NCBI RefSeq assembly: GCF_000143415.4
Contig: NW_003314379.1
Location: 1 to 64,000, forward strand
Length of the DNA: 64,000 bases
Source: Selaginella moellendorffii
Lineage: Eukaryota > Plantae > Lycopodiophyta
Direction: 5' to 3'
This document shows positions 1-64,000 of the stretch, in pieces. Every line of letters starts with the position of its first letter. Position 1 is the first letter of the stretch. The position numbers were made by a program, and so were the translations under genes. The notes below the pieces were generated by a model. That model saw only the letters and a list, made by a program, of their open reading frames with translations, had not been told where the DNA came from and did not search any database.

Positions 1-24
1 GACATTCTGCGTGAAGGATGACGC

Positions 25-81
25 GCCGGTGCATTGCACAGCCCAAAGGGCATCACCAGAAACTCAAAGCTCCCATACCTT
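25..81 (-). mobile_element. Continuation of element B RT on the far side of the element A insertion; homology ends at ~25
   Basis: Matches 4008-4064 of element A and encodes [16 protein letters not shown]. Confidence 0.88.
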
Positions 82-1230
82 TGTAAGCCACAAATTTTTC
101 CTTTCCAATTTGCCAGCTTACCTCGTCTATCCGTCCAACACTGCCTTGGCTTTTGCTAAGTTCCCTTGCCAAGGTTCTCGCCTATGGTACCAGCTCCTAC
201 TTGGTTTCAGCTACTCACTGCACGAGCAACGGAGTGTTAGCCATCCTTCCACGGATTCCCAAATCACTCTCAATCCCCCTCCCCGGGTTAGACTGGACTT
301 AAGGTTCGGCTACACTCCCCGCAAGCACAAGCAGCCAAGCACACCAAGCTTCCAGGTTCCTAACATCCCTTGGTACCACAAGACTTGATCATGGGACCCT
401 CTAAATCCCAAGTCTTGAGTGCAACACTTGCTTTGGGACGCCGGGGCGAAACATCGTGGCCTAACGGCCCGGTATGGGTACCTCTCGCCCCCCACTTCCA
501 TCCCGAAGGAAGGCCCAAGCCCCTAGGAAGGGCGAGGACCAATGAGCCGCATGGTACTCAAGTGGGGCACCACTCCACATGAGCCGGGAGCACCGCAATC
601 GGTTTCCCTTTCGGGAGTGGGAGCTGCTCTTGAGCACTTCTTTGGATGGCCCCTCCGGCACCAGCCAAGTCCATGGTCACTCCCACCCAAGGCCCCTTAG
701 TCCCAGTCCCAACCTCAAGTCGGTTTGGAAGCCCAACTGGAGAGTCCCTTCAAAACTGGTTCCTAGACCTCACTATCCCTACTATACTTTTGGAACCCCC
801 TGCAGCCCCCCCCCCCCTGGGAGACGCACGCATTGGGCTTTCACCCCTTGACCCGTATTAGTATTTGGACTTAGTCTCTGGCTCGATCTCGGATCCGATT
901 TCGGATCCGACTTCGGATTCGGTCTCGGACTCGATCGCGGACTCGATCTCGGACCCGATCTCGGCCCCGACCTCGGACTCGACTTCGGACTCGGTCTCGG
1001 ACCCGATTTCGGATCTCGGACTCCGTCTCGAACTCGGTCTCGAACTCGGACTCGAACTCGGTCCCCGAGTCGGTCTTGGACTCGATTCCGGACTCTATCT
1101 CGAACTCGGTCCTAGAGTCGGTCTTGGACTCGATCTTTGACTTGGTCCCATCCGATGAACTCTTTGTCATTTTGGTCATGCTTTCGGGGTTCCCTTAGCC
1201 TACGACACCTCGGCGAGTTGGTTCCTTACA
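82..1230 (-). repeat. 3' LTR of element A
   Basis: TGTAAG...CTTACA termini. About 15 differences (by eye) from 6366-7513. Adjoins the PPT. Confidence 0.97.
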
Positions 1231-1246
1231 ACTCCACCACCCATAG
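1231..1246 (-). other. Polypurine tract of element A
   Basis: Minus strand CTATGGGTGGTGGAGT directly before the 3' LTR. Identical motif precedes the 3' LTR of element C (26354-26369). Confidence 0.85.
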
Positions 1247-1294
1247 AAGAAGTTCGATGCCCACATCGAACGTCTCTTTTTTATCTTACGACTT

Positions 1295-1540
1295 GTTGAC
1301 CATGTCTCCGGGGGCATCCCCCCACTTAGCGGTGTGCCTAAGTTAGCCTCCCCGGCCAAGAGCTCATGACAACGGAATATAGGTGTCCCTATACTCCTCC
1401 CCTCACCACGCCCTAGTATGGGGTCGGGACTTGAACCCAGCCTTGCTTTACTAGGGGGTTGGGACTCGAACCCAACCTCCGTAGAATACGTCTACGGTTT
1501 CGACATCCCCGCAGGGAGTCGGGCGTAGCTCCCTACGCCT
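1295..1540 (-). ncRNA. Candidate conserved structured cis-acting RNA in the retrotransposon 3' UTR
   Basis: Multiple stems with compensatory changes relative to homologous copies at 24808-25037 and 25101-25218. Confidence 0.7.
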
Positions 1541-1633
1541 GGTCGACCTAGCTAACCCATGCTAATTAGCTTACCTTCGGCGCGCCTTCGGGTCCCAACA
1601 TATGCCATTGCTCAACTTCTCAAATTGATACTT

Positions 1634-4600
1634 TTAATTGAACTTTGCATAAGTACATAGAGTTCTGCCATGCAGAAATTCCTCCACTAGATCTCGCGCG
1701 TTCGCTAGGTTCTCCTCCGGTTCCCATGTTGCTTCGCAGTGTGGAAATCCTTTCCACTTCACATGGAACTCTCTCACCTCGCGTCCTTGTCGCTTGCTCT
1801 TGCGCGCATTGAGGATGGCCTCGACTTCGTATTCCTCCTCCCCTTGGATAACCTCAGGTAAAGGTCTTACTTGGTCCTTGCGAAGCGGATCCTCAAAATA
1901 CGGCTTGAGTAAGTTCACGTGGAACACGGGATGCATCTTCCCCATCTCTCGAGGAAGTCGGAGACGGTAAGCCACTTTACCGATTCGAGCCTCAATCTCG
2001 TAAGGCCCCGCGAACCTTTGGGTCAACTTCCGGCTGATCCCACTTGGTAGCCTGAGGTTCTTGGTGTTCAGCCACACCTTCTCCCCAGCTTGGAACTCCA
2101 CATCTCGACGCTTTTGGTTCGCGTACTTAGTTTGCCTTTGTTGAGCCCGTTCCAAGGAATCCCTCACTAGATTCCAAATGTTGAGTCTTTCCGCCGTGAA
2201 TGCCTCCACTGCGGGTAACTCTCCATGATACTCGGCCACGCCGAGTTCCACAGGGCCTTCAATAGCTCGCCCATTGATGACTTCCCATGGACTCACCCCG
2301 ATGCTCGAATGTGGTGAGTTGTTATAACACATTTCCGCAAGTCCCAAATGACTTACCCAGTCGGTCTGGTCTCCCGAGACATAGCATCGCAAATAATCCT
2401 CCAGCTGCCTATTCACCCTTTCCGTTTGTCCGTCTGTCTGTGGGTGATAGGCCGTGCTGAATTTCAACTTGGTGCGATACTGTTCTAGGAGTGTCCTCCA
2501 GAACCTACTGGTGAAGATCTTATCTCGATCTGAGATAATCTCTTCCGGCCTTCCCCGCACTCGAACCACTTGTTCGAAGAACAGCTTCGCCACACCTTCC
2601 GCATCCACATCCGTTGCGGTGGGTATGAAATGTGCCATCTTTGAAAATCGGTCCACCACCACGAATATCGCATCGAACCCCTCGCTTGGGGGTAGTCCCG
2701 TGATGAAATCCATCGTGAGACATTTCCACGGACGATCTGGAATGGGGATGCTTTGCAACAAGCCCCCACTAGCCTTCGTCACGGCTTTGACCTGCTGACA
2801 TGTTGGACATGTCTTTACATAGTCTTGGACGTCCTTAGCCATATCTGGCCAGTGATACTTCCTTTTGAGTAAGCCCATCGTCTTGGGCACTCCGCCGTGT
2901 CCCGCGAGAGGTCCGTCATGACACTCTTCCAAGGCTACTTTCCTTAGTTCCCCTTCTGGAACATACACCCTCGTTTGCTTGTAATATATGAGTCCGTTGC
3001 GTTCCGCATAGCCCGTTTTCTCTTCCGTTGGCAGCTCACCTCTCTGGTGAGCTTCCCGCGCCTCCAGATTCCTCAGCAACACTTCTTGTGCTAGACCATC
3101 ACTATCGTATGCGGTCCGCACATCGTCCCAAAAGGTTGTTGTCGCGCTAGATATCGCCAACTTCAAGCTCGCTTTTCGACTTAGCGCATTTGCCACGATG
3201 TTGCTCTTCCCAGGCTTGTACAGGATCTCGCAATCAAATTCGGCCAAAGCATTGGCCCACCGACCTTGTTTTCCCCTTAGGTCAGGCTGTGACAAGAAGT
3301 GTTTCGTTGCCACATTGTCCGTGTAAACCTTGAAGTGTCTCCCAAGGTAGTGTCGCCACTCCTTGAGCGCCTTGACCACCGCAAACAATTCCTTCTCGTG
3401 GGCAGGCCACTTCCGTTGAGCCTTGTCCAGCTTCTTCGAGAAGAACGCTACTGGATGGTTGTCTTGCTTCAAAACTGCGCCCAACGCAAAGTCCGAAGCA
3501 TCCGTGTCTACCTCAAAGTCCTTACCAAAGTCTGGTAATGCCAACACCGGAGCCTTCCTCAACTTCCCTTTGAGGTGGACGAATGCCGCCTCGCATTCCG
3601 CTGTCCATACCATCTTCCCTTTTCCTGTTTGGTCCATTAAGGGCAGGGCTACTCTCGAATAGTGTCTGATAAACTTTCGATAGTAGTTGCATAGCCCCAG
3701 GAACACCCTCAACTCATGTACATTCGATGGTCGNNNNNNNNNNNNNNNNNNNNNNNNNNNNNNNNNNNNNNNNNNNNNNNNNNNNNNNNNNNNNNNNNNN
3801 NNNNNNNNNNNNNNNNNNNNNNNNNNNNNNNNNNNNNNNNNNNNNNNNNNATACAGTTTGTGTTCCCTTAGTTTCTCAAACACCTTCGCCAAGTGTTCGG
3901 CATGCTCCTCTAGCGTCTCGCTATAGATCAGGATGTTGTCAATATAGACGACCACGAAGCGATCCAGATAGGGTACAAAGATGTGGTTCATCAACGCCGA
4001 AAACGTTGCCGGCGCATTGCACAGCCCAAAGGGCATCACCAAAAACTCAAAGCTCCCATACCTCGTTCGACAGGTTGTCTTCTCGACATCTTCCTCAGCT
4101 ACCCTGATCTGGTAGTATCCTGACCTTAGGTCAATCCTCGAGAAGTATTTTGCCTTTCCCAACCTATCGAACAGGTCCTCGATCCTTGGCAAAGGGTACT
4201 TGTTCTTCTTGGTATACTTGTTGAGCAACCGGTAAACTATGCACATGCGCATAGATCCATCTTTCTTTTTCACAAATAGCACTGGCGCCCCATACGGCGA
4301 CTTGCTCAACCTAACATACCCTTTGCCCACCAACTCTTCTAGTTGGCTCTTGAGCTCCTTGAGTTCTTTTTCGTTCAATCGATAGGGTGGACGAACCACC
4401 ACCTCAGCACCCTCGACCAGCTCAATCTTATGTTCTATCGGTCGTGCGGGGGGCAACCCCGCCGGTAGCTCCTCTGGCATGGTATCCTGGAATTGGTCTA
4501 GCACCTGCTGGATCACTAAAGGTACTTCTTCCGTTCTTGTCTTTTTGTCACTCTTCACCGAGAGTAAGCACAAAAAGGCTGCCTTAGTTCCTTTAGTGAG

Positions 4601-5431
4601 TTGTCTTCTCGTGGACACCAGGTTTAAGCATGACTCTTTGGCCTTGCTTTGCCCTACCTTTAGATCCTGGGCCTCCACCCTAGATCTTCTTCCTTGGGCA
4701 TTCGCCAATACCACAAGGTTCCTACCTTGTCCATGTAGGGCTACCACAAACCGATTAAACCAATCCATTCCGAAGATCACGTCAAATCCCGCCATGTCCA
4801 AGACGGTGAAATCCATATCCACTTTCCATGTCCCTACTTCGACTCTCGCTTGTCGAAGTATCTCATCGGTGCTTTGGCTACCCTGAACAAACTCTATAGT
4901 CCTTGGTTCGCCTAGCCGCTGCACCGTTAGTCCAGCTTGCCGGACTATGTCTGCAGCCACAAAATTATCCGAAGCACCCGTGTCAATAAGGATCTTAACA
5001 AAGCTACCTCCGAGCTTCCCTCGGAGGGCTAGTAGATGTCGCGAACGACTCTCTACCAAAGTTGCTCGTGTAATGAGTAACTTTGAGTTAGGGACTGGAT
5101 CACATACCTCAGTTTGGACTTCACCCGACTTGATGGCCATATTGGCTCTGGCCTTCTTCGGGTAGGGACATTCCCTCGAGAAGTGTCCCACTTCGCCGCA
5201 GTTGTAGCATACGTTGTTGCCCACGCTGCTATACGACTTGACCTTCTTATCCGTGGGTTTGTCTTTTTTCGCTTGACTTCCCCACGTACTCGCTCGCTGG
5301 CCACCGGCTTTGCCTTTCCGGAACCCCGAGGACTCATTCTTAGAGAAACTCTTCTTGAATTTCCCCTTGCTATACGTTCCCCTCGGTTTGGCCCCTTTGC
5401 TAAATGTGGATCCCGACCCTGCGTGTTTCCC
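1634..5431 (-). pseudogene. Element A pol frame: CCHC knuckle, aspartic protease, RT, RNase H, integrase, chromodomain
   Basis: [38 protein letters not shown] (for YIDD), TDASD, HHCC and MDFITGLP integrase motifs, GPY, YEVEAIL...VKWKGF...TWEP. N gap at 3734-3850. The frame is open from the slippery site at 5431; the listed ORF starts at a GTG at 5224. Confidence 0.93.
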
Positions 5432-6306
5432 TTTCGCAGGTTATCGTTGAAATGCACCTTGATGGCCGCATCCAACGCTTCCTTGTAGTTGGTCGGGTTC
5501 CAGCGCATCACCTCACCGCGAGCCCAGGTTTGCAAACCTGATATAAAGGCATGGAACGCATCCATATCCCCCATGTCCGTGACAAGTATCCTCTTTGCCA
5601 TGAACCCATTCACATATTCCTGGATGGTTCCAATCTGCTTCAGCCTACTCAGCTCATCTCTCAGATGCAGAGTGGCATTCGGAGGAACGTATGTCGCGCG
5701 GATCCTCGCCTTCATCATGTCCCAGGTGGCCACCGGTCCTTCGTTGGCCTCCGTTGTTCTCCACCAAGACTTGGCATTATCTGCCAAGTATGGTTTTGCA
5801 CATGGGACCTTCTCCGAGCTCGGTAACCGCAACGCTCAGAAGTAGTCCTCCATATCGTAAAACCAATCCTCCACAACCTTATAGTCGTTCACTCCCTTGA
5901 ACACCGGTGGGGGCTTTGGTTTGTACTTGGGAACTGCCTGAGGGACTGATTCCACTTCGGTCTGTTCGACCTTGTCTGGTTTTGCCTCAGTCCCTGCCGA
6001 AGGGTCCGCACCTTCTGCGCTGCCAGCATCCGCAGTCTTTCGCTTTTTCTTCCGCTTCTTGTCACGCTTTAACTTGCGTACGAGAGTCTCCAGCAGGGCA
6101 TTGGTCTGTGCCAACTGTCCTTCTAGCACGTCCAATCGAGCCTTGGACGACCGAACCTTGCCACCGGACTCCTGTTTGGAAGTTTCCTCACTGGAGTCCT
6201 CCTCATGCAAGGATTCCTCATCCATAGCCTCTTGTTCAACCGGAGGCTCCAGCTCCGGCGGAGGTTCCATCTCCGCCTGGGTTCGCTTACGCCCTGCCCT
6301 TGCCAT
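5053..6306 (-). pseudogene. Element A gag with one premature stop
   Basis: ORFs 5836-6306 and 5053-5832 are in the same frame, separated by CGA>TGA (element B reads DYFRAL here). Retrotransposon gag motifs AKSWW and LKQxGTIQEY. Confidence 0.9.
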
Positions 6307-6350
6307 CTCCCAGCAATCCGCTTCTATCCTTCGCTAGAACTGAGATAAAG

Positions 6351-6362
6351 GCTCCGATACCA
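6351..6362 (-). other. Primer binding site (tRNA-iMet type) of element A
   Basis: Minus strand TGGTATCGGAGC, 3 nt from the 5' LTR end. Confidence 0.9.
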
Positions 6363-6365
6363 AAT

Positions 6366-7513
6366 TGTAAGCCACAAATTTTTCCTTTCCAATTTGTCAG
6401 CTTACCTCGTCTATCCGTCCAACACTACCTTGGCTTTTGCTAAGTTCCCTTGCCAAGGTTCTCGCCTATGGTACCAGCTCCTACTTGGTTTCAGCTACTC
6501 ACTGCACGAGCAATGGAGTGTTAGCCATCCTTCCACGGATTCCCAAATCACTCTCAATCCCCCTCCCCGGGTTAGACTGGACTTAAGGTTCGGCTACACT
6601 CCCCGCAAGCACAAGCAGCCAAGCACACCAAGCTTCCAGGTTACTAACATCCCTTGGTACCACAAGACTTGATCATGGGACCCTCTAAATCCCAAGTCTT
6701 GAGTGCAACACTTGCTTTGGGACGCCGGGGCGAAACATCGTGGCCTAACGGCCCGGTATGGGTACCTCTCACCCCCCACTTCCATCCCGAAGGAAGGCCC
6801 AAGCCCCTAGGAAGGGCGAGGACCAATGAGCCGCATGGTACTCAAGTGGGGCACCACTCCACATGAGCCGGGAGCACCGCAATCGGTTTCTCTTTCGGGA
6901 GTGGGAGCTGCTCTTGAGCACTTCCTTGGATGGCCCCTCCGGCACCAGCCAAGTCCATGCTCACTCCCACCCAAGGCCCCTTAGTCCCAGTCCCAACCTC
7001 AAGTCGGTTTGGAAGCCCAACTGGAGAGTCCCTTCAAAACTGGTTCCTGGACCTCACTATCCCTACTATACTTTTGGAACCCCCTGCAGCCCCCCCCCCC
7101 TGGGGGACGCACGCTTTGGGCTTTCACCCCTTGACCCGTATTAGTATTTGGACTTAGTCTCTGGCTCGATCTCGGATCCGATTTCGGATCCGACTTCAGA
7201 TTCGGTCTCGGACTCGATCGCGGACTCGATCTCGGACCCGATCTCAGGCCCGACCTCGGACTCGACTTCGGACTCGGTCTCGGACCCGATTTCGGATCTC
7301 GGACTCCGTCTCGAACTCGGTCTCGAACTCGGACTCGAACTCGGTCCCCGAGTCGGTCTTGGACTCGATTCCGGACTCTATCTCGAACTCGGTCCTAGAG
7401 TCGGTCTTGGACTCGATCTTTGACTTGGTCCCATCCGATGAACTCTTTGTCATTTTGGTCATGCTTTCGGGGTTCCCTTAGCCTACGACACCTCGGCGAG
7501 TTGGTTCCTTACA
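6366..7513 (-). repeat. 5' LTR of element A
   Basis: Near-identical to 82-1230. Adjoins the PBS. Confidence 0.97.
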
Positions 7514-10500
7514 ACCTCGTTCGACAGGTTGTCTTCTCGACATCTTCCTCAGCTACCCTGATCTGGTAGTATCCTGATCTTAGGTCAATCCTCGAGAAGT
7601 ATTTTGCCTTTCCCAACCTATCGAACAGGTTCTTGATCCTTGGCAAAGGGTACTTGTTCTTCTTGGTATACTTGTTGAGCAACCGGTAGTCTATGCACAT
7701 GTGCATAGATCCATCTTTCTTTTTCACAAATAGCACCGGCGCCCCATACGGCGACTTGCTCAACCTAACATACCCTTTGTCCACCAACTCCTCTAGTTGG
7801 CACTTGAGCTCCTTGAGTTCTTTTTCGTTCAAATGATAGGGTGGACGAACCACTGCCTCAGCACCCTCGACCAGCTCAATCTTATGTTCTATCGGTCGTG
7901 CGGGGGGCAACCCCGCCGGTAGCTCCTCCGGCATGGTATCCTGGAATTGGTCCAGCACCCGCTGGATCACTAAAGGTACTTCTTCCGTTCTTATCTTTTT
8001 GTCACTCTTCACCGAGAGTAAGCACAAAAAGGCTACCTTAGTTCCTTTAGTGAGTTGTCCTCTCGTGGACACCAGGTTTAAGCATGACTCTTTGGCCTTG
8101 CTTTGCCCTACCTTTAGATCCTGGGCCTCCACCCTAGATCTTCTTCCTTGGGCATTCGCCAATACCACAAGGTTCCTACCTTGTCCATGCAAGGCTACCA
8201 CGAACCGATTAAACCAATCCATTTCGAAAATCACGTCAAATCCCGCCATGTCCAAGACGGTGAAATCCATGTCTACTTTCCATGTCCCTACTTCGACTCT
8301 CGCTTGTCGAAGTACCTCATCGGTGCTTTGGCTACCTTGAACAAACTCTATAGTCCTTGGTTCGCCTAGCCGCTGCACTGTTAGTCCAGCTTGCCGGACT
8401 ATGTCTGCAGCCACAAAATTATCCGAAGCACCCGTGTCAATAAGGATCTTAACAAAGCTACCTCCGAGCTTCCCTCGGAGGGCTAGTAGATGTCGCGAAC
8501 GACTCTCTACCAAAGTTGCTCGTGTAATGAGTAACTTTGAGTTAGGGACTGAATCACATACCTCAGTTTGGACTTCACCCGACTTGATGGCCATATTGGC
8601 TCTAGCCTTCTTCGGGTAGGGACATTCCCTCGAGAAGTGTCCCGCTTCGCCACAGTTGTAGCATACGTTATTTCCCACGCTATACGACTTGACCTTTTTA
8701 TCCGTGGGTTTGTCTTTTTTCGCTTGACTCCCCCACGTACTCGCTCGCTGGCCACCGGATTTGCCTTTTCGGAACCCCGAGGACTCATTCTTAGAGAAAC
8801 TCTTCTTGAATTTCCCCTTGCTATATGTTCCCCTCGGTTTGGCCCCTTTGCTAAATGTGGATCTCGACCCTGCGTGTTTCCCTTTCGCAGGTTATCGTTG
8901 AAATGCACCTTGATGGCCGCATCCAACGCTTCCTTGTAGTTGGTCGGGTTCCACCGCATCACCTCACCGCAAGCCCAGGTTTGCAAACCTGATATGAAGG
9001 TATGGAACGCATCCATATCCCCCATGTCCGTGACAAGTATCCTCTTTGCCATGAACCCATTCACATATTCCTGGATGGTTCCAGTCTGCTTCAGCCTACT
9101 CAGCTCATCTCTCAAATGCAGAGTGGCATTCGGAGGAATGTATGTTGCGCGGATCCTCGCCTTCATCATGTCCCAAGTGGCCACTAGTCCTTCGTTGGCC
9201 TCCGTCGTTCTCCACCAAGACTTGGCATTATCTGCCAAGTATGGTTTTGCACATGGGACCTTCTCCAAGCTCGGTAATCGCAACGCTCGGAAGTAGTCTT
9301 CCATATCGTAAAACCAATCCTCCACCACTTTATAGTCTTTCACTCCCTTGAAGACCGGTGGGGGCTTTGGTTTGTACTTGGGAACTGCCTGAGGGACTGA
9401 TTCTACTTCGGTCTGTTCGACCTTGTCTGGTTTTGCCTCAGTCCTGGCCGAAAGGTCCGCACCTTCTGCGCTGCCAGCATCCGCAGTCTTTCTTTTTTTC
9501 TTCCGCCTCTCGTCACGCTTTAGCTTGTGTACAAGAGTTTCCAGCAGGGCATTGGTCTGTGCCAACTGTCCTTCTAGCACGTCCAATCGAGCCTTGGACG
9601 ACCGAACCTCGCCACCGGACTCCTGTTTGGAAGTTTCCTCACTAAAGTCCTCCTCGTGCAAGGATTCCTCATCCATAGCCTCTTGTTCAACCGGAGGCTC
9701 CAGCTCCGGCGGATGTTCCGTCTCCACCTGGGTTCACTTACGCCCTACCCTTGCCATCTCCCAGCAATCCGCCTCTATCCTTCACTAGAACTGAGATAAA
9801 GGCTCCGATACCAAATTGTAAGCCACAAATGTTTCTCTTCCAATTTGCCAGCTTACCTCGACTATCCGTCCAACACTGCCTTGGCTTTTGCTAAGTTCCC
9901 TTGCCAAGGTTCTCGCCTATGGTACCAGCTCCTACTTGGTTTCAGCTACTCACTGCACGAGCAACAGAGTGTTAGCCATCCATCCACAGATTCCCAAATC
10001 ACTCCCAATCCCCCTCCCCGGGTTAGACTGGACTTAAGGTTCGGCTACACTCCCCGCAAGCACAAGCAGCCAAGCACACCAAGCTTCCAGGTTCCTAACA
10101 TCCTTTGGTACCACAAGACTTGATCATGGGACCCTCTAAATCCCAAGTCTTGAGTGCAACACTTGCTTCGGGACGCCAGGGCGAAACACCGTGGCCTAGC
10201 GGCCCGGTATGGGTACCTTTACCCCCCCACTTCCATCCCAAAGGAAGGCCCAAGCCCCTAGGAAGGGCGAAGACCAATGAGCCGCATGGTACTCAAGTGG
10301 GGCACCACTCCACATGAGCCGGGAGCATCGCAGTCGGTTTCCCTTTCGGGAGTGGGAGCTGCTCTTGAGCACTTCTTTGGATGGCCCCTCCGGCACCAAC
10401 CAAGTCCATGCTCACTCCCACCCAAGGCCCCTCGGTCCCAGTCCCAACCTCAAGTCAGTTTGGGAGCCCCACTGGAGAGTCCCTTCTAAATTGGTTCCTG

Positions 10501-10969
10501 GACCTCACTATCCCTACTATACTTTTGGAACCCCCTGAAGCCCCCCCCCCCCCCCCTGTGAGACGCACGCTTTGGGCTTTCACCCCTTGACCCGTATTAG
10601 TATTTGGACTTAGTCTCTGGCTTGATCTCGGACCCGATTTCGGATCCGACTTCGGATTCGGTCTTGGACTCGATCTCGGACTCGATCTCGGACTCGATCT
10701 CGGACCCGACCTCGGACTCGACTTCGGACTCGGTCTCGGACCCGATTTCGGATCTCGGACTCCGTCTCGAACTCGGTCTCGAACTCGGACTCGAACTCGG
10801 TCCCCGAGTTGGTCTCGGACTCGATTCCGGACTCTATCTCGAACTCGGTCCTAGAGTCGGTCTTGGCCTCGATCTTCGACTTGGTCCCATCCGATGAACT
10901 CTTTGTCATTTTGGTCATGCTTTCGGGGTTTCTTTAGCCTACGACACCTCGGCGAGTTGGTTCCTTACA
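7514..10969 (-). mobile_element. Element B: 5' half of an older same-family chromovirus (5' LTR, PBS, gag, PR, start of RT) interrupted by element A
   Basis: LTR 9817-10969, PBS 9802-9813. gag from ATG 9757 with a stop at codon 8. pol to ...KTTCRTR at 7514. RT continues at 81 down to ~25 ([16 protein letters not shown]). Confidence 0.95.
9817..10969 (-). repeat. 5' LTR of element B
   Basis: Same family as A's LTRs but more diverged. TGTAAG...CTTACA termini. Confidence 0.95.
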
Positions 10970-11199
10970 TTCCTATCTGGCAAAAAGATTAGTCACTCTA
11001 TAGTATAGCAAAATTTTCTCCTCTTGTATTATCTCTAATGGGTGATGGCTCCACTTACTTATAATGTTTAATGAATTGATGTTCCTAGTGTAACCACTAA
11101 GTTTGGATTCAAGTGAGCAATTCCCTTATCTTGAAATTGGGTGAGCTCAATCACATGGGGGTGCATGTGAAAAGCTCATTAAACCTTATCATTTAGAGG

Positions 11200-12430
11200 A
11201 AGGAGAAGTTTTTAGTAGGTGAACCTATTGAAAGATCATTGACACACATTTATAAATTGTAAACCGTAAACATTATATTGTCCCCGAGGGGCTATGCCCT
11301 AAGGCATGGCTGGTTGGGATACCTAGTCTGGCTGCATGCACTTGTATAAGTAATCTTGGGCTTGAGTAATACTAGGTTAAAAGACCTCTTAGGAAGTCCA
11401 AATCAAGGCACTTGTGCCACTATCCCCTAGCTATTGGCTCAAACTTAGAGATAATGTGATTGTTATCAACAATTATTTTTTATCTTGTGGTCTTAATTTG
11501 AAGATTAAAAGATCCACTACAAACAAATGACCCCAACTTTATTTCCCACCATATCTAAGATCATGATTGCCCAGAGGTTAGTCATTTTGGGGGGAGGAAA
11601 ATGTATGAGTTTATCAAATGTAAATTTTTTTTGGAAGGACATAAAAAATGACTAACTCACTGATAACTCAAATATTGCAAGATATGCAAAAAAATTCAAT
11701 AAGTTAAAGTGCCAAGGGAAAAGTAAATGGAACTTTTGCTATTATTCCTTATCTCAGAGGACAAATAGATGAGCATATCCATGGATTTTATTATGCGTTT
11801 GCCAAGAACACAAGGCAAAACAAGCAAGCTTGGGTCATTATGGATTGTTTGACCATGTCTATAATGTTGATTCCTTTGAAAAAAGGAGCAAAGAATGTGA
11901 ACATAATTGCAGTTTATTTGGAGCATGTTTTTTTTTGTGAAGCTCATGAAGATTGGCATCAAGCCAATTAGTGGGGATATCCTTAAACAAATGGTAAAAC
12001 TGAGCAAATCAATTAAGGACATGCTAATAAGGTGCACTATTCATAGACAACAAGGATAATAGGATAAATTCTTATTCCTTGTGGAGTTTGTCTATAACAC
12101 TCAGTATAGTGGCACCAATATAACACTTTGCAATGTATGGTCATAATTTCAGGACAGCTTCTAAGCTTGATTTACTTGGATCTCAAGGATCTAAGATGGA
12201 TGATGAGGCAAAAAATGTATCCATGGAATTACTTTTAAAGAGTTCAAAGTTGGTGACTTGGTTTATGTGCAAGTACTATTTATTATCATAGAGTTGTACA
12301 ACTATTGTGTCTTTAAGAGATGGGAGAAGTGACAAATTGTCCCTTATGTATTCAAATCCCTACAAAATCTTAGAACGTATCAATAAAGTGGCTTACTGAG
12401 TGAAGTTGTCAAGTGGGGTTAAAGTTTTAA
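11200..12430 (+). pseudogene. Highly degenerate Ty3/Gypsy integrase remnant
   Basis: Broken frames read SISMDFIMRLPRTQG, LVEFVYNTQYS and PYKILERINKVAY*VKL. Boundaries approximate. Confidence 0.7.
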
Positions 12431-13534
12431 AGCTCTTGTTTCTAAAGTTGTACCAACTCATATGACACCACCAACTAAAAGCTCCTACCACAACTTATAA
12501 TGAAATCATTCACAAAATCATTTGCTCTTCAAGTGCACTAAGTTTGTGTCATGCGTTTTATCAAATTTGCTTAATCTATTGTCTTTGACTGTCTTTGCCT
12601 CCAAAGTTGGGACTTCTCTTTTGAAAGTGTAAGAGCCTCATGATTACAATTTAAATGTCCAATGATCCTTCAACTTAAATTCGTTCATTGCCCTCTCCAT
12701 AACTGGATCTCTCACTCATTGACTAACAGTGAAACTTTTACTGCTTACACACTTGTTGTTGGTGGCCTGCTTCACTGCAAAATTGAAAATTAAGGAAAAT
12801 GTCATTGGAGTTTGCTAGACAGAGATAGACATCAACATTTGTTATTAAGCCTTCCCAATCATCAATGAAAACTTCCACTTTATAGTTGTATTGTCCCTAA
12901 AAATCTTAAACATACAAATATAGTTCAAATACTTAATCTTAAAAAAACTTTAGTATTATATTATAATACTAACTTTCAAGGTTAGTACTAACCTTAAATA
13001 TAAACTTAAAAATCGATAACATATTCTTAGTTATATGTTTTAAACAGCAATATAAATGAGGGAATATTCTTTAGATGGCAACAATTATTCTAATAAAATA
13101 TTCTCAAGTCAACAGTGACTTGGCTCCCTAAATACCAAGCAGCTTGGTGACAAGTATACATAACTGAAAAGTAGAAAGACTAAAGACTGTCTGGCTAATT
13201 GAATATCAGTACCCAGCCCCTGAAATGGTGCTTGAAAGTGGAGTGATATTTCATAACTTGTTGCTGTTTAGAGTTGCCTCATCTAGCTGCTTTTAATATG
13301 GTCTTTTATATCAACAAACACACCTGTGCAAGTTGATCGTGACCAAAAATACATGCTGCCAAAGCGCATCACTCCAATCCTATGAACCCTAGAAAAAATT
13401 AGCGAAGAGGAAGAACAGATCCACCATGCAGCCTTTCTTTACATACAAACTGAATTTGAATAATTGAATTCAGCATTCAATCCCAATTACATCCTATTCA
13501 AATTCCAAATTTCAGTTTTAATACAGGCTTAATC

Positions 13535-13612
13535 AAAGTGTTTATGATATTAATTTATTTTTTCCTAGTTATGCTTAAACTAGAAAAAATAAATTAATAT
13601 CTTAAACACTTT
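13535..13612. repeat. AT-rich near-perfect inverted repeat (35-36-bp arms, 7-nt loop)
   Basis: AAAGTGTTTATGATATTAATTTATTTTTTCCTAGTT ... AACTAGAAAAAATAAATTAATATCTTAAACACTTT. Confidence 0.85.
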
Positions 13613-14001
13613 AAATGTATCAAATATGACCTATTAAATGTATAATTATACAGATACAACACAAATTTTGAAATAATCTATGGTACATGTTTTAAAATTT
13701 ACTATAAAAATTACAGGCCTGAAAAAACATCAAATTTTCAGAAATTCGTATAGGGGTCTGAAAAAGCATATTTACTGGGACTAAGTTATTACGAGTGACC
13801 ACGGAATACTGGTTTTGTTTCATGCTTAACGAATTTTCCCGTTGTTAGTGGTTTCACAAGATATATTTCAAATTTCTCGGCAGCTCGAGTCGATCCCTGC
13901 CGCACTGTCTCCTGCACGGTCTGGAAATTCGGAGAATCTGCATCAGACGGTGTTGCGGCTAGGGCTTAGGCCAAGTGTTGCGGCTAGGGTTCTAGGGTTT
14001 C

Positions 14002-16085
14002 ATGGCTCCGAAGCGCGAGTCTGAGAGCATTCATGAGTTTCTCAGTTCAAGGTATCCTTCCCACCGCAAACTGGAAGATGGTGTCAAGAGGCTGCGAATG
14101 CGGGGTTCCATAAGCTGGATGACCTAGCCAATGTCAACTTCAGGTCTCTCCGCTCCCACCTTTCGGCTCTCTTTTGCATTGCGCTTCGCGACTATATGAG
14201 GCCTGACGCCACAGATCTTGGTATGGTGTGTCTTCCCTTTGTAGTTTTGTGTTCACATCCTTCTTGTGCAGTGGAAGACGACTGCACATTGGAGTGGGGT
14301 TTTGAGTGTACGGAGGTGACCGTCGCTCTGCGGCAAGAGAATGAAATCCTGGAGCTGCCTGCTCAGTACAGTCCGATTGGTCCTCCTCCTGATTCTGAGG
14401 AGGAAATAATTGAGCAAGCTCCAGACGAAGAGGTGAGACTGTTGTTTTCTTTTTCTTTCTCATGTTCCGCATGAATTCAGGACCTAGGCGAAGAATTGGA
14501 AATGATGGAGAATGCTTATAATGATCTACCGGAACCTGCTCAGCCGGGTAAGTTGAGCATTACTCTGACGATTCCTGTCTGAGTGTTGTTCATAGCAGGA
14601 CTGCTGGAGCTGAAAATGTACGTGTTCTCATCAAAGCGGTCTAAGCGGGCCGTAGAGAGGATTTGGTGCAAGACTAGTGGCACCAAGATCTTAGAGAGGC
14701 GGAGCTATGTGAGTCTTCAGGAGGCGGTGCAGGCACGTTGGGACGCCGGAGTTAAGGCAGTTCTGCTAGTTGGAGTGCCTGGGATTGGCAAGACCGGCTT
14801 TATCATCTGCATGCTGCTCAGTTTAATGAAGCAGAGGAAAGCCATTGCACTACAGACCAAGGGAGGAGATTTCTTCCTATTTGAACCGCAGCCTGTGGAA
14901 GCGCCGGGTACTGGCGAGGCTTACGCGTGTCTGAAGCTGAGAAACAAGTCCGTTCTATACGACCCCGAAGTCTACTTTTTGGTGGATGGCAAGATGCCTG
15001 ACGTCCCTTCATTCAGCTGCAAGTCATTACTTGCCACCATCCCCAAGCTGCTCAACTTCCAGGATTACGAGAAGGATGGCCGTGGAGATCTTGTCTTGCT
15101 ACCGGTCTGGTCTGCTGCGGAGATCGCACTGGCTTGGCAGGAGATATTTGATCCGAGACTGCCAGCTCTCGCACATCTTCAGGAAGTTGCTGTGGAGAAT
15201 GCGAAGTTGATTGCCTTGCTTGAAGCAAGAAAGAAGCTGACACTAGATGTTGTCAAAGAGCGGTACAAGAAATGTGGTGGCACGGCTCAGTTTGTGCTGG
15301 AGAAGCCGCACGTAGACTTGGATGAGGTAGTAAGAGGTTTGCAGTCCGTACAGCAGACAGTTGAATTGGTGGGCAGGCAGGTGGCTGATGGAGACCATCC
15401 ATCCCACAAGGTAGTGCACCAGAGGGTGAAACAGGGATACGCCAGCTACGAGTACATGTTTGCTTCTCCGTACCTGTCCGAGGCTGCCCGAAAGAAGCTT
15501 AAAGAGTCAACAAGTGGGGCATTACGGCTGTTCCTGTCCTTCAAGGGTTTGGCAGCGCACGGTGTAAATGGTTGCAAGGGCAATGTATTTCAGCACGAAT
15601 TCAAGTCACTGGCTCACGGAGTTCAGCGATTCAAGGTTCGCCAAGTCTATGAAGATAGAAGCCTGGATGACCAGGAGATGGTGTTCAATTTCGGACAGCC
15701 TTTCGAAGTTCCAAAACTGGAAAGTTTACCAGTTGCTGCTCCTGTGAATCAGATCATCTGGCCAGAGTCTACTGTTGAAGAAACAATCGATGCTATGAAG
15801 ATTGTGCGACTGGCCGGTCGGCTAGACGTTTTGGAGGTGTACCAAGTGACCCTCAGTTCTGCAAGGCATGCGCATGGCCTCAAGTACGCAGCAATGTTGA
15901 AGGTGATGCACAAGTTTGGAATTCCTCCTCACAGGGTCAAGGTATACATCGTTACTACATCCGAGCTTTACCCTGAAGCTGGCTATCAAAACTGGAGGAA
16001 GTCCAGGAACCTCGTGCTCCGAGATGAAAGAATCCTGCGGAGGCTAGTTGGGATCACTCAGTACGTTCTGGATAGTGGAGTGTGA
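14002..16085 (+). CDS. Crinkler/RHS (CR)-type protein: N-terminal header + P-loop NTPase + restriction-endonuclease-like domain; apparent frameshift in exon 1
   Basis: Walker A GVPGIGKT, Walker B FLVDG, LPVWSAAEI, CGGTAQFVL, SHKVVH, FASPYL, GNVFQ, P....ETIDA, VYQVT. GT-AG introns at 14221-14270, 14433-14480 and 14548-14598 join in frame to ORF 14583-16085. Confidence 0.75.
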
Positions 16086-17013
16086 GTTGTGATGATTTCA
16101 GTGTTTTGCAATGAGTTTACCATTAATGGCAAAGCAGAATTCAAGAAATCGCGCATCTGATAGCAAAGGAGCTGATGGCTAGATTGGGGTACTGGAGCAG
16201 GAGGAGATGCAAACCAGCAAATCAAGTAGCAGCAGGAGACGACAATCAAAGATTGATATCAGATCCGGAAGCAGGAAACTATCATACTGGACGAAGAGGC
16301 TGCAGAGCTCCCGAAACCACAGTCGGAACACACTTCTGTCATACAAACGTGTTCGGAACGCCCCTTCCAGTTGCCCAGCAGTCATCCGGATACTATTTAC
16401 ATCCGTAGCTCGGAGTATGTGCAGGAACTAGTCAGAGCAGTTCTCTCCCCAGTACAAATCCTAATTCAACTTCAAGCAGCAGGAGGACCACACAGCAGTC
16501 TGGATTTCCGTCTTCGATCTTCAGAACCCCATAGATCTCAAGCATGTTGACTCGGCTTTGATCCTAAATCAGTTCATATCATTCAAAAACTGAAATGACG
16601 AAGAAAAAAAACACAAATCCATACAACTGCAACAAGCCACGTCTTTTGAAGCTCTCGCTTTCTTCACAATAAGATCAACAGCACTTATTGTATCATTAAA
16701 TAATGTGAAGGCTCGATTCGTAAGTCTCTTTTTTTTTGTTGGTTATCAACTGTTTCGACCAGATCTGAAAGAGCTACCAACGCTCTGTTCAGTATGTCAT
16801 TTGAATCAGTCAGAATCTGATCATACATATTCATAAATGCTCGTTCCTGTTGCCATTGCAACTGGTTTTTGGAAGGTTCCGTCGCAGGTTTCTGTAAAGC
16901 ACGTCTTCTTTTGCAACATTCCTTCGTTTACATAGGAGGGATCTGAGTGACTAGCGGTAGTTCTCGACTTAACAACTTGTTGGCCATCAGCCAGACATTC
17001 GAAAATTTTAGTT

Positions 17014-17085
17014 TGATCCGTGTTATTGTAGGCATGACACTGGACTCTGCATCCAGTATCTGGAGTTCAAATCTTGGCGGAACCT
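17014..17085 (+). pseudogene. Degenerate tRNA-Gln(CTG) copy
   Basis: Anticodon arm CTGGA-CTCTGCA-TCCAG, B-box GAGTTCAAATCT, 3' end GGAACCT. D-arm/A-box decayed. Confidence 0.7.
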
Positions 17086-17201
17086 TGCAAATTTGCAAAA
17101 TACTGACCACCGACGGCGTTGAAAGATTCCAGCACCGCGTCCCTTTTCAATGACAGTCCGTAATCGTAGATGATAAACCAAGCATCGAATTATGTCCAAA
17201 T

Positions 17202-17273
17202 GGTTTCGTGGTCTAGTGGTAGTGACACTCGACTCTGAATCCAGTAACCGGAGTTCAAATCTCGGTGGAACCT
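17202..17273 (+). tRNA. tRNA-Gln(CTG), with stem mismatches (possibly pseudogene)
   Basis: 72-nt GGTTTCGTGGTCTAGTGG...CTCTGAATCCAG...GAGTTCAAATCTCGGTGGAACCT. Upstream CAA, downstream T-runs. C:C mismatch in the anticodon stem and G:G mismatch in the T stem. Confidence 0.8.
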
Positions 17274-17459
17274 AATACTAAAAAATGTTTTCTTTTCACA
17301 GAATTAACGTTTGCTCCTCCAGATGTGGTGCTGATAAATCCTGCATAATCACTTGTTGATTTGGGATTGTTCTCAACCACGTCTGTTTTTAGACGGACGT
17401 GCACTAAAACTCTTTCTTAAATTTACTGTGAGCTTGTGGACTTGCAAAGGTTTCGTGCC

Positions 17460-19445
17460 AAGGTATGATGTTCGTGCTAAGCTTTCTATGGAATCCTCAC
17501 CTCTCGTTGAGGCAGTGCTCAAGGTGGCCACGGACATGCCCCACTGCAAGCCATCTCTACCCCCTGGATCATCTAGCTAAGCTACTGGACATCCTCCACA
17601 AGCAAAGGCTCTACTACAAGCTCACTCCATCGTCCAGGTCAGTCCATTCCAGTAAGTTGGATTCCATTTGACATCATCGCTCCTCCCAGATTGCCGGGCT
17701 CTCGCCGGGTTGGAGCTCGGGCAGTTGCACATGTTTGATCCGCGGCTCCGGAGCAAGAGGCTCAACGTAGTGGGCGTTTCCTGGGAGAAGGGGTTCAACC
17801 AGGTGATCGAGCTGTCGGCCGAGATCCTGTCCACCGTCAAGTTCATCCCGGCTTACTTTGAGGAGATATGGGCAAGTTGAGCGGCGAGATCAGCATCAAG
17901 CAACCTCGATGAAAAGTCATTACTTCAAAAGGATTGCTTTTACTGTGGAAAAAAACATATATGTAGAGGAGTTACTTGAGGAATTTCAAGCTTCCTGGTT
18001 CTAATAAGTCAGGCTTGACCAGACTAACAGGAGGACCGGGGATGAGTAGATCTCTGCGATCCAATTCACTAAGTATGGATCCGATTTCGCCATCGGTTCT
18101 ACTCCTGAAACGCAGCTGATACACAACCGCCTGCGCATCTAGAGATTGCTTTTGTGCTAAAGAGAAATCCCCAATAAGCACCTGATCCACGGCTTGCGCA
18201 ACCTTGCTCCGCGCTGCTAATTGGTATAACGACGCCTTTGCCGCCTCTGTGAACAGGGGTGCGAGATCACCCTTTCCCTTGACTGCATCTGTTCCGTATC
18301 GATGGTTTTACCGTGGTTGCCACGCTATCTGGATCTGGGGATGGTGCCAGCATCGAGACCATCTCCCACGGGGTAGGAGATTTGACCGATGCAAAGCCAG
18401 TTTCTGTGTTTGACGCAGTCAAATTTGCAGTGGATGAGTACTACAACGACATGGTGACAAGGATTGAGCTTTCTGGTGCGACGAGGAAACTGCGCGTGCT
18501 GCTATGACTGATTCTGAAAATCAATTGAACTTGTGGGACAATTAAATTCTCTACTTTCCTGATCCAAGGGAGAATTGTGCATGTGGGGAGAATGGTGAGC
18601 ACCGGGGAGTACGTAATTGGCGATCCCCACCAATGGGTTTCCAGCGATTGTGTATTCACTGGTTTTGGTGGGCCGAGGTGTGCGGAATCCTTCACAGGAT
18701 GGGGCTACTCCCAGGTAGTGGCGGCCGCAGCCCAATCGATCAAATCAAGCTTCTCTCTCCAGTTCTGTGGGGCAGCAATCAGCATTTCCGTCCTGACAGA
18801 CAGGAGAGTCAGCAACGAGGAGAAGCTTGCAGCTGAGCTCCAGCTGGAGGAGATAGCTGGCGTGGATCTCAGCTGGAGTTTGAGTCTCCATAACTCAATA
18901 GGTGCTCAGTCCCAATGGGAGACATGTTGTGTCTGATTACTGTGGTGGCTGTGGCTGTGTTAGTGTGTCCGTTGTTCCTCAGACGTGCTCCTGCGTTCGT
19001 GGCTTTTGCCAAAGCTGCTGGGGGAGCATCATGGCCGAAAACGCTGGGGACTGTTAAATGCATTGTCTGTTCTACGAGTTTTAGGACCCACAACCAGGGG
19101 GGACGCGTACAGCTATGGTGTGATCCTGCGGGATATCTTGAGCGGCACTGGGGTCAAGGACGTGCAGGGAGGCAACCTGATCTGGGTCAAGCTCGGCCAA
19201 GGAGCCGAGGTGTTAGAACGGACATCTCCAACGGGCCCTACATGGTAACTCTGCTCGTGAACCCGCCGCACTGGCTGCCGATGCCGCTGCGGCAGACCAT
19301 GGCGTCGGTCGTGGACGAGCTCCGGGGGCAGGGCAAGGAGATCGATCGCCCCTGGAAGGTGGAGATTCTCGGCCAGGTGTTGCAAGTAGCCAGCATGCTC
19401 CAAGTTGCCAGGTATTTCGAAGACATTGAAGAGGAAGGTCACTAG
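17460..19445. pseudogene. Mosaic of short gene fragments in both orientations, ending in an LRR receptor-kinase (EMS1-like) C-terminal fragment
   Basis: TTRGDAYSYGVIL...GGNLIWVKLGQGAEVL and PWKVE..QVLQVA.SMLQVARYFEDIE resemble kinase subdomains IX-XI with deletions. Unrelated coding-like pieces at ~17480-17880 (+), ~17972-18300 (-) and ~18313-18900 (+). Confidence 0.55.
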
Positions 19446-19979
19446 ACTCTTGCAACTCGTAATCCAGATGAAGGACAGTGGTTAAAAAGTTTTTAAAGCT
19501 TTATCTTTTGTATGTCATTAAGATATTTGTGGTACTTCTCCACAAAAGCTGCAGCTAGTAGATTAATGTTTGAACTGTTTTCTCGATCTGATTTGATACT
19601 CACAAGTCAAGCTGGTGCTTGAGCTTTGCATGGTTTATGCATCATGTGTTATTTGCTGTATCACCTTGATGTTTTCACTTTGTTGCTTTGATAGTTTTAT
19701 TTTCTAGTATCTATCAAGGGACAGAAAAATATGAGGTGCTTAACATACAACATAGTTAGTTTTGATTGAATACTTACTGATGCCAATCAAAAGAAACGTG
19801 AGCACTTTTTTTGTTCTTCTAGTGAGTATTTATATATTATAGAAAAAACTCAGAATTCACTACATGCATATAGTATATAAAACTAGAAACTCATATTAAT
19901 AAGAGTTTTTTCAACTATATATTCATCTGCCACAAAAGTGTTATACTCTAAAGCTCCTTCAAAGTATAGCTTACTAATT

Positions 19980-20325
19980 CAGGAGAACCAAGTTTGAGAA
20001 CAGCCCCAAACCAAAAGATGAGCTTTTTGGTAAAACTGCATGAGTTCTTCACCAGGCTTCACACTCATTCCAACTTGTGATTTATTGTGTTATAGAAGCT
20101 AGATAAAGAATATTAAAATCTGCAGCAATAAGGTTTCTTTTAAAAGGTGGTTTTTCTAGAAAGTCCTCTTGCTATATATACTGATATGTAATTTTAATGC
20201 ATCAGCCACAAATAAAAATAAGAAAGGAGCCAATGGACATCTTTGTCTTACTGATTGTTGTAACTTAATTATATTGCCAACAGTCCCATTTATTGTGATA
20301 TTGCTTGATGCATCTAACTGTACAT
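19980..20325 (-). mobile_element. LINE reverse transcriptase remnant, downstream part
   Basis: ITINGTVGNIIKLQQSVRQRCPLAPFLFLFVADAL matches the GxRQGCPLSP motif. Left boundary approximate. Confidence 0.8.
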
Positions 20326-22342
20326 TGTGAGATACAAAATCCCTAGGCCCCAAAGTGGAGCCGAAAGGGTGCCACGTGGTAGTGGCCGAAGCGAAAGCCA
20401 AACGAGCGTAACACGTTTGGACTAAAAGTTCCGACTTGAAAAGGTCGAGAGTGGGAGTGGAACTCTCAACGAAGTGCTCGAGGAATGAGCACGAAGCGAG
20501 CAATAAGCGAGGCTCCAAAAAGGGACCCAAAAGGACCAACACATGACACGTGGAAGAGTCCGAGATGGAGTCTGAGGTGGAGTCCGAGATGGAGTCCGAG
20601 ATGGAGTCTGAGATGGACCCGAAATGGACCCGAGATGGACCCGAGTTGGAGTCCGAAGTGGAGTCCGAGAAGGACCCCGAGATGGAGTCCAAGGTGGAGT
20701 CCGAGGTGGACCCGAGATGGAACTGAGATGGAGTCCGAGATGGAGTCTGAAGTGGAGTCCGAGATGGACCCGAGATGGAGTCTGAGATGGAGTCCGAAGT
20801 GGAGTTCGAGAAGGACCCCGAGATGGAGTCCAAGGTGGAGTCCAAGGTGGACCCGAGATGGACCCGAGATGGAGTCCGAGATGGAGTCCGAGATGGAGTC
20901 TGAGGTGGAGTCCGAGATGGAGTCCGAGGTGGAGTCCGAGGTGGAGTCCGAGATGGAGTCCAAGATGGACTCGAGATGGAGTCCGAGATGGAGTCCGAGG
21001 TGGAGTTCGAGATGGAGTCTGAGCTGGACCCAAGATGGAGTCCGAGATGGACCCGAGATGGGACCCGAGATGGAGTCCGAGAAGGACCCGAGATGGAGTC
21101 CGAGATGGACCCAAGATGGACCTGAGATGGAGCCCGAGATGGACCCGAGATGGAGTCCAAAGTCGAGACCGGGACCGAGACCGAGACCGGGACCGAGACC
21201 GAGACCGAGATCGGGACCGAGACCGAGATCGGGACCGAGACCGAGACCGAGGCCGAGGCCAAGACCGAGCCCGAGCCCGAGTCCGAGTCCGAATCCAAGT
21301 CCGAGTCCGAGTCTGAGTCCGAGTCTGAGTCCGAGTTCGAGTCTGAGAGGGTGAAAGCCCAAAGCGTTCGTCTCCCAGACCCTGGGGGGTTTGGTGAGCT
21401 CCAAAAGTATAGTAGGGGGAGGACTGCAGTGGAGCCAGTTTGGGCAGGAAAGGCCAGTTTGGCCCAGGAAGGCTGTACCTAGTGTTGGGTGATGAGCTGC
21501 CCATTGGGAAGTCCAAGACTAGAGTGAACACGGACCGACAAGTGGGGTAGCTTGGTGAAGTGTTCAAGAGCCGGCTCTAGTTCCCCCGGGAGATCAACTG
21601 GCCGATGCTCCCAGTCCAAGTGTGGGTGGCACTACCTATTTGGATACCTGGTGTGGCTCAACAGAACCTTGCTCTAAGCCCATGGCTAGAGCACCCAAGG
21701 GCAGAAGGCGAGGAGAATACCCACGAGGCCCACGTAGGGCCACGGTGTTCCGAAATGTTGCTCCAAAGTCCTAGACTGTGGAAAGGAAGAAGAGTAACCC
21801 TCTAGTGTGGTGACCAAGGACACAGTCACACAATGAGGAAGTCCCAGAGGACAGTTGGACTTAGTGGTCGGGCCTATGGGCCTTGATCCAGTAGCAGTGA
21901 TGGCGAACATGGCCATGGACAGAAAGGGACTTGGTGGGGACTGGAAAAGAGATATTGGGGAAGGCTATTCCCCATGTCTGTGAGCATCCTAAGGATGTGA
22001 AGGAGTGGATCTGGGATGATCACTCATGGACGGATGGCCCAATCTTTGAGAGATGGGACTGTGATGTAGGTGGCATCAAACCACCGGTGTGACCAAGGTG
22101 AATGCGCATGGCCTCAGCGTAATGGGCCGATATGTCGGTGGTACCTTGGGGTGTCGGTCATGGGATCGGACACGTGGAGCACTTGGACCAAGTGCTAAGG
22201 TTGAGTGGCATGGATGCCATTTTCGGGGCTATTAAGCCCCAAGTCCCGAATTGGACCTACGGAGGTTGTGAAAGAGACTCCTCCAAGTGGTCGGAGATGT
22301 GGTTAAGTGACTAAAGTAGAATGGAAAAATTAGTCGCTCACA
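20326..22342 (+). repeat. 5' LTR of element C with internal 12-mer/6-mer tandem array (~20555-21345)
   Basis: TGTGAG...CTCACA termini. (GAGATGGAGTCC)n, (GAGACC)n and (GAGTCC)n arrays. Confidence 0.95.
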
Positions 22343-24807
22343 ACTTGGTATCGGAGTTGTTCCTTAATCCGACTTTTATTGGTGCTCAAGTATATCACTA
22401 TTAGTGTTGGCATTAGAAGGTCCGAGGAGTGGGCCTATCCTTGAGGAGTAGCAGGTCGGGAAGATATGGCTCTCCATTACAGTTCATGTGTGAACTTGTA
22501 GACACGGTGGTGGATAGAAAAGGGCCAATAATGGAACGACTTTGGGATCTTGGGAACAGTGCAAGGTTTTCCTCATTGAGTTGAGGAGGTGATCCAGATG
22601 AGTATTTGACTCAACAAACTAGCTAATGTAGTTGTGGTAAACAACTATAGTTGGGATCATGGGGAAGATAGAGACTCCAAAAACAATAAAGGAGTCACAA
22701 GATTACCCTCATATAGTGGAGGCTGGTGCTCATTAACTTGAGACCAGAATTGATGACTGAGGGAGGTCAAATATAAAAGAGGACACGAGTCCTTGAAATG
22801 GCTGGGGCTACCTTTTATAAATGCGGGAACAGACCCAAGGAGTTGGGGGTGTGCTCAAAGGGTGAGTCAGTATTCTCATCGCATAGACAAGTGGTCATAA
22901 GGGGCAAAAGGTTGCCCCCAGAGAACAAAATCAAGTGTCGGAGTAACACTTGCAAAGATGGTCCTTGTGAGTAAGACATGAATACAAGGAGTTGTAATCC
23001 AGTGAGCTAGCACCTCAAAAGAAGGACCTCATGGGTCGTCGGATTAGCAAAGTCCAAAAGTTGAATGACTCCAATAGAGTTAAGGAATAATCCTGAGGGA
23101 TTGATGGAAGCATTTGGACTGAGGTGTGTGGTGCCCCACGAAGGATGGGGAGGATCTTGAAATCCAAGCATGAGAACAGTGTGTATCTCATCGGTGGCAG
23201 AATTTGCCATACTAAAGTCGTGGGAAAGGTGTTCCCAAAAGAAGAAACTTTGGTGCAGAGTTGTGTGCGAACACTATGGTGTAGTGCTAACGGATAGTTG
23301 GCATGAGAAATGACTGGGTTGGTCTTGGCAAAAACCTAGACACAAGTGCAAAGTGTCATAAAGGCATATTCATGGAGCCGATGGTGTGAGGACACTAAAT
23401 GGGCCAAGGTGTGATACCTTGGGATTATGTTGATGAGTTCATAAGGACCCCTTGCCAAGGGAATCCTAATGGAAATGGGAATGGCATAGCCTAAGCTGGA
23501 AGGCATGTGGTAGAGTGTGGTGACCCGGATAATGATGGAGGTGTGCAAGCACCAGCAATGAGTTATAGGACTTGACAACTATGAGGCAACTAAGCAAGAG
23601 GTGCGTAATTGGTTAAACGGGTAGAAGGTAGTTATCCAAGACTTCTTAATGGCATAAAGAAGTTAAATATACCCTTATCGGGGATAAGTTGCTTATGTTG
23701 CGATATAATAAGTCAATGTCGTAAAAGGAAATACTCATTGTTAAGGAGGCCATCATTGGGACACCCAAGCACTCTAGAACACCAAGAGGTGGTGTTTAGT
23801 GTTGCGAGGGCAATAAATAAGGCCCAAAGGATAAAATCCCTAGCGAATGATGGATAGAAGGTGCTATCCAAATGTTCAAGGTTGCAGAGATGGGAGAAAT
23901 CTCTCTACCCGAATTGGACAAAGTCAAAAGGGGATTTTGGCAAGGCTAATGATGGGCATAGAAAGGCCTATAAGTAGCAACGGTAATCCCAGTGTGTGGG
24001 ATTACAAAGTGAGCAAACCCGGATTGAGGAACCACTCCCTACGCTGTCAGGTAGGTTCATCCCTATGAATACTTGCCAAGGCATGGTAGAAAATGCAAAG
24101 CTATCTTCCTATTTCAGAGGAGAATGACCAAAAGAAATGTGTGAGGCCAAAAGGCAAGTAGTAAAGGGATAGAACCGAACCATGGGAATTGACAGGCATG
24201 ACCAAGGGTGGTTATGCAAGTTGGGAGTGGAGAATCAAGTGGGTGCTCAAGCATGTTGTTACTAATGACTGGGATGCCATGGAGAGTCTAAAACATGGGA
24301 TTGTCCATGTTAGACTATATGGCAATTGGAAAGCTTGTGAAAGGAGAGACCTTAGCAAGCTAAGGAATAGAGTTCCTTGAACGTTCCTCCTAGGTAGATA
24401 AGTACCTAGATGTCCAAGTGTAAATGGTTCATAAAACGCGCGAAATCAGAGTGGCGTAGCAGAAGCATGGTCTTGAAGCTTGCTATAAGGCAAAGCTATC
24501 AAGGTTGGGGAAGTAGTTTTCGAGTGTTCAAAGAGAGGGCTTTGAACGAAAGTCGATGGTTAAAGACTTTCACGCTTATGCATGAACTATGTTACAGTGC
24601 CCAGATGACTTGCTAAGCGAGATTGGCAAGTTGGGGGAATGAATACCCTAGTTGGAGGAGCCAACTTCAAAGGGGTGGCCCATGGGGCCGAGTATGGAGG
24701 AGTCCATGCATGATTACAGACATGTCAAGTGAGAGGACTTGGCAGTGTGGAGGAACTAGGTTCCTAAGTGTGATCTATAGTGCGCTTCAAGTATAAGTTG
24801 GTGCACC

Positions 24808-25218
24808 GGCGTGGGGAGTCACGCCAGGCATCCTATGTGATGCTGTCCATATATGTATATACGGAGGTTGGGTTCGAGTCCCGACCCTCTAGTGCTTGGG
24901 TTCGAGTCCCAACTCACTAGGGCGTGGTGATGGTTTGGAATATGAGGACACTCATATTTCGGTGGTCATGGACTCTCAGTGGGGAGACTGGTTTGGGCAC
25001 ACCGCCAAACGAGGGATGCCTGGGAGTCGTGATGCACGGTTAGATTGCTTAGTGTGAAAGCTCAGCATATCTAACTTGAACACTTTAGTGCAAGTGGCAC
25101 CAAGGATGTGGTGAATGAGATGGGGACACCCAGTCTTAGTTGCCATGGACCCTTGGCCGGAAGGGCTAGCTTGGGTGCACCGCTAAGTGTGGGGGATGCC
25201 CCCGGGGTCATGGTCAAC
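24808..25218 (+). ncRNA. Candidate structured RNA element in element C (full copy plus duplicated core)
   Basis: Homologous to the reverse complement of 1295-1540 with compensatory base changes. Core repeated at 24917-25037 and 25101-25218. Confidence 0.7.
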
Positions 25219-26369
25219 AACTTAAAGGTCTGGAAGACCTAGCATCTATTAGCAAACCTATTAAGGTGCCAAGGTTAGATCACTAGGTGATCCTATGGCC
25301 AAAAACAAGTGTGAGGTTAAGGGATAAAGTTCCAAGTTCAAAGTGTTGATTGGAACTATTGATGATGGTGTGGCTTGGTCAAGGTAACCAAATGGGAGGA
25401 ACACCTAAGGGAAATGAGCTATATCAATGTGATGGCATAATAAGTCCGAGGAAAATAGTCTCTATAAGAGATCCATCGAAGGGTCTCAAAGTTGGGCCAT
25501 GATAAAGCCCATAACAGAAAGTGCTAAGGAGACGTACTAGGGGTAAACACCCTTTGGACTTGGGAAAGTAAAGTCTTTGCTATGGAATTGAAAGAATACC
25601 TCGAGAATGGAGGTGACGATCCTGTGTTGCGTGGTGCAACAATCAAAGATAGGAGCAAAAGACTAGTGGCTAAAAAAAGGGCCATAGGAATCATGGGATA
25701 GAAGCCAAATGGCAAAGTTAGTCTAAAAACACTAATGTGTTGGATGCTAACGGGTTATCGGAAAGCAATGTGTTTCCAAGGATAGGTTCCCAATTGCTCC
25801 GATTTGGCGAAAGGGGAAGCTCCAAGGGATGGAGTGGTAAAGTAGCCAAATGATAGGGCCATGGACAGCCCTAGCACGAATTACGATAGCTAGAACTTGC
25901 CAAAGGTGGCACGATATCGAAGAGAGGATGATGGTGCCCTTAAGTAAAGAACTTCCTAGGATGGGGAAGTGGAGGTGCACCATGTGTAATGTGAGGTGTC
26001 GGAGAAATCTAGGAACTTGGCTCTGAGAAGTCAAAATTAAAAGTTCCAAAGTGCAAAGGTTATGTCGATGGAATCTGAGACTACTTGAGAATGAGTAGTG
26101 GGATCGGGTAAGAGAAGGTGTCTCTAACGGGTTTAGTGAGAACTAAACCAATAAAGGGAGAAAACCACCACAAGTGGTCAAATGAGTCTCTAAGTTGAAG
26201 AGACTATGCTCCTTAGAGGATGGGTAAAGCAAGGTGAGCCTTCGGTATTAAACCTTGGATGAATGTTGGCGAGGGGCAAAGATGCAAAGGGTAATACAAG
26301 CTAGTATTACTTTATAAAATAGTTTATCGTTCGATGAGGACATCGAACTTTGTCTATGGGTGGTGGAGT

Positions 26370-28309
26370 TGTGAGATACAAAATCCCTAGGCCCCAAAGT
26401 GGAGCTGAAAGGGTGCCACGTGGTAGTGGCCGAAGCGAAAGCCAAACGAGCGTAACATGTTTGGACTAAAAGCTCCGACTTGAAAAGGTCGAGAGTGGGA
26501 GTGGAACTCCCAACGAAGTGCTCGAGGAATGAGCACGAAGCGAGCAATAAGCGAGGCTCCAAAAAGGGACCCAAAAGGACCAACACATGACACGTGGAAG
26601 AGTCCGAGATGGAGTCCGAAGTGGAGTCCGAGATGGAGTCTGAGATGGACCCGAAATGGACCCGAGATGGACCCGAGTTGGAGTCCGAAGTGGAGTCCGA
26701 GAAGGACCCCGAGATGGAGTCCAAGGTGGAGTCCGAGGTGGACCCGAGATGGAACTGAGATGGAGTCCGAGATGGAGTCCGAGATGGAGTCCGAAGTGGA
26801 GTCCGAGATGGACCCGAGATGGAGTCCGAGATGGAGTCTGAGATGGAGTCCGAAGTGGAGTCCGAGAAGGACCCTGAGATGGAGTCCAAGGTGGAGTCCG
26901 AGGTGGACCCGAGATGGACCCGAGATGGAGTCCGAGATGGAGTCTAAGATGGAGTCCGAGGTGGAGTCCGAGATGGAGTCCGAGATGGACTCGAGATGGA
27001 GTCCGAGATGGAGTCCGAGGTGGAGTTCAAGATGGAGTCCGAGCTGGACCTGAGATGGAGTCCGAGATGGAGTCCAAGATGGACCCGAGATGGACCCGAG
27101 ATGGGACCCGAGATGGAGTCCGAAGTTGAGACCGGGACCGAGACCGAGACTGGGACCGAGACCGAGACCGAGATCGGGACCGAGACCGAGACCGAGGCCA
27201 AGACCGAGCCCGAGTCCGAGTCCGAGTCCGAATCCGAATCCGAGTCCGAGTCCCGAGTCCGAATCCGAATCCGAGTCCGAGTCCGAGTCTGAGTCTGAGT
27301 TCGAGTCTGAGAGGGTGAAAGCCCAAAAGCGTTCGTCTCCCAAGACCCTAGGGGGGTTTGGTGAGCTCCAAAAGTATAGTAGGGGGAGGACTGCAGTGGA
27401 GCCAGTTTGGCCAGGAAAGGCCAGTTTGGCCCAGGAAGGCTGTACCCAGTGTTGGGTGATGAGCTGCCCATTGGGAAGTCCAAGACTAGAGTGAACACGG
27501 ACCGACAAGTGGGGTAGCTTGGTGAAGTGTTCAAGAGCTGGCTCTAGTTCCCCCGGGAGATCGATTGGCCGATGCTCCCAGTCCAAGTGTGGGTGGCACT
27601 ACCTACTTAGATACCTGGTGTGGCTCAACAGAACCTTGCTCTAAGCCCATGGCTAGAGCACCCAAGGGCAGAAGGCAAGGAGAGTACCCACGAGGCCCAC
27701 GTAGGGCCATGGTGTTCCGAAATGTTGCTTCAAAGTCCTAGACTGTGGAAAGGAAGAAGAGTAGCCCTCTGGTGTGGTGACCAAGGACACAGTCACACAG
27801 TGAGGAAGTCCCAGAGGACAGTTGGACTTAATGGTCGGGCCTATGGGCCTTGATCCAGTGGCAGTGATGGCGAACATGGCCATGGACAGAAAGGGACTTG
27901 GTGGGGACTGGAAAAGAGATATTGGGGAAGGCTATGCCCCATGTCTGTGAGCATCCTAAGGATGCGGAGGAGTGGATCTGGGATGATCACTCATGGACGG
28001 ATGGCCCAATCTTTGAGAGATGGGATTGTGATGTAGGTGGCATCAGACCACCGGTGTGACCAAGGTGAATGCGCATGGCCTCAGCGTAACGGGCCGATAT
28101 GTTGGTGGTACCTTGGGGTGTCGGTCATGGGATCGGACATATGGAGCACTTGAATCAAGTGCTAAGGTTGAGTGGCATGGATGCCATTCTCGGGGCTATT
28201 AAGCCCCAAGTCCCGAATTGGACCTACGGAGGTTGTGAAAGAGACTCCTCCAAGTGGTCGGAGATGTGGTTAAGTGACTAAAGTAGAATGGAAAAATTAG
28301 TCACTTACA
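26370..28309 (+). repeat. 3' LTR of element C
   Basis: TGTGAG...CTTACA. Near-identical to the 5' LTR except for array copy number (1940 vs 2017 bp). Confidence 0.95.
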
Positions 28310-28612
28310 TACATCTTATGAATTTATTTGAAATACCAATTTTTTTCATTGTATTTTGTAAGAACTCCCAGTCCACTTTATGGTATGCTTTTCCATAATC
28401 CAGCAGAGCCATCTGCAATCCATGATCCTTAACCTATTCTTGTGGCAAAAGCACTATTAATATATTGTCTACCAATTATCTCCCTTTTACGAATCCATTC
28501 TGAGTGTCATGTATGGTCTTTGGCAGAATTGGTCTTAATCTTTTAGCTAATGCCTTAACTATGATCTTGTAGAGCATATTAAGTTTTGAAATTGGCCTTC
28601 AGTTAAGACTTA
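28310..28612 (-). mobile_element. LINE reverse transcriptase remnant, upstream part
   Basis: [33 protein letters not shown] and LLDYGKAYHKVDWEFL, with in-frame stops. Continuous with 20325 across element C. Confidence 0.85.
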
Positions 28613-30258
28613 TGACTTGGTGGAAGCTCCTGAAGGACGTGAAGTTGTTGGATCACACTGGGTGTTCAAGCTTCATAGAAATCCTGATGGATCGGTACAG
28701 CGTTACAAAGCAAGACTTGTTGCTCAAGGATATTCACAAGTTCCTGGAGTGGATTTTGATGAGACATTCTCACCAATTGTGAAGCAGACAAGTATCAGAA
28801 TGCTTCTGGCTTTTTCAGCGGAGTTTGGTTTGTGCGCACATCACATGGACGTAAAAACAGCCTTCCTTAATGGGAACTTGAAGGAGGAGATATTTATGCG
28901 GCAACCCCCAGGCTTTGAGCTTTTTGGATCATGGTGCTCCGAACTCATTTGCAAGCTTCACAAGGCTCTTTATGGCCTTAAGCAGGCTTCCCGTCAGTGG
29001 TATGAATGTTTGGATTCTTTTCTTATGGATCTTGGTATACAGAGGTTGAACAGCGATGGAAATCTATATCTTTTTCAACAGGGTGATCACTTTGTTGTGA
29101 TAGCAGTTTATGTGGACGACTGTTTGATTGTCAGCAACAATGACACTGTTTTGAAGGATGTGAAGATCAAGCTTATGGACAGGTTTGTGATGAAGGACTT
29201 AGGAGTTGTGCGGCAGCTGTTAGGGATGGAAGTTGACAGGGATGAAGTAGACAGGACAATCACCCTCACACAGTGCCAATATGTGAAGAAGCTTCTCAAC
29301 CAGTTCAACATGACAAGTTGCAAATCCGTGACTACACTAGTCATCACTGGCATCAAGTTCACAAGCAAGATGGATGATTTATTTGATCAGCCCTCGGTCT
29401 ATCGATCGCTTGTTGGAGGACTACTCTACCTCGGCAACATGACTCGCCCCGACATATCCTTTGCCGTTGGTCTCCTCAGCCGATACATGCAGTCTCCGAG
29501 TTGTTATCATTGGCAAATGGCGAAGAGAGTTTTGAGGTATTTGAAAGGAATGGCTACTCATGGACTGGTTTACAAATGCTCAGGTCAGTCCAAATTTGTT
29601 CTTCAAGCTTACTGCGATGCAGATTGGGCTGGCAACTTGGATACACGACATTCAACCTCCGGAATTTGCTGCATACTTGCTGGTGCTCCGTTTTCATGGG
29701 GAAGCAAGAAGCAAACGACGGTTGCTCTTTCCAGTGCAGAAGCAGAGTACATAGCTGCTAGTACAGCAGCAAGGGAGATCATCTGGCTTCATCGATTACT
29801 TGGAGAACTCAATCAACAGTAATCAGATGCGACCATTCTGCATTGCGACAGTAGAAGTGCAATCGCCATGTCAAAGAATCCTGTGTTTCATGCTCATACG
29901 AAACATATAGACGTGCAGCATCACTTCATTCACAAACATGTAGCAGCCGGAGATCTTCACCTGGAATACGTTCCTTCACAGTATCAGTTGGCAGACCTTC
30001 TAACCAAGCCACTTTCGGAGCTCACATTCATCAAGCTGAGGAATCAACTTGGAGTGTTAAGCACCCTCAGCTTGAAGGGGGAGTGTAGGAATAATGATGA
30101 ACACGACAAGCAAGATGATTCATATCAGAAGCAGTCCGAATCGTGATCAGATCTCTAGTGATTTCTGATTTGATTGAAGTTGTATATATATATAGCCATA
30201 TATGAATCAGGGTGTGTGTTGAAGTGAAATCTGTTGTTCTTGCTCCGCTTTTCTTTCA
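28613..30258 (+). mobile_element. 5'-truncated Ty1/Copia element (RT, RNase H, PPT, probable short 3' LTR)
   Basis: YKARLVAQG, MDVKTAFLNG, LYGLKQ, YVDD, DADWAG, KHIDV. One stop at 29820. PPT TTGAAGGGGGAG, then TG at 30084. LTR end ~30258 is tentative. Confidence 0.9.
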
Positions 30259-30289
30259 AGCCGTGACATGCGGCACGGCACGTAGCATC

Positions 30290-30883
30290 ATGGAGTGGAC
30301 GCTTGTGTGCTGCACCTCTCTAGCACAATGAGGCAAGCTAGATGATGCTCGAGAAATCTTCGACAGGCTTCCAGCGAGTGAGAGAGACGTAGTGTCATGG
30401 ACTGCCCTCTTCCATGATCTTGACGACGCCGCACTCGTCTTTGTCCGCGACATGCACAACAAGAACCACGTCTCGTGGAATGCCATGGTGGCAGCGTATG
30501 CCCGAGCAGGGCATACCGCAGAAGCTAAATCCATGCTTGAGCAAATGCTGTGCCATAGCACTTACTCACATCCGTCCAGATCCTCGGAGAAGGATCTGGT
30601 GGCTTGGAATACAATGATCGGGGCATATGCCCAGAACGGGCAAGGCTATGAGGCACTGCTGCTCTACTGGGAAATGTGGCAGCGCATGGTCCGACTCGGC
30701 CAAGTCGAGCAAGGGAGAAGCCATTTCGTGGCCATGCCGATGGATCAGGGAATCATGCCATCGCAGGAGCGCATGGTGGATTGTTCCGGGCAGCTGCTTG
30801 TGGCGGAGGAACTCCTCGCCACCTTTCCATTCTATCCCAGCTACAGAGCTTTCTTGCGGGTTCCCGGATCCATCAAAACGTAG
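30290..30883 (+). pseudogene. Collapsed PLS-class PPR pseudogene
   Basis: LDDAREIFDRL..RDVVSWTA, VSWNAMVAAYA, DLVAWNTMIGAYAQNG and an E-domain remnant, with a stop and internal deletions. Confidence 0.75.
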
Positions 30884-31238
30884 AGTGGGAAACGAGCTCC
30901 ACATGTCACTACGGCATTGGATCCAGGCAAGTGTGCACCTTATGTGCTCCTTTTGCAATCGCCGAGGGAGCTATGAAGCTGTTGTCGTGATATGCCGCTT
31001 TTGCTTGCAACCACTGTCCTGCCAGTACACAGAACTAGATTCTCTTCATGCGCCAGCATGCGCTTTCTATAGTCTCCTCAAACAAAGGGATAGAACTACC
31101 GTCCAGATAAAATCCACACACCTCTAAAGCCATGGAGATCTCGACCTGAGAAACAAGGACTCTATTAGTGACAGCACAAGGCACTTGCACATACCAGATC
31201 TAGTTCATCGCATCCCAAAGACTCACGGCGTACAGCCT

Positions 31239-31820
31239 TCAGTCCACACTGTTCCTCCACAGTTCTAATAAGAACATCCTGGCCCTCGTTCGAGTATGAC
31301 AGCGATGTGGGCCGACAGACTTGAAAGGGCCGCATGGATATGCGGCTGCCACCTGACACTCGCGGCCGGACGTCGATGCTTTATATACAGAGTTGGCCTT
31401 CGTGACTGGACCAGTATTCGTGGCCACAGGTTTATACTCACTGCTTGCACTTACTGGAGAAGGAAGAAGATCTCGAGGTACTCTTTCGATTGGTTGAGGC
31501 TTTGTTTTGCCTAGGGAAAGGATTGAACAGGGGTACATGATTAGGTCGAAATGCTCGGACTCTGTGCCTATCTGCCCAAGGGACGTTTGAGCGCGCCAGG
31601 TGGATGCTTCCACAGGCTCGCACTCAACCCTCAAATGCGCACCCTCCGCAGCTTCGTTGTGGATCCAGAGTGTAGAACCAGTCAGTTGGAGACCTTCGAC
31701 TGATCGAATCAGCTGAGAGAACATGTTGATGATAGCGAAGTAGCCATCATTCTTGTTGAGGGAGAGCGTCATATCCAACTCAAAATCCATCCCCACTTGA
31801 CAGGCTGCATCTCGAATCAT
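31239..31820 (-). CDS. Orphan ORF, unknown product (may be a gene fragment)
   Basis: 193-aa ATG-initiated ORF with protein-like composition. No motif recognised. Confidence 0.25.
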   Translation of the reverse strand: MIRDAACQVGMDFELDMTLSLNKNDGYFAIINMFSQLIRSVEGLQLTGSTLWIHNEAAEGAHLRVECEPVEASTWRAQTSLGQIGTESEHFDLIMYPCSILSLGKTKPQPIERVPRDLLPSPVSASSEYKPVATNTGPVTKANSVYKASTSGRECQVAAAYPCGPFKSVGPHRCHTRTRARMFLLELWRNSVD

Positions 31821-32019
31821 GTCGTCAGGAGTTTTGAGCTCTAGCTGGTAGAATAGACTTAGAGACCAATGAATCTCTCAAGACTCATCAACAAACATGC
31901 CAAAGACTAACATGAAACAAGCTTCTCCAACACTACTACAATAATAAAGAGAAAACTTAAGAAAGTTACTAAAGAGACTCAAATTCAACACTCCAGAGGC
32001 AAAACCCTAACCCTAGCAT

Positions 32020-33850
32020 CTATGGCTGTATCTCCGAGCACTGAGATCAGGATCTACAGCACTGAAATCAAGCTATGGGGAAGCAACGCAGTACAGCAAT
32101 GCACCCTCTCACAAAGGAGTTTGTCTTTGAGCCAACAGTGGTGAGTCCAGAGAGTGCAAATCTCCTCTTTGCCTGTAATCCAGCATGGAAGAGGACAAGG
32201 GCACTAGACAACTGGCTGTGTGAGGTCAGCCTTTACGAGTTCTCCCACATCATGGAGAAAGAGTACAAGATCGAATGGTGTGTGCCCAAGAACACGAATA
32301 TATCTTCACCACGGGCTACATTGCATGGGTATCCAAGCTTCCAAACGGCGGAAAGCAAGTCACATCCATGTTGTGAACAAAAGGCATGCCACCAGGATGC
32401 ATCGAGATCATCAAGAACTACAAGTCCGGAAGCTCACTTCAAATGAGCAACATCACCAACGAGGCAAAGCCAAGGCTCAAGTTTCTCATCACAACTCTCA
32501 AGATGCACAAGTCAAGTAGCTCTGCCAGGAAAGCCATCGTAATTCTTTATGATGACTTGCAACACAAAATTGAAGTGGACATCGCAAGCTACCTCTACAA
32601 AAAACTCATCAAAGGAAATCCACTCAACAACAAAACTGATCCACAGCGGCCAGAAATGTAAAACACTTGCACTCCCCTAAGTTGCTGCACTTGTGCCAAC
32701 TCTCGACTTGGCATTCCCACTCAGCATGAAAGTACCTTTGACAACAACGCAGACTAGAAGAAAGCGGGAATGCGCAAAGAGAAGAGAGAATCTGCTCCAC
32801 ATATCTGACAAAGAAGACGAAGAGGAAGAAGAACAAGAGGACGAAAAAGAACTTTCACCACTGACAACAATTCCACCAGCAAAGAGAACCAAAATGACAA
32901 CAAGTTCACCCCCAACAAACAAGACAACCACAAGCCAAATTGAAAGCATCATCTCCAAGGAAGAACCAGAGGAAAAGAGTTAGGAACAAAATCAAGAAGT
33001 CCATAATCACCTTGATCAATGGTGTAGCAGTTCACACCAAGAAAGAAGGGCCAGCATCCCCACCTGCAGAAGTGCCAGTTGATGACAGCACTATGCCTCA
33101 ACACCGCGAGCACCACAGTAGGGAGCATCCAGACCAGGAACAATGCAGGGATCCAGAGCAGGAGGGATGACGCAAACTAGAGCTGCCACACAGGCTGCTC
33201 AGCTTGGCATTCCTCCAATTTGTCGATGAAGTCCAACACCTCCAGCCGACGCTGCAGATGCCAATCCCGGTGGACTTCGCACGACAGTTCCCCAACAAAT
33301 AGATGAGCATCTTTCTACGTGACAGAGTACAGGCCATGATCAATGCAGTCATCTTCAGCCTTTGGATGCAAAGCTCAACAAGATCTAGAGTGACATCTAG
33401 CAGCTCAAAAGGAGCATTCAAGGTACGTCCTTCTAGAAGACAGTATGTATGGAGACACAATGAATCAACAATGAGCTTGCTAAAGAAAATGTGGAGCTCC
33501 GCAGTGAGATCTGCGTTCTGAAGGTGAAGCAGCCTGCAGTAAAATGAAAGTGAGCACAATGAGGAGAATGACAATGATGAAGAGTTCCATTAGCGACTCA
33601 ACAAATTTAAGGTCGACTCATAGGAAATTCAGCGCCAACACAGCCAACCGACACAATGGAGCAGTAGGAGCTTGATACAAAGATTTGTTCAGTCGTGGGA
33701 GAGTGAAATACAACAGATTAAGTATGCATTCCAGGATTTTCTTGACAGTTAGGATTACAACCATGACACTCAAGATTACAATTTTGACAGTTAGGACTTA
33801 GGAAGAAGTGGCAGTTGCCACATGTAGGAGTAGTGAAGGGGGAGAGTTAG
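32020..33850 (+). pseudogene. Decayed long ORF with acidic/low-complexity tract, probably transposon-derived
   Basis: Chain of frameshifted coding-like ORFs (32075, 32386, 32693, 32940) followed by the PPT-like GAAGGGGGAGAG at ~33835. Confidence 0.35.
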
Positions 33851-33999
33851 CACTCAACCCCTATCCCTATCTCTATTGTATTCTAGCATATCATCAATGC
33901 ACATTCATTTGCTCAAGACTCGAAGTATTTTAGTGATGTCAAGCTTATTTTTACTCACAACCTTCTTGGGGATTGAAAGTCTTAGATTAATTTCTAATC

Positions 34000-36900
34000 A
34001 ACTCATGTGTTCGGTAGCTTGTTCTAGGGCAAAGATCACTATAATAACATAAGATCAATGACATCAAAAGCCCTTTGTCATTCTACAACTACAGCAGTAG
34101 TTTGGCGCAGCTAGTCACCATTGCAAGCCAAACTACACCAAAGATTTTCTCCTAGTTTTCACTAGGCAAAAATGTCCTTGTAATCTTTTAGTAGATTTAT
34201 GGCCTGATTGCAAAATTCACTTTGTAATTTTTGAGCAATTATAATAGTATGCAAATTATCCTTATTTACTAAATTGATTTGCTCAAATGATTAATCACAA
34301 AAAACATGCAAAACATAGTTTCTCTATTGATTCATTTTATAGGTAAGATTTTCCTTTAGGGAGAAATTTCTTATAGCCATGTTGACCTTTAATCTAGGGG
34401 CCTCTTGTCTATGTATTGAATAGAGATTGACCTCTAAAATTAGCTTAATTTCAGAGAATACTTCTAAAATTTTTTGTTTTTAGAAATCATCTAAACCTTC
34501 CTCTTAATTATAAGATTGAGTTTTGAAAGGTTTATTTTTCCTTTCCAACTATATGGTGAAAGTAATGGGTATAGATTTTTTTTGGTTGCCTTACTCTATA
34601 CACAAAAAACCATTTTTTTAGTCTTGGTTTATGTAAATAATTTTTAGCCAAGGTCTGCCTAGTAGAGTTTTGTAGGTAGAATCTCATAGTGTCATTTTAA
34701 GCACAACATAATTAAATTTATACTTTAAGCTAGCCATTTCTAATAATTCCAATGGGTTTGACACTTCAATTATCAGCCATTCGTATATTAAATGGGGCTA
34801 GTTGAATTGGGCTTAGGCCTAATTCTTTACAAATACTCTCTTCTAGAATATTTATGTTTAAGCCACCATCAATAAAAGTTCTATATAATAAATTTTTGTC
34901 AATCTTTATATAGATTGTAGGAACTTCATCATCACAATCTCTTAGCTCAATTACAATAGATATAAATGGGATTAAAGTTTCTTAGGCAAGAGTTCTCTAA
35001 ACAATGTAACTTTAAAGTAAAGTGTTATAGTGAGAAGTTGGCCTAGAGTGAGTGTAATTCCGGCATTTAAAATGCCTTTCCCTGCCTTTTTCCCATCCTT
35101 GTCATCTAGCTTTAGTATAAGATTTATTTATTTTTTGCAAATAGTAAATTCGTGTTAGCCTCTAAAGGCATGAGACTCTCTATGTTAAAATTACTATTTC
35201 TTAAATCGACTTGTGGTTGCAAGTCTTAGAGTTGTTGAGTGATTTCAGCATTGATATTTTCCTTTTGGTGCCTAATGAAGAGGTAAATGTTTTATTTTGT
35301 GTATCATCTAAGGAAGAACAAAAGAAGAAAGTTTAGGTGAAATGGAATTATGCCTAAGTTTAGGCATCCAAAGAAGTTTACATGTAATAATAATAATCAA
35401 ATCTGGAACTTCCAATGCAAATACATATCTACATAGTACATTTTGTAACTGATTAATGTTTATGTCATAGCTTTGGGTTTTGTTCAATTATGGTTGTCAT
35501 TATATTAGTGGTTTTATAGAAGTTTTAAATTCTTATAGTAATCTATAATAATTTATAGATTAAAACAAGCTATGACACAAACCCAAGTGTGTCAAATAAT
35601 CCATTATTTATTTAGGATTGAATTTAATCTATCCATTCTTGTTTATAACCAAGGATTTAAACCTAATATTCCCATATCCAAAGCACTCACAATATAAGAT
35701 TTGATTATTATTATTATTACATGTTTTAAATATTCAATCACCCAACTGGAATATCTAAAATGTTTTGATAGTATTAAAAAGAAAATGTTCCACCAATTTG
35801 TGGCATAATTAAGCCAACTGTGATTGCATTGGAGATCCTACTTGCTACCATAGTGAAGAATGGATTCATCCCTGATGATATGCTGAAAGCTGATATACAG
35901 GTCTATAATCCTAATGCACAAGTATTTTATAGTAATAATAAATAGGAATAGGTAAAGTTCAAGAAATGCTTCAGATCTACTTGAAAATAATGAAGAAGAT
36001 GTAGATCTGGGTTTGGATCTAATACTAATTAATACTAATACTAATACTATCTGATCTAGGTTTGGATCAGCAAGACAAAGCCATTTGCTAGCCTAGATAG
36101 ATTTGTGAATGTGGCTAGGCTCATACCATGTTAAGAGAGGCGTCTTATCTCCATGAGCTGCCTTGCTCTAGGAGAATCAAGAACTTTATCGAGGTGCCTT
36201 CGTTTTGGTTTCTCCACAACAGCTTCATTCCTAAGTCCTCTTTGTCTTCCAGTTGCTTGAGCATTTTCTTTTTTGTCACCTCCTCTTTTTTTAGACTTTT
36301 CTCCTCATGCAAATGCTTTTTTCTTCTTATTTCTTCTTCTTTCTTCTTTCTCTTGAGCGTCACTCTCTTTTGCCTTCAGTGCTTTCTCCTCAGCAACATG
36401 GGCTTTCTCAGCTACTTTGTTTTTTTCACTCCTCAAATGCCTCAGCTGCAAGTTGTTTCTTCAACCACTGCTCCTTTTTGTTCACGAGCCTTGACTTCTT
36501 TTTGTTGAGCTTTTGCAACTTTCTGAGGTGAGGATTTTGCCCACATTTTCTTAGAAAGACTGGTGGCAAGCATAGTGCTGGTGGAAAGACTTGATGGTGG
36601 TGAGACTGTTGGCCGACTTGGACCTGCTGGTGTTAGGATTGGTGGTAGATGTGCTGTTGAGACTTGTGGTTGACTTGGTGATGGTAATGTTGAACTTGGT
36701 GGTGACTAGTAGCGGAGTGGAAGCACAACCTCAGTTAATAATGTTTCCATGCCTGTATTTGCCATCTCTAATAGCTTCCAAATCGTCCACAATTGCAACA
36801 GGCCCAAAATTAGTGTTCATGCTGTCGACTGCAGCTCTAAATCCGACTTTTATATTTTCAGGACTTAGCACTTTCCCATTGCTATCGTACAAGATCTTGT

Positions 36901-37245
36901 TTGGTCACCAAAGCTCTAAAGTTATTAAGAGAGTGTTGATCTACTTCTGATAGTTTTTGAATGGCGAAAAGCAACGTCTAATGGGTGCATCTTGTGCGAT
37001 GTCTGTGTAGGGAGAGTTTTGTCACTGGCGTGTGATGAGAGACTGCAGAAATGTTGTCGAATGTTGTTGAGAAGAGATTTAAACCCTGCCATGGAAGTTG
37101 TGTCCTGGTCTTTCACCACAGGTCTGCCTGGTTTTCGAAGGCTTATCAATTTGTCTGTCGTGAGTTGGACAAACTCATCAGTCAGATTACTCGCACACAC
37201 GCTGGAATGATTTGATAAAGTGAAAGCTCTTGCGCCGGCCAACAA
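34000..37245 (-). mobile_element. AT-rich, heavily decayed element (possibly LINE) with broken S/T- and K/E-rich ORF at 36145-37245
   Basis: Minus-strand coding-like remnants (e.g. DGGLNINIL near 34860) with many stops. Identity uncertain. Confidence 0.3.
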
Positions 37246-37580
37246 TGCGCATTTCAGGCAAAGAACTATTTTATAATTACTTTTCTGTTACTAACTAAAT
37301 CTTGTTGAAGAGCTAGTGAGAACAGGCATCCACAGTCTATATCGTATGCTACCTTACGAACTTCCCAAGGGTGAGGAGGTTGTGGGAGGGTGTAAGAAGG
37401 TGCAAGCAGTGGAAGTTTGCACTTGAGGCCTGACAAACAGGGGAATCACGTGTTGGCGAATCTACAACTATAGTTTCAGCTTCTTGGGGTCTAAAGAGTT
37501 TTAGCTTCCTTGTAAAAGAGCAAATTATGAGCAAAGAACAAGTTTTATAGTACATATCTACAAGCTTACATGTTTGTAAC

Positions 37581-39070
37581 TCAATGGATGGAATTCGAAT
37601 TCCTTGTGTAACTCCGAGCAAATGATTCGAGTAAAGACTGGAGCTCTCCAACGTCGGCAAAAATAGGCTGCTGGCGAGAGTAGTTTTTACACCATCGGAC
37701 CCAGTGGTAGCACATCTCCCAGCCCAGCAACGACCAAAAACGCATGATAAAGTTTCGTGGAGGAAGTGTTCCCAGGAGAGGATACACATGGACTTGTGCA
37801 GCGTGTGTGTAGTTTCTGAGAGCGTCGTTTTGGAAGAGGTATGGAAACACCTGTGAAGAGAAAGAGCTTTTCAAGCGACGAGGAAAGCAAGGAATCCGAG
37901 ACACACAACCTCAATGATTCGTGCACCAGGAGGAGCAAATAAGAGGTTGACGTTCTGTGAGCCGTGAGGGACAATCAAAAACTCCTCGCCGGCAACTTTG
38001 GATACCTGGGAAACAAAAGTTAACACGCCTTTGACCATCACTTGGTAGTACCTGTTCACAGAAGGAGCCAGTCCCTGCAAAGTCATTCACAGCAGGAACT
38101 TTCATAGTTCGACTTACTATGCGGACAATCTACAAGAAATCGCAGAATTTACGAGGAATGTGGTAGAATGTCGCACGTACCTCATCCTTGTTTGCTAAAT
38201 GCCGCGGCCCATTGCGATCCAATACAAGAACTCTTTTTGGTACCCGGATTGCCGATACGTTCACCTATATGCATTTAAAGATTCAACACACACACCCAAG
38301 CTTAAAGAGCGAGCTTACCCACAATTGGCAGTGAGCAGTAGCCGAGAACCTTGTCCCGGAGCCACGAGTTGTGATGGTAAGAGGGAACGTAGCGAACGTC
38401 TGTTGGAGGCGAGAAGAGTATGGCATCTTGGAAACAGATGGATTCATGGTGCTGTTGCGGGAGTTGAAGATACTCCACCTTGTCCTCCATAGCCATGGCT
38501 TGCAAAAATCCCTTGGCCCAGTCGGACACGTCTGCGGGAGAAGCAAACCAGTAGAGCATGGTGCTGTTCTTGAGATGGTGGTGTGCCAGTAAGGTGGCCG
38601 GGATGAGCTTCTCGGCCTCGTGGTGAGGATTTGGCTTGTGGTAAGGGAGGAATCTCTGGTCTGCTAGCATGGACGTGCCTGTGATCCATCTTCCCGATGC
38701 CCTGCTACATTCCCCTGAAACAACTGGGAGGGTCACTCGCTCGCCCTCGAAACGCAGGATTCTCGGCAAGCCAGTCGGACGATCATCACAAACGCGCACC
38801 TAGATAAAAGAATGCAATCAAAAACATGACGATTGATCGATTTTTTACCTCGGACGCGGAGATGCAAATTCCTCGGCTGAGCCGATGGAAGCAAGTGCCC
38901 CCGCTACAAAACGCACGCCCGTCTAGGGACAGAGAGCGTGGAACAGGAGATCGCGGCGACTTAGACTGGCGCTGGAGATGTCGATTGAGATTGCTGACGA
39001 AGAGGAGAGAGAGCGAGACCCATACCAGAAGGAAAGCGGCAATTACCCTGCGCATATCCGACGATCTCAT
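37581..39070 (-). CDS. Glycosyltransferase family 61 (DUF563) protein, multi-exon
   Basis: N-terminal TM anchor (VIAAFLLVWVSLSLLFV), ICFQDAIL and the LIVPHGSQNVNLLFAPPGARIIEV motif. GT-AG introns (e.g. 38848-38800). Confidence 0.8.
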
Positions 39071-39351
39071 TCCATCTAAACCTAGATATGATGCCCTTGA
39101 CAAATTGCCTAAATTGAGCAGGTTATTATTATGGCAATCATCTTGACCTCCATAACAACCTTTCAGCTTCTGTACCAGATCCGCCAAATCGTCCTCTTTT
39201 CAAAGGAGTTACAATCCATTGCTTTTGTATTCTCTTCACCAAAAAATGAACATGTCCAAAACTTTGCTCCATGGGGCTGTGCTGTGCTGCTCGAACAAAA
39301 GTGTATACTTACACGCGAGAAAAGGTGGCGAACCAAAAATCTCAATCTCAA

Positions 39352-42300
39352 TCAGTATGCTAGGTGCAGTCGTCTCAGCTCGGCTTGGTACGTTGGGCTG
39401 GCATTCAGCGTTCTAAACGCGAGGTTGCGGATGTCTTCCCGAGAGCACTCCTTCGAAATGCGAATGAGCTCCCAGAGAGCGCCGCCTGCGACCAAATCTT
39501 TGGCATTCACCTCTGCGAACGACAAGTTAGAGGCTGCAATGCAAGTCGGAATGAACAAAGGACTAACCGTGTTGTGCCAGATGACATAGCGCGAGTTCTA
39601 TGTGCCGCCTGATCGGAGATGCTTCATTGTTGGCATTTGCCACTATCCAAGGCAATGCTCCATCGTCAATCAGTAGAGACCGGCCGTTCCGATAGCCTGC
39701 AAAAGCTCCAGACACTTCCCATTGCACTCCAAGTCAGCATTGAGTTTACAAATGGCAAAGTCATACCTTGGGCAGCGGCTCTGGATTCGCACTTAGCAAA
39801 GTTGGCTATGCCCCTGGCAACTTGAGCGAGAACATCTGGGTGTCTCGATCTTACCATGCCAAGCAAAGCCCGGATGCCACCTTCCTCTCGCAACCTCATT
39901 TGAAGTTTATCTTCGCAAAAGAGGGGAACACGCGTAAGAACTTGCTCGAAAGAAAGAAGGCAAGTAGTTACTCACCATTCCCACACAGATTGGCTATGGC
40001 CCCTGCCACCATTCGAAGAGTTTGAGGATCATCGGCCTCATCAGACGTCTTGGCCAAGAGCCCAATGCCACCTTGCGTCATTATCAGCTCCTGATTGATC
40101 TCTGGAGCACAGTTTGGAAAGAAAATTAGAGAACCTCATCATGTGAACTACAAACTCACCATTCATTGCCAGATTTGCAATGGCACCTGCTGCCACGCGC
40201 CTGATAGTTTCGTCTTCAGAACCTCTCAAAAGCGACAGAAGAGAATGCAGCCCTCCTGCTTCAACGATCTTTTCTTGGTTCGCTTCTGTTGAATTTATTT
40301 CATCAGCTCTCCATTTGTCAAATTCGGATAAAAGAGTACGCACCTTCAGCTGCTAAGTTTGCAACTACTTTTACGGCATGTACTCGCACGTCAATGTCTT
40401 CTGACTCCAGCAACGACAGTATCTTTTGAAGTCCAACTGAATTTTTTGGAGAAGTTAGTGAAGTTCCAGAACCTCGTGAACTCACCTTGCTCAAAGAGCC
40501 TAGCGATTGTTGCCCTTTGGCCGCCGCCATTCTCACTCCTGGCACTTTGAGGCCTCAGTAAAGCGGATGGACTGTCTGCACCAGACCCTGAATCCCTTTC
40601 CGGGCTCTTTCTTGGCTGATAAAAATGTAGGCGCCCGTCAGAGACCTCTTCTGAAGTAATCGCTTATCAAAGCGTACCTCGTCAACCTCATCATTCACTT
40701 GCAGCTGCTGTTTGAGAGCCTGGATCTCCTTTTCCAGCGCGTGTCTAGCTCTGGTTTCTTCGTCCACCCTTGTTTGGAGGCTCAGTATGACTTCGTTCTG
40801 ACATTGACATTAGAAACTGCAGTTAGTCGTTTCATTTCAAGCATCAGAACCAATACCTCGGATGCAACAGCAGAATTTCCAGATTTTAAAATCTTCAATT
40901 CTTGCTCGGCTTGTTCTCTCAAACGAGACTCTTTTTTAAGCAGCTGCTTCAGTTGCAAGGCCTCGTCAGGTTGTGAAGTTGAGTCCTGGACTCCACCGAG
41001 TCAGTACGACAGAAAAAACGATTAAATTCGACATCTTACATTACTTGAAGAGTCCTTTTCCAGATTATCCTTTTGAGCTCGTTCTAAGGCCAGCGTTTGC
41101 ATCAGCACGGCCACTTCTTGAGTATGCTTTTGCGATAGTTCCATCAGCTCCTTTTGGTGCTTAGCTTTCTCGATCTGCATGTGTCTCTGCTCACGCAGAT
41201 AATAAAGCAAGAGTCAGTAGCTAGTAGTGCACTAAAAACTAACATGCGTCCCTGAGCACTGAGCGTTGTTCTTACGTCTTTGAGCTCATGCGCGTCATGG
41301 GGGCTGTCTCTCAGCTCTTTCTCTAGTCTTTCTCTATGCGCTCGCTCCATGGTTAGTTTTTGCATGGTCTCAATATGCTCCTTATGATGCCTTATTCTCT
41401 CAGCTGACAGTGTCTATATGTGCAGCAAATCTCATTACTCTGTCAGAAGCCTTGAGATTCCTTAATCTCATTAGTAGTATGCAAATGCGATAAGGATTAG
41501 GATAAGAATTACGCACATCTAGAGACGATGCCAGCTTATTTTCAGCCTCTGCAACGCAGTGTCGTGCTTCCTCCAGCCGTTTCTCCAGCTCTTCCTCGCT
41601 GTCGAATATGGCCTTGGCCTGACGCTCATTCTCTACAATAAGTTTGTCGAGCTCAGACTCTAGGCGCCGGCAAAGGCCCTTATAGTCAAACTCCTCTTTC
41701 AACTTAACCATGTTCTCAACTTTCATGGCCTACAATACACCCGTGTAAGGAAAAAAGCCAGAAAACGATGAAGAAAGACAATAGCCTTACACGCTGTCCA
41801 AACATTATAGTACTCGCAGTTTCTCCACGATGTTGTGGAGATGGCCCAATCGTGATAATAAGGGACGTTCTAGCAGTCCCTAGAAAGCGGAACACAAGTA
41901 TTTGTCAGTAGGATAGATTGCACCACCATCAGCATTACCTCCGAATGAATCTCGCAAGATTCTGGTGAGTTTTGAGTCTCTCGTTGGGACATGTGGACTG
42001 TTTTCGGCAAGCGCATTGATACATTTGCCAAGAGCAGTAAGCGATAGATTAATGGACTTTGCCTCCTCAAGAGTATGTCCCTCGCTACCTGTGCACCAGA
42101 GTGAAGCATGAAAACGCTCGAAGTTGGATTGAGATTTACCTGACTTGTATACTCGCTCCGATCCGGCAAGGTCAACAATTACCAGCTTACTTTTACGGAT
42201 TGTTGGTACACGGTTCCCTTTGGCAACCTGGACGCAATTTCCATTCTCGCTCAGTACAACTACTTCCCTGTCCGGCTTGGCACGCCCTACCTTTCTTACA

Positions 42301-43450
42301 TTTACCTGCAAGGAGCTAAGCGGTAAGAGAAACTGTAGGCTTGGCAAAGCTTACGTACCAAAAGAATTGCATGACTGCGTGATGACTCGGTATTAAGCTT
42401 TGTGTTGGCCGCAAATCTATTAGCCTCACCCACTTGTAGCAAACGAACGAAACTTCTGTGATCAATAATGGGAACCAGAGTAGCCCCAGGAAGCGTCACG
42501 TCCCCGGTCTTTGGATCTTCGACAATGGGAATGTTATCCCTTTCGGGAGCTAAAAGATCCTGCACCGTCTCCATGTACAGCTGCAGACAGAAGCCATCGA
42601 ACGATGAGAAAGAAACGCAAGATTATTGAATCCAACCTGCAGGTAGGAAACGGTAACGGAGTCGTTCTCTGGAGAAATATCAGACAAAATATCCTCCATG
42701 GCCCGAACCATGATTCCTCTGTCCGCACTATCTTCCTCCCCGAGCCTTCCGAGAGTGAACGTTTTCCCAGTTCCCGTCTGCCCGTAGGCCATGACCGTTC
42801 CATTGTAGCCTTCAAGCACGCTCTGCGCAAGAGTAACAGCCAGGACTGATTGACCAGTGTTAAAACACTCGAAGGTGCCACATACCTCCACCACTGGCTT
42901 CGCCACAACCTCGTAGACACGCTTCTGGGAGGCCGTCTCTGCAAACACCTCGTCAAACTGGTAAGTTTCACAGTCCCAGTTGTTCTTCCTCAGTCGTAGT
43001 CGCTTGAGCTGCAACAAGTTGGCAACAATATAAGACTTTCCAAAGAGCACACGAGTACTACCTCGGGCTGGAGCTCCACACAGTCTCCAAAATCCGCATC
43101 CACTATGAGCTCTTCCGCATTCCTGGGACGAATGCGCACTGCCACACGCACTCTTCCCGATACTGCTCCATACCCAATGAAGAAAAAAGCGGTGTCAAAG
43201 AGACGACGAAGAAGGAAAATGGAAAAACAGAAAGTAGGCACTCACTGTGGGAATCATTTTTTTGAGAGCCAATGCTGGAGCGCCGTGCCGAGGAAGGAGA
43301 GGCCGATTTGGGGCGCAGTAGCGGGCCCCCGAGTGGCGGTGGCGGCGAAGGAACGGAGGGCTTTGCCATTGTGCCAACTGAGAAAGGCCTATCCAACCGT
43401 ACTGCCCGAGAACCAACACTTAACAAATTCTTATATCCAGCATATGCCAT
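39352..43450 (-). CDS. ARK: Armadillo repeat-containing kinesin, multi-exon
   Basis: [46 protein letters not shown], coiled coil, ARM repeats ([15 protein letters not shown]), C-terminal [10 protein letters not shown]. Confidence 0.95.
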
Positions 43451-44055
43451 GTGATTTCTGCCTTACCTGAGACCATCCGAAGCTCTCAGATTCCACCCAT
43501 TGTCTCCTCCTCCTCCTCCTCAATCACCGCCATCGCCGCTAATCCCCTCCTTCTCGTGCTATCCCAGATCGCCTCATTCCCTTCGAAATTCCAGGCGCGG
43601 CGTCCACGAGGCAGGAGCAAATTCTAGGCGCGATCGACCGATCGAGACTGGGATCTCGCGCGATGCGGCAATGCACATAGGCGACAATCCAGAGGAGAGA
43701 AAGAGATAGACGAGATTATTGCCGTCGTCCTTGTCGTCGTCGCGTCCTCGTCGTGGCGGTGTTGCGTAGAGACTAGACTAGGTGGTAATAGTAGGGCATG
43801 GTGCTCCAATGGATTACCCCACCCCCACCTAAACGATGCCATTCCGCCATGGCTTTGCTCCTCTGATGAGATGAGAGAGCTAACCCTAAAAAATGGGCAC
43901 ACCGTTTGTTTAACCCACTGCCCCACATTTTGCCAAAAAAAGAAAAGGAAAACAAATACAAATTCCTTTCCCTCCACTGGCTTCGCGCGATTCGAAACCT
44001 CGTCGACTGACCACGGTAGAAAAACGTTACCCTGTTACCTTGGCTTTTTACTCTT

Positions 44056-44610
44056 CTACTGCTGCCTCGTTCTTCCTCGCACGAACAGCTTGTCTAGATC
44101 TTGGGTCACCACATTTCTCCTACAAAGATCCAATGCTTTCATCAAAAAATATTCCATGGTATCATCTTTGGAGCTCGCTAGATAGAAATCTATGGTGGAG
44201 TACCTTCTTTGCAGGAGCTGGGGAGGGATGAGGCGGCCACCGGCAGTGTCCGGCGGTGGCAATCCCACTGACGATCGCGAGCTGCTATGAGCAGCCTTCC
44301 TCCGCGGCGACGGCGGCCGTCTCGTCCCATTCGATTCCTGGCTGCTTCGTTTCCTCGCGCTACTGCTGCCACTGCTTGGATTTCCCCCGATTCCAGCCAG
44401 CTCTTGTGCCGCATCCGGTAGCCTCACTCGCGATTCCTCTGGCGCTGGAATTGCCGATGGCATTCTGCACGAACCCACGAATCCTCAGGGATAGGGATCG
44501 AGGAGAAGGGAATTTTCTCACGGTTGCGGTGCTGGAGGTGCCGGCTCCACGGCGTCCATGCGCTCGTCCTCCTCGTCGGACGAAGACGCGCCATAATCAA
44601 CCAACGCCAT
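44056..44610 (-). CDS. Small spliced plant protein of unknown function (MALVDYGASSSDEED...LIPPQL..RNVVTQDLDKLF)
   Basis: Three exons reconstructed by eye. ATG at 44610, GT-AG introns at ~44522-44464 and ~44203-44120, stop at 44056. Confidence 0.7.
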
Positions 44611-44672
44611 AAACCCTAACGAGACCACTACCTAGGGCTCTAGGCTCTTCCTTTCGATCATGTCCAATCGCC

Positions 44673-46340
44673 ATGACAATGCGGCTAGACGAGCTCACGG
44701 ATCTCGTCAAGGGCTGCGGCGATGCCATCGAGCTCCAGCGCGTCCACGCCGCGATCTTGCGCAGCGAGCACGCCAGGAATGTGTTCTTGGGCAACATGGT
44801 GCTGCTCATGTACACGCGGCTCGGGAGCTTGGAGCAAGCCCGGCAGGCATTCGAATTGCTACTCCATCCCAATGTCTTCTCCTGGAATCTCTTGCTCCAG
44901 GCGTTCATCGAGCACGGGGAAATGGATCGATCCAAGCACACCTTCGACACGATGCCCGCCAGGAACATGGTGTCGTGGAACTGCGTGGTGGCCGGCTATG
45001 CCCACGCCGGGGATGTGGAGGCCGCCAAGGCCGTGTTTGATACCATGCCCGAGCGCGACGTCGTGGCATGGAACTCACTGCTACAGGGATTTGCCGCACG
45101 GTGTGACGTAGAGGGTGTGAGGAGAACGTTCGAGGCGCTGCCCGAGGCGGATGTGGTGTCCTGGACAAGCGTCATCGCAGCGTATGCCCTGTCAGGGCAT
45201 GTGGAACAGGCAAGCGGCGCGTTCTACCGCGCGGCACACCGGAACCTTATTTCGTACACCGCGCTGCTCACCGCCCATGCCCACGTCGGTGCTGCCGATG
45301 CCGCCAAGAGGCTCTTTGATGCGATGCCCGAGTGGGACATCCGGGCTTGGAATGCACTGCTTCAAGCATTTGCCGCCAAGCCCGACGTCCGCGCGGCACT
45401 GGCGCTCTTCTACACCGCTATGCCACTGCATGACGTTGTGTCGTCCACCACCATCGTCGCGTTGTATGCCGCCAGCGGGCAGCTTGAGGCCGCCAAGTTC
45501 GTGTTTGACACCATGGCGCAGCGAAACATCGTGTCATGCAACACAATGGTGGCGGCGTATGCCGCCGGTGGACATGTGAGTGACGCCGAGAGGATCTTCC
45601 ACACCGTGATGCCGCTGCACGACTCCGTGTCCTGGACTGCGATGCTTACGGCACACACCGAGGCCGGGCAACTGGAGGAGGCCAAGAACTTGTTCGATGC
45701 AATGCCTGCTCCACGGTGCGTCCAAGCTTGGAATGCGATGATCACTGCCTTTGTCGACAACATGGAGTTGAGCAGCTGCCAGTTCTTGTTCGATGCAATG
45801 CCCGAGAGAGATCTCGTGTCATGGAACGCAATGCTCGCGGGATATGCCCGGAGTGGGCGTCTAGGCTCCGCCAAGAGGGTGTTTGCGAGGATGCTGGAGC
45901 GCGACACAGTGTCGTGGAACACTGTGATTGCCGCTTTCGCAGACTCGGGGCATGGCCAAGACGCGATGCTCATGTTCTTGCGCATGCTTGTCGACGGACT
46001 CGTTCCAAACCAGATAACTTACACGAGCGTCCTCGCGGCTTGCTGCTCGTGGGACGAGAGCCGGAGCCACTTCTCGTCGATGGTTGGCGATCACGGCGTG
46101 GGGGCGGTGAGAGCTCACTACTCTTGCGTGATCGGTGTGTTGGCGTCCACGGGAGAGCTGGGAAAGGCATGGGAGCTCATCGAGTTCATGCCGTTTGTGC
46201 CCGACGCGGCCGCATGGGGAGCACTGCTGAGCGGGCACCGCGTCCATCACGAGCGCACTGGCGCGGCAGCAGCGGCAAATCGCTTTGCAGATTTGGAAGC
46301 GAGTGACTCCGCGCCATACGTACTCTTGGCCAACCTCTGA
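44673..46340 (+). CDS. PLS-class pentatricopeptide repeat protein with E domain (organellar RNA-editing factor type)
   Basis: Intronless 555 aa. Tandem FDxMPERDxVSWN repeats, then HYSCVI...MPFVPDAAAWGALL...APYVLLANL. Confidence 0.95.
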   Translation: MTMRLDELTDLVKGCGDAIELQRVHAAILRSEHARNVFLGNMVLLMYTRLGSLEQARQAFELLLHPNVFSWNLLLQAFIEHGEMDRSKHTFDTMPARNMVSWNCVVAGYAHAGDVEAAKAVFDTMPERDVVAWNSLLQGFAARCDVEGVRRTFEALPEADVVSWTSVIAAYALSGHVEQASGAFYRAAHRNLISYTALLTAHAHVGAADAAKRLFDAMPEWDIRAWNALLQAFAAKPDVRAALALFYTAMPLHDVVSSTTIVALYAASGQLEAAKFVFDTMAQRNIVSCNTMVAAYAAGGHVSDAERIFHTVMPLHDSVSWTAMLTAHTEAGQLEEAKNLFDAMPAPRCVQAWNAMITAFVDNMELSSCQFLFDAMPERDLVSWNAMLAGYARSGRLGSAKRVFARMLERDTVSWNTVIAAFADSGHGQDAMLMFLRMLVDGLVPNQITYTSVLAACCSWDESRSHFSSMVGDHGVGAVRAHYSCVIGVLASTGELGKAWELIEFMPFVPDAAAWGALLSGHRVHHERTGAAAAANRFADLEASDSAPYVLLANL

Positions 46341-46708
46341 AATGCCTCGACCGGTGTCGACAAAACTTTATGCTAGCTGCTCACTCAAAGATCTCTGGCT
46401 TGCGCTCGTCCTCTTTGCCACTTTTTTCTTCTTTGGTGCAAAGGAAAAGAAAAGACGACAAAACCACTTTGTTAAAACTCTTGTCAGCGCAAGTTGGTGG
46501 CGAGCGCTCTTTTGAGCCGAGGATTGTCAGTGATGGCGACGTAAGGTCTTCCTGCGACTAGTGCGTTGCTTCCGCAGCGGCAGTGTCCTTTCTTTTCTGC
46601 ATGCTCAACTCTCGGACGCTCAAAGTTTTCCAACTCCTTTCTTTTCCAGGCAAGTGATCTTCGGTTTTGGAGATATGAGTCTACGTGCTGCTTGAGCGCT
46701 TCGAAAGG

Positions 46709-48420
46709 ATGATAGAAATAGAGCCGGCTGCACCGAGTCGGCTCACTCCCATTGGAAATATCTATCGATCCACTTACAGAAGGACGAGCTCGAGCAACGA
46801 TGTTTCTAGATCGGACAAGCGCAAGGCCACTGAGTCCCGACTTTCAGGTGAAATGCAGCGTAGCGTCAGCTTGGATCCCTCGCCATCTCGCAGGTTAGTC
46901 TATCCATATACATATGTCGTACATTTCCTAAGGTGAGCTGCAGGAAGTCGAGCCCCTCCAGGAGCGACGATGTTTCTACTATGACCATTGAGTTCCTTAG
47001 AGCTCGGCTTTTGGCGGAGCGCTCGACAGCAAAATCAGCCAAGCTGAGGATAGAAGAGCTCGAAAACAAGGTAAGCTAGTAGCTATTACCAAAGCACTTG
47101 TCAAATCTAAAGTGTGCGGCAGTGCAGGTCTTACAACTAGAGCGCAGCCTGGAACTAGAGATTGAGAAGCGGAAGCATGCCGAGGCGGCATTGCAGGAAT
47201 CGCTGGAGAAAATGCTCGACTCCTCGAGTGCAAGTGGCGGGACAAGCACTGACTCCGAGCTTGAGTCATTTAGCAGAGCAGCGGATGATGACGACGGCAA
47301 GTACTCGGACTCGTACTTGGAGTTAGAAGATACGAGTGGTGTGCTGAATGGCGATGGTGCCAAGTTCTCCACAGAAGATAGACCGCCAGCTGCATGCGAA
47401 GGTACGGTAAAGTTTGTAGACATTCTCGTGGTTAACTGTGGCGATACAAGGGAACGACGACGACGAAGAAGAACAACAACAACAACAACAAAGAGGAGGA
47501 GGAGAAGAAGAGGAAGGCACTGTGGAGGAATTTTCATCGGCAGTGGAGCCAAGTTCGCCGAAGACGTTAGAGACTCATCACAACATACACTCGGACTCGG
47601 ACTGGGCTACGGACAACGAGACTGATGTCAAGCAGCGGAGCTTGTCAACCGCGGCTGCTCAAGGTGACACTGAGTTTGACAGTGATAGCGATGGATTTAG
47701 TATCTCGTTGCCGAGCCAGCTACACTTGGGACAACTGGAACTCCCGGGGAAGATTGGAAGGTCTCTCCGCTCGTTGAGCACGCCAAGGTAAATATATCCA
47801 TGCTGAACTTTGCTGAGAAAACTGATGTTTTGAAGCACAGGACTGGAAACGAATGGATGCGCCATGTTGCTGACATGCTCGAAAAGGAAGACACAGAAAA
47901 CGTTGATCAGGCTCCACAGGTCTGCTGTTGTTATTTCCTGGATGTTTTATAACCATGATCTCGATGCATCAAGTTTCAGGCTTGTAACCATACACAAGGC
48001 GAAGACGATCACGATTCTACTAGCCCCGGTGTCTCTTATGTAAGCTTTTCCAAGTACCTGGGCGTGGCCAACATAATCGAGAACGAAACAACGTCAAAGG
48101 TTGCAGCAGAAGACGAGGCAACCTCACTCCAGGCGAGCCAAGGCAAAGACACGCAAGCTCAAGAACAAGTGAATCCAGGAGACACTGGCAACGAACCTGG
48201 TCTGGTTGCAATGCAACCGGAGACAACGAGCTCCACTAAAGCGAGCGAAAACCCGGCGACAAGCAAGCTCTCGAGCATCAGCCTACGAGACAAAGTTTTC
48301 AACAGCGAGGAGGAGCGAGTGGATGAGATATTTCGCGCATTGCGAGCTGCCAAGGCACAACTCAGGATTTCAATCCAGCGAAGACAGGTGATAGAGAAGC
48401 AGCTCTTCAGTTCTAGCTAG
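46709..48420 (+). CDS. Uncharacterised plant coiled-coil protein, multi-exon
   Basis: MTIEFLRARLLAERS motif, LERSLELEIEKRKHAEAA coiled coil, acidic middle, C-terminal FRALRAAKAQL. Start position tentative. Confidence 0.7.
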
Positions 48421-48537
48421 GCTAAGACTTTTGCGGATGAGAAAGAAAGCTAGTACTTCTCTTGTGAATACACACTATAAGGGTGAAAGGTTTGATATCC
48501 TATAGTAGAAATATCTTCTAAGCTGAGTCGGCCAGGC

Positions 48538-49158
48538 ATGGACGCAGCAGGATTGGGTGTTTCAGCACCCGCGTGTTGCTGCCGGCGACGCTCCTCGCAA
48601 TTGTGTCGAGCAGCATCAAGGCAAGACGATGCAAGCACTGCGGAAGAATCAAGTGCTGGTAAGAGCCGAAGAGTGGCGGTTGTGAGCGCCATCTCCGCAA
48701 TGCTAGTGCTTGGGTCCCGGAGAGCAAGAGCGGCAGTAGAGGCACCACCATCAGTATGCCGGAATTGCAATGGCTCGGGAGCAGTGCCATGTAAGTTGAT
48801 AGTCCTGCCCTGCTAGTGTTGTTCCAGCCACGCATTCTTCTTTGTGACTGGATTGGATTCGCGGTGCCACAGGTGATATGTGTGGAGGGACTGGAAAGTG
48901 GAAAGCTCTCAGCAGGAAGCGAGCCAAGGACGTGTACGAGTTCACCGAGTGTCCCAATTGCTACGGTATAAGTTCTTGGATTCTCACAATCTCTGAAAGT
49001 TTTGCTTTTCTACCTGGTTTCGAGCAGGACGTGGAAAGCTGGTTTGCTCCATCTGCTTAGGCACCGGACTTGGCAACACAAAGGGCTTGCTCCGCAGGCC
49101 CGAGTCCAAAAAGCTCCTGGATCAGATGGTGAACGGCCGACTGCTGCCAGACATGTAA
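48538..49158 (+). CDS. PSA2: PHOTOSYSTEM I ASSEMBLY 2, DnaJ-type zinc-finger protein (3 exons)
   Basis: [58 protein letters not shown]. Transit-peptide-like N-terminus. Confidence 0.88.
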
Positions 49159-49722
49159 TACTTATAGGCTCTGCTAGAGTGTAATCCAAGCTCAGATCGA
49201 AAGAAAAAGAGAAAGAAAACCAGCAATTCACTGGAAAGAAGCATGGAAAAGTGTAAAGTCTAAGCAAGGAAAGCTGCCATTGTCATTGTCATTTAGGTAG
49301 CTTTGCTCTTTGCTTACTTGACATTCTTTCCAATCCAAAACTCCAGCTTTGGTTTTCATTGCAAAGTGGAGGGAGAGAGAGAAAGTGGCTGTTCACTCAT
49401 TCACTCCATATTCAGTGTGTACATGGCTATAGAAATTAAATTCAACACCATGGCTGACACTCATCAGCTTTGTGACAGGCACACACACTTTCCTCCCCTG
49501 CTGCTGCCATCTCACCTGCGAATTCACATGAATCAACCAAATTTTTCCACTACAAAGTTACTGCGTCCACCAGGTATGATATTATGTTACCAAAGGTGGA
49601 GAAGTTTGGAAGGAAGAACACCAAGAGCACCACTAGATCTCAGGAGGAAGTGATCTTACAGATCGAGAGAGGTAGTAGCATTGCATTGCATTGTTGTAGG
49701 AGGAGGAGGAGGAGGAGCAAGG

Positions 49723-52380
49723 ATGCCTGGGATGGTCGGGCACAACCCATTCGATCCCGACTCGCGCCTCCACAAGGTGGAGAAGATCTTCAAGCTCTTC
49801 GACGCCAATGGTGACGGCTACCTCAACCGGCAGGAGATGGCGGCGCTGGTGATGGGCGTGAATCCCCGCGTCAAGTTCACGGACGCACAGATCAACGCCA
49901 TCCTCAACGAGGTGTTCCGTAGCTATGGAGAGTTCATCGCGGGGGACAAGGGCCTCCGCCAGGACGGACTCCTCCGGACTTACAACGATGGCGCCGGGGA
50001 CATCGACCGCGACTTCGAAGCTCTCGGCCTCACGCTGGACGACGAAGAGCAGCACACCATCGAAGATGGCGACGGCGAGGTGGACGATCCTCCTCCGCCA
50101 CCACCTCCAAATCCAGTCGCAGCAACGATCGCCACCAGCGTCGACGATGGCGATCACGATGACGATCACCACGACTCCAGCGAAGGAGAGCAGCAAGAAG
50201 AAGATCATCCAGTACGATCATCGCCATGCTTGCTACCACATCGATCTCCATCGGTGACGCCCCCGAGAAGGAAAGCCTCCAACGCATCGTCGGATACATG
50301 GAGCAAGAGCAAGAAGGCCATGGCCGGGCCATGGCCGCCATCCTGGACAGCATCGCCCAACAACGGCATCGTCTACGCGGATACCTGGCACATCGTGGAA
50401 GATCTCGACACGCTGGTCCGGCGAGCCGAGGCAAAGATCGGCCCCCGCCGATCATCCGACGCCAGGAAATCCGCGCTTCTCACCGCCACCGATCTCTCCT
50501 CGTTCCAACGCTGCCTGGCGGAGCTGTGCGAGCGCGCCGACTGCTCGAGGACCCAGGACGAGGCCTTCGACGCACACATGGCCATGGGCCGGACGCTCTT
50601 CGATCACGCCTTCTTTGACGAGGCGCTGGCCCGATTCAAGCGCGCAATCGAGCTCCGCCCCACCGACGTCCGCCCCTACTTCCGGTCGGGCAACAGCCTG
50701 TGCTCCACCGCGCGCTTCCACGACGCGGTGGAATCCTACTCCCTCGCGCTCGAGGCCGCGCACAGCAATGGCCCGCTGTGGTGCGCGCTGCTGCCACAGA
50801 TTCACGTCAACTTGGGCATCGCGCTCGAGGGGCAAGGGATGCTCCTGGGCGCTTGCGAGCACTACCGCGAGGCCGCCATCCTCAGCCCGGCACACTACCG
50901 CGCGCTCAAGCTCCTGGGCAGCGCACTGCTGGGCGTCGGGGAGTACCGCGCGGCGGAGAAGGCACTCCGCGAGGCCATCTCCATCAAGCCCGACTACGCC
51001 GACGCGCACTGCGACCTCGGGTCCGTGCTGCATGCCGCCGGCGACTCGGACAAGGCCGTAGCCGAGTTCCATGCCGCCATCCAGCTCCAGCCCAGCCACA
51101 CTGACGCGCTCTACAACTTGGGCGGATGCCTGCGCGACAGTGGTAGCTTCTCGCAGGCGGCAGAGGCCTACTCGAGCGTCATCGCGTTGGATCCCACGCA
51201 CTGGCAAGCGCATCTCAACAAGGCCGTGTCGCTGCTCGGGATGGCGGACGTAGAACACGCGGTGGAGTCCATGAAGCAGGCTTTCAAGCTGACCAACCGA
51301 GTGGAAATCTTCGACGAGATGAAACACCTGCGCTACTTGCAGAGGAACCCCGGCGAGCTCAACATCTTGATCCACAGCGGTGATGGTGGTGGTGGTGACA
51401 AGCTCCAGCAGCAGCAAGATCACAGCCCCGTCATCCAGTGCGCTCCACTCCAGCAGTCCGCCATCCCTCTCGTGGATCACTCGAGGTTCCTGAGGAGCAG
51501 CGCCAAGACCACGCCAAGCCTGCTCATGCGCTGCGCGCTGGAGATGAGAGCCTTCCAGAGGCACACCCGCTTCAACCGCTGCAACGTCTCGCTGCTCACC
51601 AAGGAGATCCTGGACGATCCCAAGCTCCCGCTATCGCAGCAGAGCACCACCTCGTCCTACAGATCCATGCGCAAGGCCGACGTCGAGAAACTCGTCCGCA
51701 ACAAGCTCCTCCCCTTCCTCTCGCCGCAGACCTTCCAAGGCACCATCAAGAGCCTCAACGAGCGAGCGCTCGCCATCCTCGACAAGAAAGGAACCGGCAG
51801 AGTCGACCCGGGGATGTTCCTGGCGGTCCTGGCACCAATCTGTTCCGGAGCACTGGAGCGGCGGAAGCGCGTGGCGTTCGACTCGCTGGTGTGGAGGAGC
51901 CGGACGTCCTCCAAGAAGCTGGGAGCCGAGATAAGTCGAGCCGACGCCAAGGCCTACTTCAAGAAGCTCAAGTCCGTCTACATGCCGCTCCATGCACGTC
52001 CCACGGACGACCAGCTCTGGGAGGTTCGAGGCGAGGATGACAACACCACCCTCTCCTTCCCCGAGTTCCTGGACATGTTCGAGGAGTCGTCCGACTTGTC
52101 CTTCAGCAACATCCTCGAGACGCTGGTGAGGCTCGAGAGTCGAGACCGGAGCCGGCACAACGGGATCAACTGTTCGGTTTGCAGCTACGAGATCGTTGGC
52201 CCCCGCTTCCGAGAGGTAAGCGCCAACTTCAACCTGTGCTCCGTTTGTTACAGCGAAGGCAAAGTCCCCCCGGACATGCTCCACGAAGAGTACTTCTGCT
52301 TCAAGGAGTATGGAAGCGAGGCCGACGCCATCAAGGAGAAGCTGCTGCTCTTCGGCTCTAAAGTGCCGAAGTTCGCGTAG
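49723..52380 (+). CDS. EF-hand + TPR + ZZ zinc-finger protein (At1g05150-like)
   Basis: FDANGDGYLN EF-hand, tandem TPRs (DYADAHCDLG, ALYNLGG), C-terminal CSVC...CSVCYSEG. First ATG at 49723. Confidence 0.93.
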   Translation: MPGMVGHNPFDPDSRLHKVEKIFKLFDANGDGYLNRQEMAALVMGVNPRVKFTDAQINAILNEVFRSYGEFIAGDKGLRQDGLLRTYNDGAGDIDRDFEALGLTLDDEEQHTIEDGDGEVDDPPPPPPPNPVAATIATSVDDGDHDDDHHDSSEGEQQEEDHPVRSSPCLLPHRSPSVTPPRRKASNASSDTWSKSKKAMAGPWPPSWTASPNNGIVYADTWHIVEDLDTLVRRAEAKIGPRRSSDARKSALLTATDLSSFQRCLAELCERADCSRTQDEAFDAHMAMGRTLFDHAFFDEALARFKRAIELRPTDVRPYFRSGNSLCSTARFHDAVESYSLALEAAHSNGPLWCALLPQIHVNLGIALEGQGMLLGACEHYREAAILSPAHYRALKLLGSALLGVGEYRAAEKALREAISIKPDYADAHCDLGSVLHAAGDSDKAVAEFHAAIQLQPSHTDALYNLGGCLRDSGSFSQAAEAYSSVIALDPTHWQAHLNKAVSLLGMADVEHAVESMKQAFKLTNRVEIFDEMKHLRYLQRNPGELNILIHSGDGGGGDKLQQQQDHSPVIQCAPLQQSAIPLVDHSRFLRSSAKTTPSLLMRCALEMRAFQRHTRFNRCNVSLLTKEILDDPKLPLSQQSTTSSYRSMRKADVEKLVRNKLLPFLSPQTFQGTIKSLNERALAILDKKGTGRVDPGMFLAVLAPICSGALERRKRVAFDSLVWRSRTSSKKLGAEISRADAKAYFKKLKSVYMPLHARPTDDQLWEVRGEDDNTTLSFPEFLDMFEESSDLSFSNILETLVRLESRDRSRHNGINCSVCSYEIVGPRFREVSANFNLCSVCYSEGKVPPDMLHEEYFCFKEYGSEADAIKEKLLLFGSKVPKFA

Positions 52381-52475
52381 ATTTCTTTGAAGAGAGACTA
52401 TTGTCAAGCATCACCATCTATAGAAGAACGTTTATATGCACTGCCCTTCCGCTCTGGCCGCGCGCCTGGAAGATC

Positions 52476-53324
52476 TTACAGGACGTAAGACGCTGGCTGG
52501 TCCGTCCAGGCACCACAGACGTGTCCATTCTCGCAGACATAAGCTCGGACCACAGGCTCGCCATCGTCGTGATACTCGAGCGATCGTCTCAAGCAGAAGC
52601 TCGTCACCATATCCCACATTGATGGCGCCAAGCAAAACGCACAGCTCTCGCCAGTCTTCTTGGCCTTGAGATCTCGCAAGTTCCGACACACCTGTGACGC
52701 CTTGAAGTCCTTGAAGATCCCACGAAAGAGCTTGTACTTCCGTCGCTCCTCCGAATGGACACACCCCGGCCAGTCGCAGAGGTAGAGGCTGTCCGTCCGG
52801 AACCGGCTAGCCAGCAGCTTGTTTCCCAGCTCTCTCGAGAATGTGGGCGATCCGGAAGCTACGTGAGGCCCAGCTCCAACAAGCTTGATCCGCTTCTTCG
52901 ATCGATGCTCGTCACCATTCCTGGTGTGATCGTCATCGCCACCAGCGAGCTCTCTTTCCAGCCCAAAATCCCAGCTATCTAGCAGCACCCCAGCGCTGTC
53001 GAGGCCCGGGCAGCAAACCAAGATCCTAAACAGAGTCGCCCATCCCCCGGCGGGCTCTCCCAGCTGGTCCTGGTGATCCTGGCGGGCCTGGCCGTGCTCC
53101 AGCACCTCGGGCACGATGGTGGGCAGCGCCCTCATGCACTGATTCCGCCAGCAAAAGCTCCGAATCACGTACCCAAATCGCCGGCACACGCACGCCAGCA
53201 CCGCCAAATGCCGCGGATCCTCCTCCATCCGCGAGAAAATGTTGACCAGGAGATCCTCGGACAAGCGGCTCAGCAGCACGGCGGCGCCTCCTCCTCCATC
53301 GCCGCTGCCCGATGCCGCCGCCAT
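52476..53324 (-). CDS. EID1: Phytochrome A-associated F-box protein (EID1 family)
   Basis: F-box LSEDLLVNIF, GNKLLASRFR.D.LY.CDWPGCVH, LFRGIFKDFK, RAYVCENGHV.GAWT. Confidence 0.85.
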   Translation of the reverse strand: MAAASGSGDGGGGAAVLLSRLSEDLLVNIFSRMEEDPRHLAVLACVCRRFGYVIRSFCWRNQCMRALPTIVPEVLEHGQARQDHQDQLGEPAGGWATLFRILVCCPGLDSAGVLLDSWDFGLERELAGGDDDHTRNGDEHRSKKRIKLVGAGPHVASGSPTFSRELGNKLLASRFRTDSLYLCDWPGCVHSEERRKYKLFRGIFKDFKASQVCRNLRDLKAKKTGESCAFCLAPSMWDMVTSFCLRRSLEYHDDGEPVVRAYVCENGHVCGAWTDQPASYVL

Positions 53325-53605
53325 AGCTCCGCGAGCGCGAGACCTCCTAGCCTAGCGTATAAACCCTAATCGTGGAAAGTACGTAAGTCGCTAACGAGTG
53401 GCTGTGCGATTACGTCCAAAAACTTGTCTTGAATGCCCACATGCCTCACCTTGTCCATTCTTCCACCCAGCAGCAAATGCCAGCTGGAAACGCTATGCTA
53501 TTGACAGTTGAAGGATCGGCCATAGCTATCTCCTCTTCCTCCTCTTCCTCCTCTTCCTCTTCTTCTTTTATACTTTTTTTTGTTCTATCTCCAATCTCCT
53601 CCACC

Positions 53606-54045
53606 ATGGATATCACGGCGATGATCGTCTTCCAATCGCTGCTCCTCCTCTCCATCGCTCTTCCACAATCCATCTCGCTTCCGGAAGTGGTGGTAAGTTC
53701 TCGGTTTGACGAGCACACCAATCAATCTCTCTAGCATTGCAGGATCACTCGGATGAAAGTGGTAGGCGATTGGCTATACCGTCTTCGTGGGAAGATCCAG
53801 CGCCGGACCTCACCACATTGCAGTCCCACGAGCCTGTAAGCCACAACTCGACCAGATTTGTGACGCCGGCTAGGAGGAAGCTAGGATTGTTTCGAGAATG
53901 CGCGCCCTGTAAGTGCTGTAGCGACAACACCCGGCGCTACTGCTACTACACCGCCTGCTGCTACCGGATCGATTGCTTCGCTCCCGGCCTCTCCTTCGGC
54001 CACTGCTCCTTCGTTCCAGTCACTTGCAATTGCCTCAGATGCTAG
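53606..54045 (+). CDS. Small secreted cysteine-rich protein (2 exons)
   Basis: Signal-peptide-like N-terminus, intron ~53693-53742, RRKLG..CxxCKCC...CC..IDC...CSFVPVTCNC. Confidence 0.75.
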
Positions 54046-54336
54046 CAAACGCGAGCGACCATGGCAAATTCTTCCACAACCCGGATTTGTCAATCCTGGG
54101 CACTGTACATTTTGGTGTCTCTCTAGAGATTGATTGATAACAGTTAACAGCCAAAAGATTCACAGCACCCGATGATTATACCTTCTCGATACCTCGGCAG
54201 TAGCTCCTCTCGTAGTTCGCATTTAATCCTCGCTTGGACTGTCCCTTGATAGCATGGCACAGTATCCAGCGCGAACAAACACGGTTTCTCGAATAAAAAA
54301 GGATAAGTTACACACCAAGCTCGCAAGCTTTGGAAC

Positions 54337-55849
54337 TTACTGCCAGGCGCAGCTCTCGATCGCGGGCGTTTCCATCGAGTGCATGCGTTTGCACCAGTGC
54401 TGGATCGCTGTGTAGGGGGGCTCGGCCTTCACTCTAGTTGCAAAGGCGCGCGTCAGCATCCCACACTTTGGATGCAGATCAAAGAGCAACGGATGCAGCT
54501 TGACACGGCCAGGGAAAGCTTGCGAGAGCTCCTCAAACGCGGCAGGGACCTGCGGCTGGAAATCGGGAGGCTCATTCGAGTAGACGAAGCCTGTCAGATC
54601 GAGCAGCCTCACGCAATCGCTGCTGCTCAGGAGCTCCCACACAAACTCGACGTCGTCGGCCTCCCAGGAGCCGCCTATCTCACTCCTGTACGCCGTCTCA
54701 ATGTGCACAACCAAGGGCGCCTTCCTGTTGCTCCACTCGTCCAGGCTCAGTGCCTATAGATACCAGATCAATCATCGTCAAGGACGACTATCAATCTGCT
54801 AGAAAGTATATGCATACCTTGATGCTAGACCGAGCGATTCTCACGACCTCGAGTCCCTGGAAGAGCTCCAGAAGGGCAGCGAGGTTGAAGGAGCGAGGCT
54901 GGAAGTCATGATCCCCCACAAGCACGCTCAGATCCTTCACGCCACCCAAGATCGGCAGCAATGGCAAGACACGCTCCATCACGTTGGCGGAGTTCCGGAA
55001 GGAGTTCCCGAGCGTGATTGACCTTAGCTTGTTCGACGAGTGGCTCAAACCCGAGTATCGCACACGTCCATGCAACCACACCCACTCAACGTTCCAGGTA
55101 GACGGCCGCAGCTCCACGCACGGCATGGAGACCGAGCTGATGAAGAGCCAGCGGAGCTTGGGCATGTCAATGGCTAGAACAACGTTGGCACCACCGCCAC
55201 CATCGCCACCACCGCCACCACCGCAGTCGTCTATCTCCAGGCAATCGAGGCTGTGGCTGCTGAGAGGAGAAGTACCGGGCGGGTCCGTCACGAGCGTTCC
55301 CAGCCACAAGTAGACGAGGGAGGTGCACTGGTTGAGGAGCTGCTGCATGGCAGAAACAGTGAAGCTTGTCCTCCTGATGTCGCAGAAGAGGAGATTGAGC
55401 AGCGGCGGTGGAGTCATGGTGGTGCCAACATCGGCATAGATGTGGAGGCAGCGCAGCTCCTGGCACGCCGAGACGCTGGACCAAAAGTCTTCAAACTTTA
55501 GCCTTGCTGTGCCCCAGATGCTAAGCGAGTGGACAGTTTTCCCGACCACTCCTAGCCAGCGAGTGGAGCACACATTCTTTCGGACGCGTGGGAAGCGCTT
55601 GATTTCCAAGAAGTGGAGGTTGCTACCCTGATCTGGATGGAACCAGCGGACGAGTCCCTCCTCAGCCGCAGGGCTTGACGAATCCAGGCAGAAGTGAGTG
55701 ACCCGCCTCGCCAAATCCTTCCACCTCTTGCTTACCAGGGCACAGCAATGCAAGTGATGCGAGGAGAGGAGTCGAGATATGATCCGCACTAGCAACTCAT
55801 CTGGGAGATCATCCAACCGCCTCCGCTGCTCCTTGATGCTGCTAGCCAT
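54337..55849 (-). CDS. F-box/LRR-like protein, copy 1 (2 exons)
   Basis: LDDLPDELLVRII...CALVSKRW, LRR-like repeats, intron ~54817-54755. Confidence 0.85.
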
Positions 55850-56374
55850 CGAGTGAAGAAACCCTAGGCTGTGCGTTGCACACGTGGCAGACACGTCGAT
55901 AATCACTGGAGAGGTGAGGAATGACAGCGAGCACACAAGCTTCCTCACAATGAAAACGGGCAAAAGTTTGGAGAAGTATTTGGAGGTGACTTACAATATC
56001 ACGAGATTTAAAGTATTGTATTAATATTAAATTCAGAAATCTAGAACAAGGTCCTCTCTACTAGCACCTGGTGATCATTCGTTTCAAGTTTAGAGAAACA
56101 AAGAAAATACCTTGAAGATTAAGGTCTAACGCAACGAAGTCTGTGGGGCACCAAGTACCTAGCTTATGGATATTTTCTCTGGAATCATGTTGGCGAGGTA
56201 GAGTGCTACGCAGGATGTGGGCGTGGAGCGCGGGATTCCGCGCGTCGCCATACAGCCAGAAGCCGCTCCGTGGCAGCCACGTTGGCAGACACGCTAGCAA
56301 TTGTAAGAACAAAAAAGTGCATTGCTTCGCTCCGATCGTGTTACAAAAGAAAGATCGAGCCTTTCTCCCGTTCA

Positions 56375-56883
56375 TCACTCACGGTGAGTCGGTTTATTCA
56401 CCTCTTCCTCGCTTCCAGCGGGCTTCTGATCGTGCTCCTTCGAATCGGTGTCTTCTTCTTCCTCCTTGGTGCCGGTGGATTCCTGGGCGATTTCCTCATC
56501 CTGCTCCTCCATCTGCTCCTCCATCGAGAAGTTGTCACCCACTCTGGCCTTTGGATCGTCAACAGGAGGGGCTGGAGGGGCTGCCTGATCGCGCTCTTCT
56601 TCTTCATCCCCCCCGTCCTCTACAAAACAAACAGCACAAATGGAAAGACTAGGAAAGCCAAGATTTCGTCTTCGTTGTCCGGATCCAGCAAGAAGTCGAC
56701 TATCCCAGAGCCTTTGCTCTTCGTGGACAGGAATCGGCGATGGCGATCAAGAAGTATCGAAGAGGGTGGAGCGCCAACGTGATTGTGGGGAGCGATTGTT
56801 GCATGAGAGCCAGCGAAGACGATCCGCTTGGTAGCAGCAGCACGAGCACAACGCAGGGAGAATGTGAGCATCTTGAGAGCCAT
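56375..56883 (-). pseudogene. Small acidic protein with organelle-presequence-like N-terminus, copy 1 (splice donor apparently lost)
   Basis: RRFLSTKSKGSGIVDFLLDPD plus an acidic second exon (PVDDP...DNFS). Paralogous to 62575-63074. Confidence 0.5.
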
Positions 56884-57056
56884 TGTGCTCGATCGATCGC
56901 AACGCAACAGAGAGAAACAAGAGGGATGAATGGCCGTGGCCAGATTTTTTTATGATGGCCACTGGCTCATTCACACGTACTAGTGCTAGAGCGTGAGATC
57001 AAAAAGGTTACGCTCATCATAATCTAGTTTTCTTGTTTTCTTTTAATAACAATAAG

Positions 57057-57760
57057 GTGAACCAGTGGCTCATTCACAAGTATAAAGAGATTCTTGCCAG
57101 ATTTTTAGTATCACTTAATACCACTTTATTAAAAGAAAAAAGAACATTCACAAAGTACGTGTTATGTACTACTAGTGCTAGCGTGAGAGATTTGTGATAA
57201 GATTTATTGTTTTTCTTTTAATAAAGTGGTATTAAGCGATACTAAAAATCCTTGTATTTCATCCTTGATAGTCCAGAATCTTTTTATACTTGTGAATGAG
57301 CCACTACAAAGTACATGTTACGTACTACTTGTGATAAGATTTCTTGTTTTTCTTTTTAATGAAGTGGTATTAAGCGATATTAAAAATCCTTGTATTTCAT
57401 CGTTGATTGTGGCCAGAATATTCTTATGAGAGATTTGTGATAAGATTTCTTGTTTTTCTTTTTGGTATTAAGCGAAACTAAAAATCCTTGTATTGATCCT
57501 TCATTGTGACCTGAACCTTTTTATATTTGCGAGTGTATTGATCCTTGATTGTGGCCTGAATCTTTTTATACTTGTGAGTGAGCCACTGGTTCATTCACAA
57601 AGTACGTGTTACGTACTACTAGTGCTAGCGTGAGAGCTTGTGATAAGATTTCTTGTTTTTCTTTTTAATAAAGTGGTATTAAGCAAAACTAAAAATATTT
57701 GTATTGATCCTTGCTTGTGGCCTGAATCTTTTTATACTTGTGAATGAGCCACTGGTTCAC
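57057..57760. repeat. Foldback (MITE-like) element with tandemly amplified right arm
   Basis: Left arm 57057-57140 is the reverse complement of units at ~57210-57305 and ~57655-57760, with further partial copies between. Confidence 0.8.
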
Positions 57761-58050
57761 TCACAAAGTACGTTTGTAGGCAAAAAAGATAATCAAGAAT
57801 ACAGTTCCCGACGTCGAGTCTAAGTCAGGAACGCGTTCTTCACTGATGTGTCTTATCTTTCATCTCTTTGGAGGCCAGCCCAGAATGCGTGACAAGGACG
57901 ATGGCAGCGTCATGACACACAAAGTTCTTGGAGCAATCGTGAGACAATACCAGCAAGCCTTCCACTCAGGCATCCTGCGATCCTAAAAGTTCTCCGAGCC
58001 TTGATAGTTTCATATGTTGTTTTCAGGTTGAAAGTTCTTAAGTTTTGTTG

Positions 58051-59533
58051 TCACTGCCAAGCACAGCCTTCAAATGCGAATGTTTCCATAGAATGCATGT
58101 GTTTGCACCAGTGCTGGATTGCTGTGTATGGAGGCTCCGACTTGAATCTAGCCTCCTGGGTGCGCCACAGCATCCGACACTGCGCAGGCACATCAAAGAG
58201 CAACGGATGTACCTTGATACGACCAGGAAAAGCTTGCGAGAGCACCTCAAAAGCGGCAGGAACTTGTGGCCGGAAGTCAGGAGGCTCATACCTGTAGACG
58301 AAGCCTCTCAAATCGAGCAGCCTCACGCACTCGCTGCTCCTCATGAGTTCCCACAGAAAATCTATGTCGTCGCTCTCCCAGATGCCACCACTCTCGCTCC
58401 TGAATGCTGCCTCGATGAACACCATCAAGGGCGATTGTCTGCTGCTCCACTCGTCCAGGCTCAGCGCCTGCAAAGAAAGAAAAACATAAGCGAATCAGTG
58501 ACAGTGAGTTAAACACGAATCAACTTATCTTGATGCTTGTACGAGCAATTCTCAAGACCTCAAGTCCATGGAAGAGCTCTAGAAAGACTGCGAGCTTAAA
58601 GGAGCGAGGCTGGAAGTCGTGATCCCCCACAAGCAAGCTCAACTCCTTGACGCCACCCAAGCTTGGCACCAATGGCAACACACGCTCCAGCACATTGGCG
58701 GGGCTCCGGAAGGAGTTGCTGAGCGTGATCGACTTCAACTTGTTCAATGAGTGACACAGTCCCTGGTGGCGAACACGTCCATGCAACTGCACCCACTCGA
58801 TGTTGCATGTCGAGGGCCGCAGCTCCACGCACGGCCCTGAGCTGACAGTGAGCCACCGGAGCTTGGGCATGTCAATGGCAATGGTGGCAGCGCCGCCACA
58901 GCGACTTCGAATCTCCAAACAGTCGAGGCTGCTGCTCTTGAGAAGCTCTACGTGTGATTCCTCCGGCACTGCCATACTCCCCAGGCAGAAGAAGATGAGC
59001 GAGGGACACTCCTCGAGGAGCTGCTGCACGGCAGAGACGTCCAAGACTGTGACGAAGATGACGCAGTAGAGCAGGTTGCGGAGAGCCATAGTTGGCGGCA
59101 ACGCGGTGCCAACGTTGGCGTAGATGTGGAGGCAGCGCAGCTCGTGACATTCAGAGAGGCTGGACCAAAAGTCTTCAAACTTTTGGTTTGGCAGGCCGCG
59201 CATGCGTAGCGAGTGGAGCGTTTTCCCGAGCACCTGTAGCCAGCGAGTGGAGCTCACATTCTTGCGGTAGCAAGGGAAGCGAGTGATGTCCAGGTAGCGG
59301 AGATTGTTGCCATGATCTGGATGGAACCAGCGGATGAGTCCTTCCTCAGCGGATGAGTTTGACGAATCCAGGCAGAAGTGAGTGACACACCTTGCCAAAT
59401 CCTTCCACCTCTTGCTTACCAGGGAACAGCAATGCAGGTGACGCGAGGAGAGTAGTCGTGATATGATCCGCACTAGCAACTCATCCGGGAGATCATCCAA
59501 CCGCCTCCACTGCTCCTTGATGCTGCTAGCCAT
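58051..59533 (-). CDS. F-box/LRR-like protein, copy 2 (2 exons)
   Basis: Paralogue of copy 1. Both exons open. Confidence 0.85.
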
Positions 59534-59668
59534 CGAGTGAAGAACCCTAGGCTCAATCCAGCAGATGTGGCAGCTTTAGTCTTGCCACGTCATTGCTGAG
59601 CTGGCATTTAAGAATGAATCATCATTGTGTTATTTTAATTGTTCTTTCTCACAATTACCTAATCACTG

Positions 59669-60630
59669 TCACCCAATCCATGGCAAGACGGACTCCACGA
59701 AAACAGCAAGCGCCTTCCGATCTACCAAAGGAACGTCCAAATGAACCTCCACATTTCGTCCTCCTGCTACACCAGCTTCTTCACTGGGAGGAGAACTCTG
59801 AAAGATACTGATACCTGAAAATAAGTAAAGATTTTGGCGGGCAAAACTGGTGACACAATCGTTGTGGTCAGCTTGGAACGCTTCCGCTCGAGTACAAGCA
59901 GACTCTCCACCCCTCGCGGCCAGTGCAGGTCTTTCAGCCAGTGATATAATTCTTCTCGATGTAGATGCCGGTGCTTGAGCACTTTCCTCCACGCTGCATC
60001 CTCCTTAATCGGAGCTCGCGCGACAATCTTGCTCAGCACCGATGGATGAAGCATCTGAGCATGCTGCAGGAGAGCCGAGGCCGGGACTGTTTCGTTGCTT
60101 GGATTTGAAGCTGCCTCTTCCTTCTGCTCGAGAAGCGAGAAGGAAAAGTTTGGGAGGAGAGCCATGACTCTCCACGAAAGCCTTCAGCCACGAGTATTGC
60201 CACGCTCTCAAAGCGTAGTAGTCGATGTCGCAAGTGGGATCGCTTAGATCGAGTGATTGCAAAACTCCATGGCTGTTCGATGGCAGCCTCGCCTTCCCAG
60301 GTGCTGCGGCCGGTTATCCTTGCACGAGTAGTCGAGCCCGGACTTTCCGGCCAGCGGATCAAACAAGGGACTCCACGCGCATTCCAGTGCGTATCTCCAG
60401 CAATGGTGGTGCTCCCCAATGTCGGCAAGGCGAGCAGCGAGTCCGAACTCTTTCTGGACCTCCAAGTCTGGAAAACAAGAACCAGCGTTGTTCTATGTCA
60501 CGTAAAGAAAAAGTTCTAGCGTAGTACCTGAAAGTCGTGGCCACTTCCTTGGTATGAACAAGCTCCATCGACACACCTCCGTCCCAAGATTCACAGCACC
60601 CGACGATTATAACCTCTCGAACATATGTAA
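59669..60630 (-). pseudogene. Fragmented gene of unknown function
   Basis: Chain of frameshifted coding-like ORFs. Its 5' end (60585-60622) matches 54150-54190. Confidence 0.4.
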
Positions 60631-60640
60631 CCTTAGGAAC

Positions 60641-62084
60641 TTACTGCCAAGCGCAGCTCTCGATCGCGGGCGTTTCCATCGAGTGCATGCGTTTGCACCA
60701 GTGCTGGATCGCTGTGTAGGGGGGCTCGGCCTTCACTCTAGTTGCAAAGGCGCGCGTCAGCATCCCACACTTTGGATGCAGATCAAAGAGCAACGGATGC
60801 AGCTTGACACGGCCAGGGAAAGCTTGCGAGAGCTCCTCAAACGCGGCAGGGACCTGCGGCTGGAAATCGGGAGGCTCATTCGAGTAGACGAAGCCTGTCA
60901 GATCGAGCAGCCTCACGCAATCGCTGCTGCTCAGGAGCTCCCACACAAACTCGACGTCGTCGGCCTCCCAGGAGCCGCCTATCTCACTCCTGTACGCCGT
61001 CTCAATGTGCACAACCAAGGGCGCTTTCCTGTTGCTCCACTCGTCCAGGCTCAGTGCCTATAGATACCAGATCAATCATCGTCAAGGACGACTATCAATC
61101 TGCTAGAAAGTATATGCATACCTTGATGCTAGACCGAGCGATTCTCACGACCTCGAGTCCCTGGAAGAGCTCCAGAAGGGCAGCGAGGTTGAAGGAGCGA
61201 GGCTGGAAGTCATGATCCCCCACAAGCACGCTCAGATCCTTGACGCCACCCAAGATCTGCAGCAATGGCAAGACACGCTCCATCACGTTGGCGGGATTCT
61301 GGAAGGAGTTCCCGAGCGTGATGGATCTTAGCTTGTTCGACGAGTGGCACAGGCCCCGGTACCGCACACGTCCATGCATCCGCAGCCACTCGACATTGCA
61401 TGTAGATGGCCTCAGCTCCACGCACGGCATCGACACCGAGGTGATGAAGAGCCAGCGGAGCTTAGGCATTTCAATGGCTAGAACTACGTTCGCGGTGCCA
61501 CCACCACTGCAGTCGTCAATCTCCAGGCAATCGAGGCTATGGCTGCTGAGAGGATTAGTACCGGGCGCGTCCATCACAAGCGTTCCCAGCCACAAGTAGA
61601 CGAGGGAGTTGCACTGGTCGAGGAGCTGCTGGACGGCAGAAACGGTGAAGTTTGTCTTCCTGATCTCGCAGAAGATGGAGTCATGGTGGTGCCAACATCG
61701 GCATAGCTGTGGAGGCAGCGCAGCTCCTGGCACGCCGAGATGCTGGACCAAAAGTCTTCAAACTTTAGTGTTGCGTGCCCCAGATGCTAAGCGAGTGGAG
61801 AGTTTTCCCGACCACTCCTAGCCAGCGAGTGGAGCACACATTCTTTCGGAGGCGCGGGAAGTGCTTGATTTCCAAGTAGCGGAGGTTGCTGCCCTGATCT
61901 GGATGGAACCAGCGAATGAACCCTTCCTCAGTAGTAGGGCTTGTTGAATCCAGGCAGAAGTGAGTAATGCGCCTTGTCAAATCCTTCCACCTCTTGCTTA
62001 CCAGGGCACAACAATGCAAGTGATGCGACGAAAGGAGTTGCGATATGATTCGCACCAGCAACTGTCCAAGCACCTCTTTTCCAT
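60641..62084 (-). pseudogene. F-box/LRR-like protein, copy 3 (frameshifted)
   Basis: Paralogue with frameshifts near 62070, 61765 and 61680. 3' part almost identical to copy 1. Confidence 0.85.
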
Positions 62085-62574
62085 TGAGAGAGCCCTAGCT
62101 TGTGAACGTGGCAGCCAAGTTCTGACCACGTCGGCAACATGAAAAAGGCGGGCAGTTTGTTTGGGCCATGACCAAAATCCAAGCACCGTTGTAACGGGCT
62201 AAGGTGACGCTGGTGATAACGGTGTCCAGTTTGGTGAAGCCCTAACGGAGTGCTGACGTGGCAAGTGGGCGAGCGAGGGTTCTTGGTTGGGGAGGGAGGA
62301 TGGAAGGAGAGGAGTGTGGGTGCTGAATGTGAGCGCACGGGGTGTTCTGTTATGTGTTCTAGTGGTTCAGAAGTGGATCTCTCTTGGTTTCTTTGGTTTC
62401 TTTGCTAATGTCCATGAATGGAGGCGGTCCCTGTTTTGACCGCTACACCGTGAAATGCTGCCGTAAGAATATTCGTTCTATTTGTTCTACGACCAACAAG
62501 AACACATTGCTTGATCTGAGTAACAAGAGCTGCGGTCGACAATTGAAAACGAAACATTCCTTTCCTATCTCTCG

Positions 62575-63074
62575 TCAGTCACGCTCAATCTCATGATCGT
62601 GAGCGCCCTCCACTTCCTCGTCCTTCTCCTCGCTCGAGTCTTCTTCCTTCTTGACGTCGCTGTCCGTGGATTCCTCTACCCCTTCTTCGAGATCCTGCTT
62701 GGGCATTTCTTCGTTTGGCAAGGGGATCGGAGGGGAGAAATTGTCCCTGACCACAGCGTCCGGATCGTCAACAGGAGCAGTGGCAGCCGGCGCTAGGTCG
62801 GGCTGTTGTCGGAGTCGTCTACAAACAAGAAAACACAAGAAAGACGCTAGATGAGGCAAGATGCAAGATGTCTCTGATACCTTCATCATCAGATCGATCA
62901 GGATCCAACAGGTAATCGAAGAAGCCCGATCCTTTTGTGGAGAAGAAGCGGCCTCTATCGAGAGCCATCGGTAGAGCTCGAGCGTGAGCGCGGAGCACGA
63001 GAGAGAGCATGCGCGAAGATCGATCGCTTCGTAGTAGCGGCACGGAGAGAGAAAGCCACAATCTTGAGATTCAT
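62575..63074 (-). pseudogene. Small acidic protein, copy 2 (frameshifted)
   Basis: MNLKIVAFSLRAATTKR in one frame, RFFSTKGSGFFDYLLDPD in another. Acidic exon 2. Confidence 0.5.
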
Positions 63075-63338
63075 TGCACCCTGCGTCCGTCGATAGATCC
63101 CTGAAGAAACACAAAAGAGAAAAAAATTGCCAGCGGCCACAAAGCTCAGTCTTCGTAATTAAACAAGCTCGTACGTGATTGTACACCGTGATCCGCTATT
63201 TGGTTTGAGCCATGGCCCATTGGCGAGAGATAAATCTGGATGTTCTTTTCACTATATATCTTCTTCATAAACAATTTCGATGATTCTGGAATAAACCAGT
63301 CGAAGATTTTATTCTTGAACAGTCTTCGTCGGCAAAGA

Positions 63339-64000
63339 ATGTCGCCGAATCATCTTTCTTCTCATGGACCACCCTCTACTGTTAAGGTGTTTGATCACGC
63401 CTTGGAGATAGAAAGGATTGTTTTGTTTCTAGCACTGTCCAGTTTATTCTTACCACAAAGCGTTGCTTTGCAGGTGCTACACGAGCTCGATGCTGACAGG
63501 GAAGCAGCTGCATGAGATAGTCGAGATGGCGGTGAAGAGAGCCAAGCGCGGCATACAGGTAGTTCCCGAGCTTGCAGTTGGCAGTACCCGAGGTAATCAG
63601 CCAAGACTTGATCTTGTCTCATGGTTTTTTGCATTGTTGTGTCTAGCTAGGCAAATCCCGCATCTGGAATAGCAACTATAAACGAGTTTCAATCAAGAGA
63701 TCTTGCAGAATTGACAGAGGTAAAATTTGTTTTGTGTGTTTGTTCTTTCATTGTTTTTCTCACTTATTTTCGCGTTCAGCTTACCAGAGAAGTGGTACAT
63801 CTCTTGGAGCAAAACCAAAGCAAAGCAGTGCAAGGCAAGAGTGAAGACGATGGCTTCTCGGACTGTTGTCGCAGTTCCTTGAGTTCGGTTGTCAATACGA
63901 TGGATGGATAGAGATTATGGGAAATATCCGGTGATGGCGGCCATCTCTTTCTCTCGGACAATCCTCTCGAAGCGTTTTCTGGTCACGGTGACAAATCACT
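63339..64000 (+). other. 5' part of a spliced gene or pseudogene of unknown function running toward the window end
   Basis: Short exon-like segments separated by GT...AG, T-rich introns. An in-frame stop is possible at ~63512. Confidence 0.35.

Follow-up and report, generated by a model that had tools for sequence, protein, structure and literature searches.

Very little is known about the RNA signals that act in cis in plant LTR retrotransposons, or about the exploitation of coding by non-coding elements. Most packaging signals described so far are located in the 5' leader. Those of retroviruses and Ty elements, together with the dimerisation signals, consist of several hairpins with G-rich loops, are found in the 5' leader or early gag and belong to elements with a CCHC zinc knuckle. 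The RNA transport element (RTE) of IAP, the CTE of MPMV and the transport element of MusD are structured, non-coding and needed in cis; they follow the last gene and precede the polypurine tract (ppt). For the IAP RTE, which is located between pol and the ppt, a requirement for mobility has been reported (PMC2674570). Conserved RNA structure is also found in LARD and TRIM elements, and parts of a tRNA are mimicked by the Helenus TRIM, by viral 3' tRNA-like structures and by the tRNA-like element of HIV-1.

The present study concerns a 64-kb window of the Selaginella moellendorffii genome (the whole stretch of 64,000 nucleotides that was analysed). An exact match of the PPR protein encoded at 44673-46340 put the window at the start of scaffold GL377683.1 (assembly GCA_000143415.2), of which it is the first 64 kb, and its PPR, TPR and F-box genes agree with a land plant. 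Just upstream of the 3' LTR of a chromovirus in this window, element A, there is a folded RNA domain of ~250 bases, here called the module, which is found again in a non-coding element, element C. The module resembles the retrovirus and Ty signals in its hairpins with G-rich loops (GGAG) and in belonging to an element with a CCHC zinc knuckle, but it is located at the 3' end. Like the IAP, MPMV and MusD elements it is structured, non-coding and situated between the last gene and the ppt; however, no sequence or structure match to them was found, only the position agrees, and the host is a lycophyte. It differs from the tRNA mimics in that only the T arm is imitated, twice, and in the interior of the element instead of the LTR or the 3' terminus. 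Element C is similar to LARD and TRIM elements in its LTRs, primer-binding site, ppt and long non-coding interior, whereas the conserved domain is here delimited to ~250 nt and present in both an autonomous and a non-coding element. A domain that is short, delimited and constrained in both kinds of element opens the question of such signals to sequence, structure and expression surveys. We concluded that the module is probably a signal needed for copying of the element's RNA. As an RNA in which, unusually, the T arm is mimicked twice, it is also a candidate for a new family. The two elements and their parts are located in the window as follows.

82-7513, minus strand: element A, a chromovirus, with LTRs at 82-1230 and 6366-7513 (98.7% identical, ~1.15 kb each)
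1634-6306, minus strand: gag-pol coding region of element A, between the LTRs
6351-6362, minus strand: primer-binding site of element A, 12 nt
20326-28309, plus strand: element C, non-coding and LARD-like, with LTRs at 20326-22342 and 26370-28309
26328-26369, plus strand: polypurine-side island of element C, shared with 1231-1272 of element A

Element A encodes, in this order, a zinc knuckle (CCHC), protease, reverse transcriptase, RNase H, integrase and chromodomain, and it was classified as a chromovirus from this Ty3/gypsy domain order with the chromodomain last. The part from protease to chromodomain is a single open frame. In the gag part, before the zinc knuckle, there are one in-frame stop and one frame change, which may be programmed or a break. 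Only ~45 nt separate the primer-binding site from the start of gag. The element is flanked by four of the five bases of a target-site duplication, and is nested inside a sibling copy of the same family (copy B, 95-97% identical, at 1-81 and 7514-10969) that the scaffold start truncates.

Element C is old, its LTRs of ~2 kb being 91% identical. No ORF longer than 100 aa was found in it, nor any protein similarity to element A. It was assigned to the LARD type by its LTRs, ppt, long non-coding interior, perfect 5-bp target-site duplication and primer-binding site; the latter (22345-22356) has the same 12 nt as that of element A. These 12 nt are also the primer-binding site of Helenus-1_SMo, a tRNA-like miniature LTR element of S. 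moellendorffii (PMC10886601 supplement). Since element C is without coding capacity and yet has its own target-site duplication, it was nonetheless inserted as a unit. The LTRs of A and C are barely alignable apart from a 12-nt tandem repeat, which forms long arrays in both (795-1147, 7078-7430, 10534-10888, 20554-21375 and 26588-27345). Directly 3' of the 3' LTR of element C there is a copia-type reverse transcriptase ORF (28617-29822), so a separate element abuts C.

In the sense direction the module consists of the hairpins H1, H2 and H3, a first T-arm look-alike (T1), a stem S containing a second one (T2), a purine-rich strand, a hairpin with a GACA loop and a four-way junction.

1295-1545, minus strand: module as found in element A (copy A), within the 3' UTR, downstream of the pol stop and upstream of the 3' LTR
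1522-1539, minus strand: H1, a 7-bp hairpin with the loop GGAG; compared with C1 it shows one double change and one compatible single change
1479-1521, minus strand: hairpins H2 and H3; the sequence of H2 is different in C1, H3 is kept
1457-1477, minus strand: T1, first tRNA T-arm look-alike; its 7-nt loop and closing pairs fit the T-arm/B-box pattern
1411-1456, minus strand: stem S, 8 bp, enclosing the second T-arm look-alike T2 (1424-1440)
1403-1411, minus strand: unpaired stretch rich in purines, without variation among A, C1 and C2; proposed to form a pseudoknot with the loop of arm 2
1374-1397, minus strand: hairpin of 10 bp, loop GACA; double changes in four of its pairs across A, C1 and C2
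1301-1368, minus strand: four-way junction, cloverleaf-like; closing stem formed by 1359-1368 with 1301-1309
1344-1358, minus strand: junction arm 1
1324-1343, minus strand: junction arm 2
1310-1322, minus strand: junction arm 3
24808-25037, plus strand: full-length copy of the module in element C (C1); its T arms lie at 24866-24886 and 24896-24912, its hairpin at 24937-24960 and its junction at 24967-25031
25098-25218, plus strand: module copy C2, 3' half only; hairpin at 25116-25138, junction at 25144-25212

A reading of the letters alone, made before this analysis (the sequence-only reading), had placed a covarying structured RNA in the 3' UTR of a chromovirus. The location was confirmed: copy A is non-coding and ends about 65 nt from the 3' LTR. 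All helices that had been quoted were present where they had been drawn, in A at 1539-1301 (minus strand), in C1 at 24808-25031 and in C2 at 25116-25212. By eye, the closing stem of the junction in A could be extended by 3-4 bp, to position 1295. Every reading frame of the module has stops in at least one copy, and on this ground a coding region was ruled out.

The sample consisted of three module copies from a single 64-kb window, two of them within one element (C). When each copy was folded alone, the same hairpins and junction arms were obtained, with a higher stability than in shuffled sequences (z = -5.0 for A, -4.4 for C1 and -2.6 for C2). RNAalifold, applied to the plain alignment of A and C1, recovered most of the helices without manual input. 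With a covariance model of the 3' half exactly A, C1 and C2 were detected in the window (E between 1e-20 and 5e-15), and there were zero matches in 1.4 Mb of unrelated DNA chosen for shared short motifs.

According to the sequence-only reading the stems change in compensated pairs while the loops stay fixed. For the 3' half this was borne out by the three copies: 95% of the cells were paired, compared to 36-55% when the partners were slid, and 8 pairs were changed on both sides, compared to 3.6 +/- 1.4 in shuffles, none out of 500 of which reached 8. We concluded that the structure of the 3' half, the 10-bp hairpin and the four-way junction, is well supported by covariation. In the 5' half, present in the two copies A and C1, 97% of the cells were paired (32-48% when slid), and with only 2 double changes the shuffle control was not significant. 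The 5' half thus fits the helices drawn for it, but its covariation is not significant, since only two sequences, mostly invariant, could be compared.

A hand-aligned table of 64 pairs, which is biased because the helices were defined knowing all copies, contained 39 invariant pairs, 8 with a compatible change on one side, 14 with a double change and 3 that were disrupted in a single copy. A bulge in C2 was left out manually. Between A and C1 there are 34 substitutions, and 63 of the 64 pairs in this table were still standard, as against 50.3 +/- 1.7 when the substitutions were placed randomly (63 was reached in 0 of 20000 trials). The loops were better conserved than the stems, as had been noticed from the letters, with invariant columns making up 22 of 33 unpaired and 34 of 66 paired ones. 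The pseudoknot partners proposed earlier were present and invariant in A, C1 and C2, and the putative pseudoknot thus draws no support from covariation.

The helices contained 15 G-U cells versus 2 A-C cells, and in A and C1 folding of the sense strand was favoured over that of the antisense strand by 16-22 kcal/mol. The excess of G-U and the better sense fold point to the element's own RNA as the molecule that folds. The same two observations led us to reject antisense RNA and DNA hairpins. Template switching within inverted repeats was rejected as the source of the compensation, as it would yield perfect pairs and not 15 G-U cells.

Inside the module we found two tandem tRNA T-arm look-alikes, which the sequence-only reading did not contain. 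In all four hairpins (T1 and T2 of A and C1) a 7-nt loop and every invariant T-arm position are present. T1 and T2 are a tandem duplication older than the split between A and C. A complete tRNA cloverleaf was not detected, no tRNA model matching the module at E up to 10. ARAGORN found no tRNA in the module with default settings, and relaxed runs gave differing, poorly paired models in A and C1. The module as a whole tRNA was ruled out by the absent model match and these inconsistent models, and outside the T arms it has no likeness to a tRNA. In the LTRs of A and C the T-arm pattern was matched only with two mismatches, inside the tandem repeats. In Helenus and other TRIM elements the tRNA-like sequence is found inside the LTR of a miniature element, while the module is internal; an origin from the Helenus LTR was ruled out by its different T-loop. 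A tRNA-Gln (CTG) gene is located between elements A and C, at 17202-17273.

No Rfam family matched the module, even at E up to 10, and neither did the ribozyme covariance models, in agreement with the earlier opinion that this was no known ribozyme or Rfam family. As far as these searches reach, the module belongs to no described RNA family. Relatives of the integrase-chromodomain part of element A with more than 50% protein identity, at any length, were absent from the collections searched, which included 1.84 billion representatives. The module was absent from three distant chromovirus loci, and three pattern scans of viral contigs returned nothing, or chance matches without a covariance-model match. 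A scan of metagenomes for T-arm doublets gave at least 120 loci, and those listed were all unrelated to the module. Doublets 15-45 nt apart were common in metagenomes, and among the matches listed one contig had three in a row.

Outside the LTRs or their repeat-rich parts, comparison of A and C by blastn gave only four islands in common. The first comprises the 5' LTR end together with the primer-binding site. The module accounts for the second, in full (C1), and for the third, as its 3' half again (C2), while the fourth covers the polypurine side and the opening bases of the 3' LTR. In the remaining interior of C no similarity to A was kept. The full module is the largest of the four and the island that is not explained by general requirements of LTR elements. 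It had been claimed that the module is kept in a relative without recognisable coding sequence, and this holds for element C. Within C the module is 1.1 kb away from the ppt and does not adjoin it, unlike in A; the segment in between (25219-26327) is unrelated to A. Pairwise identity was 73% between C1 and A, 76% between C2 and A and 65% between C1 and C2. That each copy in C is nearer to A than to the other is what one would expect had C acquired the second one through recombination with an RNA resembling A.

A non-coding element cannot lose the features of its RNA that are recognised by the helper proteins and the cell, and therefore the retained module is a candidate for such a signal. We tentatively propose, at somewhat less than an even chance, that it is a cis-acting folded domain of the chromovirus genomic RNA by which Gag selects RNA for particles. 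The module would be part of the full-length sense transcript of this Selaginella chromovirus family and act in cis. The family's Gag, with its CCHC zinc knuckle, would select the RNA via the module, which might also pair two RNAs. In this scheme the hairpins and the four-way junction would serve as a scaffold displaying G-rich loops (GGAG, a G-rich pentaloop and GAUG) and the invariant purine-rich single strand, and the protein-less element C would keep the module, its 3' half twice, to compete for Gag. For HIV-1 and MLV it is established that zinc-knuckle proteins read exposed G in loops. A signal read by Gag would agree with the zinc knuckle, with the contrast between conserved G-rich loops and a variable scaffold, and with C2 being nearer to A than to C1. 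Moreover, the leader of A is very short and that of C is unrelated to it, so the usual 5' packaging site is not common to both, which leaves the module as the best candidate by elimination. Against selection by Gag stands the 3' position between pol and the ppt, where the export elements of animal retroelements sit (PMC2674570). The age of C and the distance of its module from the ppt also speak against it.

According to our analysis the main rival is an element that promotes the expression, or the export from the nucleus, of the unspliced full-length RNA, and whose T arms might engage tRNA-handling proteins. The module has the same position as the IAP RTE, in the order pol, RTE, ppt (PMC2674570), a non-coding element would likewise need export in cis, and the T arms have kept every invariant position in all four instances. 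However, Rfam showed no similarity to any such element, and the resemblance to tRNA is confined to the T arms. We consider an export element rather unlikely.

It is still less probable that the module is a captured tRNA-derived or SINE-like passenger, kept by descent, with a structure that was inherited from its source and is not used. The exact fit to the T-arm/B-box pattern and the tandem duplication of the T arms would agree with such an origin, and tRNA-like sequences are known in LTR elements of S. moellendorffii (Helenus, PMC10886601). A passenger is nevertheless difficult to reconcile with the compensated changes, which accrued at 65-76% identity and left nearly all variable pairs paired, or with the rest of the C interior, which is without similarity to A. 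In addition, the best supported half of the module is the part that is not tRNA-like.

The Ty1 cyclisation sequences and the 3' part of the Ty3 primer site lie near the 3' end of the RNA. By analogy with Ty1 cyclisation and the bipartite primer-binding site of Ty3, the module could aid reverse transcription if it annealed to the primer tRNA or to the RNA's 5' end, and the invariant unpaired segments kept in it would be in line with this. When duplexes of at least 8 bp between the module and the 5' region were searched for, none was common to A and C; the best 5' matches in A were inside the gag coding sequence and in number about what chance would give. On these grounds 5'-3' cyclisation was rejected as far as the 5' region scanned is concerned, and a role in reverse transcription is on the whole improbable.

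The T-arm look-alikes are the oddest feature of the module, and neither packaging by Gag nor nuclear export explains them. An improbable explanation is that the tandem T arms are working mimics that show two tRNA elbows to the tRNA-handling machinery, while the junction serves for particle entry. Candidates for this machinery are T-loop modifying enzymes, an export receptor or the pathway of cell-to-cell movement on which plant mRNAs are set by tRNA-like motifs (reviewed in PMC8047152). Working T-arm mimics, if true, would be an interface between retroelement and host of a kind not described before.

The T arms could alternatively act in the DNA, as B boxes binding TFIIIC or as parts of a pol III unit, and the B-box pattern is indeed kept in all four instances. 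No convincing A box common to A and C1 was seen by eye, however, and in the sense strand there was no TTTT within 700 nt after the module in A, or up to the end of C. A DNA site would also leave the compensated stems and the G-U bias unexplained, and we regard this alternative as very improbable. A self-cleaving ribozyme, as in retrozymes, has the four-way junction as the sole point in its favour and is hardly credible, since no ribozyme family matched at E up to 10 and the arms are without the internal loops of junction ribozymes.

The window contains several further genes outside elements A and C. A 500-aa open frame at 14583-16085 has a P-loop-like motif and is without a Pfam match or a gene-index record. 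A PPR gene is located at 44673-46340 and a TPR/EF-hand/ZZ gene at 49681-52380. These are followed by three F-box genes in a triplicated segment (52476-62000), with repeats at about 54.3, 58.0 and 60.6 kb.
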